A DNA stretch of 64,000 nt, from the IMG/VR virus record IMGVR_UViG_3300030099_004448, positions 1 through 64,000 of that record, one strand, 5' to 3'. The position numbers and the translations under genes were made by a program. The notes under the pieces are model-generated. The model had not been told where the DNA came from, did no database searches, and was given only the letters and a program-made list of their open reading frames with translations. Shown here one piece after another: positions 1-64,000 of the stretch; positions within the stretch are counted from its first letter, which is position 1; every line of letters starts with the position of its first letter.

Positions 1-29
1 TGTGCTGAGGTCTTGTGATCTTAGCGCGC

Positions 30-58
30 ACGCTATCATAAACTCGCAAAAAAGTCAA
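30..58 (-). promoter_or_regulatory. Possible leftward sigma70-like promoter (TTGACT-N17-TAGCGT with extended -10 TG)
   Basis: Reverse complement of 58-53 is TTGACT, then a 17-nt spacer, then TAGCGT (TAnnnT) preceded by TGA. It points out of the window, so the target gene cannot be seen. Confidence 0.35.
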
Positions 59-118
59 GCACTCCCACGAAAAAAAGTCACGAGTCTCGCACATAATTAC
101 TCCGAGAATCTCCGAGAG

Positions 119-148
119 TTGCCATAGCGTACTCATACAATGTACAAT
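119..148 (+). promoter_or_regulatory. Possible sigma70-like early promoter (TTGCCA-N18-TACAAT)
   Basis: TTGCCA at 119-124 and TACAAT at 143-148, 18-nt spacer. Confidence 0.4.
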
Positions 149-246
149 GACTCTGTGGAGTTTCAATCAGTCCCCTTAAGTTGCTCAAATGCCTCAGAGT
201 CCTTATCTGCTTACCATGGATGAGTTCTAAAGTCAATAGCTCCGAA

Positions 247-301
247 CCAGTTTAATAACCTGCACAAGGTATCTGGAAAGACCCTCAGAATCGTGTATCT
301 T
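247..301 (+). promoter_or_regulatory. Cyanomyophage early-type promoter: two-block upstream motif, weak -35, TATCTT -10
   Basis: CCAGTT-taataa-CCTGCACA (247-266) ends 6 nt before a -35 position (273-278 CTGGAA) that lies 17 nt before TATCTT (296-301). From memory this matches the layout of early promoters of T4-like cyanophages. It precedes the ORF at 335. Confidence 0.45.
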
Positions 302-334
302 ATAAGAGTCAAAGGAACACCACTTCTCGACCTC

Positions 335-667
335 ATGCGTAAGATCGAACAACAGATGAATTCCGCAATTCAGAACAATGAGAATTGGACATCTGGAAAC
401 ACTGCGGTTTACTTTAACGAGGAAGATCAGGTGTCTATTGTACGTCTTCACGGTAACAAGATTGCGGAGATTGGTGACACTTTCATTCGTCTTTTTGACG
501 GTGGTTATCAGTCAAACACCACTAAATCTCGTCTCAATGCAATCCTCTCAGAACACGGAGAATGTGGTGACAAAGTGTTTGCAAAGAACTTCAATTGGTT
601 CGTGCAAATGAACACTGTCCAGGGTCTCACTGTTGTACCTTTCTTCTCCTCAATGCGTCTCGGTTAA
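335..667 (+). CDS. Conserved cyanophage hypothetical protein (110 aa)
   Basis: ATG at 335 (MRKIEQQM...) preferred over the track's GTG at 293, which overlaps the promoter. Motifs V.LHGN.IA and DGG..S.TTKSRLNA resemble a small cyanophage early protein family. Confidence 0.75.
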   Translation: MRKIEQQMNSAIQNNENWTSGNTAVYFNEEDQVSIVRLHGNKIAEIGDTFIRLFDGGYQSNTTKSRLNAILSEHGECGDKVFAKNFNWFVQMNTVQGLTVVPFFSSMRLG

Positions 668-703
668 TTCTCACAAACTCTCCGAACACTTCTCTACTTT
701 CTC

Positions 704-928
704 ATGACCATTTCTGAACTCGGATCTGCTACTAAACTCGACCTCTTGGTTGCAGACACTCAAGGACAAATTAAGTACACTGTGCTTAAACCTTCCAAGA
801 GAGGTGTGAAAGCACTGAGTGGAAAACGTGCGTGGTCCAATGCAGCTCCTAAGGGTTCATTTATGCACGGTTCAGTTGCAGGAACTCCTGGGGTCACTAA
901 TAACAACAAATGCAACCAAGTTATGTGA
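704..928 (+). CDS. Hypothetical protein (74 aa)
   Basis: Open frame between the previous gene and the 933 promoter, with normal codon style. No recognised motif. Confidence 0.6.
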   Translation: MTISELGSATKLDLLVADTQGQIKYTVLKPSKRGVKALSGKRAWSNAAPKGSFMHGSVAGTPGVTNNNKCNQVM

Positions 929-932
929 GAAG

Positions 933-961
933 TTGACAGAAACTCTCCGAGGGTTTATGAT
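933..961 (+). promoter_or_regulatory. Near-consensus sigma70 promoter (TTGACA-N17-TATGAT)
   Basis: TTGACA at 933-938, exactly 17 nt, TATGAT at 956-961. Confidence 0.75.
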
Positions 962-973
962 ACTCTCGGGGAG
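943..973. repeat. Inverted repeat enclosing the -10 box
   Basis: CTCTCCGAGGG-TTTATGATA-CTCTCGGGGAG forms an 11-bp stem including two G.U pairs. Confidence 0.7.
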
Positions 974-1081
974 CACAGTTTGAGCAGTTAATTCGCGTTC
1001 TTATGTGTTAGCGCGCGGGCGCGTAACCCCCGTTTTAAAAAACGCTAACTACCCTAACCTACAACGAACCCAAATCGCGAT

Positions 1082-1088
1082 CTAAATA
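1082..1088 (+). promoter_or_regulatory. T4-type late promoter (CTAAATA)
   Basis: Intergenic CTAAATA upstream of the small ORFs at 1174/1328. Confidence 0.5.
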
Positions 1089-1173
1089 TCACGAAGTAAA
1101 AAAAATTTTGCCCAGAAAAATTCCGAGTGCCAGGGTCCGCTCAAAAAATCTGTTGTCTATATAACATTTGAGG

Positions 1174-1341
1174 ATGATTGAAGAGTCTACGATGAAATTA
1201 GAACTCGACTTCTATGACAAGGAGGTCCTCGTCGATTGTATAGAATATCGTCTTCAGAACGACTTAGAGTTGATCACTAATGATTCACTCAGAGAAGAGA
1301 TTGAAGACTTACTTACAATTATCGAAGATGAACTTGTATAA
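1174..1341 (+). CDS. Small acidic hypothetical protein (55 aa; alternative start 1192 gives 49 aa); absent from ORF track
   Basis: Hand translation: MIEESTMKLELDFYDKEVLVDCIEYRLQNDLELITNDSLREEIEDLLTIIEDELV*. GAGG lies just upstream and the stop overlaps the next ORF. Confidence 0.65.
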   Translation: MIEESTMKLELDFYDKEVLVDCIEYRLQNDLELITNDSLREEIEDLLTIIEDELV

Positions 1342-1498
1342 AATCTTAGTTGACGGTCACGTAGTTGCTGAGAATGTAACGAAGTGTGATTTACAACATA
1401 AGATCGAGATGGTCAGAGCGGCGTGCAATCTTGAATACGATCTAAGATTTTCCAAGGTTACTCACGAACTGATAAATAACCCAGAAACCATTGCATGA
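1328..1498 (+). CDS. Small hypothetical protein (56 aa)
   Basis: ATG at 1328 (MNLYKILVDG...) overlaps the end of the preceding ORF. The track's 1280 start lies inside that ORF. Confidence 0.6.
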   Translation: MNLYKILVDGHVVAENVTKCDLQHKIEMVRAACNLEYDLRFSKVTHELINNPETIA

Positions 1499-1519
1499 AT
1501 TGATTTGTGGTGGTAGAAT
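1472..1519 (+). promoter_or_regulatory. Dual promoter region for the glycosyltransferase: late ATAAATA plus sigma70 TTGCAT-N17-TAGAAT
   Basis: ATAAATA 1472-1478; TTGCAT 1491-1496; TGG extended -10; TAGAAT 1514-1519. Confidence 0.6.
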
Positions 1520-1542
1520 AACAACATTGCAATTCTAAATTA

Positions 1543-2295
1543 ATGTCTAAAGGATTTACAATTAAAGCGAAAGCTCCTGCTGTCAAGAAAAAAGAAGATG
1601 AGTTTGATCTTCAAGCAGCCAAGGAGATGATCAAAGGTAAGAATATTGTATTCTGTCTACCTGGAAGAGGAGTTTCTTACATCTATTTGAAGAACTTCGT
1701 ATCACTGTGTTTTGATATTGTACAGAACGGTGGTAGCATTCAAATTTCTCAGGACTATTCGTCCATGGTTAACTTTGCACGTTGTAAGGTATTAGGTGCG
1801 AATGTTCTCCGTGGCCCGAAGCAGATTCCTTGGGATGGTAAACTGAAATATGATTATCAACTTTGGATTGACTCTGATATCGTTTTTAATACTGAGTCTT
1901 TCTATCGTCTAATTGCAATGGACAAAGATATTGCAGCAGGTTGGTATATGACTGAAGATGGGAACACTACTTCCGTTGCTCACTGGCTTGAAGAAGATGA
2001 CTTCAAGAACAACGGTGGTGTGATGAACCATGAAACTGGTGAGACCATGAGCAAACGTCGCAAACCCTTTACAGTTGACTACACTGGTTTTGGATGGGTT
2101 CTGATTAAGAACGGCGTCTTTGAGAACTTGGAGTATCCTTGGTTTGCTCCGAAGATGCAGGTGTTTGACTCTGGTGAAGTTCAAGACATGTGCGGCGAGG
2201 ACGTATCTTTCTGTCTTGATGCGAAGGAAGCGGGTTATGAGATCTGGTGTGATCCGAAGATCCGTGTGGGTCATGAGAAGACTCGTATTCTTTGA
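1543..2295 (+). CDS. GT-A fold (GT2-like) glycosyltransferase, conserved in cyanomyophages
   Basis: IVFCLPG N-terminal strand, N.ARC motif, DxD motif (WIDSDIVF), GFGWVLIK, GEDVSFC and IWCDPKIRVGHEK, all typical of GT-A enzymes. Confidence 0.75.
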   Translation: MSKGFTIKAKAPAVKKKEDEFDLQAAKEMIKGKNIVFCLPGRGVSYIYLKNFVSLCFDIVQNGGSIQISQDYSSMVNFARCKVLGANVLRGPKQIPWDGKLKYDYQLWIDSDIVFNTESFYRLIAMDKDIAAGWYMTEDGNTTSVAHWLEEDDFKNNGGVMNHETGETMSKRRKPFTVDYTGFGWVLIKNGVFENLEYPWFAPKMQVFDSGEVQDMCGEDVSFCLDAKEAGYEIWCDPKIRVGHEKTRIL

Positions 2296-2296
2296 T

Positions 2297-2327
2297 AAAA
2301 AATCGGCGCGTTTCGGCGCGTCAAAAA
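2297..2327. terminator. GC-rich UUCG hairpin flanked by A tracts (terminator for the - strand, or processing site)
   Basis: GGCGCGT-TTCG-GCGCGTC (2305-2322). The A6 at 2297-2302 gives a U tract only on the minus strand. Confidence 0.55.
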
Positions 2328-2367
2328 CCGCAAAAAAATCGCAAACGTATTCTAAGGTATTTTAATT

Positions 2368-2517
2368 ATGGCAGTTAAGTCGAAAGTGGGTCTCTCTGGT
2401 GCAAACTTTATGCCTGGGAAGCCGAAGAAAACTCGTCAAGGAACTTCCGCGAACACGAAACTTTCAGCATCTTCGCGTAACGGTAAAAAGAAAGCATATC
2501 GTGGTCAAGGTCGTTGA
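2368..2517 (+). CDS. Small highly basic protein (49 aa) ending KKAYRGQGR; absent from ORF track
   Basis: Hand translation: MAVKSKVGLSGANFMPGKPKKTRQGTSANTKLSASSRNGKKKAYRGQGR*. AAGG upstream and TGATG coupling to the next gene. Confidence 0.8.
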   Translation: MAVKSKVGLSGANFMPGKPKKTRQGTSANTKLSASSRNGKKKAYRGQGR

Positions 2518-3260
2518 TGCTTGATAAGAATGTTGCTAGAGCAGCACCTGGACCAATGGCAGACTTCATGTACCCTGGTCAAGTAATTGACGAAACGGGA
2601 CGTGAAGTCTTTGAGTCATTCACTGATAGAATTAAAGGCAAATACATTGCAGAAAAAGTTCTAGTAGAAAAACCAAGAACAAAGATTGCAATCTATGGTG
2701 ATAGTTTTGCAGCAGTTGGTGAAAATTCACAATCAAATAGAATGTTAGATTGTGAAGGTGGGTCTTGGATTTACTTCTTAGCAAATATTCTAGAAGTTGA
2801 GTGTCACTCTTACGCAGTATCATGTTCTGGTGAGGGTGACATTTCTCATTATGTTCATAACACCTTGGATAGAGATGAGTATGGTTATGTAATCATCTTT
2901 CATACTGATCCTACAAGACCATCTCGATATTGTGATGATGAACATTCTTTTAAGAACTGCAAAAGAATGATGGATGACTTGAAAGATTATAATGTCTTAC
3001 ACATATATTGGGATGAATGTCATCAGTTCTTTAATTATTCCGATGGTAAGAACAAAGAAACTTTTATCTCAACTTATCATCTTACGAATCCAAACAATCC
3101 ACCCGATTTTGTAAGTCCCTCTGATCCGTATGCAGAATATCCCCCAAATCCTTTAGATAATCGATATGGACTTCGTTGCAATGGATTCAATCATATGAGT
3201 GAAAGAGGAAACTTAAGACTTGCTATTGAGATTAGTAAAATTATCGATAAATACCTGTAA
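2517..3260 (+). CDS. SGNH/GDSL hydrolase-like protein
   Basis: IAIYGDSFA (block I nucleophile Ser), YAVSCSG (block II-like) and FNHMSERGNLRLA (block V His). ATG at 2517 overlaps the upstream stop. Confidence 0.65.
   Translation: MLDKNVARAAPGPMADFMYPGQVIDETGREVFESFTDRIKGKYIAEKVLVEKPRTKIAIYGDSFAAVGENSQSNRMLDCEGGSWIYFLANILEVECHSYAVSCSGEGDISHYVHNTLDRDEYGYVIIFHTDPTRPSRYCDDEHSFKNCKRMMDDLKDYNVLHIYWDECHQFFNYSDGKNKETFISTYHLTNPNNPPDFVSPSDPYAEYPPNPLDNRYGLRCNGFNHMSERGNLRLAIEISKIIDKYL
3247..3253 (+). promoter_or_regulatory. T4-type late promoter (ATAAATA)
   Basis: 27 nt upstream of the ATG at 3280. Confidence 0.55.
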
Positions 3261-3279
3261 CGTATTTTAAAGGTGTATC

Positions 3280-3423
3280 ATGGGAGCAAAAGGACCAAAT
3301 CCAGGAGATAATCCACCTGCAACTCCAGAAGGAACTTTGGATGCAAAGTATGATGTTGCACAAAATGCAAAAGCACGTTCTCAAACCAAGAAAAATACTG
3401 CATCACCTTTAGCAGCAGGATGA
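3280..3423 (+). CDS. Small hypothetical protein (47 aa); absent from ORF track
   Basis: Hand translation: MGAKGPNPGDNPPATPEGTLDAKYDVAQNAKARSQTKKNTASPLAAG*. AAGG upstream; it fills the gap between neighbours exactly. Confidence 0.65.
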   Translation: MGAKGPNPGDNPPATPEGTLDAKYDVAQNAKARSQTKKNTASPLAAG

Positions 3424-3427
3424 TCTA

Positions 3428-3952
3428 ATGACTGAACGTGAATCTTATGTCCATGAGTGGATTGAACAACTTTCTGTTCAACATAAAGAATTAGGTGGTT
3501 TTGCCATTTGCCCTTATGCATCTGGATCAGATACTCTAATTAAAGATATTGGTATTGATGATATTGTACCCGAACCTGGGTATGATGTCATCATTTTTAT
3601 TGTCGAAGATTTTTGGAAACCTGCAAAAGTCCGCAAATGGGTGAAAAGATATAACGAAGAGTATCCTCTTTATTGGTTTGTAGAAGATTTGTCATGCGAA
3701 AACACTTATATTAATGGAATCAAGACAAATAATTCAAAACTTAACATTATTTTGTGTCAATCAAAGAGAAAGATTGCACAAATGCGTAAAAAATTAGCAA
3801 AAACTGACTATTACAACTACTGGAATGAAGATTATTTGAATGAAGTTTTGGGTGATGACGTTAAATTGATTGAAAAAGTGAAGAATCCTTGTCCTTATCA
3901 AGCGAAAAAAGCGTTAATTGAGGAAGTATTGGATTACGAATCTTCCAAATAG
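3428..3952 (+). CDS. Conserved cyanophage hypothetical protein (174 aa)
   Basis: Full-length ORF with an LGGFAICPYA motif, in the usual position upstream of gp25. Confidence 0.75.
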   Translation: MTERESYVHEWIEQLSVQHKELGGFAICPYASGSDTLIKDIGIDDIVPEPGYDVIIFIVEDFWKPAKVRKWVKRYNEEYPLYWFVEDLSCENTYINGIKTNNSKLNIILCQSKRKIAQMRKKLAKTDYYNYWNEDYLNEVLGDDVKLIEKVKNPCPYQAKKALIEEVLDYESSK

Positions 3953-3988
3953 TCTTATACATATATTAAGACCTTTTGATAGCACTAA

Positions 3989-4429
3989 ATGGCCTTAGGA
4001 CTTAGGGACATAGACAACTCAGCCTTCAAGTATAGGAAAACATCTCGTCAATTTAAGGACATTAGTCTTTCATTTACGAGAAATCCTGTTACTGGTGACA
4101 TATTGCCTCTTAGAAATGAGGATGCTATCAAGAAATCTGTTATGAATCTAGTGAAAACTAGAATTGGTGAACGGTTTTTCAACAATTTGTTGGGTACTAG
4201 TCTCCAAGATACATTATTTGACCTTGGATCTCAAGCTCTTGCACTAAGTCTTGAATCAAGTATACAAACTTTACTTGAAAACTTTGAACCAAGAGTTGCA
4301 AAAATTGAAGTTGAGGTTAGATTTGAACCCGATGGTAATGATTTGTTTGTAAAAATTAATTATGATATCGTTGGATTACCAGTTCCAGCACAAGAAATAG
4401 AGTTTATCTTAGAACCCACTAGAATCTAA
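3989..4429 (+). CDS. gp25: Baseplate wedge subunit gp25
   Basis: FKDISLSF..NPVT.D, AIKKSV.NL..T..GERFFN..LGT and NFEPRV motifs; immediately upstream of gp6. Confidence 0.93.
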   Translation: MALGLRDIDNSAFKYRKTSRQFKDISLSFTRNPVTGDILPLRNEDAIKKSVMNLVKTRIGERFFNNLLGTSLQDTLFDLGSQALALSLESSIQTLLENFEPRVAKIEVEVRFEPDGNDLFVKINYDIVGLPVPAQEIEFILEPTRI

Positions 4430-6300
4430 TGTCCTTCAATCAGTTTACTAACTTAGATTTTAATGATCTAAGAACACAAATTAAAGATTATCTTAGATCC
4501 AGTAGCGATTTTAGTGATTTTGACTTTGAAGGATCTAATTTTTCGGTCTTAATTGACCTGTTAGCATATAATTCATACATCACTGCGTTCAATACGAACA
4601 TGACAGTGAATGAAGTGTTCCTTGATAGTGCAACATTGAGAGAAAATGTTGTTGCATTAGCTAGAAACATTGGTTATACACCCAGATCGGTTCGTGCAGC
4701 ACGTGCCAGAACCACTTTTAACATCATTTTGACCGATACAACTGATGTTAGAACGGTTACTCTTCAAGCCGGACAAGTTGCATTAGGTAATTTAATAAAC
4801 ACGAGTTATATTTACTCAATTCCTGAAGATTTTACGACTTTAGTTGATAGTCAGGGGGAAGCATCCTTTGATAACCTCGAAATTTATGAAGGAGTTTTTG
4901 TTACAAACACTTTTACAGTCGATTCTTCAATTCCAAATCAAAGATTTATCCTTCCAAACGCAAATATTGACACTACTACGGTTAGAGTCAAGGTAAAAAC
5001 AAATGTCACGGAACAATATGCTCTTTATGAAGACATTTTGAATGTTGATGGCAACTCAAGACTCTTTTTATTGGAAGAAGTTACTGATCAGAGGTATGAA
5101 GTTCGCTTTGGTGATGGAGTTTTAGGTAAAAAACCCTCTTCTGGGTCAATCGTTGAAGTTACTTACATTGTCAGTAATGGTAGGTCTGGAAATGGAGCTA
5201 AAAATTTCACTTTTTCTGGAATTTTAAAAGATAATAACGCAAATCCAATTACATCGGGTATTTCTCTACTGCAAACTATCAGTGAATCTCAAAATGGTGA
5301 TGATATTGAGAGTTTAGACTCTATTAAGTACCTGGCACCCCGTGTATACTCCTCACAGTTCCGTGCCGTGACCGCCAGTGACTATAAAGGACTCATTCCA
5401 TACATTTACACTAACGTTGATTCTGTGACCGCCTACGGGGGTGAGGAGTTAGATCCCCCAGAGTATGGAAAAGTGTTCATTTCTATCAAACCGAGAGGAG
5501 CAAATACTCTTTCTCAAATTACAAAGGAAGAAATTTCAAGATCTTTAAAGCAATACTCCATTGCAGGTATTAAACCCGAACTTATTGATCTTAAGTATTT
5601 GTTTGTTGAATTTGACACTACAATTTACTATAACAAGAACCAAACTTCAGATGTTTCTGAAATTAGAACAAAAGTACTTAATACTTTGACAAATTATTCA
5701 AAATCTAGCGATACAAATAATTTTGGCGGAAGAGTTAAGTATTCTAAGATTAATGCTTTGATTGATGCAACCGATACTGCGATTACATCAAATATTACGA
5801 AAGTAAAAATGCGTAGAGACATGTCTCCCGCATTCAATACTTTTGCAACGTATGAAGTTTGTTTTGGAAACAGAATTTATATCAAGAAAGATGGATATTC
5901 TATTAAATCTTCTGGATTTAAAATTTCTGGGGTAAATGACACTCTCTACATGGGTGACATTGCTGAAAGTGATAGTTCAGGAAGAGTATTTTTCTTCAAG
6001 TTGGTGAATAATATTCCATCAATTGTTAAAGTTAATGCAGGAACTATTGATTATATTAAAGGAGAAATCCTTTTGGACGTTGTAAATATAGAATCTACTG
6101 CGTTAAATAATAATGTTATCGAAGTTGAGGCAGTTCCAGACTCAAATGATATTATTGGACTGAAAGACCTATATCTTCAAATTGACGTTGGCAATTCTGT
6201 GGTAAATACAGTTGAGGATACTATTACCTCAGGCGAGAATACTGCTGCAACATTGTTTGTTCCTACATCTAGCTACCTAAACGGACAGTTCACAAGATAA
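4429..6300 (+). CDS. gp6: Baseplate wedge subunit gp6
   Basis: NLDFNDLRTQIKDYL, DFDFEGSNFSVLIDLLAYN, FLDSATLRENVV, RFGDGVLGK and RAVTASDY motifs. Confidence 0.95.
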   Translation: MSFNQFTNLDFNDLRTQIKDYLRSSSDFSDFDFEGSNFSVLIDLLAYNSYITAFNTNMTVNEVFLDSATLRENVVALARNIGYTPRSVRAARARTTFNIILTDTTDVRTVTLQAGQVALGNLINTSYIYSIPEDFTTLVDSQGEASFDNLEIYEGVFVTNTFTVDSSIPNQRFILPNANIDTTTVRVKVKTNVTEQYALYEDILNVDGNSRLFLLEEVTDQRYEVRFGDGVLGKKPSSGSIVEVTYIVSNGRSGNGAKNFTFSGILKDNNANPITSGISLLQTISESQNGDDIESLDSIKYLAPRVYSSQFRAVTASDYKGLIPYIYTNVDSVTAYGGEELDPPEYGKVFISIKPRGANTLSQITKEEISRSLKQYSIAGIKPELIDLKYLFVEFDTTIYYNKNQTSDVSEIRTKVLNTLTNYSKSSDTNNFGGRVKYSKINALIDATDTAITSNITKVKMRRDMSPAFNTFATYEVCFGNRIYIKKDGYSIKSSGFKISGVNDTLYMGDIAESDSSGRVFFFKLVNNIPSIVKVNAGTIDYIKGEILLDVVNIESTALNNNVIEVEAVPDSNDIIGLKDLYLQIDVGNSVVNTVEDTITSGENTAATLFVPTSSYLNGQFTR

Positions 6301-6301
6301 A

Positions 6302-9300
6302 ATGACAGAAAAGAGAGTTAGCATCAACGAGATTATCGAATCTCTGATTCCTGATTTCCTACTTCAGGATTCTCCTACGTTTACTAGTTTTCTTAAACAA
6401 TACTATAAGTCTTTGGACTATAGAGGTGGTGCGGCTGATCTTGCGGTAAATTTAAAGGGATATAAAAATATTGAGGAGTTTACTACTCAAAATTTAATTC
6501 CATTTACTGTATTACAGCAACAATTAACCATTCTTACAGATACGATTTCGGTAGTTAGTACTGAAGGTTGGCCAGATAAAAATGGTTTGTTAAAAATTGA
6601 TAATGAAATTATTCACTATAAGACTAAAACAGCGACAACTTTTGAAGGTTGTTCCAGAGGTTTTAGTGGTATTGATTCTATCAAATCTGCAGATAATTCT
6701 GAATTTTTAAGTTTTTCGTCAACAACAACAGATTCTCACTCTGCTGGTGTACTTGTTTATAATTTAAGTAATCTATTTTTAAGAGAATTCTTCATTAAGT
6801 TCAAATCTGAGTTTCTTCCTGGATTTGAAAATAGAGACTTTTTTGAAGGCATTGACATTCAAAATATATTAACCAGAGCAAAAGACTTTTACAAGTCTAA
6901 AGGAACAGATACTTCATATAAAATTTTATTTAAACTTCTCTTTGGGGAAGATATTGAAATTATTAAACCACAGGATTTTACACTAATTCCTTCTGATAAT
7001 AATTATTTTATTACTAAGAATGTTCTTTTAGAAAAGGTAAGTGGTGGAGATCCTTTACTTATCAAAGGAAGTCCTCTTTTTCAAGATATAAGCGGAATCG
7101 GTACAGTATCATCTTCCATCTACAACATTGAGTATAGACCTATAGATGGAAAGGACTTCTATGAGGTCTCACTGGACTCTGCGGACTTTAACAACCTCTT
7201 CGAGGCATCTGGAAAAACAAAACTGTTAGAGGACGTTCCAGCGGGGTCTGACACCATTCTAGTAGACTCTACCGTTGGATTTTCAAAAGCCGGTAACGTT
7301 CATATCAAACCAAAAGGTTCTGATTTTTATATCAACGTTTCTTACACCGATAAAACTGTCAATCAGTTTTTAGGATGTCAGGGAATTAATGCTGAGTTAG
7401 AAGTAAACTCTTCTATTGTTGAAGATAAATTTGCTTACAGTTATATTGGATTTGGTCAAACATCTAAGGTAGATTTTTTACTTACAAATGTTGTAGATAG
7501 TGTTGATTTTAGTAACACTTCAAATCTAAAGGTAGATGATCTTGTAACTCTTTCTGGATTTGGTAAAGACCTTAGAGATTTTAGAGAGTTTAATAGTTGG
7601 TTCTATAACATTCCCACAGATCACAGTATTAATACTGTAAATCAGGTATCTTCTAATAGTTACAGAGTTACTTTATTTGATACAATTATTTTTTATATCG
7701 GTGAGAATGTAAGCCTCTCCGATAAGTTTGATAAAACTTCAAATGGAACTATTGTTGATATTGTATATCCAAGTGCTAGTGAAACAAAGAAATATGCCCA
7801 AGAAGTAGTAGTACAGATTACAACACCAAATCATACTATTACAGATTCTGTTATTTTATCAAAAAAAGTAACTAAAGGTAGTCACTACACAAGTCAATAC
7901 GATTACATATCTAAAATTCCTACAGGAGTTCAAAACACTTATATTACTCCCGATGAAAAGAATTTTTATGTAGCATCTACTGGACTGCCAAATTATCAAA
8001 TATTTGCAACCGATACTCGAAAGGATTTAACAGTTGTTGGCGTGAATACAACTGAAATAATTGATTCGACAAATCATGGATTCTATGATGGTGAAAATGT
8101 TTACTTCATACCTACCAATTCTTCTGCTATTGGTGTAGACACTGGATTTTATTTTGTAAGTTATATTAGTGATGATAAGTTATCCTTATCTTTCAGTAAG
8201 GCAGATTCTTTCGGCAACAAACACGTTTCATTTACTCCTAGTGGTGGGTCAGTTGGCCAACTCTTTAGAGCTTCTTATGAGAATAAAGAGATACAGAATC
8301 AAAAACTATTCAAAAAGTTTAGTTTGAAGGAAGAGAAGACTTTCTTCGACGATAAAAACCGCAGATCCACTGATAACAAGTATATTGGAATGCTTGGTAA
8401 TGGTGCGGAAATATTATCACCAACTTTATTTGATGAAAATGTTTACTATGGAAGACTGACTGATATTGAAGTTACTAATTCTGGTGAAGACTATGATGTT
8501 ATTAATCCGCCAGAATTAGAAGTTGTTGACTCTCAGGGATCTGGATGTAAAGCACACGTCAATGTAAGTGGATCTGTTCAGGAAATTAAAGTACTTAAAG
8601 CCGGTGTTGGATACGCAACCAAACCAGAAATTTCCATCAAAGGTGGTAACGGTACTGGTTGCGTTTTAGAATCAAACTTAGTTAAGACTAGAACGGTTCT
8701 GCAATTTAAGCCAACTCAACCTGGTATTGATATTGCTGCAAATACTATCAACTTTGGAGCAAATCATAATTTACAAATTGGCGAAGAAGTCATTTATAAC
8801 AGTAATAAAAACTCCAATATTGGTGGTTTAGTTGGTGACGCACATTATTATGTCTCTACACCTACTGCACAAATTGTAAAACTTCACAGTACTCCACAAG
8901 ATGCTACTTCTGGTATTAATACAATTAGTATTACTGGAATTAGTTCTGGTTTCCACTCTATTGAGAGTCTAACTGTAAAAAATACTATAAGCACTGTTTA
9001 TGTAAAAGAAAAAGGAGAGGGGTATTCAAACAGAGCTGTTAAAATTCCATCCGAAAATACTTTTGGTAATACTGCCGGCATTAACACATATGATTCTTAC
9101 ATCTATGCAAGAAGACATGGATTTAATAATGGTGATATAGTTCATTATTTTACTTCAGATACTCCTCTATCTGGAATGAGCACAACTTCTGATTATTATA
9201 TTACAGTACTTAATGCAAATCAATTTAGAGTTTCTGTTGCAGGAACTATCGAACCAACATCAAACTATACTGAAGGTAACTACGTCAACTTTACCGACAT

Positions 9301-12300
9301 TGGAGTTGGTACTCATACCTTTGCTTATCCAAAAATTACTATCACCATAAACGCTACTTCAGAACAAGGTGATATTGATATTGTAGTTCCAGAACTAGAA
9401 GCTAAGATTCTAGGTTCTATTGATGATGTTTTTGTGGAGGATGGTGGTGTTTCATATGGATGTACTAGTCAACTCAACTATCATAGAAGACCTGATGTAA
9501 GAACTAAACAAATTAGTTCTAGAGCTCTAATCGCTCCTATTATCGTTGATGGTACTATTGTAGACGTTAAGATTATTAATAAAGGTCATGGATATAGACT
9601 TGATTCCGACATTATAGTTACTGGAGATGGTAATTTTGCCGACCTGGTTCCTACGGTTGAAGATGGGAAGATTACATCGGTCAGAGTTCTTAATGGTGGT
9701 GTGGGTTATAATAATGCCAATACTGTACTCACTGTTGAAGCCAGAGGTCGGGACGCCAAGTTCTTGGGCAATGTAACTAACTGGAAAGTAAATCAAGTAG
9801 AAAAACTGAAAGATCAGTTCTCTGATGAAGATGATGGATTCCTACTTCCAAGTAGAAATGAATCTTTAGGACTTCAATTCGTTAATTTCTTTGTTCCTAA
9901 AAAACTTAGAGTTCAATTGAGTGATAACTTTACTCAAAATAATGTAGAAACTCCTAACGATAAAGTACACTCTCCAATCATAGGATTTGCTTATGATGGC
10001 AATCCAATTTATGGACCATATGGATATCAAAATCCTCTTGGTGGAGGTATCAAACAGTTACAGGCTGGATACGAAGTTTTAGTGGATAATACTCCTGGAA
10101 TAAGACCAACATCTTCAAAATTTATTGCTGGATTCTTTGTAAATGATTATGTTTATACAGGAACTGGAGATCTGGATGAAAGTAATGGAAGATATTGCAA
10201 AACACCTGAATATCCTGATGGAGTTTATGCATACTTTGTTTCTCAAACAACAGATCAAAGTGGAAAATCTGAACCAACTTTCCCATATTTAATCGGACCT
10301 TATTTCCATTCACAACCCATTGAAGAAAATTTCTTACCTTCAATAAATCAAGATGTTGATTTTACTGATCATGGTCTAACAAGGAATGTATCTCAATATT
10401 ACATTACCTCAAATAATTCTAAGTATAGACCAATTGATAAAGTTGATGAAAAGTTCAAACAAGAATTCAGAGTTTCTGAAATTAGAACATCTGGTATTCA
10501 AGACACTGCAGTCTTCTCTCCAGGGGATAATTACAAAACTGGTGATACACTTGTAATTAAAAATAGAGGTGAAAGTGGTAGTGGTGCAAATATTGCTGTT
10601 TCAAAGATCAAAGGCAAAACTGTAAGTTCATTCTCTGTGAATGAAACTGTAACTTCTGGTGTAGTATTTGATCTCAAAAAGTCAGATACCATTGAATGTA
10701 AACTTACAGATCCTCATGAAATTTTAAATAATGAAATTATCAATATTTCTGGAATTTCAACAACTTCTTCCAAATCTATTGAAGGTAATAGATCCGTTTC
10801 TATAAGGAACAAAACTACTAAGTTGACTGCTGATATGATCAGCGCCACTGGTGTAACTACGACAATTTATGTAAATGATATAAGTGGATTCCGTGTCGAA
10901 GACATGATTGGAATTGGCACTGAAGTTTGTAGAATTATTAGAATTGATCCAAAGAATAATTCTTTCGATATTAATAGACTTCAGTATCCTGGAATTCATA
11001 CAGCGTTTAATGATAATCATCTGATTAGTTTAAAACCAACTGTCTTTGAGATTAAAATTGGCCCAGATGAAATCCCAAATGATTATGTTTATACTAATGA
11101 AGTAACTTATTTTGATCCAAAAGTTACAGTAGGAACTGGAACTACTGGATCTGTTAGAAGTATATTGGGAGTTGGTGGAACTATTGTTGAATATCGAACT
11201 GTTCCTAATAGTGCAATTTATATTCCAGAACACAAATTCTTTACAGGTCAAGAACTCAAATATCATGTAGGACTTGCTGGCACTTCTCTATACATTAACA
11301 ATGTTGGTTCTGGTGTTTCCATACCACTTACTGATGGTCAAACTGTATATGCAGTGAATCTAGGAAAAGATCATGTTGGTATTTCTACTATCGGATTTAC
11401 TTCAACTACTGGAATTGGCACACAATTAAATGCTGCAGAATTTGTAAACTTTGATTCTAGTTTCCCCTTGGTAGGTGCTGCACACTCTCTTTCTACCACT
11501 AATCTAGAAATTACTGGAACTATTGAAAGATATAGTGCATCTGTCGGTACTGCAGTAAGTCATGGATTGACTTCCAGTGATAGAATAACTTTCTCTATCA
11601 ATAACCGAGAAGTTGATAGTATATCTGTATTCTATAACCCCGTCATTAGAAAAATGATTACGGGTCCAGTATCATTTGGAAGTAGTGATATTTCAATATC
11701 TGATAATACGATTGATCTTTCTGGTGAACAAATCGAACAGGGAGAAAAAGTAGTCTATAAAGCAACCACTCCCGCTACTGGACTTTCTAATGATAAAATT
11801 TATTATGTACTCAAAACTGATAAAGATAAAATTAAGTTAACTGAGAAATTCAGTGATATTGATAAAAATATTGTTATTGACATTGATAGTGTTGGTGGAG
11901 CTGATCACGAACTTTACAGAATAAATCCACCACTCAGATTTATTAAAAATGATACTATTTCTTTTGATGTTTCGGATGTAAGTCTTTCTGAAATGGATCT
12001 TGAATTCTATGAAGATCCAGATTTTACTAGAAGGTTAGAACTTATTGGTAACTCTGAAGATGGATTTGCAATTGAAAGAACTAATAAACCAGGAGAAACC
12101 GATGCTAAGGTAGAAATTAAGACCACAAACAGTCTTATTCCTTCTGCACTTTATTACACACTAATTCCAAAAGGACCTACTGACGTTAGAAAAAATCAAA
12201 TTTCTAGAGATTTGGAAGTAGTAGGTTCTAATAAAATTGATATTGTACCACACTCTTTAAATACGGATTATCTTGTTACTGTAAGTGACAATAGTACTTT

Positions 12301-15300
12301 CTTGTTCAATTTATTGAGAAAACCCAGTGATTCTGAAAAGTCTTCTTATAATAGCGCAAACACAACTGTAACTTATACAACCACTTCAAAAACTGCAGAT
12401 GGACCTATTGATAAACTTAGAATTAACTTTGCAGGAGTTGGATATGACAGACTGCCTATCATTGAAAGCATTAAAACCGTAAATGGAAAGAATGCAAATA
12501 TCAAGTTAATTTCTGACGATATTGGTAAAGTCGAGAAGTATGCAAGAGTTAAAGATGGATTTGATTATCCAACTGATCCAACCTTATCTCCACTTCTGAG
12601 CACTCCATCGGTTGTGGGTATTAAAGATATCAGAACGATTGATTACATCGGTATTACAACTGGTGGTAGAGGATATAATCAAACACCAACTCTTATTGTT
12701 CCTGATAACACAAGTATTAAGTTAATTCCTACATTGGAAGGTGGTTCCATTACCAAAGTTGATGTTGCTCAAAATGCAATTGATTTTAGTGAACCTCTTG
12801 ATATTGTAACTATTCACCATTCCCAGGGATATGATATCGATTTCTTTACCATCAACGGTAGTTTGATAACGGCAGAACTTTCAAATACAGACATTCTAAC
12901 TTCAGGTGTTACTACAGCGTTCCCATTTGATGTTGGAGATGAAGTTTACGTTGAAGGTTGTAGATTAACTGCAGATTCGGATCACTTAGCAAACTTTAAC
13001 TCTGATGTATATGGTTATAAGTTCTTTAAGGTAACTGGAATTAGCACTACAAATAATACCGTCACATATGATATGACTGGTATTGCTACTGGAACATTTG
13101 GTGTATATGAAGATGGAATTACTCTTGGATATCTTGTTAATAAAAAACAAGTTCCACAATTTGAAATGGTATTGAAAGATGATGTTAAGTATCTTTCAAA
13201 AGAAAAAGTTACTGGTCCAACTTTTGTTGGCAGAGTCATGGAAGGTGGATGGGATAATGATCTCAACCAGTTGCGTGTTGGAAATTCATTTGGTCAACTT
13301 AGAGATGGTGATAAACTTACTGGAGAAAGTTCTAAAGTCATTGGAACTATAGAATATTTTAGCATCTTTAACTTACGCTCTACTCTTGGAGTTTCTAGAG
13401 ACAAAGTTGGAGAACTTGATAGATCTGTTGGAATTTTAAATGATTTCCAACAAAGAATATCTGATAATTTCTATTATCAAAAGTTCTCTTATTCAATCAA
13501 GAGTCAACTGAGTTATGATAAGTGGAAAGAACCAGTAAGATCTTTAATTCATCCTTCTGGATTCAAAGAATTCTCTGATTTTGAGTTTATTACTCAGCCA
13601 ACTCCTCAAGAAGTAAGTGTTGGTATTGCTAAGTCTGCCGACCTAAAACCAATTGTTGTCGATAGCACTTCTTCTCTATTGGTAAACGTTGATAAAGAAG
13701 TTTCTTTTAACGATAGAATTGGTTTTAACATGGTTTATGAGGAAGATCTACTTCCAGACGGATCTACTCAAAAAATCTATATGGATGGTGGAATTCCAAT
13801 TAAGAGTTATATTCTGAGTAAAACGAACAAGGTTATTAAGATTGACAATATTGATGATCAATTTGATGGAACATCCGTACAACAATTAGATGGAACTTAT
13901 GCAGACGCTTCTGATCTTTTAGATCTGAATAGACAATTCTTAATTGATGAAGTTCTTGCAAAAGTGAATTATAATTATGTTGCATTCTCCACCAGTGCAA
14001 GTTATGACGAAGCTGCATTTAAAGCAAAAACTGGTAGATTAGTTGATGCAGTTTCTTCTGATCTTAAGTATAATGCAAACAGTCATACTGTTAGTGTTGC
14101 ATCTTCTTATTGGAGTGGTGGTAACTCTATTGGCATCAATACCACTGAAACTATCTACGGATTTAATTATCTGCGTTTCCTTGGACAATATGTTGTAAAT
14201 AACCAGACACCTCCAACATATTATCAAACAGGAACACCTCAACTCTTTAATCTGAGTGTTCTTCAAGATCCTGCAAATGATTATTTCGTTCTTAATCATG
14301 ACGCAAGAGATCTTATTGTTGAAAATAAAAGAGAAATTCTTGATAAGGCTCTTGCATCGGTTGCTGTTCCTTATCCAACATTCATTATTCCAGGTAGTAC
14401 TGCTAATGAGGAACAAAATAGATATGCAATTGGTTATAAACTAGTCAAAGAAAATACACAACAAATCATTAATGAATCATACAACGCTAGTGTAGCTCAA
14501 TATACTGGAATTGCTACTCAAGAAACTAAAGCTAGAAATGTTCTAGCACGATTTGTTGATGCAGTTGCAACTGATCTGTTTACTGGTGGTAACAGATATG
14601 CACGTCAAGAAGCACTTTATTACTTCGATGGACCAATACCTGATAATGACAAGTTAGTCATTAAGGCAGAAGAAACTAATTATCTTTTCAATCAAGCGAA
14701 AGAAAAGATGAGACTTGCCGTTAGAAACGGATTGGGTGTTACTTATGCCGCTTCTGAAGGACCACCAATATATGGTGTTGGTACAACAGTTGGAAATAAT
14801 GAATTAAATACCTGTCAAGATGTCCAAAATACAATTATTACACTTTCTGCTGTTGTAACTGGACCTATTGGTATTGCAACACTCACTTCTTTACCTGCAG
14901 AGAATGTTGGAACTTATTCCACTGGTGTTGCTAAGTGTTTCAGAGATCTTAAATTTATAGTTGATGGTGTTGCACAAGATATTGCATATGACAGCAATCA
15001 ACATACGATAAGAAACACCAAGTTCTACTTCGATGCACAGGGCAATCAAAAGACTGATGGTCTTGTCTATGAAGAAGCTGAGTCTATCTACATCTTCAGA
15101 ACCGCAATGGATTACATGAAGAAAGCGGTTAGAAATGAGTTGTACTATACTGATGATACTATTGTTCCTCTTAATCTACCTGGTGTTGGTGCTAGTGCAT
15201 ACACTGCAAGTATTCAAACCGACATTGAATCCCTAGTTGGTATTCTGACGGTTGCAATTGGAAATAGTAGTCTTGCTTCAATCCCCACGGTTGGATTTGG

Positions 15301-18300
15301 TACAGGTGATTGTGCTAACGTTAGACAGTCACTACGTACCTACGTTGGTATTGCAACTAACATTATTGGAATTGGTACAGATTATGGTCCTGGAACCGTT
15401 ACATATCCTTCCCTGTCTAAGGGTGGAATTATTGTTGGTCTATCATCATTCAAACTTAAGTCTGATGGTCAACCATTGTTTAAGAAGACTTTCGATTCTT
15501 CCGATACTTCTATTGTTAATACGGTAGATAATATTCTTACTTTTGCAAATCATAACTTCCAATCTGGTCAAGAGATGGTTTATAACCCTCTTGGTGGAAC
15601 TAGAATTGGTATTGCAACTACCTCATATGCGACGGGTGATAAAGATATTATCATGGAAGTTGATAATATTTCTGGTAGTGGAGTTAAGAATAATGGAATT
15701 GGTCAACCAGTTACGGTGACGGGTGTTGCAACTGTTCTTGTACCAGCAGGACCAAATACGCAACTCTTCAATGATGTTGTTGGTACTGGAGCTACCAATG
15801 GCGAAGGAGTTGTAGTTGATGTTATCGTGACATATGATCCTTCAAGTGGAGTTGCAATCTCTACTGCTGGATCACTTGTAAAAGCTGGTAAGGGCTTCGG
15901 TGTAGGTGAAGTTGTAACAATTGGCGGTACATTTTTTAATGGATCTTCTCCTGCAAATGACTATACATTTACAGTAACTGCTGTTGGACCTAGTGGAATT
16001 CAAACTGAAGCTAACAATACTTACACAAATGTTCCTGGTGTTTCTGTAGTTGGTACTGGTGCATCCTTTACTATCACTAGAAATAATACTGGACAAATTC
16101 TGGATGTAACCGTAAGTAAGGGTGGTTCTGGATATACCAATACTGGTATTGTTACTATTTCTGGTGCAAATCTTGGTGGCGCTGCTCCTGGTGATAATAT
16201 TACTTTTATTCCAAGTGTTCTCGGAAGAAATACCCTTCCAAATACAGTCTTCGTACTCAAACAAAGTGATTCGGAATTCAAGTTATCTGGATTATCCACT
16301 GCACTTCCTTTTGATATTACTTCTGTCGGTCTGGGAACTGCAACTATTCAACTTAAAGATCCTAATCCAAACACCAGTATTGCAATTGACGGTATTGTTC
16401 AAAATCAACTCAGAAGAAAGAATCTTGAAATTACTCTTGGATCAGCTGTTGGATTGTCAACGAACTTAATTCAAGTCGCTGTTGGTATTAATTCACTTGT
16501 CACTGATGATATTATCAATATTGATAATGAGTACATTTTAGTTAAGTCTGTTGGTACGGCAGGCACCGATATCTTGGAGGTCGAGAGAAACTATCTTGGT
16601 ACGGTGGGTGCAGCATATACCGTTGGTGCTGCTACCACAATTATGAGTGGCGATTACAATATTGTTGGCGATACCATCTTCTTCACTACTCCACCTTACG
16701 GTAAAATTGGTCCAGTTGGTCTTGAAACGGGATCTACTTTTAATGGTAGAGCATTCAGTAGAAGATTTGATCCAGATAAGACTGAAGATCAGAATGTAGT
16801 ATTTGATGATATTTCCCTTGCATTTACTGGTATCGCAGCTACTGAATTTACTCTTAAGGTTCAAGGTGATACTACTACTGCAGCATATAACGATGTAAAC
16901 AAAGGAACTGATATCAATAACAATCCTTTTGTCTTTATCAACAATGTATTCCAACGTCCTAGACAAGACTTCACTGTTGATGGATCTTCTGCAAACGTTT
17001 TGAGATTCCTCACAGGAACTCCAAGTGCAGGTAGAATTTCTAAGGTTGCAATCACCACTGGATTTGGTTATCAAACACCTCTGGCTGCATCTGGTATTGC
17101 AAGTGTTGGTAATGGTATTTCTGGAGTAACTACTTCAATTTCTACAGTCGCTGAAGACGGACAAGCACTAACGTTTAGTGCTGACGGTACTAAATTCCTT
17201 GTTGGTGATAAGACTGGTGATCCTGATGCAATTTTTGTTGGTACTTTATCAACCGCATGGGCAATTGATAGTGTTTCTGGAATTACTTCCGTTTCTTTCA
17301 ATCATGATGGTGGTATACATGGTATGGTATTCAATGATGATGGAACTGAATTGTGGTTCACTGGCACATCAAATGACTCTATTAAGAAAATAACTCTTGC
17401 AACTCCATATGATTATACGACAAATGTAGGAACTTCTACGAACACAGTTTCTTCTGCTGATCTTAGTGCCATTCAGGACCCAGTAGTGAGTGGGCCAATA
17501 TCCCCAAGAGGGCTTGGTATTTCTTCCACAGGATCTTATGTTTATGTACTCGAACTGAATGGTATTGTCCAGGTTAAATTGGACACTCCTTGGGATCTTG
17601 ATTCTTATAATGTTGGACTGAGTACTTATGTTCAAGTTGATGGTTCAAATGGTGTCACGGAGTTTGCTGGTGGACCAACATTGGACAACCCCAGGGGAAT
17701 TACATTTGCTCACAATGACACTTACATGTATCTCGTCGATTTAACCCTCGATGCTGTACTTGAATATAAGTTATCTACTCCTGGTGATGTACGAACAGCA
17801 TCTTATGTAAGATCTCAATCTGCTCCCAATAATCCAACTGATTGTTTCTTTGGGGATAACAAGTTCTTTGTATTGCAGGAAGAATCATTGAGCACTCTTG
17901 ACTATACGGGTCAACCAGGAACAATCTATGATGTTAAGTTGACTGGTTCTGGTAGAGGATATCAATTTAAACCAGGAGTAAGTATTGCATCGTCTATCGT
18001 TGGAACTGCGGCATCTATTACTACAGTCCTGGGCGCTGGTGGTACTGTAACTTCCTTTATTGTGAGTGAAGTTGGTGCTGGTTACAGTGCATCTTCTCCA
18101 GTTTCTCTCCTTGTGACTCAACCAACTGGATATTCAAATATGGATCTCCACTACGCTGGTGTAAGTACTGGTATTGGTATTGAGGCAACTGCAAAAGTTA
18201 AGATAGGAGTTGGTTCAAGTATTGTAGATTTTGAAATCGATGATCACGGAAGAGCTTACAAGGTAGGCGATAAACTAATTGTTCCTGGATTGATTCAAGA

Positions 18301-20935
18301 TCCAAATGCAGGTTCCTTTGAAGAGTTCCAGATTACAGTGGAAGAAGTTCAGACGGATAAGTTTGCTGGATTCTATCCTGGTCAGTTTATCCTCTTTGAT
18401 GATTTCTCATCACAATTCAATGGATTCAGGAAGAAGTTTACTCTAACTCAAACTGAGAACGGAGTTACGGACATCGTAAGTCTTAAGAAACTAGATGGTT
18501 CTGATCTGGTTCTTGAAAATAATCTATTCATCTATGTTAACGATATTCTTCAAGAACCTAGAAAGGCATACAACTTCCGTGGATCTAGAGTTATCTTCAC
18601 TGAGGCTCCAAAACCAAACTCAACATGTACTGTCATGTTCTATAGAGGATCCAGTCTTGATGTTGAAACTGTAATCCCACCAGAAAGCATTAAGAGAGGT
18701 GATGGTGTTATTATTGCAGAGAACAGAAACGATCCTTTTGATAGAGACCAATTTGAAAGAATTGTTAAAGATATTAAAGCATCTGACGAATTCGATACAT
18801 TCTCTTACGCAAGTGTTGGTATTGATACTAATCCTGATAATGTTAGACCTTTGACCTGGAAAAAACAAGAGTTTGATAGAATTATTAATGGTTCTATCAT
18901 TTCTAAATCTAGACCAGGACTTTCTGGAAGAGTCATTCCAAATGCAAGAGTAATTAATGATGTAAAACTTACTGACACTGAAGTTTATGTTGACAACGCA
19001 TTCCCAATCTTCAGTGAACTTGACACAATTTCAGAAGATGATAGAAATATTTTTATAGTAGAAGATAGAACAACTCAAGTAGCAATCGCAACTGCAGTTG
19101 TTTCCAGTGCTTCAACTATCAGTTCTTTTGTTATTAATGATGCTGGTGTAGGATACGCTTATACTGATAGTCCAATTATTAATATTTCTTCTACTGCGAT
19201 TAAATCAAAAGACCCAATCAATGATTGGAAGACAACTTCTGGAATTGGTTCTACCACTATTACGTTTAACTCCATTGAAAAGGGCAATGTATCGATTATA
19301 GTTGGTAGTGGATCCAGATATGCATTTAGTGCTGGTTCTGACGTTTGGTTTGATAATACTCTTGGATTTGGTCATACAATCACTTTCAACTCAGTTGCAG
19401 TTGGTGGAACTAATGTTTACATGGTTGTTGGTCAATATGGTTATATTAGAAGATCTATTGGTTATGGTCAAACCATTGATACTTCCTGGACTACCATGGC
19501 ACTCAAGGAAGATAGATCAATACCCGCTCAGGGAATTGTAAACATTGTTAATAGTACATATGGAGAATCTGGTCAATCTTTCAATGATGTAGTTTATTCT
19601 CCTTTCTTGAATAAGTGGGCTGCAGTAGGAACTGCTGGATCCATCTTCAGTGCAACTGGACTTTCGACTGATAGATTTATAAGTGTAACTTCTAACTCCA
19701 TTCAGAGTATTAACAGCGTTGTTGCAACTGGTGAAGGTATTATTGCAGTTGGAAACAATGGAACTGTATTGACTTCTCCCAATGGTCAAATTTATTCATC
19801 TCTAGGAATCGCAGGATTGGCTGGATTTAATCTGAATAAGATTATTTACTCCAATGGTAAATATGTAATTTGTGGATCTGGTGGTGTTATTGCTACAGGT
19901 GATAAATTCTCGACGATCACAAAAGTTGCAACGAACTTAACTACGGAGATTGTCAGTGTTGATTATCAAGATATCTATGTTGCAATTGATGTAAATGGTG
20001 ATCTATATTATTCATTCGATGCATCAACTTGGATTCAAAGAGACGTTGCAAATGTTGGATCAAACACTTTGAAAGATCTTTCTTTTGCACCAGAATATGG
20101 TGTGGATGGTAGATACATTGTAGTTGGTTCTGGTTCTACAGTCATAATTTCTGATCAGGTGTTCAATAGAGCAACTGGAGAAACATCCCAGACTAGTGGA
20201 ATTATAACTTCTATTACTGTTACCAATGGTGGATTTGGTTATTCTCAAGATAACCCACCAGCTGTATTGGTTGAAAGTCCACGTATTAAGAAAGAGAAAA
20301 TTGATTCCATTAAAGCAGTTGGTGATTTTGGTACAATTATTGGAATTAATACATTCGGCGCAGGAACCGTTGGATTTGGAACCACGACGCCTAAGATGGA
20401 ATTTGTTCTCAAGTCTGAAACTTATGACAATAGTGCTCTTGGAATTGGTTATTCTTCACTGAATACCTTCGGTGTATCTTATTCTCAACTTTCTAAGGGT
20501 GATTATTTTGTAATTCAGAATAGTAACGTCGCAATTGGACGTACATTAGTTGGAATTACTACGCTGGATGGATTAAATGGAATGGCTAATTATCCAGATT
20601 CTATTGTCGGTATCATGCGTACCGAACAAGGATTCATTGATGGTGTCTATCGAGTTGAACACGTAACAACCGCCCAGGCGGGTATTGTTACTGTAACATG
20701 CAACTTTAACAGCAACGATGCTTCTGTTGCTGGTGAATCTATCCAAGTTTACAAAAGAGGTGCTGACGTTAGTGGAGTCAATACCAATGGATTCTATGGA
20801 CACTATAGTTGGGGTAAAATCTACGACTTTAGAAATAGAATTTTAGGAAAACCCCAGTCATTTACAGTTGATAGAGACCAAGGAATTGTTGGATTGGAGA
20901 CTGCTCCATTCGTTTACAGATCTAGGTCAATTTAA
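6302..20935 (+). CDS. gp7: Giant baseplate wedge initiator gp7 (4877 aa, multi-domain)
   Basis: Lies between gp6 and gp8. N-terminal P.F...F..FLKQYY.S and KDFYKSKGT..SYKILFKLLFG motifs, IHPSGFK motif and C-terminal YSWGKI, as in cyanomyophage gp7. Confidence 0.88.
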   Translation: MTEKRVSINEIIESLIPDFLLQDSPTFTSFLKQYYKSLDYRGGAADLAVNLKGYKNIEEFTTQNLIPFTVLQQQLTILTDTISVVSTEGWPDKNGLLKIDNEIIHYKTKTATTFEGCSRGFSGIDSIKSADNSEFLSFSSTTTDSHSAGVLVYNLSNLFLREFFIKFKSEFLPGFENRDFFEGIDIQNILTRAKDFYKSKGTDTSYKILFKLLFGEDIEIIKPQDFTLIPSDNNYFITKNVLLEKVSGGDPLLIKGSPLFQDISGIGTVSSSIYNIEYRPIDGKDFYEVSLDSADFNNLFEASGKTKLLEDVPAGSDTILVDSTVGFSKAGNVHIKPKGSDFYINVSYTDKTVNQFLGCQGINAELEVNSSIVEDKFAYSYIGFGQTSKVDFLLTNVVDSVDFSNTSNLKVDDLVTLSGFGKDLRDFREFNSWFYNIPTDHSINTVNQVSSNSYRVTLFDTIIFYIGENVSLSDKFDKTSNGTIVDIVYPSASETKKYAQEVVVQITTPNHTITDSVILSKKVTKGSHYTSQYDYISKIPTGVQNTYITPDEKNFYVASTGLPNYQIFATDTRKDLTVVGVNTTEIIDSTNHGFYDGENVYFIPTNSSAIGVDTGFYFVSYISDDKLSLSFSKADSFGNKHVSFTPSGGSVGQLFRASYENKEIQNQKLFKKFSLKEEKTFFDDKNRRSTDNKYIGMLGNGAEILSPTLFDENVYYGRLTDIEVTNSGEDYDVINPPELEVVDSQGSGCKAHVNVSGSVQEIKVLKAGVGYATKPEISIKGGNGTGCVLESNLVKTRTVLQFKPTQPGIDIAANTINFGANHNLQIGEEVIYNSNKNSNIGGLVGDAHYYVSTPTAQIVKLHSTPQDATSGINTISITGISSGFHSIESLTVKNTISTVYVKEKGEGYSNRAVKIPSENTFGNTAGINTYDSYIYARRHGFNNGDIVHYFTSDTPLSGMSTTSDYYITVLNANQFRVSVAGTIEPTSNYTEGNYVNFTDIGVGTHTFAYPKITITINATSEQGDIDIVVPELEAKILGSIDDVFVEDGGVSYGCTSQLNYHRRPDVRTKQISSRALIAPIIVDGTIVDVKIINKGHGYRLDSDIIVTGDGNFADLVPTVEDGKITSVRVLNGGVGYNNANTVLTVEARGRDAKFLGNVTNWKVNQVEKLKDQFSDEDDGFLLPSRNESLGLQFVNFFVPKKLRVQLSDNFTQNNVETPNDKVHSPIIGFAYDGNPIYGPYGYQNPLGGGIKQLQAGYEVLVDNTPGIRPTSSKFIAGFFVNDYVYTGTGDLDESNGRYCKTPEYPDGVYAYFVSQTTDQSGKSEPTFPYLIGPYFHSQPIEENFLPSINQDVDFTDHGLTRNVSQYYITSNNSKYRPIDKVDEKFKQEFRVSEIRTSGIQDTAVFSPGDNYKTGDTLVIKNRGESGSGANIAVSKIKGKTVSSFSVNETVTSGVVFDLKKSDTIECKLTDPHEILNNEIINISGISTTSSKSIEGNRSVSIRNKTTKLTADMISATGVTTTIYVNDISGFRVEDMIGIGTEVCRIIRIDPKNNSFDINRLQYPGIHTAFNDNHLISLKPTVFEIKIGPDEIPNDYVYTNEVTYFDPKVTVGTGTTGSVRSILGVGGTIVEYRTVPNSAIYIPEHKFFTGQELKYHVGLAGTSLYINNVGSGVSIPLTDGQTVYAVNLGKDHVGISTIGFTSTTGIGTQLNAAEFVNFDSSFPLVGAAHSLSTTNLEITGTIERYSASVGTAVSHGLTSSDRITFSINNREVDSISVFYNPVIRKMITGPVSFGSSDISISDNTIDLSGEQIEQGEKVVYKATTPATGLSNDKIYYVLKTDKDKIKLTEKFSDIDKNIVIDIDSVGGADHELYRINPPLRFIKNDTISFDVSDVSLSEMDLEFYEDPDFTRRLELIGNSEDGFAIERTNKPGETDAKVEIKTTNSLIPSALYYTLIPKGPTDVRKNQISRDLEVVGSNKIDIVPHSLNTDYLVTVSDNSTFLFNLLRKPSDSEKSSYNSANTTVTYTTTSKTADGPIDKLRINFAGVGYDRLPIIESIKTVNGKNANIKLISDDIGKVEKYARVKDGFDYPTDPTLSPLLSTPSVVGIKDIRTIDYIGITTGGRGYNQTPTLIVPDNTSIKLIPTLEGGSITKVDVAQNAIDFSEPLDIVTIHHSQGYDIDFFTINGSLITAELSNTDILTSGVTTAFPFDVGDEVYVEGCRLTADSDHLANFNSDVYGYKFFKVTGISTTNNTVTYDMTGIATGTFGVYEDGITLGYLVNKKQVPQFEMVLKDDVKYLSKEKVTGPTFVGRVMEGGWDNDLNQLRVGNSFGQLRDGDKLTGESSKVIGTIEYFSIFNLRSTLGVSRDKVGELDRSVGILNDFQQRISDNFYYQKFSYSIKSQLSYDKWKEPVRSLIHPSGFKEFSDFEFITQPTPQEVSVGIAKSADLKPIVVDSTSSLLVNVDKEVSFNDRIGFNMVYEEDLLPDGSTQKIYMDGGIPIKSYILSKTNKVIKIDNIDDQFDGTSVQQLDGTYADASDLLDLNRQFLIDEVLAKVNYNYVAFSTSASYDEAAFKAKTGRLVDAVSSDLKYNANSHTVSVASSYWSGGNSIGINTTETIYGFNYLRFLGQYVVNNQTPPTYYQTGTPQLFNLSVLQDPANDYFVLNHDARDLIVENKREILDKALASVAVPYPTFIIPGSTANEEQNRYAIGYKLVKENTQQIINESYNASVAQYTGIATQETKARNVLARFVDAVATDLFTGGNRYARQEALYYFDGPIPDNDKLVIKAEETNYLFNQAKEKMRLAVRNGLGVTYAASEGPPIYGVGTTVGNNELNTCQDVQNTIITLSAVVTGPIGIATLTSLPAENVGTYSTGVAKCFRDLKFIVDGVAQDIAYDSNQHTIRNTKFYFDAQGNQKTDGLVYEEAESIYIFRTAMDYMKKAVRNELYYTDDTIVPLNLPGVGASAYTASIQTDIESLVGILTVAIGNSSLASIPTVGFGTGDCANVRQSLRTYVGIATNIIGIGTDYGPGTVTYPSLSKGGIIVGLSSFKLKSDGQPLFKKTFDSSDTSIVNTVDNILTFANHNFQSGQEMVYNPLGGTRIGIATTSYATGDKDIIMEVDNISGSGVKNNGIGQPVTVTGVATVLVPAGPNTQLFNDVVGTGATNGEGVVVDVIVTYDPSSGVAISTAGSLVKAGKGFGVGEVVTIGGTFFNGSSPANDYTFTVTAVGPSGIQTEANNTYTNVPGVSVVGTGASFTITRNNTGQILDVTVSKGGSGYTNTGIVTISGANLGGAAPGDNITFIPSVLGRNTLPNTVFVLKQSDSEFKLSGLSTALPFDITSVGLGTATIQLKDPNPNTSIAIDGIVQNQLRRKNLEITLGSAVGLSTNLIQVAVGINSLVTDDIINIDNEYILVKSVGTAGTDILEVERNYLGTVGAAYTVGAATTIMSGDYNIVGDTIFFTTPPYGKIGPVGLETGSTFNGRAFSRRFDPDKTEDQNVVFDDISLAFTGIAATEFTLKVQGDTTTAAYNDVNKGTDINNNPFVFINNVFQRPRQDFTVDGSSANVLRFLTGTPSAGRISKVAITTGFGYQTPLAASGIASVGNGISGVTTSISTVAEDGQALTFSADGTKFLVGDKTGDPDAIFVGTLSTAWAIDSVSGITSVSFNHDGGIHGMVFNDDGTELWFTGTSNDSIKKITLATPYDYTTNVGTSTNTVSSADLSAIQDPVVSGPISPRGLGISSTGSYVYVLELNGIVQVKLDTPWDLDSYNVGLSTYVQVDGSNGVTEFAGGPTLDNPRGITFAHNDTYMYLVDLTLDAVLEYKLSTPGDVRTASYVRSQSAPNNPTDCFFGDNKFFVLQEESLSTLDYTGQPGTIYDVKLTGSGRGYQFKPGVSIASSIVGTAASITTVLGAGGTVTSFIVSEVGAGYSASSPVSLLVTQPTGYSNMDLHYAGVSTGIGIEATAKVKIGVGSSIVDFEIDDHGRAYKVGDKLIVPGLIQDPNAGSFEEFQITVEEVQTDKFAGFYPGQFILFDDFSSQFNGFRKKFTLTQTENGVTDIVSLKKLDGSDLVLENNLFIYVNDILQEPRKAYNFRGSRVIFTEAPKPNSTCTVMFYRGSSLDVETVIPPESIKRGDGVIIAENRNDPFDRDQFERIVKDIKASDEFDTFSYASVGIDTNPDNVRPLTWKKQEFDRIINGSIISKSRPGLSGRVIPNARVINDVKLTDTEVYVDNAFPIFSELDTISEDDRNIFIVEDRTTQVAIATAVVSSASTISSFVINDAGVGYAYTDSPIINISSTAIKSKDPINDWKTTSGIGSTTITFNSIEKGNVSIIVGSGSRYAFSAGSDVWFDNTLGFGHTITFNSVAVGGTNVYMVVGQYGYIRRSIGYGQTIDTSWTTMALKEDRSIPAQGIVNIVNSTYGESGQSFNDVVYSPFLNKWAAVGTAGSIFSATGLSTDRFISVTSNSIQSINSVVATGEGIIAVGNNGTVLTSPNGQIYSSLGIAGLAGFNLNKIIYSNGKYVICGSGGVIATGDKFSTITKVATNLTTEIVSVDYQDIYVAIDVNGDLYYSFDASTWIQRDVANVGSNTLKDLSFAPEYGVDGRYIVVGSGSTVIISDQVFNRATGETSQTSGIITSITVTNGGFGYSQDNPPAVLVESPRIKKEKIDSIKAVGDFGTIIGINTFGAGTVGFGTTTPKMEFVLKSETYDNSALGIGYSSLNTFGVSYSQLSKGDYFVIQNSNVAIGRTLVGITTLDGLNGMANYPDSIVGIMRTEQGFIDGVYRVEHVTTAQAGIVTVTCNFNSNDASVAGESIQVYKRGADVSGVNTNGFYGHYSWGKIYDFRNRILGKPQSFTVDRDQGIVGLETAPFVYRSRSI

Positions 20936-20939
20936 TTCA

Positions 20940-20946
20940 ATAAATA
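20940..20946 (+). promoter_or_regulatory. T4-type late promoter (ATAAATA)
   Basis: Intergenic, upstream of gp8. Confidence 0.65.
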
Positions 20947-20976
20947 CTAAGAAGGAAACCCCCTGTTTGTTCTAAA

Positions 20977-22572
20977 ATGCCTGCAATTATATCGGATCAA
21001 TTTAGGATTCTTAACGCCGAGAATTTCGTAAAGAACATCACCGGCGCTGCGAGTACTACTGATAAGTATTATACGTTCATTGGTATGCCCAATGCCTTGG
21101 AACCGCAGGCAGGTGGCACATCAGATTGGCCAACTAATACTCCATCTCCATTAGATGGATTTAAAGAAGAAAACGAAATCAAGCAATCAATTATTGCAAT
21201 GAAACAAATTACGTCGCAAGACGTAAGAAGACTTTGTAGAAAGATTGAATGGGTTTCGGGTACAACATATGAAATGTATAGACACGATTACAGTGTCTAT
21301 AATAGAACTCCAGTTAATGAAGCAACTTCATTATATCAATCAAATTATTATGTTATTAACGATGATTTGAGAGTTTATATTTGTCTGCAGAATGGCACTG
21401 ATCCAGAAAATCCTGCAGGAAAACCATCATACGATGTACCCAATTTCATCGATTTAGAACCAAGAGCTGCAGGTACTTCTGGTGACGGTTATATTTGGAA
21501 ATATTTGTTTACTATCAAACCATCCGAAATTGTAAAGTTCGACTCTATCGAATATATTCCAGTTCCTGAGAATTGGGGTAGTTCCACTGAAACTGCATCT
21601 ACTAAGAATAATGCAGTTGACGGTAAAGTGGAAACAATTATTATTGATAATAGAGGTTCCAACTATCAGCCAATTTCCACATCTTTCTCAAACGTACCAA
21701 TCTTAGGTGATGGTACTGGAGGAAAAGCAACTATTACTATCGATTCCTTTGGAAAGGTTTCTGAAGTATTTGTAACTGATGGTGGTAAAGATTACACTTA
21801 TGGAACCATTCAGTTTTATCCTGGTGCTCCAGAATCAAATGCTGGAGAATCACTTGCTAACTTAGCAAATACAGGAATTGGAACAACTTCATTTGCACAA
21901 TTTAGCGTAATCATGCCACCGAAGGGAGGTCATGGTCATGATGTTTATAGAGAACTGGGTGCATATAGAGTTCTTCTCTTTTCGAGATATGAGACGATTG
22001 AAACTAATCCAGATATCATTCTCGGGAATGACTTTGCTAGAGTTGGTATTTTGAAAAATCCAACTATTCCAAATAGCAATACTGAGATATTAAGTCAAAA
22101 TATGGTTAGTGGTCTTGGTGCCCTTAAGTTATCTGGTGTCACTACAGCAACGACATATGCCGTTGATTCTGTTATTAAACAGACTGTTGGTCTTGGATCT
22201 ACTGCTATTGGATTTGTTGCTTCTTGGGATAAAACAACTGGTGTTCTTAAGTACTATCAACCAACAGGTCTAGCGTCAAGTGAATCTGGATTCAAAATTA
22301 TTCCATTCACTTCATCACCAGAACCAGGTTATGGTGTAACAATTAATTGTAATTCCATCGTAGGACCGGCTCTATCGATTGATACTGCATTCCAAGGTAT
22401 TACTACCTCAATAAATAATAAGATATACCAATTAGGTCTAGACTTTGTAGCTGGTATTGGATCTGCAGAATTTAATAAAAAGTCTGGTGAACTAATCTAC
22501 ATAGATAACAGGGCCCCAATCCCTAGATCCGCTAGCCAAAAAGAAGATATCAAAGTTGTACTGGAGTTCTAA
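20977..22572 (+). CDS. gp8: Baseplate wedge subunit gp8
   Basis: MPAIISDQFRILNA, WVSGTTYEMYRHDY, GDGYIWKYLFTI, PPKGGHG and ELIYIDNR...EDIKVVLEF motifs. Confidence 0.95.
   Translation: MPAIISDQFRILNAENFVKNITGAASTTDKYYTFIGMPNALEPQAGGTSDWPTNTPSPLDGFKEENEIKQSIIAMKQITSQDVRRLCRKIEWVSGTTYEMYRHDYSVYNRTPVNEATSLYQSNYYVINDDLRVYICLQNGTDPENPAGKPSYDVPNFIDLEPRAAGTSGDGYIWKYLFTIKPSEIVKFDSIEYIPVPENWGSSTETASTKNNAVDGKVETIIIDNRGSNYQPISTSFSNVPILGDGTGGKATITIDSFGKVSEVFVTDGGKDYTYGTIQFYPGAPESNAGESLANLANTGIGTTSFAQFSVIMPPKGGHGHDVYRELGAYRVLLFSRYETIETNPDIILGNDFARVGILKNPTIPNSNTEILSQNMVSGLGALKLSGVTTATTYAVDSVIKQTVGLGSTAIGFVASWDKTTGVLKYYQPTGLASSESGFKIIPFTSSPEPGYGVTINCNSIVGPALSIDTAFQGITTSINNKIYQLGLDFVAGIGSAEFNKKSGELIYIDNRAPIPRSASQKEDIKVVLEF
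22411..22417 (+). promoter_or_regulatory. Possible gene-internal late promoter (ATAAATA) for the VrlC-like gene
   Basis: Inside the 3' end of gp8, about 160 nt before the next ATG. Confidence 0.35.
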
Positions 22573-22578
22573 ATCAAC

Positions 22579-25500
22579 ATGGCACAGAATATCAATCTAA
22601 ACGCTTCTCCATACTTTGACGATTTTGATGCGTCAAATAGTTATCAGAGGGTTTTATTCAAGCCAGGAACTCCTATTCAGGCAAGAGAACTTACTACCCT
22701 ACAGTCAATTCTACAAGATCAAGTAGAACAGTTTGGTAAACACTTCTTTAAAGAAGGATCAGTCGTAATTCCTGGTCAAATTGCATATGACCCAGACTAT
22801 TTTTATGTTCAAATTGATGCAAACCACTTAGGAGTTCCAGTAGAAATTTATTTGGATGCTTTGGTTGGTCAAACAATCAAAGGCCAAATTAGTGGTGTCA
22901 AGGCAAAAGTTGTAAATTACATTACCTCAAATACATCTGAAAGAGGAAATGCAACTCTTTATGTAAAATATTCAACTGGCAGTGAGAATGATGAGGGTGT
23001 TAATGGAAATCAAAAAACCGTTTTTGATGCTGGTGAAAATCTTGTAGTTACTCAAGACGTAAAGTATTCACTATCTACTATTAGATCTGAGTCTACTTTT
23101 GCTACTACTCTTCTTACCGATTCAGTCGGCGAGGGTTCTGTTGCAAAAATTGCAGAAGGTGTCTATTTTATTAGAGGATTTTTTGTAAATGTTCCTGCTC
23201 AAGAAGTAATTCTTGATCAATATGGAGATACTCCTTCCTATAGGGTTGGTCTCTTTATAAATGAAGAAATTACGGTTGCATCTACAGAGAATCCAGATCT
23301 ATTTGATAATGCAAGAGGATTCTCAAACTTTGCTGCACCAGGTGCAGATAGACTAAAAATAACTACAACTCTAATTAAAAAGAGTTTAGATGATCTAAAT
23401 GATGAGGATTTTATTGAATTATTGAGAATTGAAAATGGTATAGTTCAAAAATTTGTAAAAGATAATCCATATAATATTCTTAATGATGAGTTAGCTAGAA
23501 GAACATATGATGAATCGGGTCACTATTATGTAACTCCTTTCTCGATTGAAGTAAAAGAATCTCTAAATGATCAAATTGGAAATGATGGTGTTTATTTGCC
23601 AAATCAACAAACACAATCTGGAATAACTCCTTCTGACGATTTTATATCTTTACAAATTTCCCCAGGTAAAGCATATGTTAGAGGATATGAAATAGAAACA
23701 ATTAGCACCACCTCTCTTGATGTACCTAAAGCCAGAACTACAGAATTAAAAGAAAATTCAAGTATTCCATTCACTCTGGGTAGACAATTTGAACTGAATA
23801 ATGTTCATGGTTCTCTACCAGTAGGATTCTCAACGTCAACAGTTTCATTACGTTCGGAAAGAACTGCAAGTGGGGGAACTGCAGCGGGTCTCGAAATTGG
23901 TGTTGCAAGAGTTTATGATTTAAAACTCAAAAATGCTGATTATCAAAATGATGCTACTCCATTCGTAGTATCATTATACGACGTACAGACTTATAATTAT
24001 ATCAATCTTAACTCTACCATTGATTTAACACTACCAGCTTATATCGAAGGTAAGAATAGTAGTGCTCATGGATACCTTGTAGAAGCAGTATCTGGAAGCA
24101 ACCAATTGAAATTGTATCAGGTATCTGGTACTTTTATTCCTAACGAACAGATTAAAATTAATGGTGAAGATGATTCCAGAACCATTAAAGATGTAAGAGA
24201 TTACAGCATGAATGATGTTAAACAACTTCATTCTAGCACCGCAGCATTCACTGCAGATGTTCTTCTGAACAGAGGTATTGCTATTGCTCCTCAAGGAGAT
24301 CAATTTAGTATTACTTCTGGTGGTGTAATTAAATCACCAAATCAAACATTTAGTGTAGGTATTCAAACGGGTGATATTGTTGCATATGCACAAGAAGGCG
24401 ATACTGTACCTACTTTTAACAAAGTAACTGCCGTGAGTGCATCTGCAAAAACAGTTACAGTAAGTGCTACTACATCGGTCACTGGAGTTTCTAATGGTGC
24501 TTTACCTGGTGGTACAATTACAGTAACTAATGTTTTAAAACTAGTTCCTCAGGAATTTAATCTTAATGAAGCATATCTCTATGCACCTCTTGAAGAAATC
24601 AATGTTTCTGATACTAACCTATCGGAGTCTAATATTGTAGTCAGAAAGGCATATGATGTTACCATCTCTGGTAATGGTTTAAATCAGACTCTTGAAACTG
24701 ATAACAGTATGACTCTGGAACCATTTGATGAGGAGGATTATAACCTTACTTATACTAGCACTGGTGCAATTGAAAGTCTTGATAATAGTAAGTTGACTGT
24801 AAATGGTAGAACTATTACGTTACAAGATCTTAGTGTGGCTAGTGGTTCTGCAAGATTAACAGTAACTTTCAAGAAGAAAGATCTTACTCCAAAGAGTAAA
24901 GTATATAATAGAAATGCCGTATTGATTGTAGATAAGTCTTCTAAGGAAGGTTCTGGTACTGCAACCACTTCATTCCAAGATGGTCTTACTTTTGGTAAAA
25001 TATTTGGAACTAGAGTTCAAGATAAACAAATTTCTCTTAATGTACCAGATGTTCAGGACGTTCTTGCTGTATTTGAGTCTAATGACGAGAATGAACCAGA
25101 ACTACCAAAACTCACACTAACCAACTTCAATGCTAATATTCTCAATACTATAAAAGGCGAGTATATTAGGGGTGAAACTAGTGGAGCGGTTGCTACAGTT
25201 GTTGTTAATAACGCAACAAATCAAGTAGATTTTGTTTATCTAAACGAGCAGTCTTTCCAGGTAGACGAAAAAGTAACTTTTGCAGAATCGCAAGTTACCG
25301 CAAATGTTTCTGCAATTTCTGTTGGTGATAGAGATATTCTTCCAAACTTTAGTTTGGTTCCAAATCAAAAACCACAATTCTGTGATTACTCTTTCCTAGA
25401 AAGAAACAGCGATAGTGCTCCGCCAACCAGAAAGTTAAAAATTATTTTTAATCACTATGTTCTAAATGCTGATGATCCTGGCGACTTCGTAACCGTAGAT

Positions 25501-28500
25501 TCTTATGAGAAGCAAAGATATAAGTCGGAAATTCCTATTTTAGAAGATGGAGTTGCAGGTTGTGATATTATTGATGTTAGACCAAGAGTTGTGCCATTTG
25601 ATGTAGCTACCGCTACAAGATCTCCATTTGAATATAATGCAAGAGCTTTTGCAAAGGCTACAAACTCCTCACCATTTAACTTTGTATCTGATAAAGCAAT
25701 TAACTTAGATTATAATTTCTATCTTGGTCGAATTGATAGAGTTTATCTGAATAAAGATGGTGAGTTCTTCCTAGCGGAAGGTGTACCATCTAAAGAACCT
25801 AAGGAACCTCAAGTGATTGATGGGTCTTTGGATGTGGGAACTATTACAGTTCCACCATATGTATTTAAAACTGATGATGTGGAAGTAGTTCTTACTCCAC
25901 ATAAGAGATATAGAATGATCGATATCTCCCAACTTGAAGATAGACTTACAACTGTTGAAAATTATACTGCACTTTCTTTACTTGAAACTGAAACTAAAAA
26001 CTTAACCATCAGAGACTCTCAGACTGGTTTAGATAGATTTAAGTCTGGATTCTTTGTTGATAACTTTAGATCAGTATTTGGTGGCGAGACTGCTGCATCC
26101 GACTACAGATGTTCTATTGACACTCTTGAAGGTCACTTAAGACCAACTCATTATACTACTGCTGTTGATTTACTTCTCGGATCTGAAGCGGTTATTGGTT
26201 CATCTGGAACACCAGATCCAGCAGCCGATCTTAGATTTGTTCAAGATCTTGGAACTCCTAATACTATTAAAAAAGGTGATGTTATTTGTTTAAACTATGA
26301 TGATGTAGTTTACTTTGCAAATAAATTTGCTACTAGATCCGAAAACGTTAATCCTTTCCATGTTGTTAACTGGATTGGTGCTATTGAACTTAATCCAGCA
26401 ACTGATACTTGGATTGAAACTAAAAAAACCAAGAGAACTGCAGACATTGAAGGCAATTACAAGACAACTATGCAGCAAACTGGTGCTGATAGTAATACTG
26501 GTTTAGCTCCTGTAGAGTGGGGTTCTTGGAATACAACTTGGAGAGGAACACAGGTAACGGGAAGAACTCGTACTAGAACTAGGATTGATAGTAGAAGGAT
26601 TGGTAGAACTACAACCAGAGGACCTAGAAGAAGTAGAGGTAGACTAGAGACGACTAGAACTACAAGGAGAGATACCTTTATCCAGTTTACAAATACCACA
26701 ACTCTTACTACTAGAAGACAACAGAGAACTGGTACTCAACTTAAAGTTACTGAAAGATTTGACTCTACAAATCTAGGGGACAGAGTTGTTTCTACTGAAG
26801 TTATTCATACAATGAGAAGTAGAAACATTGAATTTATTGCAAGAAGAATGAAACCTAATGGTAGGGTTTATCCATTCTTCGATAATGTGGATATGTCCAA
26901 GTACGTTATCCCCAAACTCATTGAAATTGAAATGATATCTGGAACTTTCCAAGTTGGTGAAGTTCTTGTTGGTAATAGTGGTGCTGTTTCAGTACGAGTT
27001 AGAGTTGCAAAAGCAGACCATAAGTATGGTCCTTATAACGCACCAAGTCAAACTTATAAACAGAATCCATACAAGACTGGTGAAATTCTACCAAAAGCAT
27101 ATTCAACCACTTCTTCAGTTCTAAACATTGATACTGCAGGTTTGGAACTTCAATCTGCTTCTGGTTATTATGGATATATTGTGAAGGATATGAAACTTGT
27201 AGGTCAATCCAGTGGTGCAGTTGCGAAAATTAAAGAAATAAGACTTAAAGCTGATAATTCTGGAACTATTATTGGTTCTCTATTCTTACCAGACCCAACT
27301 CTTTCATCTACACCATCTTTCAGTACTGGAACGAAGACTTTCTCTCTAACTTCTAGTAAAACCAAGTCAACTATTGTTGGCACTAAGGATAGTGAAGCAG
27401 AAACCACATACAGTGCTTCTGGAACTCTACAAAATGTGGAGAATCTAACCCTTAGAATGAGAAATGCAGATGTTGAAAGAAATACTCAAACTCAGGGAAG
27501 AACTAGAACTAGTTCGAGAACTAGACAGAGAGCTCGCACAACCTTCAGAGATAGAACTACCACTCAGAGAAGATGGGTTGACCCACTTGCACAATCATTT
27601 GAAGTTCCAGATACAAATGGTATCTTTATCTCTAAGGTAGATTTCTTCTTCAGAACAGTTGATACTGCAGGTCTTCCAGTTACTTGTCAGATCAGAACAA
27701 TGCAAACTGGTCTGCCAACTCAAACAATTGTTCCGTTTGGCGAAACTGTATTAACTCCAGATCAAGTTAGTGTTTCCAACGATTCAAGTGTACCAACTAC
27801 ATTTGAGTTCCCATCTCCAGTTTATCTTGCACCAAACCAAGCATATTGTTTCGTTCTCCTATCTGCATCTAATGAATATAATGTTTGGATTTCGAGAATG
27901 GGTGAAGTAGATGTTTCTACCTTGGATAAGGCAGAATCTGAACAAATTATTGTTGCACAACAACCACTATTAGGTTCCCTATTTAAATCTCAGAATGGTG
28001 CAACATGGGATCCTGCACAATATGAAGATCTTAAGTTGACTGCATATAGAGCAGAATTCTTTGAAGGTTCTTCTACTGCAAGATTTTACAATCCAGATCT
28101 TGATATTGGTAATAATCAAATTGCAAGTCTCGATCTGAATCCACTGGAGACTACTTCTAAATCTATTCTCGTAGGTATCGCTAAGAGTCTATCCACTGCG
28201 GAAACTGGAGCTTTAACTCCAGGTGTTAAAGTATTGCAACAAAGTAATCCTGGATTCTCTGGAAATCTAAGAAGTCTTGTAGGTGCTATTGGTATCAGTA
28301 GTGATTTAACCATTACTAATGCAGGAACTGCATTTACTTCTGCAAGCACTACCTATGCTAATGTAGATCTGATTTCTCTTACTGGTAAAGGTAGTGGTGC
28401 AAAAGCAACAGTTACTGTCAATGGTGGTGTTGCAGTTGCTGCTACAGTATCGATTGGTGGTACTGGTTATGCATTTGGTGACTCTTTGACAGTAGATTAT

Positions 28501-30087
28501 GCAGATACTGGAAACTTTGGTAAGAATTTGATTCTATCAATTCCAAATACTGTTGGCGTTATCTCTGCATTTAACTCACTAATCATTGATAGAGTTCAAG
28601 GTAATATTGCAGTTGATGCTTCATCCACTCTATTCTATGTTGGTACTGGTGGAACTGCAAATATCAGTGGTGCATCAAATGTTAAGTATGCAGAAACTCT
28701 AAGTGATGGACTTCATCTTAAAGTTCGTCATTCAAATCACGGAATGTATTCTGTTAATAACTTTGTTACTCTATCTGGAATTCAACCAGATCAAAAACCA
28801 TCAAAGATTGAAGCAAAGTATACTCCATCATCAACTGGAGATTTGGTTGTAGAAAATGTCGGCATTTTCACTAGTTTTGAAAATATTCCAGTCGATAATA
28901 CAAATCCTGGTTATATTATTATTGATGATGAAATCATTAAATATACTGGAGTAAATACTGCTGCAAATTCCTTACAAGGAATCAGCAGAGCACAAGATAA
29001 TACTATTTCTGCAGAACACTCAATCAATGAACCAGTGTATAAGTATGAAATGAATGGTGTTTCTCTTAGAAGAATCAATAAAAAACATGATTTTTCCGAA
29101 GTTAATCACTCACTATTCCCAATTGACATGGATTCTTATCATATTAAGATTGATGCATCCGAGTCTGGAACAGATAGAACTACTGGAAATGCCAATTCAT
29201 TCCCAGTTCTATTCTTCAATGAAGATAAGAAGTGTGGTTCTTATGATCAACTATCACTTAAGAATTCTAATAGAACCCCACATGCAACTCAAAACATCCC
29301 ATTTAATGCTCTAACTCCTAATTTACAAACTGCAATTCCTGAAGGAACTACAGTTTCTGCGAAAGTTAGAACTTTCTCTGGAGGTTCTCCCGACAATCTT
29401 ACTCAAATATCATTCAATGATCAAGGATTTGAACCTATCAGTTTAGAGAGTACTAATTTCTTCGAGACTCCAAGAATAATTTGTTCTAAAGTCAATGAAG
29501 ATGAACATCTACAAGATTTCCCTGGTAAGAAATCATTCACAATTGAAGTTGCTCTTGAAACCACTGATCCAAAAGTTTCTCCAATGATCGACTTGGATAG
29601 AGTCAATGCTATTTTGACCACAAATAGAATCAACTCTAAGATCACGAATTTCTCTACTGATGGTAGAGTTAACTCCTTGACAGAAGATCCAAGTGCAGCA
29701 ACTTATGTTACCAAGATTATTAAACTTGAAAAAGGATCTGATAATTTGAAAGTATTCTTTGATGCATATAGACATTCTAGTAATGATATCAGAGTTCTTT
29801 ACAGACTGTTTAGAACAGATACTGATGAATCTAATCAATCCTACGAGTTGTTCCCTGGTTATAAGAACCTTGACGCAAATGGAAATGTAGTCAGTACTTC
29901 AGATAATGATGGTCTACCAGATAAGATCGTCGATTTCTCTAATACTGATGATGATTTTAGGAGTTATGAATATACTGCGAAAAATCTCCCCCTATTTAAT
30001 GGATTCCAAGTTAAAATCGTTATGAATGGAACTAATTTGGCAAAAGTTCCCTTGATTCGTGATCTCAGAGTTATCGCAACTGCTTAA
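22579..30087 (+). CDS. VrlC-like / DUF4815 large virion (baseplate/tail) protein (2502 aa)
   Basis: N-terminal LNASPYFDDFD...VLFKPGTPIQARELTTLQSILQ, APGADR, ARRTYDESGHY, RFKSGFFVDNF and WVDPLAQSF, hallmarks of this cyanophage structural family. Confidence 0.85.
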   Translation: MAQNINLNASPYFDDFDASNSYQRVLFKPGTPIQARELTTLQSILQDQVEQFGKHFFKEGSVVIPGQIAYDPDYFYVQIDANHLGVPVEIYLDALVGQTIKGQISGVKAKVVNYITSNTSERGNATLYVKYSTGSENDEGVNGNQKTVFDAGENLVVTQDVKYSLSTIRSESTFATTLLTDSVGEGSVAKIAEGVYFIRGFFVNVPAQEVILDQYGDTPSYRVGLFINEEITVASTENPDLFDNARGFSNFAAPGADRLKITTTLIKKSLDDLNDEDFIELLRIENGIVQKFVKDNPYNILNDELARRTYDESGHYYVTPFSIEVKESLNDQIGNDGVYLPNQQTQSGITPSDDFISLQISPGKAYVRGYEIETISTTSLDVPKARTTELKENSSIPFTLGRQFELNNVHGSLPVGFSTSTVSLRSERTASGGTAAGLEIGVARVYDLKLKNADYQNDATPFVVSLYDVQTYNYINLNSTIDLTLPAYIEGKNSSAHGYLVEAVSGSNQLKLYQVSGTFIPNEQIKINGEDDSRTIKDVRDYSMNDVKQLHSSTAAFTADVLLNRGIAIAPQGDQFSITSGGVIKSPNQTFSVGIQTGDIVAYAQEGDTVPTFNKVTAVSASAKTVTVSATTSVTGVSNGALPGGTITVTNVLKLVPQEFNLNEAYLYAPLEEINVSDTNLSESNIVVRKAYDVTISGNGLNQTLETDNSMTLEPFDEEDYNLTYTSTGAIESLDNSKLTVNGRTITLQDLSVASGSARLTVTFKKKDLTPKSKVYNRNAVLIVDKSSKEGSGTATTSFQDGLTFGKIFGTRVQDKQISLNVPDVQDVLAVFESNDENEPELPKLTLTNFNANILNTIKGEYIRGETSGAVATVVVNNATNQVDFVYLNEQSFQVDEKVTFAESQVTANVSAISVGDRDILPNFSLVPNQKPQFCDYSFLERNSDSAPPTRKLKIIFNHYVLNADDPGDFVTVDSYEKQRYKSEIPILEDGVAGCDIIDVRPRVVPFDVATATRSPFEYNARAFAKATNSSPFNFVSDKAINLDYNFYLGRIDRVYLNKDGEFFLAEGVPSKEPKEPQVIDGSLDVGTITVPPYVFKTDDVEVVLTPHKRYRMIDISQLEDRLTTVENYTALSLLETETKNLTIRDSQTGLDRFKSGFFVDNFRSVFGGETAASDYRCSIDTLEGHLRPTHYTTAVDLLLGSEAVIGSSGTPDPAADLRFVQDLGTPNTIKKGDVICLNYDDVVYFANKFATRSENVNPFHVVNWIGAIELNPATDTWIETKKTKRTADIEGNYKTTMQQTGADSNTGLAPVEWGSWNTTWRGTQVTGRTRTRTRIDSRRIGRTTTRGPRRSRGRLETTRTTRRDTFIQFTNTTTLTTRRQQRTGTQLKVTERFDSTNLGDRVVSTEVIHTMRSRNIEFIARRMKPNGRVYPFFDNVDMSKYVIPKLIEIEMISGTFQVGEVLVGNSGAVSVRVRVAKADHKYGPYNAPSQTYKQNPYKTGEILPKAYSTTSSVLNIDTAGLELQSASGYYGYIVKDMKLVGQSSGAVAKIKEIRLKADNSGTIIGSLFLPDPTLSSTPSFSTGTKTFSLTSSKTKSTIVGTKDSEAETTYSASGTLQNVENLTLRMRNADVERNTQTQGRTRTSSRTRQRARTTFRDRTTTQRRWVDPLAQSFEVPDTNGIFISKVDFFFRTVDTAGLPVTCQIRTMQTGLPTQTIVPFGETVLTPDQVSVSNDSSVPTTFEFPSPVYLAPNQAYCFVLLSASNEYNVWISRMGEVDVSTLDKAESEQIIVAQQPLLGSLFKSQNGATWDPAQYEDLKLTAYRAEFFEGSSTARFYNPDLDIGNNQIASLDLNPLETTSKSILVGIAKSLSTAETGALTPGVKVLQQSNPGFSGNLRSLVGAIGISSDLTITNAGTAFTSASTTYANVDLISLTGKGSGAKATVTVNGGVAVAATVSIGGTGYAFGDSLTVDYADTGNFGKNLILSIPNTVGVISAFNSLIIDRVQGNIAVDASSTLFYVGTGGTANISGASNVKYAETLSDGLHLKVRHSNHGMYSVNNFVTLSGIQPDQKPSKIEAKYTPSSTGDLVVENVGIFTSFENIPVDNTNPGYIIIDDEIIKYTGVNTAANSLQGISRAQDNTISAEHSINEPVYKYEMNGVSLRRINKKHDFSEVNHSLFPIDMDSYHIKIDASESGTDRTTGNANSFPVLFFNEDKKCGSYDQLSLKNSNRTPHATQNIPFNALTPNLQTAIPEGTTVSAKVRTFSGGSPDNLTQISFNDQGFEPISLESTNFFETPRIICSKVNEDEHLQDFPGKKSFTIEVALETTDPKVSPMIDLDRVNAILTTNRINSKITNFSTDGRVNSLTEDPSAATYVTKIIKLEKGSDNLKVFFDAYRHSSNDIRVLYRLFRTDTDESNQSYELFPGYKNLDANGNVVSTSDNDGLPDKIVDFSNTDDDFRSYEYTAKNLPLFNGFQVKIVMNGTNLAKVPLIRDLRVIATA

Positions 30088-30088
30088 T

Positions 30089-30316
30089 ATGGAAAAACGA
30101 CCAGTTAAAGACGTTCCTGGGTTATTTCGTTTAGACAGCGGAGCAATCGTAAATTGCTCCGACTCTGAATATAATAATTATATGGAAGCAAAAAAACTCA
30201 AGTTAAAAGAACTTGAAGAAAAACAAAGTGAAAAAGAAGAAATCCAACAATTAAAGTCGGATGTGGAAGATTTAAAAGACATGTTAAAACTGGTCTTAAA
30301 TAAATTGGATAAATAA
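30089..30316 (+). CDS. Small conserved coiled-coil protein (75 aa)
   Basis: ATG at 30089 (MEKRPVKDVPGLFR...) right after the upstream stop. SGAIVN motif and a C-terminal heptad pattern. Confidence 0.8.
   Translation: MEKRPVKDVPGLFRLDSGAIVNCSDSEYNNYMEAKKLKLKELEEKQSEKEEIQQLKSDVEDLKDMLKLVLNKLDK
30309..30315 (+). promoter_or_regulatory. T4-type late promoter (ATAAATA)
   Basis: Overlaps the stop of the upstream ORF, 23 nt before ATG 30338. Confidence 0.55.
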
Positions 30317-30337
30317 CTAAAACTGTAAGTTCTAATA

Positions 30338-30673
30338 ATGGCGGCAAGGAATGTAAATCTAGTTCTTGAGCAGGGTGTTGACTTTCAAGCCACTTTTACC
30401 ATTAATAATGCATTTAACAATGCACCTTTGAATCTTACTGGTTATACTGGAATCTCTTCCATAAGAAAACACCCATCCTCAACAACTGCGTATCCACTGA
30501 CAGTATCTTTTCCAGATCGTTTGAAGGGAAAGGTAAAAGTTTCTATGGGATACACTGCCTCAAGTGCAATTGAAGGTGGTCGTTATGTTTATGATCTAAT
30601 TTTGGTGTCCACGAACGATTATAGAACAAGAGCTGTTCAAGGTAATGTTCTAGTAACCCCAGGTGTTGTCTGA
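30338..30673 (+). CDS. Virion structural protein, Ig-like/BppU-like fold (111 aa)
   Basis: NLVLEQGVDF..TFTI, LNLTGYT...IRKH, GRYVYDL and RAVQG.V.VTPGV motifs. Confidence 0.8.
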   Translation: MAARNVNLVLEQGVDFQATFTINNAFNNAPLNLTGYTGISSIRKHPSSTTAYPLTVSFPDRLKGKVKVSMGYTASSAIEGGRYVYDLILVSTNDYRTRAVQGNVLVTPGVV

Positions 30674-31350
30674 TGGCAGAATACGTAGTATCGGTAGATC
30701 AAAGTCCAGAATATGATGTTGGTGTCAATTATGAGATACCATCAAAATCTATTCAGAATGCCAATCTTATTCTGGATCATCTGAACTCTCAGTTCGATGG
30801 ATCAAAGACATTATTTGCACTAACTCATAATAACAATGTCTATGCTCCTATAAATGATCAACAAATTATAGTTGTTAAAAACAATTTGGTCCTAGAACCA
30901 CTTGAAGATTATAATATTTCTGGTAGTAATATACAGTTTGCTGTTGCACCTACCTCAACTGATGATGTATTCATTATTGCTTTACAGTATACAGCTGATC
31001 TAACCAGAACAGTTAATTTTATCGTAGATTCTGGATCTGCAGATATGAATACAGGTTTGAAAGGTTCACTTACATTAGATGTAACGGGCACTATTGAACA
31101 CGTTCAAATAATGTCGGATCAAATTGGTAGTGTTCAGGTGGATATTAAAAAATCGGATTACACATCCTTTCCAACAAGCAATAGCATAACAAATAGTCAA
31201 TATATCAGTATAAGTAATGGTCAAATTGTCAGAGATGATACCCTAAATAATTGGGATAATATAATCCGATCGGGTGACATACTGCAATTTGAAGTCATTT
31301 CGGTCAGTAATATCAGGAGATTTCTAATCTCTTTGAAATTAAATTTATAA
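30673..31350 (+). CDS. Virion structural protein (225 aa)
   Basis: LD.LNSQFDG.KT.F.LT module, also seen in gp7 (FDDFSSQFNGFRKKFTLT), plus a C-terminal GD.L.FEV.S module. TGATG coupling. Confidence 0.8.
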   Translation: MAEYVVSVDQSPEYDVGVNYEIPSKSIQNANLILDHLNSQFDGSKTLFALTHNNNVYAPINDQQIIVVKNNLVLEPLEDYNISGSNIQFAVAPTSTDDVFIIALQYTADLTRTVNFIVDSGSADMNTGLKGSLTLDVTGTIEHVQIMSDQIGSVQVDIKKSDYTSFPTSNSITNSQYISISNGQIVRDDTLNNWDNIIRSGDILQFEVISVSNIRRFLISLKLNL

Positions 31351-31353
31351 ATA
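31346..31353 (+). promoter_or_regulatory. T4 late promoter (TATAAATA)
   Basis: Perfect T4 late consensus, 44 nt before ATG 31397. Confidence 0.8.
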
Positions 31354-31396
31354 ACAATAGTTATTTCATCTGTAGCCAAGAAGGGAGTTGTTTTAA

Positions 31397-32404
31397 ATGG
31401 CACTATTAGTCCCCAATATTGGAGAACTTGAATCACTAAGGTACTTGGTTGCAAATAACAACCACGTTCCTACTCTTGGTGATCAGTCCCCCAGAAACCT
31501 TGTTCTCAAACTGTTCACATCGAACACCACCCCAGCGGAGTCTGACGTACCTTCGCCAACCGCATATTTTGAACCATATGGTGTAGGTAACACCAATGCA
31601 TACGGTTATGCACCTACAACTGGTTATCCGTTCTGCGTAAATAACAGAACTGATCAGTCGTATACCCAACAAACAGGTATCCTTCTTAACGGTTCTCGTT
31701 GGACCATTGCTCAGGTTGGTTCTGGTACTACTGCAACGTATCCAGAGCAAACTTTCACATTCGATGGTGCTGCTGGTGACGTATACGGCTACTACGTTAC
31801 TCGTGCTAACAACATGCCATCTACTGTACAAGGTGTTGTACATGGAGCAGATGTTGGTATTGGAACCACAGTAAGCCTTGGAAACAACTCTGACCCCGTT
31901 ATCGGTGTTATTGGTAACTCATATCTCACAGTTGATGCTAACCAGAGTGTAGATAGTATCACTCTTGGAATGGTTGTTGGAGGTAATGCTGGTATTGTAA
32001 CGGGAACTAAGGTTATTGGTGTTGACAGAGCACTGAAAGTTATCTATTTGGATAATGCACTGATCGATAACATTCAGGTTGCAACCGACCCCGATGTTAC
32101 ATTCAGTTTCTCCAAAATTTCTGCAACTAATCACGGATTAGTCGCTGGTGACATCATTTATATTGCTGCAGGTACTGCAAACACCACTACCTCAGCTGGA
32201 ACTTATACCGTATTCAACGTACCAAACAATAACGAGTTTACAACAACTCCTGCACTTAACCCAACTCAAAATGCTGTTGGTGGTGCTGGAACATGTACCC
32301 TCTACTCCAGCATCATGTATGCTGAGAGATTCACCAACGGACCATACACGATCCAAAATAACGGTGACCAAATTAAGATCACACTGAATGTCGCACTTGA
32401 CTGA
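31397..32404 (+). CDS. Virion structural protein (335 aa)
   Basis: MALLVPNIGE..SLRYL, LVLKLFTSNTTPAESD, VYGYYVT and YAERFTNGPY.IQNNGDQIKITLN motifs of a conserved cyanophage structural family; AGGGAG RBS. Confidence 0.82.
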   Translation: MALLVPNIGELESLRYLVANNNHVPTLGDQSPRNLVLKLFTSNTTPAESDVPSPTAYFEPYGVGNTNAYGYAPTTGYPFCVNNRTDQSYTQQTGILLNGSRWTIAQVGSGTTATYPEQTFTFDGAAGDVYGYYVTRANNMPSTVQGVVHGADVGIGTTVSLGNNSDPVIGVIGNSYLTVDANQSVDSITLGMVVGGNAGIVTGTKVIGVDRALKVIYLDNALIDNIQVATDPDVTFSFSKISATNHGLVAGDIIYIAAGTANTTTSAGTYTVFNVPNNNEFTTTPALNPTQNAVGGAGTCTLYSSIMYAERFTNGPYTIQNNGDQIKITLNVALD

Positions 32405-32443
32405 TATTATATCTTGTTTCTTAATTTAATAGTTTTGAATTGT

Positions 32444-32480
32444 GAGGGGGTTGCTTATTATGAAGCGATCCCCTCCTTTG
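32444..32480 (+). terminator. Intrinsic terminator
   Basis: GAGGGGGTTGCTT-ATTATG-AAGCGATCCCCTC 13-bp stem followed by CTTTG, downstream of the 335-aa gene. Confidence 0.75.
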
Positions 32481-32511
32481 TGATCTCTAAACTATATGTT
32501 AGGTCGTACTG

Positions 32512-35500
32512 ATGCCAAGCGTCTATAAGTATAATCTGGAACAAGCGGATTTTCCTTATGAACAGGAAGATTATGGAACTCTTTCGGGTTCTGTATCATC
32601 TACTGTTGATTATGGAAGTGGTTTGCCTGTTCAGAGTATACCAGATTATAGTACGGACCTGTATTATCCTCCAACTCCAATTCCCTCTACTCCGCCAGGG
32701 TTACCTTATTTAAATTTCGGATTTATTTACGAAACCCAGGATCAATATCCTGGCGGCGGTCTCACTACAAGTGGATTGATTGGAGAGGCTAAGACTACTA
32801 AAGATTATACACCCCCACTTGACCTTTACATTATTCTTGCTGGAGAAGTACTCAAGAAACTTGTTAAGGTCTGGGTTGGTACTGGTCAACTCTTCGAGAT
32901 AAGAGAAGACGGTGGTATAAGATTAATAAGACAAACTGGCGAAGCTTCGGGAACTCTCCGATTCGACGAAAGCACCGTGGGTGCTACGGAGAAAGTCTCT
33001 TTTAACCCACCAGAGAACAACCAACTATACAGCATTTCGGGCTCTTCTGTTGAGAAGTTTGTAGCTAATACTCCAGAAGATACCATACTGTTCTCTGCTG
33101 GTGGCGTTGGTCTAACCAGACAAGAGTGGAATTACGGTTATTACGGAGACGACAACGATCCTGGCACATCAGGTATTGTTACACTTGGTGCAGGTTCTGT
33201 ACCTACTGGTGTTTCATTCATCGTCGAACTGGACGGTAATGGATCACTATTCAGTCTTGGCGAGAAAGACGAAAGTGTAACTTGGAGTTATAACAAATCT
33301 TCTATCGGATTTGGCACAGAAGATTGGGGTTATGTTTACGAACAGGCAGCTCCAATTAATTGGGGATTTATTACCGATCCCGTTGGTGGAAGTGATCAGA
33401 ACTGGGGACTTATTACCGAAACGGATTTCACCGAGTTACCGTTCGGTTCAATCCTCTTCGATCAGACTGTAGAAGGCGATACAAGACTATTATATCTCTA
33501 TCAAGTTACTGGTGCTGGTACTTCTGGTGGTATCACCATCTCAGGCAGACCTCTCGTCCACCCAGACGTAGATTATACGCCTCATTATGGTATTGATCAG
33601 AATATTGGTATAGGGACCACTGGCATCCAGATTAGTGGTGAGATTGAAAATCCAACTAGAACCTTTTCACATGAGGCTTCTGGTAATATCAAGTTCCTAC
33701 GATCCATATTCGAGGGTAGTAATCTCACTCTTGATGGATCAACTCCAACATTTGATAGTGATCAACAATATTGGGATTCCACTCAAGGCACTGCAGCCAA
33801 AGAAAGCTTTACTGGAGATCCCCCAGAAGAAGTTATACTTTACAATACTTCTGGTACTGCATCTGAGACATTTATTGCTCAAACTCCAGAAGATGTCGTT
33901 CTCTTCAGAATATCTGGAGAAATTGAAGAACCTCTTCTCACGTTCAGTGAAGTTGGTGTTCCTGGAGTTATTACTCTCACAGGAACCGCTGTCGAACGTC
34001 AGACTGATGATTATGCTGGTGTTGGAATTGCGACCTTTGTTGGAGATGCAGCCACCAGACCGATTGGTGTATTTGGTCAAGGTGGCACCTCCACTGACGG
34101 TGGCGGTATTACCATCCTCGGCGAACTTAATCATCCAAATATTGATTACACGCCACATTATGGTATTGACCAGAATATTGGCGTTGGTACAACTGGTATC
34201 CTGTTCTCCATCGGTCCAGGTGGATTTGATATTGCCGGAAATCCAATTGGTGGAAGATACTACTCACCAATTTACCCAGGCAATGCAGGTGGAGTTGAAG
34301 GACCTGGTAGTCCTGGCATTGGCACCTTCAGACTTAATGATGATAGAGAACTTACTATCACTAGAGCTCTACTACCATACTTTGGTAGAGGCACTATTAA
34401 TGTCACAGGTATTGCTTCTGAGGCATTCGGCAATCAAGTCGATGATGATGTAAATGTAATCCTATTCGATATAAGTGGAGACGCTATAGAGCGTCCTGTT
34501 CAGGTATATGGTTACTATGGCGATGATCGTGATCCAGGTACTTCTGGAATTATCACCATATCTACCCAAACTACTGAAACGGTAGAGAAAGTTGTATATG
34601 ATTATGTTGGATCTGGAAATGCCAACTTCTCTGGTGCTGCTTCTGATGTCAGATTAGTAACTGCATATGAGGCATCTGGAACTCTATTCGTTCAGGGAGG
34701 ATCCGCAGAGGCAAGAACTGCAGATCCTGCAGATGAAACAGTACTCTATACTTTCTCTGGAAACGCTCTAGAATCTTACAACAGAGCTCCTGTTATTGGA
34801 TCAGGAACTCTGACTGTAAGTGGTGCTGTTTCCGATATCAAGACTACCTTTGATGAGGTCGGATCTGGTACGATTGAGTTTAGTGATAGTGCTATCGCTC
34901 AAGTTAGATACGTTCCTTCAATCTTTGGCAGTGTACTGTTCAAAGTTGGACTAAATCTCGATATTACTTGTGATAATGATGTATTTGAGTGCGATCACTT
35001 TAGTGATGCTCTATACTCATTCACTAAGAATCTTACTGATGAGAACGAAACTGCATCTCTCACAGTTTCTGGTTCTGCTGGAACTAGAGAGGTTGACCTC
35101 TTCCAGGATTATACAACTACTGGAAATCTTACATTCTCCAGTTCTGCAACAGAAAGGTTTACATTTACTCCAGAAACTTCTGGTACGTTCTCCATTACAG
35201 GAATTGCAGAAGAATCTTATTCGAGAGCAAACTTCTCTGGTTCTGGAACATTCTCTACTCTCAATGGAGCTGCAGAGAAATTCAGATTCAATCCAGTTGG
35301 TGGAACTATTCTTTATGACATTGGTGGATCTTCTACCACAAGAATTGAAAAAGAATACACAGCAGTTGGACTCGGATTTGCAACGTTCTCTGGTTCTGCA
35401 GAAACTAGAATCGAAAGAGAACTTAGAGTTTCTAACACTGTTCTATTCCAAGTTTCTGGTGAACTTAATCATCCAAACATTCAATATATTCCCCACTATA

Positions 35501-35781
35501 GAGGTGGCGGAACAATCACCATACTTGGATCTGGGGATGAATCTATTGCCAGAACTCACAAAGGAACGGGAGGACTATTCGGTCTTGCGTCTGGACTCGA
35601 AGCTTATGCACGTACACCTTACATCGGTGTTGGTACGATTTATATCGGTAAGTATGATCCTAATGGTGAGGCAGCTCAGGGTGCTGGCGGATTAGGTGGT
35701 CTCGCTGGTGGCGGATTGTCAGGTGGCGGAACGGAAAAACGCAACTTTGAACCACCAAGAGTATTTGTGTCCATAATTTAA
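32512..35781 (+). CDS. Repeat-rich virion structural protein (1089 aa)
   Basis: G/S/T-rich with internal repeats; located in the structural cluster. Confidence 0.8.
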   Translation: MPSVYKYNLEQADFPYEQEDYGTLSGSVSSTVDYGSGLPVQSIPDYSTDLYYPPTPIPSTPPGLPYLNFGFIYETQDQYPGGGLTTSGLIGEAKTTKDYTPPLDLYIILAGEVLKKLVKVWVGTGQLFEIREDGGIRLIRQTGEASGTLRFDESTVGATEKVSFNPPENNQLYSISGSSVEKFVANTPEDTILFSAGGVGLTRQEWNYGYYGDDNDPGTSGIVTLGAGSVPTGVSFIVELDGNGSLFSLGEKDESVTWSYNKSSIGFGTEDWGYVYEQAAPINWGFITDPVGGSDQNWGLITETDFTELPFGSILFDQTVEGDTRLLYLYQVTGAGTSGGITISGRPLVHPDVDYTPHYGIDQNIGIGTTGIQISGEIENPTRTFSHEASGNIKFLRSIFEGSNLTLDGSTPTFDSDQQYWDSTQGTAAKESFTGDPPEEVILYNTSGTASETFIAQTPEDVVLFRISGEIEEPLLTFSEVGVPGVITLTGTAVERQTDDYAGVGIATFVGDAATRPIGVFGQGGTSTDGGGITILGELNHPNIDYTPHYGIDQNIGVGTTGILFSIGPGGFDIAGNPIGGRYYSPIYPGNAGGVEGPGSPGIGTFRLNDDRELTITRALLPYFGRGTINVTGIASEAFGNQVDDDVNVILFDISGDAIERPVQVYGYYGDDRDPGTSGIITISTQTTETVEKVVYDYVGSGNANFSGAASDVRLVTAYEASGTLFVQGGSAEARTADPADETVLYTFSGNALESYNRAPVIGSGTLTVSGAVSDIKTTFDEVGSGTIEFSDSAIAQVRYVPSIFGSVLFKVGLNLDITCDNDVFECDHFSDALYSFTKNLTDENETASLTVSGSAGTREVDLFQDYTTTGNLTFSSSATERFTFTPETSGTFSITGIAEESYSRANFSGSGTFSTLNGAAEKFRFNPVGGTILYDIGGSSTTRIEKEYTAVGLGFATFSGSAETRIERELRVSNTVLFQVSGELNHPNIQYIPHYRGGGTITILGSGDESIARTHKGTGGLFGLASGLEAYARTPYIGVGTIYIGKYDPNGEAAQGAGGLGGLAGGGLSGGGTEKRNFEPPRVFVSII

Positions 35782-35785
35782 GATA

Positions 35786-35792
35786 CTAAATA
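35786..35792 (+). promoter_or_regulatory. T4-type late promoter (CTAAATA)
   Basis: Intergenic, upstream of the tail fibre gene. Confidence 0.65.
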
Positions 35793-35829
35793 TATCAGAG
35801 AAAGTAGTAGTTGAAGAGCACGTCGTACT

Positions 35830-38800
35830 ATGACCAAACAGGTACAACTTAGAAGGGGTACAGCAGCCGAACATGCTGTTTTCACGGGTGCGGTCGGAGA
35901 ACTAACAATTGATACCACTAATGATGTGGCAATCGTACATGATGGTGTGACTCAAGGAGGTCTTCCCCTAGTTGGAACCTTAGCAGAGCAAAAAATATTA
36001 AATAAAACCGCAATTGGTATTGGAACGGGATCACTTAACGAAGGTCTATATGTAAAAGGGAAGACTGACATCAGGGGCGATCTCTTCATGCTCCCTGATC
36101 CTACATTAACTTATACTGGTATTATTTCTTATTTCGATAGTCAGAATACCATCACTGGTATTGCTACTGCTGGCGTTGATATTGGAAATAGATTTGCTCT
36201 TGGACCACAAGTTCACGTTGGTAGTGGTGCAACTATTGGTGCTGGTGCGACTACTTCAACTGTCACGGGTGTTGGACAATCAACTATTACTCTCTCCGAC
36301 ACCTTTGATACTGGATATTTTGCCACTCAAGATGGTGAATTAGACGGATTTTATGATGGTGTAGACCCCACCACTGGTCCAGAATTCATTGTCGGTATTG
36401 ATACTAGTGGTATTGCTGCTTCTTGGAGGGTGACTGGACCTGGTATCCAAGATGATACTAGAGTTTTCGCAGTTGGTGCTGGTCAAGTTCAAATTGATAA
36501 ATTAGCTTTTAATACTACTGCTGGTAGAACAATTCAAGCAGGTGACACAACTGCAGGATCTAATATCATTACTATTGATGATACTGGGGAAGGTATTGCT
36601 ACAGGAATGGTCGTTACTGACGACATTAATGGAACAGCAAATATTCCTGCAAATACAACAATTACTCAAATTATTAATGGCACTAATATCAGAATAAGCA
36701 ATAATGCTATTCTGAGTACATCAACTGACATTAAGATGACCAATCGCCAAACTTTTAAGTTTGGTGAATTCTCTAATATTTCTTTCACCGCATATTTTGA
36801 TAGTGCTGGTATCGGTAGTATTGGTGCGGGTAATCTTCAACTAACTAAGTTTGCTAAAATTGGTGAAGATCTAGAAGTTTCTGGTATCGCAACCATTGGT
36901 GCAGGTCTTTCTGTTTTATCGGGAAGAATATTCAGTGCTGGAGAAATTTTTGGACAGTCTACTGGTCAAGTTGCTGGACAATGGACTGCAAATAGACTTA
37001 TTTCAGAGAACGACATAACAGGTGTCGGTCTCACCATGCAGAACTACGTTGTTTCTGACAGATGTTACTTCAACATCAGTGATAACGGTATTGTTCGCAT
37101 GAACTCTGGTATTGCGACTTCTTTCAATACTCAGAGTCTCACAGTTACCACTGGTATTGTAACGTCACTAACTGCAGTCAATTTAGCGGTTGAACAAACA
37201 GGTACATTTGGCGACAACGTTATCCTTAATAATGGTAACTTAAATGTCAATAGTGGATTCATCTTTGGTGCAGGTGACCTTGATATTGGGGGACAAGCTG
37301 AGATAGGTGGCGACCTCAATGTAACTGGATTTACAACAGTTGGTGGCGGTGCAACGTTTACTCAGGGTATTTGGGTATCTGCAGCTGCTACTGTTATTAA
37401 TAATGTAGAGATTCGTGATGGAAATCTGACCGTATCCAGCATTGGATTTGGAACTGTTACTTCATATAAAGGACATGGTTTATCCATAGAACCAAATGTA
37501 AACATTGGTGGAGATGGTGGACCTGGCATTTTAACTGCAAAGTATATTGTAGCAAATAATACTGGAGATATTGCAAAAACTGGTAGTACAGTCGATTATC
37601 TACCATTCCAAATTACTGGTATTGACACTTCTAATATTTTCCGTGGAGATAGAGTATCTGCAGCAGGCACAGTATCTGTATATACGATTAAAAACCCTGC
37701 TATAGTTACTGATATTGGTGTTAGTAAAATATTTGTAAGCCAACCAATTGAAAGAACTGGATCTATTACAACTAGTTTCGGTTACTTGGATGGAGGTCCA
37801 GGTATTTCCACTATCAGCGGTATTAACACGACAGGTGCTGTCGTAGGATACGGTATCACTTTCGGAGCAACAGCGGAAGGAACTACCATTGCTGCTATTG
37901 GTGTTAGTGCTATTACTTTATCCGCACCCGCAACAAATACTAGAGATGAATTATTTACAGTCACTGGTGGATCCATCGGTCTTGGTCTTACTGTAATTAC
38001 TGGTGTTAATACATCTAATGTTGAAATTGGTGATATTGTTGAAAACCCAATTGCATTTACAGGGGTCCCTCCAATTGTAGGTTCTATTGGAGTTGGTAGT
38101 ATTACAGTTTCCTATGGTGCAGCTGCTGCGGTATCCAATGGAAGTTTCCAAATCTCACTTAAGAGGGACGTTTATTGGGGTCCCGCAACTGGTATTACAT
38201 CAGACTTCTTGGTAACAAATCCAAATTATGGAAGATTTGAAGGCACTCACCTAGAAGTTGAAAGAGTAGGAACTATTAATGTAACTGCTAGTGATATTAC
38301 GGCAGCAAGTGGTATTATCACTTCACTAATATCTACAAATCTAAATTATGATGTTTCTTATGGTGGCACTGCTTACATTAATAGTGGTATCGTAACCAAC
38401 CTTAATATCACCAACTCTGTAATCGGTGAAGTTGGCATTACCACTTCCTATACAGATCTTTCAAACTTTGATGTTGGTATTGGTACTGTACTTCATGTAA
38501 CTGATGTCTATGCAACCAATGTTTATGCAAACGTTGGTGTTGCGACTGCTCTTGATACCCCATTACTACAAGTAGGAACTGCAAATATTGCTGCTGGTAT
38601 CATTACTTCTGCTGGAATTAGTAGTGCTTACATCGATCGAACAGAAATTAATACTGGTATCATTACAGCTGCAGCTATAGAAGAGGTTGCAACTCCTCTT
38701 GCATACATTAATTCTGGTATCTTTACTGATGTCAACGTAACTACTCAAAATACCAACGAACTAAGATTCAATACTGGTTTTGCTACCAACTTCACGGTCA

Positions 38801-41800
38801 GCGAAAATATAAACGCAACTAGAATTACTGCAACTGACACCGTTTCTCTTGGTTCTTCTGTTGGTATTGGTAGTGTAGTTATCGATAATGCTTTCGTAAA
38901 TACTGGCATCTTTACTGATATTGGTGTAAGTACTGCTAGATTTGATAATCTATACTTCAATAACGGTATTGGTACATACCTCGGACTTACTACTGGATTT
39001 GCAGATGGTTTAGGTATCCATAGTGTATATGCTAACACTGGTATCTTTACCGCAGTTCAAATTCAAGGAAGTAACATTGCAAATTCTGCAAACTTTGAAC
39101 GTGCAGTTATCGGTATTCTTACAGTAACTCAGGACATCTTTGGTGTTGATCAAAAGAATACTGGTGTTTCTACTTTTGGATCTGCAACCATCAATGGTGT
39201 AGGTCAAACTGATTTCCATATGACTGGCGATATGAGAGTCAGTGGAGAAGTCAAGATTGGTATTGGAACCACTGGTATTACTATCGATGGAGATTCTACC
39301 GATATAGTTGGTGTCAGTACTTTCGTAGCGAATGCTGGCATTATGTCATCTGTGACAATATCTGGTATTAACACAACTACAGGTCTTTCTAGAAATGTAA
39401 CTCTGAAGACTTCTTCTTCTGGTATTGCAACGGATTATACACTAACGTTACCTGCAAGACTTGGTAAAGTTGGTCAGGTTCTTTCTCTACAAGAAGATAA
39501 TACCATTGGATTTAACACTGGTGGTCAAGGTCTGTATGAAAACAGATATTATGTATCTGCAGTTAACGGTGATGACACCAACGATGGTAAGACTCTACCA
39601 ACCAAGTCCATCAGAAGGGCTGCACAATTGGCATCCTTCGATTCATTCGTAATTCCAGGTCAGAGATATCTGGATGCTGGTGATTTGATGGAGAACAACA
39701 AAGACTTCATTGTTGATGAAGTTGTTGGTAAAGTTGAATTTAACTATGAAAATATTGGTCTTTCAACCATTTTCCCAGACTATAATCAGTCCATTTGGAA
39801 GACTTACGTTGGGGACACATTAGATGATCTAATCTATAACATCAGATTCGGTGGAAACAACCAAATCAGAGCACGTGCTGTAGGTTTTGGTACTACTACT
39901 TTCTCAACCACTACCGAACCTGCACTATATGCTTTTGAATATCTGAGATATATCACTCAGTATGTTGTTAATAATCAAACTCCACCAACATTCTACAGTG
40001 ATCCTTCTGTAACTCAACAGAGTTTTGACTTTACGATCACCCAAGATCCAGAAAATAATAATGCAAACTATTTCAATAGAAATAAGAGCGCAAGACTTCT
40101 TCTAAGTGGAAACAGACAAGAAATTATTGATAAGTCACTTGCATCCGTCGCAATTGGTGTTACCGATGTTCCCTCGTTCTACTTCCCAGGCGATGACGGT
40201 CCTGTAACTGATAGATCCAGATTCTACACTGCATATCGTTTAATCCAGAAGAACAGACAAGAAATCATTGATTATGCATGGGCAGCAACTGTTGCAACCT
40301 ATCCTGGCATTTCTTCTACGGAAGTTAAGTGTAAGAGAGACCTTGGATACTTTGTTGATGCAATTTCGACTGATATCTTCTGCGGTAGTAACGAATACGC
40401 AAGAAGATTCATGGGATTCTACTTCGATGCGAACGGAAACCCAACAGGAAATGGTTTACTCGGTGAAGAAACAGAGTCTGTATTTGCATTCACAGAAGCT
40501 GCGGTTGGTATGTCCTCTGCAGTCTGTAACTTGCTTGCAGTAACAGATCTAACAGCACCAAGTGATCCTCTTACAGGAAGTAATAATAATGCATCCAATT
40601 GTGCTAACGTAAGGTCCACAATCACCACACTGACTGGTATTGTTACCACAACCGTCGCAGCAGGTTCTACTTCTGGAATCTCCACTACTCCAAACTATGG
40701 TTACTTTGTCGTTGATTATGAAACCAACGTTCGCGGAAACGTAGGTATTGCAACTACCATGGTCACAGGTGGTAGAAAGTGTGCAAGAGACCTTGGATAT
40801 ATCATTGATGCAGTCACAATGGATGTATCGTTTGGTAGTAACCAACATATTCAACGTGCAACTAAGTTCTACTTTGATGGTGCTGGTAATCCTAAGACTG
40901 ATGGATTGGTTGCAGAAGAAGCGATTTCTGGTTATGCATTTACAAGTCTTGCCTACTATGCTAAGAAGGCAATTACTAACCAATTAAACTTCCAAGACTT
41001 TACCAGACCATTTGATCCTGGTATTGGAACTAACAAAGGTGATTTGGTCTGTGCAAACACTCAGGCATCAATCGATAACTTAGTTGGTATCCTTACAACT
41101 GCTGTACTTAGTGGATCACTGGCAGGTATTCCAACCTCAATTAACTTCGGTATTGCAGATTGTGCTGATGTAAGACAGTCAATCTATAACTACGTCGGTA
41201 TTGTTACAACTGCAGTTAGTGGAATCGGTTCTATCCCAGCACTCGATAATCCCCAAACACAATCACAACCAGTTTGTATCTTCGTTGAGGCTGGTAACTA
41301 CGTAGAAGACAACCCAATCATCCTTTATGATGATATCGCAGTTGTTGGTGATAACCTAAGAAACACCATCATTAGACCTAAGAACCAAGGTAAGGACCTC
41401 TTCCGTGTAAGAAACGGTATGTATCTGACTGGTTTCGCGATGAAGGATGCGATTGATGCTGCAGGTATTCCTCAGTCTACTTGGAGATTCGCAGTTGCAT
41501 TTGACGATCCATCAGATACATCGGTCTCCAGAACTGGTTATGCAACCAAACTGGATAAACCAATTATCAGTAGATCTCCTTATATTCAGAACTGTTCGAT
41601 TCTTTCTTTCCTTGGAGGTAACGGTATTCTGGTTGACGGTGCTAAGGTACAGTCACCAAACACTCCAATTATTAAAGAAGAAGTCGAACTCAACGCAGAC
41701 AGTGTACAACCTGAACAGGGTAAGTCCATGGTTGCTGCGGCATTCACCATGGTTTCCTTCGGTGGTATTGGTTGGCGTGTTATTAACGATGGTTATTCTC

Positions 41801-44800
41801 AGGTTGTTTCCTGTTTCCAAATCTTCTGTAGATATGGTTCACTTGCACAGTCTGGTGGTTATCTCTCAATTACTAACTCCGCAACCAACTTTGGTTTCTA
41901 CTCTCTAAGGGCGACAGGATTCTCTAGAAACTCCTTTATCTTCGATAGAGGTAGAATCGCTGCAACTGGTACTGCAGGTGGTCTACAGACCCTTAAGGCA
42001 GTAGGTTACGGACGTTCTGACATCGATAACTATGTTCTTAGATTCTTCGATGATAGTTTAGTAGATAGAACTAACCTATTCAAACCCACTACAACTCAGA
42101 AGGACTTTAATGCAGCAACTGCGGTCAACACGGTTGCAGAAACTCTCACAATCACCAACCACGGATTTACCAATGGTGATCCTGTTGTTTACAATGGAGA
42201 TGAGGACGCACAACCACAAAGAATTATCGGTGGTCTTGTTAATGATAACCAGTATTATGTTGGTTACATTGATGCAAATACCATTCAACTTTATGAAGAT
42301 GACTCTCTTGCACTTCTAGTTGATCTACAAGATACTGGTGGCGGTGGTATCCATACCCTGACGAAGGCAGCACAAGACTTCTTCGCAACTCAGGTTACCG
42401 ACGCACACAACTCTTATCAGATGTTGACCCTAGCGGGTGTTGGTTCTACTGCAAACTTCCAGTCAGGTAGACTTATTCAACAGACTGTTGCTAGTGGTAC
42501 TGCAATTGGTTACGCTGTAACTTACTACGATTCTAGTAGAGAACTTCTAGTTGGTCTGGAACTATCTGGTGGTATCAGAAGACCATTCGCAGTTTCCGAT
42601 GGTGTTAGTAATTTAACAGTTACCGATCACACCTCACCAAACCCAATTGCAATTGGTATTACTGTTGTTGCGGGACTATCTACTTATTGGACCGTTGAGT
42701 TTAAGGTTGACTCCACCACAACTGGTAACCAGATTCTTAATGTTGCAGATCTACCCGAAGATTATAGACTACACTTCCATAGACCTTCCATCGTTAACTC
42801 TTCTGCACATACCTGGGAATACTCTGGTTCTGGTATTGACTATAACGCTCTACCAGAAAATGGAGGTAAATCCGATCCAAATACTGAGCAGGTCTCTGAA
42901 CTTGGTGGACGAGTTTACTCCTCAGGTACTAACGAACTGGGTGACTTTAAGGTTGGTGATGCAATTACCGCATTCAACAGAACAGGTAATATTATCTTTA
43001 ACAACACCGTTACCATCGGTACATTGGATTCTATCCGACTGTCCCTATCTGGTGGTGCTGTTATTGAAGAGTTCTCCACTGATGTTGGTCTTGGAGACAA
43101 TGAAACTGGTGGTGCTAAGAACACCAGAATTTCAACTCAGTTAGCAATCAGATCGTTCCTCAACAACAGACTTGGTTCTGTTCTTGATAAGACCGTATCA
43201 ACTAACGCAATTCCAAACGCAATTGTTCAGTTGAATGCAATTGGTCAGATCAACGCTGACCTAGTTCCACCAAGATCTGTAAATTACTTCAGATCTGATA
43301 ATGATGGCGGCAGAATTCAACTTGTAAACTTGATTCCTGCAACTAATCTCAATCAGGGTGATACCGTTGTTGAACCAACTGACTCCTTCGTTCTAATCTC
43401 CGACTTGCTCGGACAATACCTGATTCTTGATTCCACTAATGATGCTGGTATTGCACTTACAGATTTCAGTTTCAGTAACGGATTTGAAGTTGTATCTGCG
43501 GTTACTGGTGGTGGTGCAATTGGTCTCGTTACAGGACCTCCAGGAGTTGGTGTTAATACAACCGTTGTAGACCCTGCAATTGGTTATGGCACAACTGGTC
43601 TAGTTAAGGGTGTACCAATTGCAGTTACTAATCTACAAGGTGGTTCTGGATATTCTAACCCAGGCATTTACACTGGCGTAAGACTGGATCAATCTTCTGG
43701 TATTGGTACTGGAACGAGTGCTAAGATTACCATTGGACCTTCTGGTAACGTAACAAACGTTGCTATCCAAACTGGTGGATTTAAATATGCAGTTGGTGAT
43801 ACTCTAACTCTGAATGATCCAAATGTAATTGGTGGTAGAGTTGGTGGATCTAACTTCACAATTGATGTTGGTGAAGTTGAAACAAGACTATATCTTGCAC
43901 TGCAAGAAGGCAGCGCAGGTACTCAGAAGTTCCCTGGTAGTACTGTTCTTCCAGATTACATCGCTGATGAAAGTGCAGTTGGATATTCAACGAACATTGG
44001 TATTGCACTAACTGAGACATTTACTCCAACCGATTATCTTGTCTCTGGTAGCGTTGACTTTGCAAATGATCGCATCATTCTTGGTTCTGGTCACCCATTT
44101 GTTGATGGAGACCCAGTTCTTTACAAAACGAACGGTGGTGTTGTAATTAGTGATCTACTTGATAGTGAAATTTATTACATCAAGACAGTTGGTATTACAT
44201 CAGTTCAACTGTACACTACTTACGCACTCACGACCGTCAAGTCACTTCTCAGTTCTGGTACTGGAACACACTCTCTAAGTAGAGTTGGTGTTACAACTCA
44301 AACTGATCAGATCATATTCAAAAACCACCCATTTACTCAGGGTGATGCCATTAGAATTCAAGTTGGAAGTGCAGCGCCAATTGGTGTTACAACTGGAAAC
44401 TTCTATTACATTGGTTCTACGACAACCAACTCCTTCACACTACATACCACAAGAAATCAAGCACTGGGTTCTGTTAACGGTCTTATCCTTAACACTATTG
44501 ATCTGGACACTGCATACGGAGCAAACGTTGGTGTCGTAACCTTCCAGGAACAAAATGTTGTTTACACCAAGTCTGTAAACACTTCTTCTTCAGACGTTAG
44601 TAACTTCTCTCTACTTTCCTCCAGTTCACTTGATGCTCAGAATATCATTTCTGGTGTATTTGATCCTGCTAGACTGGGTTCTGGAACTGCAAACGCAGAA
44701 GTTGTTCTTTACGGTGATTCTTCCTTTAAGAAGGTTATCAAGTCTGTTGGTATTGGAACAACTCAACCAATTGGTGTAACTTACACCTCTGCAGATCTAG

Positions 44801-46575
44801 CACCTGGTGGTATAGGAATCAACACCTACTATGGTGATATTCAACTGACTCTCAACAGAGTTGTTTCTACTCCAGATGATTATTCTACAGTTGGTATTTC
44901 TAAGTTCAAGTTAAGTACATTTGCAGTCGGAACTGATGGTGAAATAACAATTAGATCTTCTACCAATAGTGGTGATGTTGATGCCGCGACCCTGGGTGGA
45001 CAGAACGGTGCATATTACTTAGATATTAACAACAGTACTGGACAACTTTCTATCGCAAGAGGTGGTACGGGCCTAGGCGCGTTACCAGGTAACGGTAGTA
45101 TGTTGATTGGTAATGGTTCTACTTACACATTGACTGGAGATCCAACGCTTTCTGGAACAATGTCCGCAGGATTTACAGTCCTCGGTGGTAAGGATATTAC
45201 CTTCACTAACTCCTCTTCATTTACTGGAGATTCATCGGGTAGAATTCAACTTTATAACAATTCACTTTACCTCCAGTACAACACTTCAATTATCTTCAGA
45301 GAGTCTACTGGTAGTACCGATGTTGCAAACATCAACAACAGTGGAGATCTAACCTCTATTGGTGACATGCAGTTCCGTAGAGGAACCTTCACCCAGGCAA
45401 CTGGAACCGCACCATTCAGTGTTTCTTCTACCACACTGGTTAATAATCTGAACGCAGACCTACTTGATGGTATTCAGGCATCATCTTTCGTAAGAGCTGA
45501 TGCAAATGATACGGTTGCGAATAACCTGAGTTTCACTTCAGTCACTACTCCAATCACAACGAACTCCATCAAGTTCAATAACTCTGAAATGAGTTCTTCG
45601 TACTATACGGAAGCAGTTGGAGTACTTGCATTTGACGAAAACTTCTATAATGATAGTGCATATGGTTCGGAGGCCACCGCGCCCGCGCAAACCTTCACCA
45701 CAAACGGTGGTGGTCTTGTAATCAAGAACGAAGATGGATGGGGTGCAGTTCTTACCTCACAAAACATTGGCTGGTGCCAAGGCAACTTCGCTAACCTAGA
45801 AATCGGTGGTAACCAGGTATTCCACACTGGAAACGACGGTTCTGGATCTGGTCTTGACGCGGATACCGTTGATGGAATCCAAGGTGCATCATTCCTCAGA
45901 TCTGATGCTGCAGACACTCTAGACGCAGTTATGACTGTTGGTCAAAATGGAAGAATTGACTTCTCAGATATCTCTACCGTACCTGATAATCCTTCAAACC
46001 AACAGGCAGATTACATCAGATTCGGTTCTAACGGATCTATCTCACAGGTTTCTGGTCGTGGAGGTTTGATGATCGCATCATCTGATGATGGTATGGTCAT
46101 TGCAAACGGTGATGTTGGTAGAGGATTTACAGATTCTAATATCAATATAGACATTGAAGATACTTTCATTCTTTCCGACTTCAAGATTGAGTTGTGGACA
46201 AATCTTCAAAATGGATTTGGAAATCAACAAGCGTTTGTCTTTAGAACAGACGGTGAATTTAGAGCTCCTGTAACAGTTCAGGCAAACTCTGATATCAAAC
46301 TCAAGACTAACCTCAGACCTCTTGAAAATTGCCTAGATAAGATCTCGCGCATCACTGGATATCGTTACGAACGTATCGATCTTAACAACAAAGAACAAAT
46401 CGGTGTTGTCGCGCAGGAAGTTGAGAAGGAGTTCCCAGAACTCGTAAGTGAGGAGAAGGGAATTAAGGCAGTATCCTACGGAAACCTCGTTGCCGTCGCG
46501 TTTGAGGCGATCAAGGAACTTAAGGCAGAGGTTGATACCCTCCGCGAAGAGATCCGCGAACTGAAGGGAGAGTAA
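35830..46575 (+). CDS. Giant tail fibre/tailspike (3581 aa): Mtd_N-like N-terminus, pectin-lyase-like beta-helix, C-terminal peptidase S74 intramolecular chaperone
   Basis: QVQLRRGT..EH..FTGA.GELTIDT...VHDG.T.GG at the N-terminus; YYVSAVNGDDTNDG...KSIRRA and I.VEAGNYVE...VVGDNLR; SDIKLKTN...IGVVAQEVEKEFPELV...VSYGNLVAVAFEAIKEL at the C-terminus. Confidence 0.88.
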   Translation: MTKQVQLRRGTAAEHAVFTGAVGELTIDTTNDVAIVHDGVTQGGLPLVGTLAEQKILNKTAIGIGTGSLNEGLYVKGKTDIRGDLFMLPDPTLTYTGIISYFDSQNTITGIATAGVDIGNRFALGPQVHVGSGATIGAGATTSTVTGVGQSTITLSDTFDTGYFATQDGELDGFYDGVDPTTGPEFIVGIDTSGIAASWRVTGPGIQDDTRVFAVGAGQVQIDKLAFNTTAGRTIQAGDTTAGSNIITIDDTGEGIATGMVVTDDINGTANIPANTTITQIINGTNIRISNNAILSTSTDIKMTNRQTFKFGEFSNISFTAYFDSAGIGSIGAGNLQLTKFAKIGEDLEVSGIATIGAGLSVLSGRIFSAGEIFGQSTGQVAGQWTANRLISENDITGVGLTMQNYVVSDRCYFNISDNGIVRMNSGIATSFNTQSLTVTTGIVTSLTAVNLAVEQTGTFGDNVILNNGNLNVNSGFIFGAGDLDIGGQAEIGGDLNVTGFTTVGGGATFTQGIWVSAAATVINNVEIRDGNLTVSSIGFGTVTSYKGHGLSIEPNVNIGGDGGPGILTAKYIVANNTGDIAKTGSTVDYLPFQITGIDTSNIFRGDRVSAAGTVSVYTIKNPAIVTDIGVSKIFVSQPIERTGSITTSFGYLDGGPGISTISGINTTGAVVGYGITFGATAEGTTIAAIGVSAITLSAPATNTRDELFTVTGGSIGLGLTVITGVNTSNVEIGDIVENPIAFTGVPPIVGSIGVGSITVSYGAAAAVSNGSFQISLKRDVYWGPATGITSDFLVTNPNYGRFEGTHLEVERVGTINVTASDITAASGIITSLISTNLNYDVSYGGTAYINSGIVTNLNITNSVIGEVGITTSYTDLSNFDVGIGTVLHVTDVYATNVYANVGVATALDTPLLQVGTANIAAGIITSAGISSAYIDRTEINTGIITAAAIEEVATPLAYINSGIFTDVNVTTQNTNELRFNTGFATNFTVSENINATRITATDTVSLGSSVGIGSVVIDNAFVNTGIFTDIGVSTARFDNLYFNNGIGTYLGLTTGFADGLGIHSVYANTGIFTAVQIQGSNIANSANFERAVIGILTVTQDIFGVDQKNTGVSTFGSATINGVGQTDFHMTGDMRVSGEVKIGIGTTGITIDGDSTDIVGVSTFVANAGIMSSVTISGINTTTGLSRNVTLKTSSSGIATDYTLTLPARLGKVGQVLSLQEDNTIGFNTGGQGLYENRYYVSAVNGDDTNDGKTLPTKSIRRAAQLASFDSFVIPGQRYLDAGDLMENNKDFIVDEVVGKVEFNYENIGLSTIFPDYNQSIWKTYVGDTLDDLIYNIRFGGNNQIRARAVGFGTTTFSTTTEPALYAFEYLRYITQYVVNNQTPPTFYSDPSVTQQSFDFTITQDPENNNANYFNRNKSARLLLSGNRQEIIDKSLASVAIGVTDVPSFYFPGDDGPVTDRSRFYTAYRLIQKNRQEIIDYAWAATVATYPGISSTEVKCKRDLGYFVDAISTDIFCGSNEYARRFMGFYFDANGNPTGNGLLGEETESVFAFTEAAVGMSSAVCNLLAVTDLTAPSDPLTGSNNNASNCANVRSTITTLTGIVTTTVAAGSTSGISTTPNYGYFVVDYETNVRGNVGIATTMVTGGRKCARDLGYIIDAVTMDVSFGSNQHIQRATKFYFDGAGNPKTDGLVAEEAISGYAFTSLAYYAKKAITNQLNFQDFTRPFDPGIGTNKGDLVCANTQASIDNLVGILTTAVLSGSLAGIPTSINFGIADCADVRQSIYNYVGIVTTAVSGIGSIPALDNPQTQSQPVCIFVEAGNYVEDNPIILYDDIAVVGDNLRNTIIRPKNQGKDLFRVRNGMYLTGFAMKDAIDAAGIPQSTWRFAVAFDDPSDTSVSRTGYATKLDKPIISRSPYIQNCSILSFLGGNGILVDGAKVQSPNTPIIKEEVELNADSVQPEQGKSMVAAAFTMVSFGGIGWRVINDGYSQVVSCFQIFCRYGSLAQSGGYLSITNSATNFGFYSLRATGFSRNSFIFDRGRIAATGTAGGLQTLKAVGYGRSDIDNYVLRFFDDSLVDRTNLFKPTTTQKDFNAATAVNTVAETLTITNHGFTNGDPVVYNGDEDAQPQRIIGGLVNDNQYYVGYIDANTIQLYEDDSLALLVDLQDTGGGGIHTLTKAAQDFFATQVTDAHNSYQMLTLAGVGSTANFQSGRLIQQTVASGTAIGYAVTYYDSSRELLVGLELSGGIRRPFAVSDGVSNLTVTDHTSPNPIAIGITVVAGLSTYWTVEFKVDSTTTGNQILNVADLPEDYRLHFHRPSIVNSSAHTWEYSGSGIDYNALPENGGKSDPNTEQVSELGGRVYSSGTNELGDFKVGDAITAFNRTGNIIFNNTVTIGTLDSIRLSLSGGAVIEEFSTDVGLGDNETGGAKNTRISTQLAIRSFLNNRLGSVLDKTVSTNAIPNAIVQLNAIGQINADLVPPRSVNYFRSDNDGGRIQLVNLIPATNLNQGDTVVEPTDSFVLISDLLGQYLILDSTNDAGIALTDFSFSNGFEVVSAVTGGGAIGLVTGPPGVGVNTTVVDPAIGYGTTGLVKGVPIAVTNLQGGSGYSNPGIYTGVRLDQSSGIGTGTSAKITIGPSGNVTNVAIQTGGFKYAVGDTLTLNDPNVIGGRVGGSNFTIDVGEVETRLYLALQEGSAGTQKFPGSTVLPDYIADESAVGYSTNIGIALTETFTPTDYLVSGSVDFANDRIILGSGHPFVDGDPVLYKTNGGVVISDLLDSEIYYIKTVGITSVQLYTTYALTTVKSLLSSGTGTHSLSRVGVTTQTDQIIFKNHPFTQGDAIRIQVGSAAPIGVTTGNFYYIGSTTTNSFTLHTTRNQALGSVNGLILNTIDLDTAYGANVGVVTFQEQNVVYTKSVNTSSSDVSNFSLLSSSSLDAQNIISGVFDPARLGSGTANAEVVLYGDSSFKKVIKSVGIGTTQPIGVTYTSADLAPGGIGINTYYGDIQLTLNRVVSTPDDYSTVGISKFKLSTFAVGTDGEITIRSSTNSGDVDAATLGGQNGAYYLDINNSTGQLSIARGGTGLGALPGNGSMLIGNGSTYTLTGDPTLSGTMSAGFTVLGGKDITFTNSSSFTGDSSGRIQLYNNSLYLQYNTSIIFRESTGSTDVANINNSGDLTSIGDMQFRRGTFTQATGTAPFSVSSTTLVNNLNADLLDGIQASSFVRADANDTVANNLSFTSVTTPITTNSIKFNNSEMSSSYYTEAVGVLAFDENFYNDSAYGSEATAPAQTFTTNGGGLVIKNEDGWGAVLTSQNIGWCQGNFANLEIGGNQVFHTGNDGSGSGLDADTVDGIQGASFLRSDAADTLDAVMTVGQNGRIDFSDISTVPDNPSNQQADYIRFGSNGSISQVSGRGGLMIASSDDGMVIANGDVGRGFTDSNINIDIEDTFILSDFKIELWTNLQNGFGNQQAFVFRTDGEFRAPVTVQANSDIKLKTNLRPLENCLDKISRITGYRYERIDLNNKEQIGVVAQEVEKEFPELVSEEKGIKAVSYGNLVAVAFEAIKELKAEVDTLREEIRELKGE
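39658..41230 (+). repeat. Paralogous helical block shared with gp7 (13890-15375)
   Basis: QYVVNNQTPPT, KC.RDL..I.D, SNQH..R.TKFYFD..GN.KTDGLV.EEA and DCA.VRQS...YVGI occur in the same order in both proteins. Confidence 0.85.
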
Positions 46576-46591
46576 GAACTCTCTCATGGTT

Positions 46592-46599
46592 TATAAATA
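46592..46599 (+). promoter_or_regulatory. T4 late promoter (TATAAATA)
   Basis: Perfect consensus upstream of gp13. Confidence 0.85.
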
Positions 46600-46626
46600 C
46601 CTCTAGGAAACTAGAGGTATTTTTTT
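46598..46626 (+). terminator. Intrinsic terminator overlapping the late promoter and the gp13 RBS
   Basis: TACCTCTAG-GAAA-CTAGAGGTA perfect 9-bp stem with a GNRA loop, followed by T7. Confidence 0.85.
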
Positions 46627-47451
46627 ATGGCGCAACCATCTAGTAGAGCGGAGTTGAAAGAATACTGCCTCAAACAACTAGGTAAGCCAGTCTTAGAAAT
46701 AAACGTAGATGACGATCAAATTGACAATCTAATTGATGATGCGATCCAATACTTTCATGAGCGTCACTATGATGGTATTGAACGTGTTTACCTAAAACAT
46801 AAATTAACACCAGCAGAAAAAACTACAATAAGACAAACTGGAATATCTACAACTCAGTCTGCAACCGTTGTTGGCGCTGGATTAACTTCTGCAGAATATG
46901 TTGAAGGTGTAAATTATTTGCCTTTACCAGATTCTATCATTGGTGTTAACTCAATATTAAAATTGAATTCTAGTACCATATCTGATGGATTGTTCAATAT
47001 TAAATATCAATTGTTTTTAAATGATGTTTATTATTATGGTGCCTTGGATTTATTGAATTATTCAATGGTCAAAAGATATCTTGAAGATCTTGACCACCTG
47101 TTAAATCCACAGGCAATGATTAGATTTAATAAGACTAATCACAAGTTATATCTTGATATTGACTGGAGTGAAGTTGGTGAAAATGAATATATAATTATTG
47201 ATTGTTACAGGATTGTGAATCCTGCTGATGCTAGTAAAGTTTACAATGATTTTTGGTTAAAGAGGTATCTTACTGCACTAATTAAAAAACAGTGGGGCAT
47301 GAATATGATTAAGTTCCAGGGAGTTACTCTTCCAGGTGGAGTTCAACTCAATGGAAGACAAATTTATGAAGATGGTCTTGCAGAAATAGAAAAACTGGAA
47401 GAGCAACTTAAGAATGAATATGAGTTACCACCAATCGATCTAATAGGCTGA
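46627..47451 (+). CDS. gp13: Neck protein gp13
   Basis: SRAELKEYCL..LG.PVLEINVDDDQI...IDDA.QYF.E.HYDG and ALIKKQWG.NM.KF.GV.LPGGV.LNG motifs. Confidence 0.95.
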   Translation: MAQPSSRAELKEYCLKQLGKPVLEINVDDDQIDNLIDDAIQYFHERHYDGIERVYLKHKLTPAEKTTIRQTGISTTQSATVVGAGLTSAEYVEGVNYLPLPDSIIGVNSILKLNSSTISDGLFNIKYQLFLNDVYYYGALDLLNYSMVKRYLEDLDHLLNPQAMIRFNKTNHKLYLDIDWSEVGENEYIIIDCYRIVNPADASKVYNDFWLKRYLTALIKKQWGMNMIKFQGVTLPGGVQLNGRQIYEDGLAEIEKLEEQLKNEYELPPIDLIG

Positions 47452-47452
47452 T

Positions 47453-49714
47453 ATGTCTCCACTAAATTCTTATTTTCTCCAAGGATCTCCTGGTGAGCAG
47501 AGACTCATTCAGGATTTAGTCAATGAACAGTTAAAAATGTATGGCGAGGACGTACTGTACTTGCCAAGAAAGATCATTGGGGAAAATACTGTTATACGAG
47601 AAAACACTGCTGCAAAGTTTGACGATAGTTTCAGAATCGAAGCATATCTGATGAACTATGAGGGGTTCCAGGGTGCAAGCGCAGAACTCCTCACAAAGTT
47701 TGGCGTTAGAAATACAGATGAATTAACTCTTGTCATATCAAAGGAAAGATATGATGATTTTGTTCAACCAATTATCGATCAGTTCCCAGTTGGAGAAAGA
47801 AAGAAGGCTAAAAGACCTAATGAAGGAGACCTGATCTTTTTCCCTTTAGAGGGAGCACTTTTTGAAATTAAATTTGTAGAAGGAAAAAAACCTTTCTATC
47901 AACTCAGAAATCTATATGTTTATGAACTCTTATGTGAGAGATTTGAATTTGAAGATGAGATTATTGACGTTGCACAAGTAGATAATGAAGGATCTACAGT
48001 CAATGAGACTGTATCTAAGTTTGGTAATGTTCTGACGCTTAATCTTGTAGGAACTGGTGCAACAACTGCGGTAGCTTCTGTTTCAGGAATTGTTACTGAT
48101 ACGACTTACGAGTCTCTACAATACGTAGATCTAATCCATGATGGTGCATATGTAACTACACCCACAGTTAAGATACAAAAACCTTTCTTTGGTATCGGTG
48201 TAACTGCTACAGCTAGTGCAATTCTTAATGTTGATGGTAGTATTGAAACTTTTAATATCACCAATTCAGGAACACAATATATCGGTGTTGCAACAGTTTC
48301 AATTTCCACAACGCCAACAATTCCAAATGAATATGTCCTCGACTATCCTATCAATTCAATTGATAGTGATTACTCTCTCAAGATCGATGATAGGGAGTGG
48401 CAATTAGATACGACTCGTGGAGTAACAACACAAAAATCGGTAGGAACTGTAAAATTCTATTATTACTATGCAGGATCTACTCCAACTAGTGGATATCTGT
48501 ATAGATCAAACTTCGTAAATGTCAAGTGGACTGCGGATAGTACCGTTAGTGTAGAAATAAGAAGAACAGATAATGCACAGTTTGATACAGCAATATTAAA
48601 TGAACCAATATCACTCACTAATGGGTGGAATAGACTTGAGTTTAGTTGGGATGGAACTACCTTCTCCATGTGGAATGATCCTCTAGGAAGCACTAGAGTT
48701 AGACAATTTTATGAAAATCTTTCTGGTACAAATTATGAAAATCAAAAATTTATTGATGATAATGTAGTATCACTTGGATCAACTACTGGTGGTATCCAGT
48801 ACTTTGATCATTTTGAAATATATGATACAGCATCAGTTTATAATGGAGTTGGAGCAACTGAGGGTTCTAGAATTTACTTAGATAGTTTTGAGAAAGGTGA
48901 ACAGGCTACTGCAACTGTAACTGTATCTGCTGGTGGTATTTCTAGTATTACTTTCGATCAGAACGACAGAATTGGTATTGGATATACGATAGCACCAACA
49001 ATAACTTTCTCCAGCCCAGTAAACGGAGCAACTGCAACCGCAGTTGCAATTATGACTTCCAGAACTGTAAATAATAAGAGGGGTATTGACCGAGTACTTA
49101 TAACAAATCCTGGTTACGGTTATACGGAATCGCCAACTATTGAATTTATTAGTTCAAACGGGTCTGGTGGTATTGCTACTGCAGTTATGAATACAGGAGT
49201 TCTGCCAGTTGTTGCGATTAGTAGTGGTGGTGTAGGTTATACTACCGATCCACAAGTATTCATTGAACCAATATTTGTTGCAGAATCTGTTGGGGTTGGT
49301 TCTGAAATCAATAATGCAAAGGCGGAAGTAGTTCGCAATACAAACGGAGAAGTATCTCAGATTCTTTATTCTAACGCTGGGGCAGGTTATACATTTACTC
49401 CAAGCATTACCTTTACTTCTCCAACGTCGGATACTTATGGTTATTATGAATACAATGAAGTAGTTACTGGTCAGCGTTCTGGAGCTACTGGATATGTAAG
49501 AGAATGGGATGCTGATGACCGCATTCTAAAGTTAGCTACTGTCAATGGAACATTCCAAAGAGGAGAATCTGTCGTAGGAGCTGCAGGAAGTTATAAAGTA
49601 TCTACTGTTGATTCAAATGAATTCTTAGATGCATTTGCAGATAATATAGATATTGAATCAGAAGCTGACGAAATTATTGACTTTAGTCAAACCAATCCCT
49701 TTGGAGAATTCTAA
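47453..49714 (+). CDS. gp14: Neck protein gp14, enlarged by insertions (753 aa)
   Basis: EQRLIQDLVNEQLKMYG.DV.YLPR, RPNEGDLIFFPL...FEIKFVE..KPFYQL and C-terminal DFSQTNPFGEF. Confidence 0.92.
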   Translation: MSPLNSYFLQGSPGEQRLIQDLVNEQLKMYGEDVLYLPRKIIGENTVIRENTAAKFDDSFRIEAYLMNYEGFQGASAELLTKFGVRNTDELTLVISKERYDDFVQPIIDQFPVGERKKAKRPNEGDLIFFPLEGALFEIKFVEGKKPFYQLRNLYVYELLCERFEFEDEIIDVAQVDNEGSTVNETVSKFGNVLTLNLVGTGATTAVASVSGIVTDTTYESLQYVDLIHDGAYVTTPTVKIQKPFFGIGVTATASAILNVDGSIETFNITNSGTQYIGVATVSISTTPTIPNEYVLDYPINSIDSDYSLKIDDREWQLDTTRGVTTQKSVGTVKFYYYYAGSTPTSGYLYRSNFVNVKWTADSTVSVEIRRTDNAQFDTAILNEPISLTNGWNRLEFSWDGTTFSMWNDPLGSTRVRQFYENLSGTNYENQKFIDDNVVSLGSTTGGIQYFDHFEIYDTASVYNGVGATEGSRIYLDSFEKGEQATATVTVSAGGISSITFDQNDRIGIGYTIAPTITFSSPVNGATATAVAIMTSRTVNNKRGIDRVLITNPGYGYTESPTIEFISSNGSGGIATAVMNTGVLPVVAISSGGVGYTTDPQVFIEPIFVAESVGVGSEINNAKAEVVRNTNGEVSQILYSNAGAGYTFTPSITFTSPTSDTYGYYEYNEVVTGQRSGATGYVREWDADDRILKLATVNGTFQRGESVVGAAGSYKVSTVDSNEFLDAFADNIDIESEADEIIDFSQTNPFGEF

Positions 49715-50769
49715 TGTTTGGAACTTATTTTTATCACGAAATTTTAAGAAAGACTATCATAGCTTTCGGTACATTATTCAATAATATTGAAATTAAACAC
49801 AAAGATACCTCTGGAAACGGATTTAGTCAATTAAAGGTCCCTATTGCATATGGACCTATGCAAAAGTTTTTGGCGAGAATAGAACAATCTCCAAATCTTA
49901 GAAAAGAAGTTGCAATAACTCTTCCTAGAATGGCATTTGAGATGGTAGGTATTTCATATGATCCAACCAGAAAATCTTCAACCATGCAAACTTTTAAGGT
50001 TGTAGATCAGGAAAAGAACAAGATGACCAAGGCTTTTATGCCTGTTCCATATAATGTAAATATCAGATTGTCAATTATGACAAAACTGAATGAAGATGCA
50101 CTACAGATAGTGGAACAAATATTACCATATTTTCAACCCCACTTTAATCTAACAGTCAACCTAGTAGAACAAATAGGTGAAACCAGAGATATTCCAATGG
50201 TCTTGAATAGTATTCAGATGGATGATGATTACGAGGGGGATTTCACTACAAGAAGGTCCCTGGTATACACATTAGACTTTACTGCAAAAACATATCTATT
50301 TGGTCCAGTTGACACAGGTAACGATAGTATAATCAAAAAAGTTCAAGTCGATTATTATACGAATACATCAAGAAAAAATGCATCCAGAGAACTTCGTTAT
50401 GTTGCAACTCCTAAAGCTCTTAAAGATTACAATTCTGATGGTGCAACCCAACTTTCTGAAGATATTGCAGCAAACGTCACGGAGTTTAGTGTTGAATTTG
50501 GAACTCAGTTGATTTCTAAGACTTACATACAAATTGGTGAAGAAGTAATGTTTATCAGGGAAATTGCTGGTAATGTTATTAAGGTAAATAGAGGTGAGAA
50601 CGGTACTATCGCTACCACTCATGAAGCATTGGATGTTGTTAACGCAATCGATGCCGCAGACGATGAACTGATTGATCTTGATGATGATTTTGGATTCAAT
50701 GAATCTACATTCAATTTTAATGATGGAAAAATCTACAGTACAACTAAACAAACTGACGTGGACGCATGA
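49714..50769 (+). CDS. gp15: Tail sheath stabiliser/terminator gp15
   Basis: MFGTYFYHEILRKTIIAFGTLFNNI, VPIAYGP.QKFLAR, LPRMAFEM, QILPYFQP and YTLDFTAKTYLFGP. Confidence 0.95.
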   Translation: MFGTYFYHEILRKTIIAFGTLFNNIEIKHKDTSGNGFSQLKVPIAYGPMQKFLARIEQSPNLRKEVAITLPRMAFEMVGISYDPTRKSSTMQTFKVVDQEKNKMTKAFMPVPYNVNIRLSIMTKLNEDALQIVEQILPYFQPHFNLTVNLVEQIGETRDIPMVLNSIQMDDDYEGDFTTRRSLVYTLDFTAKTYLFGPVDTGNDSIIKKVQVDYYTNTSRKNASRELRYVATPKALKDYNSDGATQLSEDIAANVTEFSVEFGTQLISKTYIQIGEEVMFIREIAGNVIKVNRGENGTIATTHEALDVVNAIDAADDELIDLDDDFGFNESTFNFNDGKIYSTTKQTDVDA

Positions 50770-51194
50770 AGTACGATGAAATAGATGATGCTTTGGATAT
50801 TACACCCACAGAGGTTAAGTCTGAAAAAATTATCAAGAAAGAACCAGAGGTAACTGAAGTCGTTACTTCCACTCAAGAACAACTCAAAAAAGATTATGAA
50901 TATACTCGGGGTAATCTTTACTCCTTGATTGAAAAAGGCCAAGAAGCGGTTGATGGGATCCTAGAACTTGCACAAGAATCAGATTCTCCCAGAGCATTTG
51001 AGGTTGCGGGACAACTTATCAAACATGTTGGTGATGTTGCTGATAAGTTGGTAGATCTTCAGAAAAAAGTAAAAGACATCGAAAAGGACGATGGAAAATC
51101 ATCTAAAGCAACAAACGTTACAAACAATGCGGTTTTCTTTGGCTCTACAGCGGATCTCCAAAAATTTCTCAAAAATAATGGAGATTCTAAATAG
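50766..51194 (+). CDS. gp16: Terminase small subunit gp16
   Basis: DYEYTRGNLYSLIEKGQEA..GILELAQE..SPRAFEVAGQLIK and NNAVFFGST..LQKFLK. Confidence 0.93.
   Translation: MKYDEIDDALDITPTEVKSEKIIKKEPEVTEVVTSTQEQLKKDYEYTRGNLYSLIEKGQEAVDGILELAQESDSPRAFEVAGQLIKHVGDVADKLVDLQKKVKDIEKDDGKSSKATNVTNNAVFFGSTADLQKFLKNNGDSK
51187..51193 (+). promoter_or_regulatory. T4-type late promoter (CTAAATA)
   Basis: Overlaps the gp16 stop, upstream of ORF 51217. Confidence 0.65.
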
Positions 51195-51216
51195 ATAGAG
51201 GACATACTTACCTAAT

Positions 51217-53430
51217 ATGACCAAAGCTAAATCTTGTCCCCCAGGGAAGTACTGGTGTTATACTGATAAAAAATGTAAAAAAATTCCCATGGGATTTTAT
51301 GTGGGTCGTGGCGGTTATTTGTCAAGAGAAGATGAGAATGGTGAAGATGGTAAAAAGAACGGTAAGAAAAATGGTGGTGTTTCTAACGGCAATGGTAATG
51401 GGAATGGTGGTAATGGGAATGGGGGTGGTTCTTCTGGATCCAACGGGGGCAACGGCGGAGGAGGAATGAGTGAGGAATCAAATCCTCGTATTCCAAGAAA
51501 GAAGGGACAACCTGCGAATTCTAAGAAACACTCGGATTTATATACAGACGAAAATCCCAAGGGTACAATTCATGGACTTGGATTCAAAGATGTTGAAACT
51601 GCTAAAGCATCTGTATCTAAAATTCGCAATTCATCAAGATCTCATGCTCACAAAATCCAGGCAGCAGTTGCTATGGAACAGAGAGCAAGAGAAATGGGCA
51701 AAACTTCGGAAGCAGCAGTCTATCGAAAGTATATCAATTCCATGAAAAAGAAGACTAAAAAAATGAACGAAGAAATCATCACTGAAAAACGTGATGGTAA
51801 ATCTGCCAAGGACAAGGGTTATTCTCTCCGCGACTGGTTCAAAGGTGGTGGTTGGAAACAAACTGGTGGTAAATATGATGGTAAACCCTGTGCGAAACAA
51901 CCAGGTCAAAAAACTAAACCATTTTGTCGTGATGCAGATGATCGTGCTGCAATGAGTAAAGACGAAAGAAATAGAAGAGCCGCTAAAAAGCGCAGAGAAG
52001 ACCCAAATCCCGATAGAAAAGGAAAGGCAAAAATGGTAACCGATTCATACGATTTTTCAAACTGGAGAGACGAGTTCAAAGCACTCGAATTTGAAACTGT
52101 TGATATTATTGGCACAGAACCACTGAAACCAACTGAAGGTCTCGGAAGTGAGATGATTGAGGCAAAGGATAATTGCGGTTGTGGGAAAAATCCTTGCGAA
52201 ACCTATGGTGAGGGTGAACAAATTCCTAAAAATGTAAAGAAAATTGCTAAAGAATTAGACAAGGCAGTTGCCATGCATAAGGATCAAGCAAAAAGATTAA
52301 GAGCAGCAGGTATTTCTGAAGAAAATATTGATGAAAAATGTTGGAAAGGTTATGAAAAGAAAGGTATGAAGACCATGTTTGGTAAGAGATATCCAAACTG
52401 TGTCAAGAAAGAAGAAACAGAAGTCACAAAAGAGGGTGTCCTTGATGCCGCTCTGGAGACTGATAAGAAAATGGGTGAACTTCATAAGAAAGTTGACAAT
52501 GATGTCAAACGAATGAAGAAGGGTAAGAAGTTCAAAGAAGAATTAGAAGGCAACTTGAAAGAGATGTCTTCAGAAAAAGATATTAATAAAAAACTTCAGA
52601 AGAAGGTAAACTCTAAAGATCTAAATCCTTCAGAATATATTAAAAATACAAGACTGATGCCTGGTTCTGGTATTATTAAAAAATTACCAGAAGGAAATGC
52701 TGGACCAAGTACTCCCGTAAAACAATATGATGGTAAGTTTATGCCTAACCCAGGTGCTGGTAGACCTGGTAAGGTTAGGCTAAAACCAGGAACTCCTGCA
52801 GCATTAAGACTTGCTCATAAAGAGTATTCTGATTGGAGAACTGAACTCTTTGAAGGCGATGGTGATCATGAATACGAAATGGCCCGTCGTCAATTAGCAA
52901 CCATTAAAAATGCAGTTTCTCGTCTTGAGAAAAAGATGGGTGAAACTGGAGAGGGTGAACTCAAAGCATGGGTTCAGTCAAAGTTAACAAGATCTGCAGA
53001 TGACATCGATACAGTTGCAGATTATATGACTAACGAGGAGAATATCCAGGAAGGGGAAAAAGACGCTTGTTACCACAAAGTCAAGTCTCGTTATTCCGTA
53101 TGGCCTTCTGCATACGCATCTGGTGCATTAGTCAAGTGTCGTAAAGTCGGTGCAAAAAATTGGGGCAATAAGACTAAGAAAGAAGAAATTCAGTATATGA
53201 ACACTGAAGACTATCAAAGGATACAGGAATATGGTAACGTTTACACTATAATAGTGTTATGGAGAGGTAAGTCCCATCGCTTGCAACTTTTCTTCCAGGG
53301 TACGGCAAGACCTTCCCGAGATGAAGTTAAGAACGAAGTAGAAAAGATTTACCCAGGTGGAATGGTGAGTTACTACTTCCCCAGCGCCACCGATCCAGGT
53401 AAACCAATTATTGTTTCTACAAGGAGTTGA
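51217..53430 (+). CDS. Modular hypothetical protein (737 aa), possible head-internal polyprotein
   Basis: String of short modules (CPPGKYWC, HSDLYTDENPKG, LRDWFKGGGW, KCWKGY...YPNCVK, DHEYEMAR.QL, ACYHKVKSRY.VWPSAYASGALVKCRK) separated by K/E-rich linkers; late promoter upstream. Confidence 0.8.
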   Translation: MTKAKSCPPGKYWCYTDKKCKKIPMGFYVGRGGYLSREDENGEDGKKNGKKNGGVSNGNGNGNGGNGNGGGSSGSNGGNGGGGMSEESNPRIPRKKGQPANSKKHSDLYTDENPKGTIHGLGFKDVETAKASVSKIRNSSRSHAHKIQAAVAMEQRAREMGKTSEAAVYRKYINSMKKKTKKMNEEIITEKRDGKSAKDKGYSLRDWFKGGGWKQTGGKYDGKPCAKQPGQKTKPFCRDADDRAAMSKDERNRRAAKKRREDPNPDRKGKAKMVTDSYDFSNWRDEFKALEFETVDIIGTEPLKPTEGLGSEMIEAKDNCGCGKNPCETYGEGEQIPKNVKKIAKELDKAVAMHKDQAKRLRAAGISEENIDEKCWKGYEKKGMKTMFGKRYPNCVKKEETEVTKEGVLDAALETDKKMGELHKKVDNDVKRMKKGKKFKEELEGNLKEMSSEKDINKKLQKKVNSKDLNPSEYIKNTRLMPGSGIIKKLPEGNAGPSTPVKQYDGKFMPNPGAGRPGKVRLKPGTPAALRLAHKEYSDWRTELFEGDGDHEYEMARRQLATIKNAVSRLEKKMGETGEGELKAWVQSKLTRSADDIDTVADYMTNEENIQEGEKDACYHKVKSRYSVWPSAYASGALVKCRKVGAKNWGNKTKKEEIQYMNTEDYQRIQEYGNVYTIIVLWRGKSHRLQLFFQGTARPSRDEVKNEVEKIYPGGMVSYYFPSATDPGKPIIVSTRS

Positions 53431-53432
53431 TC

Positions 53433-53600
53433 ATGCAAGACGACATCGAACTTTCAAACTTGACCAAAGCACTTGAGTACGAACGTCAATCTAGAGAGAT
53501 TGATAAGATGACTCTAACTGAAGCGAGAGAGTTCGCAAAGTCTTATTTAAAACTCTACTTTAAACAACAGGAAGTAATAGGTTCTATAGCAAACATGTGA
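53433..53600 (+). CDS. NblA-like small helical protein (55 aa); absent from ORF track
   Basis: Hand translation: MQDDIELSNLTKALEYERQSREIDKMTLTEAREFAKSYLKLYFKQQEVIGSIANM*. AAGGAG RBS at 53421-53426. Ungapped by-eye alignment to NblA. The ORF itself is well supported; the functional call is less certain. Confidence 0.6.
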   Translation: MQDDIELSNLTKALEYERQSREIDKMTLTEAREFAKSYLKLYFKQQEVIGSIANM

Positions 53601-53604
53601 TTTT

Positions 53605-55251
53605 ATGAGTGACGTATATCTTGGTAATCCTAATCTAAAAAAAGCGAATACACCAATTGAATTCACGGAAGAACAAATCCGTGAATTCATGAAGTGTAAA
53701 GAAGATCCTGTTTATTTCGCGAACAATTATATCAAGATTGTTTCACTAGACGAAGGTTTAACACAATTCCATCCATATCATTTCCAAGAGAAACTGATTA
53801 ATCGATTTCATGAGAATCGATTTAATATCTGTAAGATGCCACGACAGACAGGTAAGTCTACCACCGTGGTGTCTTATCTTTTACACTACGCAGTTTTCAA
53901 CGATAGTGTCAACATTGGTATTCTTGCAAACAAAGCGGCAACCGCAAGAGAACTTCTAGGAAGGTTACAAACTGCATACGAGAACTTACCTAAATGGATG
54001 CAACAGGGTATTATAGCCTGGAACAAAGGATCAATGGAGTTGGAAAATGGGAGTAAGATATTGGCAGCTTCTACGTCTGCGAGTGCTGTCCGAGGTATGT
54101 CATTCAACGTCCTCTTTCTCGACGAGTTCGCGTTCGTCCCAAATCACGTCGCTGATGACTTCTTTGCCTCTGTTTATCCTACTATTACTTCTGGTAAAAA
54201 CACCAAAGTAATCATTGTATCTACCCCGCACGGTATGAATCACTTCTACCGTATGTGGCATGATGCGGAAAAGAGTAAGAACGATTATATTCCAACTGAT
54301 GTTCACTGGTCTGAAGTCCCTGGTAGGGATTTGGAATGGAAAGAACAAACAATTAAGAACACATCTGAACAACAATTCAAAATCGAGTTTGAGTGCGAGT
54401 TCTTAGGATCTATTGATACTTTGATTACCGCAGCGAAATTAAAGTCTCTTGTTTATGATGATCCAATCAAAAGAAATGCAGGATTGGATATCTATGAAGA
54501 ACCAAAAGAAGATCACACATATGTTGTTACCGTTGACGTTGCAAGAGGTGTAGAAAAAGACTACTCTGCATTTTGTGTATGCGACACAACGTCATTTCCC
54601 TATAAGTTAGTTGCTAAGTATAGAAATAATACGATTAAACCAATTCTGTTTCCAAATATTATTAGAGATGTATCGAAGGCATACAATCAAGCATTTATAT
54701 TGGTAGAAGTTAATGACATTGGAGACCAAGTAGCATCGATCATTCACATGGACTTAGAGTATGACAACATACTCATGTGTTCCATGAGAGGTCGTGCGGG
54801 TCAAGTAGTTGGTCAAGGATTTTCTGGTAAGAAGACACAATTAGGTGTCAAGATGTCCAAAACCGTAAAGAAGATTGGATCTCTAAATCTAAAAGCGCTG
54901 ATTGAGGACGATAAGTTACTAGTATCTGATCTAGATGTAATTAGTGAGTTAACAACGTTTATCCAAAAATCAGGATCATTCGAGGCAGAAGAAGGTTGTA
55001 ATGATGATCTTGCAATGTGTCTTGTCATCTTTGCTTGGTTAGTTCAACAGGACTACTTTAAAGAAATGACGGACAACGATGTTCGTAAAAAAATATATGA
55101 AGACCAAAGAGATCAGATCGAAGCTGATATGGCACCATTTGGATTTATCAGTGATGGTTTAGATGACGAAGGAGTCATTATAGAAAATGATGGAACAATG
55201 TGGAAGACAGATGAATATGGTGACATGTCATATATGTGGGAATATCACTGA
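53605..55251 (+). CDS. gp17: Terminase large subunit gp17
   Basis: YLGNPNLK, Walker A PRQTGKS, Walker B VLFLDEFAF, STPHG.NHFY, nuclease VTVDVARG and DDLAM motifs. Confidence 0.98.
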   Translation: MSDVYLGNPNLKKANTPIEFTEEQIREFMKCKEDPVYFANNYIKIVSLDEGLTQFHPYHFQEKLINRFHENRFNICKMPRQTGKSTTVVSYLLHYAVFNDSVNIGILANKAATARELLGRLQTAYENLPKWMQQGIIAWNKGSMELENGSKILAASTSASAVRGMSFNVLFLDEFAFVPNHVADDFFASVYPTITSGKNTKVIIVSTPHGMNHFYRMWHDAEKSKNDYIPTDVHWSEVPGRDLEWKEQTIKNTSEQQFKIEFECEFLGSIDTLITAAKLKSLVYDDPIKRNAGLDIYEEPKEDHTYVVTVDVARGVEKDYSAFCVCDTTSFPYKLVAKYRNNTIKPILFPNIIRDVSKAYNQAFILVEVNDIGDQVASIIHMDLEYDNILMCSMRGRAGQVVGQGFSGKKTQLGVKMSKTVKKIGSLNLKALIEDDKLLVSDLDVISELTTFIQKSGSFEAEEGCNDDLAMCLVIFAWLVQQDYFKEMTDNDVRKKIYEDQRDQIEADMAPFGFISDGLDDEGVIIENDGTMWKTDEYGDMSYMWEYH

Positions 55252-55478
55252 TGACTTTTGAAGAGTCATTTGAATTAGAACACTTATTTCTAGAAGAAAG
55301 AAAGTGTAGATCTTGTGGTCAGATAAAAAATTTATTGAATGATTTTTACTTAACAAGAAAAGATCGAGGCACTTTACCATCTGCATATTCTTATGAATGT
55401 AAAGAATGTACGGTAAAAAGAATTAAAACATCACGATCTAAAAATAAACAAGTTTATTGGGAGTATCCTGATTGGTAG
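55251..55478 (+). CDS. Small zinc-ribbon protein (75 aa; CRSC...CKEC)
   Basis: ATG at 55251 overlaps the gp17 stop (TGATG). Two CxxC pairs and C-terminal YPDW. Confidence 0.8.
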   Translation: MTFEESFELEHLFLEERKCRSCGQIKNLLNDFYLTRKDRGTLPSAYSYECKECTVKRIKTSRSKNKQVYWEYPDW

Positions 55479-55519
55479 GGTGTTCATGTACTGTTTCCCC
55501 ATTTGAAGCATCCAAATTT

Positions 55520-55526
55520 CTAAATA
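55520..55526 (+). promoter_or_regulatory. T4-type late promoter (CTAAATA)
   Basis: Intergenic, upstream of gp18. Confidence 0.7.
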
Positions 55527-55563
55527 GTTTCAGTCATATGAATCTTCTTTAGAGGGGAAAGAC

Positions 55564-57996
55564 ATGTCGCTAAACTTAGTATCACCAGGCGTAAAAGTTA
55601 GAGAAGTTGATCTTACTGTAGGCAGAATTGATGCAGTAAACGATCAGGTGGGAGCAATTGCAGGTCCTTTTGCTAGAGGTCCAATCGGAGTACCTGTACT
55701 GGTGGAAACAGAACAAGACCTTCTCAATACCTTCGGTAAACCACAAGATACCGATGGTCAATATGAATATTGGATGAGTGCATCCTCTTACCTTTCTTAT
55801 GGTGGAACACTAAGAGTCATCAGAACAGATGACGATAATCTAGTCAACGCACACACTGGTGTTGCTGGTACTGTTCTTTCCCTAAAGATTAAGTCTCAAG
55901 AAGATTACGCTAATTCATATTCATCTGCTACAGAGTGGTATTACGCTTCAAGACAAGCTGGAACTTGGGCAAACAATCTTAAAGTTTGCACCATCGACGC
56001 AGCTGCTGACCAAAGAGTTTCTATTGGTACTTTTGGTCTATCTGTTGGGATGGGACTTACCTGTGGATTCTCAACAAATTATGCTGATCCATTCGATGGA
56101 ACTGTAAAGACATTTAATGGTTATACAAAAGGTATTATCACTAAGGTCAATAAAGGATCTGTTGATGTTAAGATGCTCAGCAGAACCGATAGTGCTACTG
56201 GAGTAACCAGTGCAATCGATTATGCAGAATCTGGACTTAATAGAATATTTGCTCAGGTAGAACAAGAAACTGGTACTTATTGGCAAGCGTTCAATAGTGT
56301 CGGTGCTGCAACTTCTCTAGAGAAGTTCAGAATTGAAAATGACGCTAGTGTAGGACTCGGTACAACTGTAATTACCACCAGTAATGCCGATATTCAAACT
56401 AGAATCAAGGAAAAGTCCGCAACTTTCCCAGGAGACCTAATTAGATCCCTGAACGGAACTTTCTCCGCAAGAGTTGTTGGATTCACAACTGGAGGAATTA
56501 TTGTTGATACTGCATCACCAGTTGCACTTGCAGCTACAACTTTAGTCGTTACTTACACTAGAGACGCCAACGAAGCTACTGATGACAACGGAGAAGGTTT
56601 ACTTCCAACCTCATCAGCAAACCAAGTAAATGACTGGTATGATCAACAAACTTTAGGATTGGATAATTCTACAGTTCATTGGAAGAACATTGCACCTAGA
56701 CCAGGTACTTCACAGTATGCTGATGTTAGAAGTGGCAAAAATGATGAGATGCACGTTGTCATTGTTGATGACAATGGATCTGTAAGTGGTGTTTCTGGAA
56801 ACATTCTTGAGAAGTTCACCAACCTTTCTAAGGCTACTGACGCAAGAATTACTCCAAGTGAGAATATCTACTATAAGAACTACATTGCGAACAATTCGAG
56901 TTATCTCTTTGCAGGTGCAGTAGATTCTCTGTCATCACCAGAATTCACAACTCTAGATGGATATGTCCTCGCTAGTGGTGCAGATATCACATGGGGTCAA
57001 GAAGCAAGTGGAGTCACCTTCGGTCTTCTTGGAAATAAGACATACACTCTTGACAATGGTGCAGATTATGGTGCAACCAATGGATTTGCTCCAACACTTG
57101 CGAACGTAATTTCTAGTTATACAGTTCTAGAAAATCCCGCAGAATATGACGTAAACTTCTTGATTCAAGGACCAAGTGGTGGTGATACTCTGTTTGAATC
57201 ACAAGCAAAAGCAAACAAACTAATTGCAATTGCAGAAGGTAGAAAGGATTGTGTTGCTTGCATCTCTCCACATAGAGCGGGAGTTGTTAACGTAACGAAC
57301 CCAACAAACCAAACAAATAATATTATTAACTTCTTTGATTCTGTTACGTCAAGTTCTTATGCTGTGTTTGACAGTGGTTATAAGTACATGTTTGACAGAT
57401 TCAACAATCAGTTCAGATATGTTCCATTGAATGCTGACGTTGCTGGTTTGATGGCAAGAACTTCCATCAATAATTATCCATGGTTCTCTCCAGCAGGTGC
57501 TCAGAGAGGTGTTATTAACAACGCAATTAAACTTGCATATAACCCAACTCAAGCACAAAGAGATCTTCTCTATCCTAAGAGAATTAACCCTGTTATCTTC
57601 TCACCTGGTTCTGGAATTATCCTATTCGGCGATAAGACTGGTCTTTCCTATGCATCTGCATTCGATAGAATCAACGTTCGCCGTCTCTTCCTCACTATCG
57701 AAGATACCATCCAGAGAGCAGCAAGAGATCAACTCTTTGAATTCAACGATGCGTTAACAAGATCTAATTTTGTTAACGTTGTTGAACCATACCTCCGCGA
57801 TGTCAAAGCGAAGAGAGGTATCACCGAGTTCCTCGTTGTTTGCGACGAGTCAAATAACACTCCAGATGTTATTGACGCAAATCAGTTTAGGGCTGACATT
57901 TTCGTTAAACCTGCAAGATCAATCAACTTCATTGGTCTCACCTTCGTTGCTAACCGAACTGGAATTAGCTTTGAAGAAGTTGTTGGATCCGTCTAA
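55564..57996 (+). CDS. gp18: Tail sheath protein gp18
   Basis: LVSPGVKVREVDLT, WFSPAG.QRG, GDKTG.S.ASAFDRINVRRLFL and KPARSINFI.L.FVA.RTG.SFEE. Confidence 0.98.
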   Translation: MSLNLVSPGVKVREVDLTVGRIDAVNDQVGAIAGPFARGPIGVPVLVETEQDLLNTFGKPQDTDGQYEYWMSASSYLSYGGTLRVIRTDDDNLVNAHTGVAGTVLSLKIKSQEDYANSYSSATEWYYASRQAGTWANNLKVCTIDAAADQRVSIGTFGLSVGMGLTCGFSTNYADPFDGTVKTFNGYTKGIITKVNKGSVDVKMLSRTDSATGVTSAIDYAESGLNRIFAQVEQETGTYWQAFNSVGAATSLEKFRIENDASVGLGTTVITTSNADIQTRIKEKSATFPGDLIRSLNGTFSARVVGFTTGGIIVDTASPVALAATTLVVTYTRDANEATDDNGEGLLPTSSANQVNDWYDQQTLGLDNSTVHWKNIAPRPGTSQYADVRSGKNDEMHVVIVDDNGSVSGVSGNILEKFTNLSKATDARITPSENIYYKNYIANNSSYLFAGAVDSLSSPEFTTLDGYVLASGADITWGQEASGVTFGLLGNKTYTLDNGADYGATNGFAPTLANVISSYTVLENPAEYDVNFLIQGPSGGDTLFESQAKANKLIAIAEGRKDCVACISPHRAGVVNVTNPTNQTNNIINFFDSVTSSSYAVFDSGYKYMFDRFNNQFRYVPLNADVAGLMARTSINNYPWFSPAGAQRGVINNAIKLAYNPTQAQRDLLYPKRINPVIFSPGSGIILFGDKTGLSYASAFDRINVRRLFLTIEDTIQRAARDQLFEFNDALTRSNFVNVVEPYLRDVKAKRGITEFLVVCDESNNTPDVIDANQFRADIFVKPARSINFIGLTFVANRTGISFEEVVGSV

Positions 57997-58041
57997 TTAC
58001 ATTTTTCTTATCTTATAACCCTATTCTACAGGTAACGTTCA

Positions 58042-58662
58042 ATGGCCAATTCACCAAAATTTTCAGAAAGAACATTAGAAGATTTTAAATCAAGACTGAT
58101 TGGGGGCGGCGCTCGCCCTAATCTGTTTGAATGTGACATTATATTCCCTACTTTTGCAACTCCTGAGGGAGACAGTGCAGCAGGTGTAAATGAAATCACT
58201 AGATTCATGTGCAAGGCTGCACAACTTCCTGCATCCAATGTTGCAGAAATTCCAGTTCCTTTTAGAGGTAGAGTTCTGAAGGTCGCAGGAGATCGTAGTT
58301 TCGATCCATGGACTATTACTGTTGTCAACGATGTTGATTTCAGAATCAGAACTGCTTTTGAAAAGTGGATGAACGGAATCAACAAGCATGACGATAACTC
58401 TGGTCTTATTAATCCAGTTGATTATCAAAGACAGGCTCATGTTAAGCAACTCGGTAGAGCTTCTGGAACTGATTCAATTCCAGTTCTAAAACAGTATGAA
58501 TTCTACGGTGTTTTCCCAACAAACGTCAGTGAGATCGAAGTCTCTTATGATTCTTCAGATATCATTGAAGAGTTTACTGTAACTTTACAAGTTCAGTGGT
58601 GGGATGCACAGAATCCTAATGGTGATACTCAACTCGGAACAGAAGAGCCCGCAGCTACCTAA
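58042..58662 (+). CDS. gp19: Tail tube protein gp19
   Basis: GGARPNLFE, FMCKAAQLPAS....IPVPFRGR.LKVAGDR.FDPWT.TV.ND and IEEF.VT.Q.QWW. Confidence 0.97.
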   Translation: MANSPKFSERTLEDFKSRLIGGGARPNLFECDIIFPTFATPEGDSAAGVNEITRFMCKAAQLPASNVAEIPVPFRGRVLKVAGDRSFDPWTITVVNDVDFRIRTAFEKWMNGINKHDDNSGLINPVDYQRQAHVKQLGRASGTDSIPVLKQYEFYGVFPTNVSEIEVSYDSSDIIEEFTVTLQVQWWDAQNPNGDTQLGTEEPAAT

Positions 58663-58672
58663 TTGATATCAC

Positions 58673-58679
58673 ATAAATA
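58673..58679 (+). promoter_or_regulatory. T4-type late promoter (ATAAATA)
   Basis: Intergenic, upstream of gp20. Confidence 0.7.
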
Positions 58680-58708
58680 ATAGAACGAAGAGTTCTATTT
58701 GAGAATTA

Positions 58709-60361
58709 ATGCCTAAATTATTTGGTTTTAAATTCAAGGAAGACGACGGATCCAAAAAGTCCGTCGTCTCTCCTGTGCCGGAGAATCAAGAAGATTCTTC
58801 GGATTATTATGTTTCTAGCGGTTTTTATGGACAGTATGTTGACATAGAAGGCGTATATAAGTCAGAGTTTGATTTAATTAAAAGATATCGAGAAATGGCA
58901 TTACATCCTGAGGTGGATGGTGCTATTGAAGATGTAATAAACGAAGCGATCGTTTCCGATCAAAATGATTCTCCTGTTGAAATTGATCTGGAGAATGCTC
59001 CTTGTACGGATAAACTGAAAAGTTTAATCAGAGACGAATTCAAAAATATCAAATCTTTATTGCACTTTGATGATAGGTGTCATGAGATTCTAAGAAACTG
59101 GTATGTTGATGGACGTATTTACTATCATAAAGTAATTGATTTTAAAAAACCAGAACAAGGTATTCAGGAACTAAGATACATAGATCCACAAAAGATTCGT
59201 CATATTAGAAGAATTAAAAAGGATAAAAATAATCCACTCGGTCCAGCGATTGCAACTGTAAAAGGTGCTGGTGAAGTTTCTGCTCCACAAATTGAAGAGT
59301 ATTACGAATATGATCCTAATGGTCGTATGGGTAAACAAGCAGGATCATTTAAAACTGGTGCAGGTGCAGTAACTAGAATCTCGAAAGATGCAATCACCTA
59401 TGTCCACTCTGGTCTGGTAGATAGAAATAAAAATACAGTTCTTTCATATCTCCACAAAGCAATCAAGGCACTCAATCAACTTAGAATGATTGAAGACTCT
59501 TTGGTTATCTACAGACTATCAAGAGCACCAGAACGTAGAATTTTTTACATTGATGTTGGTAATCTACCAAAGATCAAAGCAGAACAATATCTGCGTGAAG
59601 TCATGAACCGTTATCGTAATAAGTTGGTTTATGATGCGAACACTGGAGAAGTTCGTGATGATCGCAAAATGATGAGTATGCTGGAAGATTTCTGGCTCCC
59701 TCGTCGCGAAGGTGGACGTGGAACCGAGATTACTACTTTACCTGGTGGACAAAATCTTGGCGAACTTGCAGATATTGAATACTTCCAAAAGAAACTATAC
59801 AGAGCACTAGGTGTTCCCGAGTCTAGACTTGCATCAGGAACTGGATTTAATCTTGGACGTTCTTCCGAAATTCTAAGAGACGAAATTAAGTTCACAAAGT
59901 TTGTCGGAAGAATGAGAAAGAGATTCTCACAAATTTTCCATGATATGTTGAGAACTCAATTACTCCTCAAGAACATTGTTTCTATGGAAGATTGGGATGC
60001 ATTATCAGAACACATTCAATATGATTACGTTTATGATAATCATTTCTCTGAACTAAAAGAGAATGAATTAATGAATGAAAGAGTTCAAACTGCAACTGCA
60101 CTCGAACCTTATATTGGTAGATATTATTCTGCAGATTATGTGAGAAGACATGTATTCAAACAGACTGATCAAGAAATCATAGAAATTGATGAGCAGATAA
60201 AAAAAGAAATTAAAGACGGAATCATTCCAGATCCAAGTCAATCAGTAGATCCAAGTACGGGACTACCACTAGACACTACTAATCTAGGGGCTGGTGGTGA
60301 TCCACAAGATCCAGAGGTTGACGGATCTGCCACAGAATTACCAGATGGTGGCGAGATATAA
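58709..60361 (+). CDS. gp20: Portal vertex protein gp20
   Basis: YREMALHPEVD.AI, WYVDGR, SYLHKAIK..NQLRMIEDSLVIYRLSRAPERRIFYIDVGNLPK and EDFWLPRREGGRGTEITTLPGGQNLG. Confidence 0.99.
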   Translation: MPKLFGFKFKEDDGSKKSVVSPVPENQEDSSDYYVSSGFYGQYVDIEGVYKSEFDLIKRYREMALHPEVDGAIEDVINEAIVSDQNDSPVEIDLENAPCTDKLKSLIRDEFKNIKSLLHFDDRCHEILRNWYVDGRIYYHKVIDFKKPEQGIQELRYIDPQKIRHIRRIKKDKNNPLGPAIATVKGAGEVSAPQIEEYYEYDPNGRMGKQAGSFKTGAGAVTRISKDAITYVHSGLVDRNKNTVLSYLHKAIKALNQLRMIEDSLVIYRLSRAPERRIFYIDVGNLPKIKAEQYLREVMNRYRNKLVYDANTGEVRDDRKMMSMLEDFWLPRREGGRGTEITTLPGGQNLGELADIEYFQKKLYRALGVPESRLASGTGFNLGRSSEILRDEIKFTKFVGRMRKRFSQIFHDMLRTQLLLKNIVSMEDWDALSEHIQYDYVYDNHFSELKENELMNERVQTATALEPYIGRYYSADYVRRHVFKQTDQEIIEIDEQIKKEIKDGIIPDPSQSVDPSTGLPLDTTNLGAGGDPQDPEVDGSATELPDGGEI

Positions 60362-60364
60362 ATA
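60357..60364 (+). promoter_or_regulatory. T4 late promoter (TATAAATA)
   Basis: Perfect consensus overlapping the gp20 stop. Confidence 0.8.
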
Positions 60365-60391
60365 ATTTGAGTTACTTATTATTTTAAGAAC

Positions 60392-60637
60392 ATGGATGAC
60401 GTAGTTGATATGATTGCTCAAGGTGCTTCGGCATCTGAAGTTAGTGATCGTTTGAAAGACATTTTGATGCAGAAGTCTGCTGCAAACATTGATGAAGTAA
60501 GACCACAAGTCGCTGCTTCAATGTTCGGTGCAACTCAAGCAGAAGTCGAAGCTGACGCCGAAGAAGAGGAAACTCCAGAAGCTTCTGCAGAAACAGAGAC
60601 TGAAGAAGAACCAACTCCAGAAGAGGAAACTGACTAA
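60392..60637 (+). CDS. Small acidic protein, probable gp67-like prohead core protein
   Basis: Directly after gp20, with an E-rich C-terminus like T4 prohead core peptides. Assignment is positional. Confidence 0.65.
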   Translation: MDDVVDMIAQGASASEVSDRLKDILMQKSAANIDEVRPQVAASMFGATQAEVEADAEEEETPEASAETETEEEPTPEEETD

Positions 60638-60909
60638 TGTCATATATCCGTCACGACGAAAACAATAATGAGGACTCATCTCAACCAGGAGTTACTACTG
60701 TTTCTTATCTTGGCGGTACGACTGGTTGGTCAACAGTGACCTATCAAAATTTTAATTCTGATTATATTGCATACACTTATAACAGTAATGCTGGAGTAGG
60801 AACTAGAACTCCTGCTTCATACCAACGTCATGATGAAAACAATCAGGCAGTTGGTGTGGGTACTTATCAGAGACATGACTCTAGTAATAACGCGATAACT
60901 AGTCCATAG
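60637..60909 (+). CDS. Small protein with three YxRHD repeats (90 aa)
   Basis: YIRHDENN, YQRHDENN and YQRHDSSNN; TAATG coupling to the upstream gene. Confidence 0.75.
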   Translation: MSYIRHDENNNEDSSQPGVTTVSYLGGTTGWSTVTYQNFNSDYIAYTYNSNAGVGTRTPASYQRHDENNQAVGVGTYQRHDSSNNAITSP

Positions 60910-60911
60910 TC

Positions 60912-60918
60912 ATAAATA
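60912..60918 (+). promoter_or_regulatory. T4-type late promoter (ATAAATA)
   Basis: Intergenic, upstream of gp21. Confidence 0.65.
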
Positions 60919-60944
60919 AAATATAAGACTCTACCAATAGTGAA

Positions 60945-61595
60945 ATGAAACTAATCAGGGAAGAAATAGAGAGTGTAGACGTTATCGTCGAATCTAGGGG
61001 TGGAAAAAAATCCCTTTATATCGAAGGTGTATTTCTACAGGGCGGAATCAAGAACCGTAATGGTCGCATGTATCCCGTCGAAACTCTAGCAAAAGAAGTA
61101 AATCGTTATAACGAGAACTTCACTGGAAAAGGTCGTGCATTAGGAGAACTCGGTCACCCCGATGGACCCACTGTAAACCTTGACCGTGTTTCTCACAAAA
61201 TCACGATGCTTGAACAAAGAGGTGATAACTTCTACGGAAAAGCAAAAATTCTTTCTACTCCCATGGGTAAAATTGCATCCTCACTTTTAGGTGAAGGTGT
61301 AAAACTAGGAGTCTCTTCCCGTGGTATCGGTTCACTAAAAGAAGATACTGATGGCATCAAAGTTGTTGGTGAAGACTTCATGTTGGCAACTGCTGCTGAC
61401 ATCGTAGCAGATCCTTCTGCACCTGATGCTTTTGTTGATGGAATCATGGAAGGAAAGGAGTGGGTATGGGAAGGTAGCATCCTTCGCGAAAAGAAAGCGG
61501 AAATAACTAAGACCCGTATAAATACCCTCGTAGACCAAGGAAGACTCGACGAACAGAAGTTAAATCTGTTCAATGACTTCTTGTCGTCACTATAA
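60945..61595 (+). CDS. gp21: Prohead core protease gp21
   Basis: LYIEGVFLQ...KNRNGRMYP, RALGELGHP.GP.VNLDRVSH, LGVSSRG.GSL and ADIVADPSAPDAFV.GIME. Confidence 0.98.
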   Translation: MKLIREEIESVDVIVESRGGKKSLYIEGVFLQGGIKNRNGRMYPVETLAKEVNRYNENFTGKGRALGELGHPDGPTVNLDRVSHKITMLEQRGDNFYGKAKILSTPMGKIASSLLGEGVKLGVSSRGIGSLKEDTDGIKVVGEDFMLATAADIVADPSAPDAFVDGIMEGKEWVWEGSILREKKAEITKTRINTLVDQGRLDEQKLNLFNDFLSSL

Positions 61596-61607
61596 GTTGC
61601 TTCAACT

Positions 61608-61615
61608 TATAAATA
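61608..61615 (+). promoter_or_regulatory. T4 late promoter (TATAAATA)
   Basis: Perfect consensus upstream of gp22. Confidence 0.85.
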
Positions 61616-61650
61616 AATAAAGATTATACAAAGGTAATCGGAGAGTACAA

Positions 61651-62862
61651 ATGTCCAGTGGTAACGATTTACAAGAAATGGAAGTAGGCACAACTCAATC
61701 CAAAACCGCTGTTAATGCTAAAGCGGCTCCCGCTGCAGCACCTGAAACCAGTGCAACTCCTGTTGCGACCCCTGGACAGGCAGCATCTTACGAGGATCTG
61801 GGTGGACCAACTCCAGAAAACAGCAAGCCAGATGACGGCAGCAATATGCTGAAGACACCTGGTGCTACGCTGAAGCAGGTCAAAGATGTAGTAAACAAGG
61901 GTGCAGCCCCTGCTGATGCAGCAGATAGTTCTGCAACTCCAGTTTCTACCCCAGGTCAAGGCGGTAAAATGGAAGAGGTTGAAGCCGAAGGCGAAGTCGT
62001 CGCTGAAGAAGAGACTGCTGAAGAAGCAGTTGTTTCTGAAGAGGAGGCAACCGAAACCACCGACGAGACTGAAGTCGTAGCTGAGTCCGAGGAGACCACC
62101 GAAGAAGAAATTCTTACTGGTGAAGAACTCGATTCTGCAATTGAAGAAGATGTTAACGCACTTCTTTCTGGCGACGAGTCACTTTCCGAGGAGTTCAGAG
62201 AAAAGGCAAAACTAGTTTTTGAAGCTGCTCTGGGCGCCAAAGCCAAGGAAATCTCTGCAGAACTCGAAGAGCAGTATGCTACTGCACTTTCTGAGGAAGT
62301 TGCTGAAATCAAAGTAGAACTAACCGAGCGTGTAGATTCATACCTTGAGTATGTTTCTGCTGAGTGGTTAGAAGAAAATGCTCTATCTATCGAAAATGGT
62401 CTCAAGTCTGAGATCACGGAATCCTTCATTACTGGTATGAAGGGTCTCTTTGAAGAACATTATGTATCGATGCCTGAAGAAAAATATGATGTACTAGAGA
62501 GCATGGTACAGAAATTAGATGAAATGGAGACAAAACTCAACGAACAGATTGAGAAGAATATTTCTCTCAATAAGCAGCTTGGTGAATCCACAGCTGAATC
62601 TGTTTTCAACAGAGTTTGCGAAGGTCTTGCTGTTTCCCAAAAGGATAAGCTTCAGTCCCTCGTAGAGAATGTTGAGTTTGAGAGTGAAAATGACTATTAC
62701 CAGAAGCTGGTAACTCTTAGGGAGTCATACTTCCCAAGAAACGCTGGTACTCCAGCAAACGAAACGGAAGAAACACTAACCGAGGAAGCGGCACCAACGG
62801 AAGAATTATCTTCTACTATGGACGCTTATGTTCGCGCTCTTTCCACCGTTGCTAAAAAGTGA
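61651..62862 (+). CDS. gp22: Prohead core scaffolding protein gp22
   Basis: LSEEFREKAKLVFEAAL, L.ERVDSYLEYV..EW..EN, ITESF..GMK.LFEEHY and KL.TLRESYF; acidic coiled coil between gp21 and gp23. Confidence 0.95.
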   Translation: MSSGNDLQEMEVGTTQSKTAVNAKAAPAAAPETSATPVATPGQAASYEDLGGPTPENSKPDDGSNMLKTPGATLKQVKDVVNKGAAPADAADSSATPVSTPGQGGKMEEVEAEGEVVAEEETAEEAVVSEEEATETTDETEVVAESEETTEEEILTGEELDSAIEEDVNALLSGDESLSEEFREKAKLVFEAALGAKAKEISAELEEQYATALSEEVAEIKVELTERVDSYLEYVSAEWLEENALSIENGLKSEITESFITGMKGLFEEHYVSMPEEKYDVLESMVQKLDEMETKLNEQIEKNISLNKQLGESTAESVFNRVCEGLAVSQKDKLQSLVENVEFESENDYYQKLVTLRESYFPRNAGTPANETEETLTEEAAPTEELSSTMDAYVRALSTVAKK

Positions 62863-62920
62863 GTTTTAGATAATACTCAAACCGCACCTAACAACATCTT
62901 ACGAGGTATAGAAAAGTAAA

Positions 62921-64000
62921 ATGGACGGACAAAACCTACAACAATTACAGGAGAAGTGGGCTCCTATCCTTAATCACGAAAATTTCAGTGATATTGCCGA
63001 TTCCCACAAGAGAGGAGTTGTTGCACAGCTCCTAGAGAACCAAGAGAAAGAGTCTCAAGAGACCGCTTCCTTCCTTGGAGAAGCTGCACCAACTAACTCA
63101 GGTCATGCACCTGCAGGTTCTAACGTTGCTGGCTTCGATCCCGTTCTGATCTCCTTGATCAGACGCTCCATGCCTAACCTGATCGCATACGACATCTGCG
63201 GCGTTCAGCCAATGAGTGGTCCTACTGGACTTATCTTCGCAATGCGTTCCCGTCAGTCCGCTCAGGACGGAACCGAGACCTTCTTCGATGAAGTCGATTC
63301 CGCATTCTCTGGTCAGGACAACGACAGTTCCCTCACTGGTGGTTTCTCTGATGCCGCTGCTGGTATGGGTACTGATGCACAAGCAGGTACTAACCCAAGT
63401 GCGCTGAACCCAGTTGGTTCTGCAAACTCCCTCGGTTACACCGTTGGTCAGGGTATGTCCACCGCTGAGGCTGAAGCTCTCGGAGACGGTGCGAACAACC
63501 ACTTCAACCAGATGGCATTCTCTATCGAGAAAGTCACTGTAACCGCTAAGTCCAGAGCACTCAAAGCTGAGTACTCCTTGGAACTCGCACAAGACCTCAA
63601 GGCGATTCACGGTCTGAACGCTGAGGCTGAGTTGGCAAACATCCTGTCAACTGAGATCCTCGCTGAAATCAACCGCGAAGTCATCAGAACTATCTACAAG
63701 GTTGCTGAACAGGGTGCAACTGCAAACGTTGCAACCGCAGGTACTTTCGACCTCGACGTTGACTCCAACGGTCGTTGGTCTGTTGAGAAGTTCAAGGGTC
63801 TTCTGTTCCAAATCGAGCGCGATGCCAACGCAATCGCACAAAGAACTCGTAGAGGAAAGGGCAACACCATCATCTGCTCCGCAGACGTTGCTTCCGCTCT
63901 AACCATGGCTGGTGTACTCGATTACACCCCTGCACTCAACGCTAACCTTAACGTTGATGACACTGGTAACACCTTCGCTGGTGTTCTCCAAGGTAAGTAT
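62921..64000 (+). CDS. gp23: Major capsid protein gp23 (5' part; runs off the window, so absent from ORF track)
   Basis: Hand translation from ATG 62921: MDGQNLQQLQEKWAPILNH...FLGEAAPTNS...AGFDPVLISLIRRSMPNLIAYDICGVQPMSGPTGLIFAMRS...FSIEKVTVTAKSRALKAEYSLELAQDLKAIHGLNAE. Confidence 0.99.
   Translation, partial: MDGQNLQQLQEKWAPILNHENFSDIADSHKRGVVAQLLENQEKESQETASFLGEAAPTNSGHAPAGSNVAGFDPVLISLIRRSMPNLIAYDICGVQPMSGPTGLIFAMRSRQSAQDGTETFFDEVDSAFSGQDNDSSLTGGFSDAAAGMGTDAQAGTNPSALNPVGSANSLGYTVGQGMSTAEAEALGDGANNHFNQMAFSIEKVTVTAKSRALKAEYSLELAQDLKAIHGLNAEAELANILSTEILAEINREVIRTIYKVAEQGATANVATAGTFDLDVDSNGRWSVEKFKGLLFQIERDANAIAQRTRRGKGNTIICSADVASALTMAGVLDYTPALNANLNVDDTGNTFAGVLQGKY

What the first reader, a model, noticed from the sequence alone, without database searches (positions are those of the whole stretch)
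930..1173. Structured ~240-nt non-coding locus behind a strong sigma70 promoter: sRNA, origin or pac candidate
Seen: a consensus promoter (933-961) with no credible ORF until 1174. The interval has nested complementary segments: TCGCG 993-997 / CGCGA 1076-1080, GTTAGCG 1007-1013 / CGCTAAC 1043-1049, CGGG 1016-1019 / CCCG 1029-1032, and a competing CGTTT-TAAA-AAACG hairpin at 1031-1044. The sequence switches from G/T-rich to an almost G-free A/C run (CTAACTACCCTAACCTACAACGAACCC), followed by a late promoter and A tracts. Inference: a structured ncRNA or leader with alternative folds, or a DNA element such as an R-loop-primed T4-style origin or a packaging initiation site.
Basis: partly seen in the sequence, partly recalled or inferred. 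Interest (0 to 1): 0.6.

Follow-up and report, generated by a model that had tools for sequence, protein, structure and literature searches.

The report
Conserved non-coding element of cyanomyophages
The flagged stretch is this phage's copy of a single-copy, non-coding module with a near-invariant 17-base core, shared by most T4-like phages of marine cyanobacteria and always lying a few kilobases upstream of the baseplate gene gp25. It is neither a gene nor a folded RNA, no database or paper I could search describes it, and its job is still open.

Summary
This includes the TTGACA-N17-TATGAT promoter at 933-961 and the G-free A/C run.

The "structured RNA" reading fails. The window folds no better than shuffles (z = 0.02), RNAalifold finds no consensus pair across 105 homologues, and an arm-swap test shows no covariation (p = 0.09).

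What is real is conservation:
- The core ACTACCCTAACCTACAA (1048-1064) occurs once in the 239-kb genome.
- It occurs exactly in at least 119 viral contigs whose flanks are under 80% alike.
- The surrounding module is found in 286 cyanomyophage records, one copy each. These include Syn9, P-SSM2 and P-TIM40.
- This holds although the window's gp25 protein is at most 56% identical to any isolate's.

The module's order is a rightward sigma70 promoter, a GC hairpin with C-run, an A-tract, the core, and an A-run/T-run block at a fixed 39-45 nt after the core.

It does not code for protein, matches no Rfam family and has no complement in host or phage genomes. The gene that follows it varies. gp25 always lies 1.3-9.6 kb downstream.

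My best guess, at moderate confidence, is that it works as RNA: an exposed docking sequence in a promoter-proximal leader. A replication origin or a DNA operator remain live rivals.

The parts
933..961 (+). Sigma70-type promoter TTGACA-N17-TATGAT, reading rightwards into the element
   Evidence: 11/12. A promoter of at least 11/12 lies on the + strand within 200 nt upstream of the core in 36/101 homologues. The - strand has 0 and shuffles give 0.3.
979..1006 (+). Semi-conserved block TTTGAGCAGTTAA ... TTCTTATGTG (CAGT and TTATG motifs). It may be a second, weaker promoter or the start of the leader.
   Evidence: CAGT is the most informative upstream column set in the 105-sequence alignment. 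In Syn9 the CAGT sits 7 nt after the -10 hexamer.
1007..1031 (+). GC-rich hairpin GTTAGCGCGCGGGCGCGTAAC followed by the C-run CCCCC
   Evidence: A GC hairpin ending in a C-run precedes the A-tract in most homologues. In S-PM2 it is followed by T6, like a terminator.
1033..1043 (+). T4-A6-C box. The A-tract plus C is nearly invariant.
   Evidence: Columns A46-A49 of alignment A1 are at least 90% conserved. The A-run ends 4-7 nt before the core in all 101 scored homologues.
1048..1064 (+). Core 17-mer ACTACCCTAACCTACAA: G-free and single copy
   Evidence: One copy in the window and in the 238,937-bp genome. Exact in at least 119 viral contigs. Variants occur in Syn9, P-TIM40, S-SSM7, S-PM2 and S-SZBM1.
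1065..1089 (+). Class-specific 8-12 nt (CGAACCCAAA here), then the TCGCGA/GCGAG block and CTAAATAT, which resembles a late promoter
   Evidence: Alignment A1. [AC]TAAATA lies 25-45 nt upstream of 44 of 253 ORFs in this genome. TAAATA follows the core in only 14-22 of 105 homologues.
1098..1113 (+). A8-T4-GCCC block (A-run/T-run junction)
   Evidence: It is unique in the genome as an intergenic motif. It is present in about 60% of homologues against about 3% of shuffles. The junction lies 39-45 nt after the core in 62 of 99.
1113..1140 (+). CAGAAAAATTCCGAG (a direct repeat of 937-951) and CCAGGGTCCG (the CAGRGGTCG block)
   Evidence: repeat D1, 80% identity. The CAGRGGTCG block recurs in S-SSM7, P-TIM40, S-ShM2, Sf-FS3 and P-SSM2.
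1192..1341 (+). First gene after the element (49 aa, MKLELDFYD...). It is not part of the element and is a variable passenger.
   Evidence: The first downstream ORFs fall into at least 7 unrelated families plus 17 singletons.
3989..4429 (+). gp25 baseplate wedge gene, the synteny anchor of the element
   Evidence: gp25 lies 1.3-9.6 kb downstream on the same strand in 97/119 loci, and in 31/31 loci that reach at least 8 kb downstream.

Best explanation
Window 930-1191 holds one copy of a modular non-coding element that T4-like cyanophages keep, once per genome, at the border between their block of small early genes and the variable genes leading into the baseplate module.

I think it most likely acts through its transcript. 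A sigma70-type promoter fires rightwards. The RNA begins with a variable GC hairpin. It then presents an A-tract and a G-free stretch that cannot pair with itself (ACUACCCUAACCUACAA). I read that stretch as a docking site for a conserved trans-acting factor, either a host or phage protein or a short imperfect RNA partner. That factor would set the fate of the rightward transcript, by read-through past the hairpin/U-rich signal, by stability, or by release as a small RNA.

Shown: conservation, single copy, non-coding status, promoter polarity, absence of conserved folding, synteny.
Inferred: that the RNA rather than the DNA is the active form, and that a factor binds it.
For: - Conservation far above the background. 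The exact 17-mer is in at least 119 contigs whose flanks are under 80% alike. The module is in 286 phage records, one place each. The window's gp25 is at most 56% identical to any isolate's.
- A near-consensus promoter pointing at the core occurs in 36/101 homologues, against 0 on the other strand. There is no leftward promoter downstream. The element is therefore transcribed in one direction.
- The core has no G on the transcribed-sense strand, and the 12 nt before it have only 10% G. This suits a sequence that must stay unpaired in RNA and serves no evident purpose in duplex DNA.
- The hairpin before the core varies in sequence but recurs.
- The element is independent of the gene that follows it, as expected for a signal acting on the transcript as a whole.
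- Contigs from RNA libraries run through it (X6, 701-1773).
Against: - There is no conserved secondary structure or covariation and no terminator after the core, so a classical sRNA is not evident.
- No complementary target was found in five host genomes, in their rrn operons or in the phage's own genome.
- The spacing from the core to the A|T junction is tight (39-45 nt in 62 of 99) across unrelated intervening sequence. Such spacing is more typical of a DNA-protein architecture.
- The RNA-library evidence comes from contigs only, with no strand, ends or DNA control.
- No binding factor has been identified.
Confidence: 0.38

Rival explanations
1. Replication origin of the T4 ori(uvsY)/ori(34) type. 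A host-polymerase promoter fires into an easily unwound A+T-rich stretch. The transcript stays hybridised and primes leading-strand synthesis. The displaced G-free strand serves as the helicase loading zone.
For: - The element is single copy per genome.
- A promoter is part of it.
- DNA from +35 to +70 after the core is 75% A+T, with a fixed A-run/T-run block.
- It is independent of neighbouring genes.
- It lies upstream of gp25, as T4 oriF does (the T4 map is from my own knowledge).
Against: - Cumulative GC skew is monotonic with no inflection.
- uvsY, whose promoter is the T4 oriF site, lies 64 kb away.
- The transcript over the core is C/A-rich and G-free, the weak polarity for RNA-DNA hybrids. 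No leftward promoter would give a G-rich RNA.
- By my knowledge, T4 origins need no invariant sequence, so the 17-mer would stay unexplained.
Confidence: 0.17
2. A DNA operator or architectural site. A sequence-specific phage or host protein binds the duplex 17-mer and, with the flanking A-tracts, shapes the promoter region at the boundary between early genes and the pre-baseplate block. It could act as a repressor, activator or insulator.
For: - The near-invariant sequence is non-palindromic and 17 bp long.
- An A-tract lies 4-7 bp upstream, and an A|T junction lies about four helical turns downstream despite variable intervening sequence.
- Promoters lie on both sides.
- Direct repeat CAGAAAnnnTCCGAG sits in the promoter spacer and again at 1113-1127.
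Against: - No cognate protein is known.
- The second spacing cluster (57-60 nt) is offset by 17-18 bp, not a whole number of helical turns.
- The strand bias (no G over more than 20 nt) is not needed for duplex recognition.
Confidence: 0.2
3. Structured ncRNA, riboswitch-like leader or attenuator with alternative folds.
For: - The window has a perfect 7-bp pair, GTTAGCG/CGCTAAC, that competes with local hairpins.
- A few homologues (L097, L007, L049) show matching changes by eye.
Against: - Folding z = 0.02 in the window, with mean z of -0.8 to +0.2 in homologues.
- RNAalifold finds 0 pairs.
- In the arm-swap test, a sequence's own arm was no better than a swapped one (p = 0.09).
- No Rfam family matches even at E = 10.
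Confidence: 0.05
4. Packaging (pac) signal, or merely a homology anchor for recombinational exchange of the variable genes beside it.
For: - The sequence classes to the left and right of the core combine in a mosaic, and the downstream genes are highly variable.
- Three records start or end within about 1 kb of the element: this one, S-E7 and S-SZBM1.
Against: - Three of about 290 records ending within 1 kb is what random ends would give.
- By my knowledge, T4-type phages package by headful without a strict pac site.
- A recombination anchor does not explain purifying selection on 17 specific bases, the promoter polarity or the fixed spacing.
Confidence: 0.07
5. A missed short protein-coding gene. 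Several GenBank records annotate a CDS across the element.
For: - The frame TAC-CCT-AAC is open across the core, and 62 of 105 homologues have some start codon upstream.
- CDS are annotated over it in S-SCSM2R, S-E7 and S-ShM2.
Against: - 43 of 105 homologues have no start codon in that frame.
- One frame has TAA in the core, and all three minus-strand frames have stops.
- Third-codon positions are as invariant as the others.
- ORF lengths scatter from 16 to 79 aa.
Confidence: 0.02

Closest known systems
Yfr1 small RNA of cyanobacteria (5' hairpin, ultra-conserved unpaired ACUCCUCACAC, 3' terminator)
   Same: A promoter-proximal hairpin is followed by a near-invariant, G-free, C/A-rich stretch that cannot pair with itself. 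The element is also very widely conserved within its clade.
   Different: The sequence is different and there is no Rfam hit. No terminator hairpin with a U-run follows the core. No complementary target was found. It is encoded by the phage and continues into downstream genes.
T4 replication origins ori(uvsY)/oriF and ori(34)/oriG
   Same: A host-RNA-polymerase promoter is followed by A+T-rich DNA, in a T4-type phage that has gp59, gp41/61 and UvsW. The element lies upstream of gp25.
   Different: uvsY is 64 kb away. There is no skew signal. The transcript is G-free. An invariant 17-mer is not a feature of the T4 origins (my knowledge). No replication data exist.
Lambda nut / rRNA-operon boxA-boxB antitermination sites and HK022 put RNAs
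   Same: The signal is promoter-proximal and co-oriented with transcription, at the head of a long one-directional gene array. A hairpin lies next to a conserved single-stranded sequence.
   Different: The core bears no resemblance to the conserved U-rich leader motifs of the hosts' rrn operons. No two-hairpin put-like fold is conserved.
PeSL cassettes (promoter-early stem-loop repeats) of T4-type hyperplastic regions
   Same: A promoter plus stem-loop lies next to highly variable small genes, and the flanks are mosaic.
   Different: PeSLs are repeated many times per genome. This element is strictly single copy and carries additional invariant blocks.
Catalogued cyanophage RNAs (CfrI, PhotoRC-II, wcaG, manA, glnA/glutamine riboswitch, abiF)
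   Same: They are non-coding elements of T4-like cyanophages.
   Different: None matches. The Rfam 15 scan of the whole window is empty, and the list in PMC9964418 has nothing at this locus.

Membership tests
Any Rfam 15 family | Covariance-model score at or above the gathering threshold | tested here: not met
   There were 0 matches in the 64-kb window. At E up to 10 on 600-1600 the only hit was a chance lncRNA match.
Structured ncRNA / riboswitch / attenuator | Folding energy below that of shuffled sequence | tested here: not met
   z = 0.02 on the + strand and -1.44 on the - strand. Homologue means range from -0.9 to +0.2.
Structured ncRNA / riboswitch / attenuator | Conserved base pairs with compensatory changes | tested here: not met
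   RNAalifold found 0 pairs in 105 sequences. In the arm-swap test own arms gave -6.45 and swapped arms -6.10 kcal/mol, p = 0.09.
Yfr1-like trans-acting sRNA | Unpaired, conserved, G-free seed flanked by a 5' hairpin | tested here: inconclusive
   The seed-like core is present and G-free. The hairpin recurs but is degenerate in some homologues.
Yfr1-like trans-acting sRNA | Intrinsic terminator closing a short transcript | tested here: not met
   No hairpin immediately followed by a U-run lies after the core. The T-run is preceded by an A-run.
Yfr1-like trans-acting sRNA | Complementary target in host or phage | tested here: not met
   Searches (hosts; own genome) gave nothing above controls. 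Short imperfect pairings are not excluded.
T4 oriF/oriG-type origin | Promoter for host RNA polymerase directed into the element | tested here: met
T4 oriF/oriG-type origin | DNA unwinding element just downstream of the promoter | tested here: inconclusive
   DNA is 75% A+T from +35 to +70 after the core, against 61% for the genome. Between the promoter and that region lies a GC-rich hairpin.
T4 oriF/oriG-type origin | Persistent R-loop and initiation of DNA synthesis | not testable with these tools
   This needs replication-intermediate or marker-frequency data. GC skew is uninformative.
T4 oriF/oriG-type origin | Same gene neighbourhood as T4 oriF (uvsY promoter, next to gene 25) | tested here: not met
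   gp25 is downstream but uvsY is at 64,910-65,302.
nut / rrn boxA antitermination site | boxA resembling the host rrn leader boxA | tested here: not met
   The best sense match in four host rrn operons is 12/17, and it lies in the spacer tRNA. Leader motifs are U-rich and unlike the core.
PeSL repeats | Many copies per genome flanking ORFans | tested here: not met
   Single copy. The A-run/T-run block is unique in the genome.
pac site | Defined DNA termini or read-start pile-up | not testable with these tools
   Only assembled contigs were available.
Short protein-coding gene | Conserved open frame with a start codon and codon-like substitution pattern | tested here: not met

The most novel reading that the evidence does not exclude
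The element is a family-wide control point that cyanomyophages cannot do without. One possibility is their long-sought replication origin. The other is a phage RNA whose invariant, exposed 17-mer captures a factor conserved across all Synechococcus and Prochlorococcus hosts. Either way, one short sequence would be a universal handle on infection by the most abundant group of ocean myoviruses.
Probability: 0.2. Interest if true: 0.85.

Novelty: new variant of a known kind. Interest (0 to 1): 0.62.

Why it matters
T4-like cyanophages are among the most abundant viruses in the sea. Their regulation differs from T4: they have no MotA/AsiA, and an abstract I recall (Doron et al. 2016) reports host-like promoters serving middle genes. 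Their replication origins are unknown.

A single-copy non-coding sequence that stays identical while core structural proteins drift to about 50% identity points to an essential and as yet undescribed step. It would help in three ways:
- It gives a concrete target for mutation in Syn9, P-TIM40 or P-SSM2, which already have transcriptome data or genetic tools.
- It is a family-specific 17-mer usable as a marker for cyanomyophage DNA or RNA in metagenomes and metatranscriptomes.
- It corrects annotation, because several GenBank records lay spurious CDS over it.

Tried and rejected
- **Rfam:** scans at gathering threshold and at E up to 10 found nothing. No tRNA or tmRNA was found.
- **Folding:** the window was folded on both strands and 35 homologues in three segments. 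None showed excess structure.
- **Consensus structure:** RNAalifold on 105 homologues found no pairs.
- **Coding:** rejected.
- **Antisense target:** the search covered five host genomes with the 17-mer at up to 3 mismatches and the 12-mer at up to 1. It also covered four host rrn operons and the phage genome by RNA duplex energy. Nothing exceeded controls. The best host hits lie in coding DNA of a repeat protein and in no RNA family.
- **Host rrn promoter:** the CAGTT/TTCGT block resembles the host rrn promoter region. One homologue matches 24 of 33 positions, but overall the scores equal those of shuffles. I kept this only as a passing note.
- **GC skew:** uninformative for an origin.
- **Late promoter:** it is a component in only a minority of homologues.
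- **TCCGAG motif:** it is local to this region and not a genome-wide promoter element.
- **TTCGTTCGTG block:** it is not repeated in the P-SSM2 early region.
- **Reads:** only Logan contigs of metatranscriptomes were available. They show presence in RNA libraries but no strand or ends.
- **Literature:** no held paper contains the core letters in a phage context. Sullivan 2010 does not mention the element. Doron et al. 2016, which holds the Syn9 start-site map, is not held.

Full report
**What is in the window.** The window is the first 64 kb of a 238,937-bp IMG/VR virus record. Its genes are those of a T4-like cyanophage: glycosyltransferase at 1543-2295, gp25 at 3989-4429, and psbA and uvsY elsewhere. 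TTGACA-N17-TATGAT at 933-961 is the best promoter-like site in the first 4 kb, at 11/12. The overall number of promoter-like sites there is what shuffling gives. The gap holds only a 26-codon GTG frame. Comparison with relatives puts the first real start at 1192.

**Is it structured? No.** The RNA from 968 to 1173 folds at -42.2 kcal/mol, against -42.26 for dinucleotide shuffles, z = 0.02. The other strand gives z = -1.44. Across 35 diverse homologues the mean z of the upstream, middle and downstream thirds lies between -0.9 and +0.2 on both strands. RNAalifold on 105 homologues returns no pair at all.

A few homologues seem to co-vary by eye. However, each sequence's own arm pairs with its own upstream region no better than arms borrowed from other sequences (-6.45 against -6.10 kcal/mol, 57 of 105, p = 0.09). 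Rfam 15 has nothing here.

**What is real: conservation.**
- blastn with the 246-nt interval finds 94 cyanophage records. The matches are centred on 1027-1125 and lie mostly in unannotated DNA.
- The 17-mer ACTACCCTAACCTACAA (1048-1064) occurs once in the window and once in the genome.
- After removing near-duplicates, 105 sequences remain whose flanks are under 80% identical in register.
- A second blastn with the S-CAM22 copy finds 286 records, one place each. All are Synechococcus or Prochlorococcus myoviruses.
- About 453 cyanophage records carry a gp25 homologue. BLAST alone therefore detects the element in roughly two thirds of them.

Individual phages differ as follows:
- Syn9 has the element at 53,500-53,516, between gp90 and gp91, with two changes.
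- P-SSM2 has it in a 958-bp unannotated gap.
- P-TIM40 has one change.
- S-PM2 keeps a degenerate copy (nhmmer E = 0.0017).
- P-HM2 has none detectable.

The window's gp25 protein is at most 56% identical to any isolate's. The non-coding core is thus far better conserved than a core structural gene. The divergent copies reduce the minimal consensus to about YCTAASCTAYAA.

**Anatomy.** Reading rightwards on the strand of the flanking genes:
- A sigma70-type promoter. A site of at least 11/12 lies within 200 nt upstream of the core in 36 of 101 homologues. None lies on the opposite strand and shuffles give 0.3. Its distance to the core varies from 34 to 171 nt.
- CAGT and TTATG motifs.
- A GC-rich hairpin of variable sequence that ends in a C-run.
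- A T/A-rich box whose A4-6-C is nearly invariant and ends 4-7 nt before the core.
- The G-free core.
- An 8-12-nt segment that falls into discrete sequence classes (CGAACC, AGGTTCCC, AGTGTTAC, AAGTATCC and others).
- A GCGAG-like block.
- An A/T box that matches the genome's late-promoter motif [AC]TAAATA in the window, but in only 14-22 of 105 homologues.
- An A-run/T-run block whose junction lies 39-45 nt after the core in 62 of 99 sequences and at 57-60 nt in 20 more.
- A CAGRGGTCG block.

The A-run/T-run/GCC block is found nowhere else between genes in the 239-kb genome.

**Context.** The first ORF after the element belongs to at least seven unrelated families plus 17 singletons. The element is therefore not the leader of a particular gene. 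The wider position is fixed. A gp25 homologue lies on the same strand 1.3-9.6 kb downstream in 97 of 119 loci, and in all 31 loci that extend 8 kb. In P-SSM2 some thirty small hypothetical genes lie upstream. The element marks the border between the small-gene block and the variable genes that precede the baseplate module.

**Not coding.** One frame has TAA in the core, and all three minus-strand frames have stops. The one frame that stays open lacks any start codon in 43 of 105 sequences, and its third positions are as fixed as the rest. CDS drawn over it in S-SCSM2R, S-E7 and S-ShM2 are probably spurious.

**Tests of mechanism.**
- Antisense target: five host genomes have no match or complement at 2 mismatches or fewer. 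The 3-mismatch hits are fewer than for the reversed pattern and lie in coding DNA. Four host rrn operons show at most 12 of 17 matches. In the phage's own genome the best duplex, -19.5 kcal/mol, falls within the shuffled range of -16.7 to -23.6.
- Origin: cumulative GC skew rises monotonically. uvsY lies at 64.9 kb, so T4's oriF neighbourhood is not kept. The only enriched promoters point rightwards, so the transcript over the core is G-free. That is the unfavourable polarity for a persistent RNA-DNA hybrid (established knowledge of R-loop stability).
- Transcription: contigs from four marine RNA libraries cover the region. One contig of 1,703 nt runs from 701 to 1773, and many relatives' contigs pile up only on 1032-1080. 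Contigs give no strand, ends or DNA control. This shows presence in RNA libraries and no more.

**Verdict.** It is not a folded RNA. It is the window's copy of a deeply conserved, single-copy, non-coding module of cyanomyophages.

I favour an RNA-level role, with confidence about 0.38. In this reading the exposed G-free 17-mer, sitting in a promoter-proximal leader behind a hairpin, is a docking site for a conserved factor that sets the fate of the rightward transcript. The reasons are the one-way promoter polarity, the G-depletion on the sense strand and the independence from downstream genes.

The tight core-to-A/T spacing keeps a DNA-protein architecture alive at about 0.2, and an origin at about 0.17. 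A structured RNA, a pac or recombination anchor and a micro-ORF are unlikely.

I found no description of the element in Rfam 15, in the list of cyanophage RNAs in PMC9964418, in Sullivan 2010 or by searching its letters in the held literature. The Syn9 start-site paper could not be read, so prior mention there cannot be excluded.

Noticed in passing
L001 2512-2730 (S-SCSM2R_94); L133 57-218 (S-E7); L005 863-937 (SShM2_083): GenBank records annotate hypothetical-protein CDS directly over the conserved non-coding element. By the frame analysis these are probably spurious calls.
   Followed up: partly
window 937-951 and 1113-1127; also 100-117: Direct repeat CAGAAAnnnTCCGAG, once inside the spacer of the 933-961 promoter and once after the A/T block. 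CTCCGAG occurs twice more at 100-117. The motif is local to this first kilobase and is not a genome-wide promoter element.
   Followed up: partly
L252 1-75 (host Synechococcus rrn promoter) against L097, L016, L119: The phage block TTCGT...GGCAGTT resembles the region just after the -10 hexamer of the marine Synechococcus rRNA promoter (TATGTTTCGTTGGTGGGCAGTTGAGC). One homologue matches 24 of 33 positions, but over all homologues the scores are no better than shuffles.
   Followed up: partly
L135 10265-11222 (P-SSM2 68,264-69,221): A 958-bp stretch without any annotated gene surrounds the element in P-SSM2. This is far longer than the conserved module. It may hold unannotated small ORFs or more non-coding sequence.
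   Followed up: no
window 1 (record start); L133 1-120 (S-E7 record start); L134 1-130 (S-SZBM1 record end): Three records begin or end within about 1 kb of the element. S-E7 starts inside the -10 hexamer of its upstream promoter. This is about the number expected from random ends among roughly 290 records, so I do not take it as evidence of a terminus.
   Followed up: partly
window 2296-2367: The intergenic stretch after the glycosyltransferase gene has a tandem TCGGCGCG...TCGGCGCG and several A-runs followed by TCG/CCG (AAAAAATCGGCGCG, AAAAACCGC, AAAAAAATCGC).
   Followed up: no
L233 5235-5330 (S-PM2 record about 25,035-25,130): In S-PM2 the GC hairpin is followed by T6, like a textbook intrinsic terminator. 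An extra GCCGCCG...CGGCGGC hairpin is inserted between it and the degenerate core.
   Followed up: no
G003 (Synechococcus MIT S9452) 938-25,390: TGTAGGTGAGGG recurs five times within 25 kb of a host genome. It probably lies in a repetitive giant surface-protein gene and is unrelated to the phage element.
   Followed up: no

Follow-up and report, generated by a model that had tools for sequence, protein, structure and literature searches.

A T4-GC119 protein of a T4-like cyanophage as a candidate polyprotein for prohead-protease processing

The gene, its neighbors and its family

The window analyzed here comprises 64,000 nucleotides (positions 1 to 64,000 of IMG/VR record IMGVR_UViG_3300030099_004448) from the 239-kb genome of a T4-like cyanomyovirus, a type of phage that ranks with the most abundant marine viruses. 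An ORF at 51217..53430 on the plus strand, to which all coordinates below refer, encodes a protein of 737 aa and 82 kDa, with a pI of 9.5, a net charge of +43 and 12 Cys residues. Its N-terminus reads MTKAKSCPPGKYWC, and an in-frame stop 21 nt upstream leaves no possibility of an upstream extension. Terminase genes flank the ORF, gp16 (PF11053) on one side and gp17 (Terminase_6N/6C) on the other, and this gp16-gp17 position is common to the gene in Bellamy, S-SM2, S-SM1 and Syn9. A late-promoter-like octamer, TCTAAATA, is found at 51186..51193, 31 nt upstream of the ATG; NATAAATA-type octamers lie 30-51 nt upstream of gp13, gp20, gp21, gp22 and a gp67-like ORF, the TCTAAATA variant also occurs 45 nt upstream of gp18, and we infer that the ORF is expressed late.

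Judged by sequence similarity and by position, the protein is a member of T4-GC119 / phrog_727: it matches the phrog_727 profile over three stretches (E 8.5e-68), tblastn matches it to S-SM2_109 (labelled T4-LIKE GC 119) and S-SM1_115, and its gene sits in the variable gp16-gp17 region of a T4-like cyanomyovirus. The family has so far been described as hypothetical or as a 'cyanophage-only structural protein', part of a mobile cassette (Sullivan et al. 2010). Among 16 cyanophages GC119 varies in length from 276 to 2985 nt, and it is absent from S-PM2. Thirteen GC119 peptides were detected in purified S-SM1 virions, which shows virion presence only (PMC3037559, Table S8), and in Syn9 the gene is present (gp114) and the protein went undetected in the Syn9 virion study. 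Some phages carry family members away from the head genes, and a terminase gene was found in the fetched flank of 35 of 80 related loci.

Modules and candidate cleavage sites along the protein

The original prediction described a beads-on-a-string protein with prohead-protease-like sites at its module borders. AlphaFold2 bears out this layout, with confident islands at residues ~7-37, 126-189, 204-261, 338-363, 379-397, 405-450, 551-605, 617-644 and 674-722 and low-confidence stretches at 41-86, 273-334, 460-539, 608-613 and 654-667, and a comparison of the two halves of the protein found no similarity between them (best E 0.69). Together with the differing module orders of relatives, these islands and the lack of internal similarity suggest that a single ORF encodes several independently folding, unrelated units. 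All ten tripeptides named in the prediction are present (MSE 84-86, MNE 183-185, ITE 188-190, MIE 313-315, ISE 366-368, IDE 371-373, LKE 447-449, LPE 490-492, LFE 544-546 and IQE 610-612), as are three that it did not list (MGE 419-421, MGE 574-576 and IQE 669-671), so that of the 13 tripeptides eight match [IL]xE and five match MxE. Most of them fall in predicted low-confidence linkers, where the motif should be accessible, or at helix ends; counted manually on the models, about 8 of the 13 lie within unstructured stretches, which account for 48% of the protein. Taken alone, the protein shows a modest enrichment, with 13 [ILM]xE sites against 7.0 +/- 2.4 in shuffled sequences (p 0.017) and, for the strict T4 motif [IL]xE, 8 against 5.0 expected (p 0.12). 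Its motif-excess z-score of 2.6 ranks 11th among the 155 ORFs of the genome, close to gp21 (3.1) and gp22 (2.8), both of which have T4 homologues that are cut by gp21.

The first bead (aa 5-37, 51229..51327; pLDDT ~93) is a small beta module that contains three Cys (CPPGKYWCYTDKKC). Family members carry it at the N-terminus more often than any other module, in 47 of 151 representatives. The disordered Gly/Asn-rich linker that follows (aa 41-83; pLDDT <50) contains a short tandem DNA repeat (51391-51426) and leads to the site MSE|E (aa 84-86), linker and site together spanning 51337..51474; a homology breakpoint lies at aa 83|84, and [ILMV]xE precedes the bead 2 module in 91% of its distinct contexts. 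Bead 2, a helical 'SNPRIPRKK...' module of pI 10.2 (aa 87-182, 51475..51762) delimited by AlphaFold2 and homology, is missing as a clean cassette in three relatives (L004, L007 and L008), and its free-standing versions begin MSNPRIP. Next comes the double site MNE|E-IITE|K (aa 183-190, 51763..51786), with homology breakpoints at 185/186. KKMNE follows the bead 2 module in nearly all contexts seen, whichever module comes after it, and [ILMV]xE precedes the RDGKS module in 24 of 24 distinct contexts. That module, bead 3 ('RDGKSAKD...LRDWF...C...C'; aa 191-279, 51787..52053; pLDDT ~85), ends at a breakpoint at 279, and its homologue is a separate 80-aa gene in the Roseobacter phage CRP-7. A WRDEF segment and a stretch that AlphaFold2 leaves disordered (aa 280-315, 52054..52161) end in the site MIE|A (313-315), and one end of a cassette indel falls inside this motif. 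Bead 4 (aa 316-365, 52162..52311), which comprises a CGCGxxPC motif and an ELDKAV helix (338-363, pLDDT 77-87), is missing in its entirety from the same three relatives that lack bead 2.

A second double site, ISE|E-NIDE|K (aa 366-373, 52312..52335), occupies a low-confidence linker before bead 5, a 'KCWKGYEKKG...NCVKK' beta hairpin with two Cys (aa 374-400, 52336..52416; pLDDT 90-92). Upstream of this KCW module, 84% of 102 distinct contexts carry [ILMV]xE, and 97% do so with Phe allowed. The long helix beyond it (aa 401-449, 52417..52563), conserved only in close relatives, ends in LKE|M (447-449); the mid-helix MGE (419-421) is unlikely to be accessible in the predicted structure. Two sites, LPE|G (490-492) and LFE|G (544-546), lie in a disordered stretch (aa 450-546, 52564..52854; pLDDT <50), the latter within a 'SDWRTELFE' motif and at a homology breakpoint (545/546). 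An acidic helical hairpin, 'DHEYEMARRQL...KAWVQSK' (aa 547-609, 52855..53043; pI 4.7, pLDDT ~90, phrog_32745), follows, and 78% of contexts upstream of this DHE module carry [ILMV]xE. The site IQE|G (aa 610-612, 53044..53052) sits in the low-confidence linker 608-613, and 18 HSPs begin at aa 613, the start of a 'KDACYHKVKSRYSVWPSAYASGALVKCRK' helical module with two Cys (aa 613-656, 53053..53184; phrog_38880) that is a separate 47-aa gene in CRP-7; the motif is found in 86-91% of contexts upstream of this module. A linker (aa 657-671, 53185..53229; pLDDT <50 at 654-667) ending in IQE|Y (669-671) connects it to the C-terminal bead, a beta-beta-alpha-beta domain (aa 672-737, 53230..53427; pLDDT 93-96, phrog_10346).

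Cut at these sites, the protein would yield small and mostly basic products: the mini-domains themselves are 3-14 kDa in size, and on the assumed cuts the predicted fragments are 5-14 kDa, with a pI of 8.9-10.2 for 9 of the 10 larger ones. Pfam returned no family for the whole protein and only sub-threshold matches for its pieces, such as a weak DUF5872 match of the aa 613-656 module (E 0.012), the viral clusters retrieved by an ESM Atlas feature search were all unnamed, and a Foldseek search of both AlphaFold2 models against the PDB and AFDB clusters found no significant fold match. The C-terminal bead showed a non-significant fold resemblance to YkzG and T7 Gp2 (Foldseek E 0.2-2), which is a lead only.

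Junction motifs and module shuffling across the family

A total of 5,359 cluster representatives (50% identity) match the protein at E<=1e-3, and in 373 phage records no match extends over 80% or more of its length. Relatives instead have the same small modules in shuffled order, and that order differs across 80 IMG/VR loci. With such mosaic fragments, a global MAFFT alignment misaligned about one-third of the rows, and two half-protein alignments were used instead. Counting distinct contexts, which still come from related sequences and are not fully independent, we find that in 384 of 470 (82%) an [ILMV]xE lies no more than 9 residues ahead of the module, over 12 module types, against 11.4% at random positions. 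The control motif [ILMV]xD shows no enrichment at the same junctions (5.1% vs 5.0% random), and this specificity for Glu over Asp agrees with the finding in T4 that Asp at P1 blocks processing. The predicted excess of the motif at module borders holds across the family, where by sequence comparison the link between motif and border is very strong and the junction motif has the conserved, Glu-specific character of a protease-recognition site.

Of the homology breakpoints, 39-60% lie no more than 5 residues from a site, compared with 18% at random, and tandem double sites are 4.5-fold enriched (162 vs 36 +/- 5 in shuffles). Gain and loss of modules, also foreseen by the original prediction, is seen even between near-identical phages: at 92-96% identity, relatives are set apart by insertions or deletions of whole modules, the ends of which fall within these motifs. 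At P3 the junctions have Met (111), Ile (70), Val (50), Leu (37) or Phe (13), so that Met and Val account for about 58%, and the P3 codon is never TTG for Leu and is GTG for Val in only 3 of 50. In CRP-7, three modules occur as separate small genes that lack the motif and lie immediately upstream of the large terminase gene, and a search for a Peptidase_S77 match in this phage found none.

The head protease, its expected substrates and a possible head-loaded polyprotein

The genome encodes the proposed processing enzyme, an intact gp21 prohead protease (60945..61595; Peptidase_S77, Pfam E 3.5e-33, phrog_207), with the GELGHP and GVSSRG motifs seen in gp21 of KVP40 and phage 25. Its expected head substrates carry the signatures that had been reported for them. 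The strongly acidic gp22 (net -62) has a C-terminal LTE|E motif (TLTE|EAAPT, aa 376-378, 62776..62784), with L-x-E at the matching place in five other cyanophages, and gp23 has the predicted maturation site LGE|AAPT (SFLGE|AAPT, aa 52-54, 63074..63082), with IAE in S-SM2, LNE in Bellamy, LTE in S-SM1, LTE in Syn9 and LSE in S-B68 as its equivalents. P3 is Leu or Ile only at the gp23 sites of these six cyanophages, and the documented T4 gp21 motif is L/I-x-E, with Met and Val at P3 outside it.

Putative capsid-targeting leaders in register with the T4 leader MKTYQEFIAE also occur. In the family, where some relatives (P0108, P0116 and P0134) carry them, they read MKTFADFINE|S, MKTFSQFLLE|A and MKSLNKFIQE|G, the last with the Cys module behind it. 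Leaders are likewise found in the ORFs directly upstream of GC119 in S-SM2 and Bellamy, and one starts the virion protein GC190, which is cytidylyltransferase-like, in this genome and, by N-termini read from GenBank records, in S-SM1, Syn9, S-SM2 and Bellamy. The likeness to T4 lies in an aromatic residue at position 4, Phe at 7, Ile or Leu at 8 and Glu at 10, the positions shown to matter in T4. Inspection of the N-termini found no leader of this kind (~10-19 residues with a gp21 site at the end) in the present protein or in its virion-detected S-SM1 homologue. In the searchable literature, we found no earlier account of cyanophage capsid-targeting sequences or internal proteins.

Among known systems, a close parallel is with the T4 internal proteins IPI, IPII, IPIII and Alt. 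In both cases a T4-type phage makes basic proteins that carry hydrophobic-x-Glu sites, and the cyanophage genome holds a gp21 homologue; the repertoire is hypervariable here as has been noted for T-even internal proteins. The T4 proteins, however, are single small proteins cut once after a leader, whereas the present protein is an array of about ten modules with a site at each junction, has no leader and no detected Pfam family, and belongs to a family in which P3 is commonly Met or Val. In phiKZ-like giant phages (phiKZ, 201phi2-1 and SPN3US), many of the inner-body and ejection proteins are likewise cut after Glu by a gp21-related protease at redundant multiple sites, although their motif is S/A-x-E and they are separate large gene products rather than shuffled mini-domain arrays, with no sequence relationship to GC119. 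On sequence grounds, GC119 is best read as a modular version of the system of internal proteins in T4, for which we found no prior description: the searchable literature, which leaves out most subscription journals, yielded none of its modular make-up, its junction motif or its link to gp21.

We consider it fairly probable that the ORF encodes a polyprotein that gp21 processes into basic internal head proteins, with cleavage, head location and injection deduced rather than observed. The precursor of about ten unrelated mini-domains, presumably expressed late and strongly basic, would probably enter the core of the prohead, perhaps drawn in by the opposite charge of the acidic gp22. There the phage's serine protease of the gp21 type would cleave the flexible linkers after the Glu of their hydrophobic-x-Glu motifs. 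This would release mostly basic mini-proteins, often with a Cys pair, that may stay with the packaged DNA as T4 internal proteins do, where neutralization of DNA charge or a role as injected effectors are candidate functions. The proposal of a processed head polyprotein has fared well where the sequence could speak to it (the border motif, module gain and loss at the borders, a virion-detected family member, an intact gp21, and leaders in the family and genome) and less well in that this protein has no leader and a modest motif excess of its own, while P3 is Met or Val at about 58% of the junctions in the family. The failure to detect the Syn9 protein in virions and the location of some family members away from head genes also count against it.

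The same observations could describe a multidomain virion protein that is never processed, whose modules stay linked and whose motif reflects the structure of the linkers or recombination in them, as a helix cap or as microhomology that serves cassette exchange. Several sites (MNE/ITE, LKE and MGE) do lie at predicted helix ends, indel ends inside motifs are what recombination joints would give, the S-SM1 proteomics speaks to virion presence only, and Met or Val at P3 departs from the T4 motif. Yet the motif varies in DNA, with four or five P3 residues, many codons and any residue at P2, which argues that it is selected at the protein level. A linker feature would also have to account for the strict choice of Glu over Asp, the enrichment of redundant tandem sites, the standalone modules without the motif in CRP-7, a phage without a gp21-type match, and the targeting leaders in the family that end in the same motif, and we regard an unprocessed protein as a minority possibility.

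Cleavage by gp21 might instead serve assembly only, with the fragments acting as scaffold-core or size-determining peptides that are expelled or inert, like T4 gp22, gp67 and gp68, and not as effectors. In T4, gp21 cuts each of these core precursors into several small pieces at L/I-x-E, and the motif excess in gp22, gp21 and the ORF of this genome recalls that arrangement; a basic precursor could pair with acidic gp22, and the gene lies within the structural module. The T4 core proteins are, however, acidic scaffold proteins conserved across T4-like phages, and the AlphaFold2 models here show a basic protein of confidently folded mini-domains rather than scaffold-like coiled coils. Across the family, content and length are extremely variable, and the protein is dispensable, as its absence from S-PM2 indicates, which fits an accessory role better than core assembly; a role in assembly only seems unlikely.

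We give still less weight to the idea that the modules, rather than being cargo inside the head, assist terminase in the cytoplasm as accessory proteins of DNA packaging. The gene's place between the small and large terminase genes, the terminase genes in 35 of the 80 flanks, the CRP-7 versions immediately upstream of the large terminase gene and the very basic products would suit such a function, but a homologue was found in purified S-SM1 virions, leaders resembling capsid-targeting sequences occur in the family, and other phages carry the gene elsewhere. Lastly, M-x-E as relic or working start codons of fused small genes, with products made from internal translation starts, is very improbable and was rejected as a general account: fission variants do begin at a motif Met (MKEGSLHKWF in L079 and MNERHIK in L054), and some free-standing proteins begin MNE, MSE or MTE, but codon usage largely refutes it, since the P3 residue is Ile, Val, Leu or Phe at 60% of junctions, in non-start codons (no TTG, and GTG in 3 of 50), and it leaves the Glu requirement and the lack of Asp enrichment unexplained.

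Taking the gp21-processed polyprotein further, we tentatively suggest that the family constitutes a combinatorial mini-protein library, thousands of clusters built from a few dozen modules, that is loaded into the head, cut by gp21 and injected along with the DNA as first-wave effectors. On this view, coliphages and cyanophages would share the T4 capsid-targeting decapeptide as a conserved address label of ancient origin, which also loads enzymes such as the virion cytidylyltransferase-like protein. Host defenses or host transcription are suggested as targets of injected effectors.

If processing does occur, a hypothetical structural protein of most marine cyanomyoviruses would become a defined array of protease-released cargo, the content of which could be read from sequence because both cut sites and products are predictable, and the hypervariability of the gp16-gp17 region would be explained. 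It would also extend the paradigm of T4 internal proteins and capsid targeting to cyanophages, and would point to a natural way of placing proteins of choice inside cyanophage heads. Dozens of small folds would thereby become candidate agents of DNA condensation or of an early takeover of the host.

The array ORF, its neighbors and its family

The virus record containing the window is 238,937 bp long, and gene order in the window (gp13, gp14, gp15, gp16 [small terminase], array ORF, gp17 [large terminase], gp18, gp19, gp20, a gp67-like acidic ORF, gp21 [Peptidase_S77], gp22 and gp23) is, by sequence, of the T4-like cyanomyovirus type; the closest isolates are Synechococcus phages S-SCSM2R, Bellamy, S-SM2, and S-SKS1. 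The array ORF (51217-53430, + strand) encodes a 737-aa, 82-kDa protein with a pI of 9.5, a net charge of +43, 14.5% Lys, and 12 Cys. The octamer TCTAAATA lies 31 nt 5' of its start; late-promoter-like octamers of the NATAAATA type are found at a like position before gp13, gp20, gp21, and gp22, and gp18 is preceded by the same variant as the array ORF. Given this placement, late expression of the array ORF is plausible.

Several features of the surrounding sequence were also observed. The DNA for a Gly/Asn-rich linker of the array ORF is an imperfect short tandem repeat (51391-51426, period 6/15), and the linker varies in length between near-identical relatives. A 57-aa ORF (53427-53600; phrog_27081, E 4.7e-16) overlaps the array ORF stop codon ahead of gp17, and between gp17 and gp18 lies an 80-aa ORF with CxxC...CxxC motifs (55236-55478), at whose place related phages have ORFs annotated as endonuclease VII or PF09723-containing. 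The small, very acidic ORF between gp20 and gp21 (60391-60630; MDDVVDMIAQG...EEETD) occupies the T4 gp67 position, with TATAAATA 34 nt upstream and a second small ORF (MSYIRHDENNNEDSS...) following it to ~60910. Upstream of the neck genes are three giant + strand ORFs of 4877, 2502, and 3581 aa (6302-20935, 22579-30087, and 35830-46575), presumably structural or fiber proteins. The 753-aa neck protein gp14 (47453-49714) confines its T4_neck-protein domain to aa 14-175 and has a long C-terminal extension, of which aa 481-604 match "virion structural protein" PHROGs 701 and 19630.

The array protein matches PHROG 727 (E 8.5e-68) and, piecewise, further PHROGs of unknown function, and its S-SM2 orthologue carries the label T4-GC119. 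We accordingly place it in T4-GC119, a family catalogued before but uncharacterized, which is present in 15 of 16 cyanophage genomes at lengths of 276 to 2985 nt and missing from S-PM2; its protein was detected in purified S-SM1 virions (13 peptides) and undetected in Syn9 virions (Sullivan et al. 2010, PMC3037559). In an exhaustive HMMER search, the array protein matched 5,359 cluster representatives at E<=1e-3, of which 632 reached E<=1e-30; no phage record covered 80% of it.

Modules and the motif at their junctions

The original prediction described the array protein as unrelated modules strung like beads, separated by linkers that end in ten listed tripeptides with a final Glu. All ten are present in the stated order, with 3 further sites besides, as are the motifs it noted in gp23 (LGE/AAPT) and gp22 (LTE/EAAPT; slashes in sequences mark predicted cuts). 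The description is fair, because AlphaFold2 models, run separately on residues 1-300 and 286-737 with alignments of homologous fragments, contain ~10 confident islands with low-confidence stretches between, and no similarity could be detected between the two halves. Comparison of the module folds with known structures gave no significant match. For the C-terminal beta-beta-alpha-beta bead (53230-53427, aa 672-737), the best, nonsignificant matches were two proteins that bind RNA polymerase, namely YkzG (E 0.2, TM by target 0.53-0.57) and T7 Gp2 (E 2, TM 0.60).

Within the array protein alone, the excess of motifs is modest: [ILM]xE occurs 13 times vs 7.0 +/- 2.4 expected by chance (p 0.017), and the strict T4 motif [IL]xE 8 times vs 5.0 (p 0.12). 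This excess (z 2.6) ranks 11th among 155 genome ORFs. Just above it come two ORFs with T4 homologues known as gp21 substrates: gp21 itself (z 3.1) and gp22 (z 2.8).

Across the family, the predicted enrichment at module borders is pronounced. Anchoring on the first conserved residues of 12 module types and examining the nine residues upstream, we found [ILMV]-x-E in 384 of 470 contexts (82%; 87% with Phe allowed) vs 11.4% at internal positions picked at random in those proteins, these contexts being distinct, though drawn from related sequences and so not independent events. The motif is kept whatever the flanking modules, with chiefly N, K, S, or D at P2 (between the hydrophobic P3 residue and the P1 Glu) and E, G, A, or K following the Glu. 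The Asp version [ILMV]-x-D stands at 5.1% vs a 5.0% background, and against shuffled sequences [ILM]xE is enriched 1.56-fold and MxE 1.87-fold, with [ILM]xD at 0.96-fold; this selection of Glu over Asp agrees with T4, in which Asp at P1 blocks processing (PMC9026906). Tandem double sites (e.g. MNE-EIITE, MKE-ETQLNE) are 4.5-fold enriched (162 vs 36 +/- 5) and recall phiKZ propeptides, whose built-in redundancy has been described. In six cyanophages, the sites in gp23 and gp22 have only Leu or Ile at P3, so that Met and Val at module junctions are putative P3 residues for cleavage.

A junction Met could alternatively be the fossil start codon of once-separate genes, and the fission variants L079 and L054 do begin at a motif Met. 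However, Met occupies P3 in just 40% of junction motifs, the others having Ile (25%), Val (18%), Leu (13%), or Phe (5%), all with ordinary codons (TTG in 0 of 37 Leu, GTG in 3 of 50 Val), and fossil starts leave the Glu requirement unexplained.

Module exchange

The same small modules recur in varied order and combination across 80 IMG/VR loci and 150 representatives. Homology breakpoints on the array protein cluster at 83/84, 185/186, 279, 545/546, 612/613, and 656-675, four of these clusters falling on sites listed in the original prediction; between family members, 39% of BLAST breakpoint ends and 60% of starts lie <=5 residues from a site, vs 18% at random. Variation by module gain and loss, also anticipated, was directly observed in four contigs 92-96% identical in shared columns, where whole modules are cleanly present or absent (a 99-aa SNPRIP module, a CGCG-plus-helix module, two inserts of 14 aa [CPVCGNDPCQC] and 67 aa, and one module that is swapped) and indel ends lie inside or adjoin hydrophobic-x-Glu motifs.

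In the 58-kb Roseobacter phage CRP-7, a search that recovers gp21 in the window's genome found no Peptidase_S77 match. This phage encodes three array modules (DACYxK, xWF...C...C, and CARSAGQ...RWxC) in three separate, consecutive genes for small, basic proteins (47-84 aa) that adjoin its large terminase gene on the upstream side (L085:2748-3394; gp65, gp64, gp63), and all three lack the junction motif. The modules can therefore work as separate polypeptides, and, from this one outgroup, the linker motif would appear where modules are fused, in phages with gp21.

Leaders and possible entry into the head

In T4, the capsid-targeting sequence reads MKTYQEFIAE (PMC8442874); residues 4 and 7 are important in targeting and residues 8 and 10 in processing (PMC9026906). 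Family members with leader-like starts include MKTFADFINE/S, MKTFSQFLLE/A, and MKSLNKFIQE/G, the third of which leads into the Cys module with which the array protein also begins. The small ORF just before the GC119 gene starts MKTLKQFLKE/T in S-SM2 (L003:2582-3010, S-SM2_108), MKSFKQFQE/S in Bellamy (L001:2846-3001, Bellamy_122), and MKTFKIFLEIAE at L015/L016/L019:2598-2846; a family module, as in S-SM2 and Bellamy, or a Gly/Asn-rich tract comes next. Such ORFs might be cargo genes in their own right, or heads that have split off from the array.

The window's genome has a second cluster of proteins with leaders or shared modules, beyond the window at 100.5-105 kb. A cytidylyltransferase-like protein (PF01467; G000:100511-101926, or L088:1212-2624) starts MKSFSQFLKE/A, in exact register with the T4 leader, and S-SM2, Bellamy, Syn9, and S-SM1 have all conserved it. 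By annotation and position, the protein appears to be T4-GC190, a cluster that 25 peptides place in S-SM1 virions (PMC3037559). Beside it is a locus of Lys-rich proteins with modules in common with the array (G000:101974-105002, or L088:2675-5703): a 675-aa Lys-rich ORF starting MKSWNSFSKELTE/K has the DUF3008 module common to the family, and another ORF, of 205 aa, contains a DUF6321 module that ends in ...RRRWNC. Of the proteome's 1,308 internal Met positions, none fits the strict leader pattern, and we found no earlier description of cyanophage capsid-targeting leaders in the searchable literature.

Since neither the array protein, with an in-frame stop 21 nt 5' of its ATG, nor the virion-detected S-SM1 homologue has a leader, any head entry must use another route; our guess is that the leaderless precursor might be drawn in by its charge to gp22, which is very acidic (net -62).

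The original observation on the array ORF is thus confirmed and its interpretation partly supported, strongly for a Glu-specific conserved junction motif, module shuffling, and virion association of the family, with proteolysis, head-internal location, and injection as putative steps. On balance, we favor the array ORF as encoding a polyprotein that gp21 processes into small, basic internal head proteins, which would make it a modular version of the internal-protein system of T4.

What the first reader, a model, noticed from the sequence alone, without database searches (positions are those of the whole stretch)
53433..53600. Hidden NblA-like micro-ORF in the late packaging cluster, just upstream of gp17
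Seen: a 55-codon ORF below the track cut-off, with an AAGGAG RBS, fills the gap between the 737-aa gene and gp17. Known: NblA is the ~55-65 aa helix-loop-helix adaptor that targets phycobiliproteins to Clp proteases, and some cyanophages carry it. Inference: the peptide aligns without gaps to NblA as I recall it (LEYER vs FEFRR/FSIRS; KMTLTEAREF vs NMSHDQAKDF; KLYFKQQEVI vs RLLMIKSNVI). That suggests a phage-encoded antenna-degradation or proteolysis adaptor expressed late. Caveat: the N-terminal EQQF-type motif and the C-terminal Lys of canonical NblA are not exactly conserved, so it may be an NblA-fold protein repurposed for, e.g., packaging.
Basis: partly seen in the sequence, partly recalled or inferred. 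Interest (0 to 1): 0.8.

Follow-up and report, generated by a model that had tools for sequence, protein, structure and literature searches.

The report
Cyanophage NblA-like gene before terminase

Summary
ATG 53433 to TGA 53600 encodes 55 aa. An AAGGAG lies 6 nt upstream. The ORF fits between a 737-aa gene (stop at 53430) and gp17/TerL (ATG 53605).

It is a real gene. dN/dS against eight relatives is 0.06-0.15, and only this frame stays open. It matches phrog_27081 at E 4e-16, and 218 clusters at 50% identity match the family profile.

The NblA reading holds as remote homology:
- Pfam PF04485, NCBIfam, a PDB profile search and Foldseek give no significant hit. Foldseek also misses the PDB NblAs when given a model of a genuine NblA, so that negative carries no weight.
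- BLASTP to Ma-LMM01-type NblA gives E 8e-6, centred on IDKMTL..AR at the predicted turn.
- hhalign gives P 1e-4 to 1e-3 and beats 200 of 200 column shuffles.
- AlphaFold2 predicts a helix-loop-helix (pLDDT 88).
- Published HHpred on family members gives 95-97% probability to NblA structures.

It is not new. The orthologue in phage S-SCSM2R (87% identical, same site) is published as nblA ORF118. S-TIM5 and S-SCSM1 homologues were called nblA in 2019 and 2022.

No member of this myovirus clade has been tested experimentally. Late expression is inferred from position only.

Interest is low to moderate: a new member of a known kind.

The parts
53421..53426 (+). Shine-Dalgarno-like AAGGAG, 6 nt upstream of the ATG, inside the last codons of the 737-aa gene
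   Evidence: Read directly from the sequence. The AGG core is invariant in the DNA alignment with five relatives.
53433..53600 (+). 55-codon NblA-like gene (phrog_27081 family), stop codon included
   Evidence: dN/dS 0.06-0.15. The orthologue in S-SCSM2R is annotated NblA.
53436..53504 (+). Predicted helix 1 (residues 2-24). It carries the conserved I5, L7, K12, F/L14, Y16, E17, R21, I23 and D24.
   Evidence: AlphaFold2 model, pLDDT 88.3. Column statistics over 136 representatives.
53505..53513 (+). Predicted turn (K25-M26-T27), part of the IDKMTL motif shared with Ma-LMM01-type NblA
   Evidence: In the Ma-LMM01 NblA model the turn falls at the same motif.
53514..53591 (+). Predicted helix 2 (residues 28-53). 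It carries the conserved A/L35, K36, K40-L41-Y42, K44-Q45-Q46-E47 and a hydrophobic residue at position 52, which is equivalent to Nostoc NblA L51.
51217..53430 (+). Upstream 737-aa gene of unknown function (phrog_727), 2 nt from the ORF. It is probably on the same transcript and translationally coupled. This is context, not part of the NblA-like protein.
   Evidence: Metatranscriptome contigs bridge the junction.
53605..55251 (+). gp17 large terminase, starting 4 nt after the ORF's stop (context)
46592..46599 (+). TATAAATA, a T4-late-promoter-like motif. It is the nearest one upstream, just before gp13, and is a candidate promoter of the gp13-to-gp18 late operon that contains the ORF. This role is inferred only.
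   Evidence: The count in the window (5) equals the chance expectation (4.6), so this is weak evidence.

Best explanation
The ORF encodes a divergent member of the NblA family. It belongs to the clade carried by some T4-like cyanomyoviruses of Synechococcus (phrog_27081).

Shown here:
- It is a real gene under purifying selection.
- It is predicted to form a 55-residue helix-turn-helix hairpin.
- It is a remote but specific sequence relative of genuine NblA proteins.
- It is tightly packed between a 737-aa gene and gp17 in the morphogenesis and packaging gene block.

Inferred from what is established for cyanobacterial NblA and for the T7-like cyanophage S-TIP37 NblA:
- The protein dimerises and binds phycobiliproteins of the host antenna through the end of helix 2.
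- It hands them to the ClpC-ClpP protease.
- This frees amino acids for virion protein synthesis and lowers host light harvesting.

Inferred from position:
- It is transcribed with the late genes and translationally coupled to its neighbours. It would therefore act when demand for structural protein peaks.
For: Real gene:
- dN/dS is 0.06-0.15 and only this frame stays open.
- phrog_27081 matches at E 4e-16.
- The family profile finds 218 clusters at 50% identity.
- The ATG and the RBS core are invariant.

Link to NblA:
- BLASTP to Ma-LMM01-type NblA gives 13/27 identities, E 8e-6.
- hhalign of the family against NblA profiles gives P 1.1e-4 to 1.4e-3. None of 200 column shuffles reaches the observed score, and reversed templates score about half.
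- With filters off, the NblA profile A5 scores family members at 22.3 bits against 9.2 for the best decoy. The family profile A1 scores 90 of 120 NblAs above the best decoy.
- The NblA profile A7 is valid: it hits 1OJH, 3CS5 and 2Q8V at E 2e-9 to 9e-8.
- The register is gapless with the PDB NblA sequences.
- Predicted helices span residues 2-24 and 28-53, pLDDT 88. The Ma-LMM01 NblA model has the same topology.
- The position equivalent to Nostoc L51 is hydrophobic in 101 of 119 representatives.
- In the ESM Atlas, 28 of the 100 nearest clusters carry PF04485, and an NblA/ycf18 cluster gives TM 0.83/0.71.

Literature:
- HHpred gives 95.5% for S-SCSM1 ORF237 and 96.4-97.3% for the S-SM2, Bellamy, S-SKS1, S-B43, S-B05, SynMITS9220M01 and S-SRM01 homologues (PMC9602691). 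These same proteins align with the window ORF in A1.
- The S-SCSM2R orthologue is named nblA (PMC12801897).
- The function of viral NblA was shown for S-TIP37 (PMC12695635).

Distribution and expression:
- All roughly 27 phage records that carry the family are cyanophages isolated on Synechococcus.
- The gene sits at several unrelated loci, as an auxiliary gene would.
- A natural tandem fusion (P0019) fits a dimeric working unit.
- Seawater metatranscriptome contigs span the junction between the 737-aa gene and the ORF.
Against: - No hit to PF04485 for the window ORF even at E<=10. Only 1 of 16 close family members reaches E 0.029, and PF04485 is not among the listed families for 136 representatives.
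- The family profile finds no PDB chain at E<=10.
- Foldseek finds nothing in the PDB or in BFVD. The genuine NblA control also fails, so this is uninformative.
- My hhalign probabilities are modest (18-56%). The signal comes mainly from the Ma-LMM01/Microcystis-type NblA and from the motif at the turn. A mixed NblA HMM (A7) does not separate family members from decoys.
- The canonical E-Q of the LxLEQxF motif is replaced by S/T-K. The Lys equivalent to Nostoc K53 is Asn here and is Lys in only 24 of 107 representatives.
- No cellular homologue was found in two genome scans.
- No member of this clade has been tested experimentally.
- Dimerisation, phycobiliprotein binding and ClpC binding were not tested here.
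Confidence: 0.62

Rival explanations
1. The protein is an NblA-derived adaptor with a changed target or role. It would descend from NblA and still recruit Clp, but direct other host proteins to degradation instead of, or besides, phycobilisomes. Alternatively it would act specifically in the late phase together with a partner domain.
For: - The EQ motif is lost and the C-terminal Lys is not conserved.
- The closest carriers, S-SCSM2R and S-SCSM1, also infect Prochlorococcus, which lacks phycobilisomes (PMC12801897; PMC9602691).
- S-TIP37 NblA directs degradation of non-phycobilisome proteins too (PMC12695635).
- The domain is repeatedly fused, in both orders, to a T4 Y07B-type domain of unknown function.
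- It sits in the late operon, whereas S-TIP37 nblA is expressed with the DNA-metabolism genes.
Against: - All isolates that carry the family were isolated on phycobilisome-bearing Synechococcus.
- The hydrophobic position equivalent to the phycobiliprotein-binding L51 is retained.
- The functional S-TIP37 NblA also lacks the Lys (PMC12695635).
- There is no direct evidence for any other target.
Confidence: 0.2
2. The protein is an unrelated small helical-hairpin phage protein. Its likeness to NblA would be convergent, and it would serve morphogenesis or packaging (for example an assembly chaperone or terminase accessory factor) or some other host takeover role.
For: - It sits between gp16 plus the 737-aa gene and gp17 here. 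In most other carriers it sits between the VrlC-like structural gene and gp13, which is also in the late structural block.
- It is not significant against PF04485, the PDB profile search or Foldseek.
- Short amphipathic hairpins readily give weak profile matches.
Against: - The same gene lies outside structural modules in the S-TIM5 group, S-SKS1, S-B43, Sf-FS3 and DSL-LC03, and next to a helicase in S-SCSM1.
- It is present in only about 5% of T4-like cyanophage records and in no non-cyanophage. It is therefore not a core assembly factor.
- The match to NblA is specific against shuffled and reversed controls, and NblA is the top HHpred hit in a published search.
Confidence: 0.15
3. The ORF is spurious: a chance open frame in an intergenic gap.
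For: It is only 55 codons long and falls below usual gene-calling cut-offs.
Against: - dN/dS is 0.06-0.15 with dS above 1.
- Homologues at 40-55% identity lie at different loci in distant phages.
- The RBS and ATG are conserved.
- 218 clusters match the family profile.
Confidence: 0.01

Closest known systems
nblA ORF118 of Synechococcus phage S-SCSM2R (PQ898602; BMC Biol 2025, PMC12801897)
   Same: It is 87% identical over all 55 residues. It has the same neighbours (gp15, gp16, large hypothetical protein, this gene, gp17) and is annotated and published as NblA.
   Different: S-SCSM2R has an extra 91-aa ORF between it and gp17. The window comes from an uncultured relative that is 100% identical to a 239-kb IMG/VR contig. 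Neither gene has been tested experimentally.
Cyanomyovirus nblA-like genes: S-SCSM1 ORF237, the S-TIM5 gene, and the S-SM2, Bellamy, S-SKS1, S-B43 and S-SRM01 homologues (Nadel et al. 2019; PMC9602691)
   Same: They belong to the same family (38-55% identity, phrog_27081) with the same conserved core, F.YEK.SR.ID ... K..KLY.KQQE. Published HHpred predicts them to be NblA at 95-97%.
   Different: The genomic position differs. Most lie between the VrlC-like gene and gp13, or in variable regions, and not next to gp17. In S-SKS1 the domain is fused to a Y07B-type domain.
NblA of the T7-like cyanophage S-TIP37 (Nature 2025, PMC12695635), the only marine viral NblA with a deletion phenotype
   Same: It is a small helical-hairpin protein of a marine Synechococcus phage. 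It lacks the canonical C-terminal Lys (Thr at that position). Its proposed role is to release amino acids for virion proteins.
   Different: S-TIP37 NblA passes PF04485 (27.8 bits), keeps LTLEQQF, is 79 aa long, and is expressed with the DNA-metabolism genes before the morphogenesis genes. The window protein fails PF04485 and lies inside the late operon.
Cyanobacterial and freshwater-phage NblA (PF04485; PDB 1OJH, 2Q8V/2QDO, 3CS5; Ma-LMM01 NblA)
   Same: The length class and the helix-turn-helix topology are the same. The register is gapless, with a shared M-[ST]-L-x-[EQ]-A-[RK]-[ED]-[FL] segment after the turn and a hydrophobic residue at the L51-equivalent position.
   Different: The N-terminal E-Q is replaced by S/T-K. 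There is no W-G tail, and the protein ends about one residue after the K53-equivalent position. Its HMMER score is below family thresholds.

Membership tests
NblA (Pfam PF04485 / phycobilisome proteolysis adaptor) | Score at or above the PF04485 gathering threshold (25 bits) | tested here: not met
   The window ORF gives no PF04485 hit at E<=10. One of 16 family members reaches E 0.029. PF04485 is not among the listed families for 136 representatives. Controls pass: S-TIP37 NblA scores 27.8 bits and Ma-LMM01 NblA 51.8 bits.
NblA (Pfam PF04485 / phycobilisome proteolysis adaptor) | Remote (profile-profile) sequence homology to genuine NblA | tested here: met
   - hhalign gives P 1.1e-4 to 1.4e-3 and probability 18-56%. 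None of 200 column shuffles reaches the observed score.
- BLASTP gives E 8e-6.
- The decoy-controlled HMM cross-search separates real sequences from decoys.
- Published HHpred on family members gives 95-97%.
My own profiles were thin (Neff 1.3-2.3), so the strength of this result rests partly on the literature.
NblA (Pfam PF04485 / phycobilisome proteolysis adaptor) | Protein of about 55-65 residues made of two antiparallel helices joined by a short turn | tested here: met
   The protein has 55 aa. AlphaFold2 gives pLDDT 88.3 with helices at residues 2-24 and 28-53. The Ma-LMM01 NblA control has the same topology, with helices at 17-37 and 40-69. This is a prediction only.
NblA (Pfam PF04485 / phycobilisome proteolysis adaptor) | Structural match to solved NblA structures | tested here: inconclusive
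   Foldseek against the PDB and BFVD finds no significant hit. The genuine NblA model also fails to retrieve 1OJH, 2Q8V or 3CS5, so the method cannot see this fold. In the ESM Atlas structure row, an NblA/ycf18 cluster gives TM 0.83/0.71. That comparison used the model of the nearest cluster, not of this protein.
NblA (Pfam PF04485 / phycobilisome proteolysis adaptor) | Conserved N-terminal L-x-L-E-Q-x-F motif in helix 1 | tested here: not met
   The hydrophobic positions are kept: L7 in 115 of 127 representatives and F14 in 121 of 133 (Leu in the window). The E-Q positions are S/T/N and K/R (T11 and K12 in the window). Nadel et al. note that this Q is more variable in marine phage NblAs.
NblA (Pfam PF04485 / phycobilisome proteolysis adaptor) | C-terminal phycobiliprotein-binding positions (Nostoc L51 and K53) | tested here: inconclusive
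   The L51 equivalent is I52, which is hydrophobic in 101 of 119 representatives. The K53 equivalent is N54, which is Lys in only 24 of 107, and many members end before it. The functional S-TIP37 NblA has Thr at that position (PMC12695635), so the Lys is not strictly required.
NblA (Pfam PF04485 / phycobilisome proteolysis adaptor) | Homo- or heterodimer as the working unit | not testable with these tools
   No multimer modelling was available. One indirect hint is P0019, a natural single-chain tandem of two family domains.
NblA (Pfam PF04485 / phycobilisome proteolysis adaptor) | Binds phycobiliproteins and ClpC, and causes bleaching | not testable with these tools
   This needs experiments. 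The searched literature holds none for any member of the cyanomyovirus clade.
NblA (Pfam PF04485 / phycobilisome proteolysis adaptor) | Restricted to cyanobacteria, plastids and cyanophages | tested here: met
   All significant tblastn hits in 50,697 phage records are cyanophages isolated on Synechococcus or Parasynechococcus. No hit was found in GTDB species genomes with the patterns used.
phrog_27081 (cyanomyovirus small protein, function unannotated in PHROGs) | Significant full-length match to the family HMM | tested here: met
   The match has E 4.4e-16 and 59.8 bits, with residues 3-52 on profile positions 4-54 of 59.

The most novel reading that the evidence does not exclude
The cyanomyovirus NblA-like clade would be a phage-only offshoot of NblA that has been rewired. 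It has lost the canonical EQ and Lys contact residues. It is embedded in the late morphogenesis and packaging operon. In some lineages it is duplicated in tandem or fused, in either order, to a T4 Y07B-type domain. On this reading it would direct Clp-dependent degradation of a different or broader substrate set, timed to virion assembly, including in phycobilisome-less Prochlorococcus hosts of S-SCSM2R-like phages.
Probability: 0.2. Interest if true: 0.55.

Novelty: new member of a known kind. Interest (0 to 1): 0.25.

Why it matters
Viral NblA was recently shown, in a T7-like cyanophage, to shorten the infection cycle and to reduce light harvesting by oceanic Synechococcus. Whether the much more divergent NblA-like genes of T4-like cyanomyoviruses do the same has never been tested.

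This window adds one more carrier, a roughly 239-kb uncultured relative of S-SCSM2R, and documents three points:
- The gene is under strong purifying selection.
- It sits in at least three different genomic contexts.
- In this lineage it lies inside the late packaging operon, which implies a different timing from the T7-like case.

This helps annotation, because the family should be labelled NblA-like rather than hypothetical. It also helps in choosing a model for a knockout. It does not change current understanding.

Tried and rejected
1. Direct HMMER against Pfam, NCBIfam and PDB sequences gave no usable hit. The NCBIfam NblA model barely sees even Ma-LMM01 NblA (E 0.03), so it cannot decide the question.
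2. Foldseek of the AlphaFold2 model against the PDB and BFVD found nothing. I reject this as evidence because the positive control failed in the same way.
I rebuilt the profile from the window and IMG/VR loci only (A3).
The word-indexed searches returned only Ma-LMM01-type and T7-like-type NblAs, so my NblA profiles stayed thin.
5. Sequences P0149, P0157 and P0161 carry a KKGW tail that resembles the canonical NblA C-terminus, and I tested them as a possible bridge. They are clearly in the family (hhalign 98.8%) but match NblA only weakly (P 0.06). I dropped this as evidence.
6. Two genome-contig scans for a host origin found no cellular homologue. Each scan used only one or two peptide patterns, so I could not confirm the published clustering with picocyanobacterial nblA.
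7. Promoter and terminator scans around the ORF gave counts at chance level. There is no dedicated promoter.
9. A second family copy or a Y07B partner in the window: none was found.

Full report
**Observation**

The window is part of a T4-like cyanomyovirus. Its gene order is:

| Gene | Coordinates |
|---|---|
| VrlC-like giant gene | 35830-46575 |
| gp13 | 46627 |
| gp14 | 47453 |
| gp15 | 49714 |
| gp16 small terminase | 50766 |
| 737-aa gene of unknown function | 51217-53430 |
| the ORF in question | 53433-53600 |
| gp17 large terminase | 53605-55251 |
| 80-aa endonuclease-VII-like ORF | 55236 |
| gp18 sheath | 55564 |

The ORF is exactly as described. It has an ATG at 53433, a TGA ending at 53600 and 55 codons. 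AAGGAG lies 6 nt upstream, within the end of the 737-aa gene. The window is 100% identical over this region to a 239-kb IMG/VR contig (L019).

**Is it a gene?**

Yes.
- Pairwise dN/dS against eight relatives is 0.06-0.15, with dS up to 1.6. All other frames are closed in every relative.
- The ATG and the AGG core of the RBS are invariant, while third codon positions vary.
- The protein matches phrog_27081 (function unannotated) at E 4.4e-16.
- A profile built from the window plus IMG/VR homologues (A3) finds 218 clusters at 50% identity at E<=1e-3 among 1.84 billion proteins.
- Four seawater metatranscriptomes from one study hold contigs that run from the 3' end of the 737-aa gene into or through the ORF (53125 or 53169 to 53534-53598). 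This fits co-transcription. It is not proof, because DNA carry-over cannot be excluded and contigs carry no strand.

**What is it? Direct family searches are negative.**

- Pfam shows no PF04485 hit for the ORF even at E<=10.
- Only one of 16 family members touches PF04485, at E 0.029.
- PF04485 is not among the listed families for 136 representatives.
- The family profile finds no PDB chain at E<=10.
- NCBIfam is silent, but it hardly recognises a genuine NblA either.
- The AlphaFold2 model is confident (pLDDT 88.3; helices at residues 2-24 and 28-53). Foldseek finds nothing in the PDB or BFVD.
- I ran the control. An AlphaFold2 model of Ma-LMM01 NblA, which scores 51.8 bits against PF04485, also fails to retrieve 1OJH, 2Q8V or 3CS5. 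Foldseek therefore cannot see this 2-helix fold, and its negatives carry no weight.

**More sensitive and controlled comparisons are positive.**

- BLASTP of the ORF against a Ma-LMM01-type NblA aligns residues 14-40 with 13/27 identities, E 8e-6 for the single comparison. The match centres on IDKMTLTEAREF against IDKMTLEQARDM.
- In both AlphaFold2 models this motif sits at the turn between the helices, so the sequence register and the structural register agree.
- hhalign of the family alignments (A1, A3) against NblA alignments (A5 is Ma-LMM01-type; A7 is Ma-LMM01-type plus T7-like cyanophage type) gives P 1.1e-4 to 1.4e-3 and probability 18-56%. A7 is a valid NblA profile, because it hits 1OJH, 3CS5, 2Q8V and 2QDO at E 2e-9 to 9e-8.
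- None of 200 column-shuffled templates reaches the observed score (z about 6-7), and reversed templates score about half.
- With HMMER filters off, profile A5 scores window-clade members at 22 bits against 9.2 for the best reversed decoy. Family profile A1 scores 90 of 120 NblAs above the best decoy. The mixed profile A7 does not discriminate.
With window residue i matched to Nostoc residue i-1, the Nostoc phycobiliprotein-binding L51 corresponds to I52, which is hydrophobic in 101 of 119 representatives. K53 corresponds to N54, which is Lys in 24 of 107.
- The E-Q of LxLEQxF is replaced by S/T-K, while the flanking hydrophobic residues (L7, F/L14, Y16) are kept.
- In the ESM Atlas, 28 of the 100 nearest clusters carry PF04485. 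This is a lead only.

**Literature**

- The family has already been called nblA. Nadel et al. (bioRxiv 10.1101/494369; Environ Microbiol Rep 2019) listed one cyanomyovirus, S-TIM5, among marine phages with predicted nblA.
- The S-SCSM1 paper (PMC9602691) predicted ORF237 as NblA by HHpred, at 95.5% and 95% to the Nostoc 7120 and S. elongatus 7942 structures. It reported 96.4-97.3% for the homologues in S-B43, S-B05, S-SM2, Bellamy, S-SKS1, SynMITS9220M01 and S-SRM01 (Tables S2 and S4). These are the very proteins that align with the window ORF at 38-55% identity.
- The closest isolate, S-SCSM2R, has an 87%-identical orthologue at the same site. It is annotated NblA and listed as nblA ORF118 in its paper (PMC12801897).
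- Functional evidence exists only for other clades: a metagenome-assembled phage gene (G1) that complements S. elongatus delta-nblA, and the T7-like S-TIP37 NblA. Deleting the S-TIP37 gene lengthens the latent period from 3 h to 8-10 h, reduces morphogenesis-protein synthesis and delays loss of PSII yield (PMC12695635).

**Context and distribution**

Among 62 IMG/VR loci and a dozen GenBank phages the gene occupies at least three kinds of site:
1. gp15, gp16, 737-aa gene, ORF, gp17. This is the window clade, at 53% identity or more. Some members carry an inserted 91-aa ORF before gp17.
2. VrlC-like gene, small ORF, ORF, (small ORF), gp13, gp14, gp15, gp16. This is the arrangement in S-SM2, Bellamy, S-SRM01, SynMITS9220M01 and many uncultured phages.
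3. Variable regions: near tRNAs and purM in S-TIM61 (the S-TIM5 group), near 2OG-Fe(II) oxygenases in Sf-FS3, among runs of small genes in S-SKS1 and S-B43, and next to a helicase in S-SCSM1.

About 27 of roughly 475 T4-like cyanophage records (gp17 at 60% identity or more) carry it. All of these were isolated on Synechococcus. This is the behaviour of an auxiliary gene, not of a packaging component.

No dedicated promoter or terminator stands out. The nearest TATAAATA upstream is at 46592, just before gp13. The 2-nt and 4-nt gaps to the neighbouring genes suggest co-transcription and translational coupling with late genes. This is an inference. It contrasts with S-TIP37, where nblA is expressed with DNA-metabolism genes before the morphogenesis genes.

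**Mechanism proposed**

- Shown: a conserved, probably transcribed gene for a 55-residue helical hairpin that is remotely but specifically related to NblA.
- Inferred: it dimerises, binds host phycobiliproteins through the distal part of helix 2, and recruits ClpC-ClpP. This releases amino acids when structural-protein demand peaks and lowers host light harvesting.
- A natural tandem fusion (P0019) fits a dimeric unit.
- I put 0.62 on this explanation, 0.2 on an NblA-derived adaptor with altered targets, 0.15 on an unrelated hairpin protein, and about 0.01 on a spurious ORF.

**Novelty and verdict**

The gene is a further member of a family already published and annotated as nblA, including its orthologue at the same locus. 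What remains open, and is modestly interesting, is that no cyanomyovirus member has been tested. The clade also fails canonical NblA signatures (PF04485 threshold, EQ motif, Lys), sits in the late operon in this lineage, and in others is fused to a Y07B-type domain. Interest is 0.25.

Noticed in passing
L007:2255-2668 (S-SKS1 SWZG_00226); proteins P0066 and P0060; L010:3220-3444 (Sf-FS3): The NblA-like domain occurs naturally fused to a domain of about 70 aa, phrog_3426. This is T4 Y07B-like (PF27001) by ESM Atlas features and has no known function. The partner is N-terminal in S-SKS1 and P0066 and C-terminal in P0060. In Sf-FS3 the same domain is a separate gene two genes downstream. The pattern hints at a functional partner. 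No such domain was found in the window.
   Followed up: partly
protein P0019 (134 aa, metagenomic): This is a single-chain tandem of two NblA-like domains (residues 1-64 and 71-134). It fits a dimeric working unit, or a pair of paralogous genes merged into one ORF.
   Followed up: no
window 51217-53430: A 737-aa gene lies between gp16 and gp17. It has a Gly/Asn-rich low-complexity N-terminus and Lys-rich stretches, has no Pfam domain, and matches several PHROGs of unknown function (phrog_727 at E 8.5e-68). A homologue follows gp16 in many cyanomyoviruses, including those whose NblA-like gene lies elsewhere.
   Followed up: partly
L001:5170-5445 (S-SCSM2R ORF119); L013:1208-1474: In S-SCSM2R and in one IMG/VR contig whose NblA-like gene is 100% identical to the window's, an extra ORF of about 91 aa lies between the NblA-like gene and gp17. 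It is absent from the window. The site is therefore a hotspot for small insertions and deletions.
   Followed up: partly
window 55236-55478: An 80-aa ORF with a GTG start overlaps the last 16 nt of gp17. It matches phrog_4723 (endonuclease VII) at E 3.8e-36 and is annotated 'PacI protein' in S-SCSM2R.
   Followed up: no
window 6302-20935, 22579-30087, 35830-46575: Three giant ORFs of 4877, 2502 and 3581 aa lie upstream of the neck genes. The last occupies the position of the VrlC-like structural protein that precedes the NblA-like gene in S-SM2-type genomes. In the window it is followed directly by gp13, with no NblA-like gene there.
   Followed up: no
proteins P0149, P0157, P0161 (metagenomic; loci L076, L077): These family members end in ..LIKKGWLP.., which resembles the canonical NblA C-terminus (Ma-LMM01 IIKKNWGLEP, Nostoc LLKHQWGL). 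They are clearly in the family (hhalign 98.8%) but are not significantly closer to NblA by hhalign (P 0.06). Their contigs are too short to tell whether they come from phage or host.
   Followed up: yes
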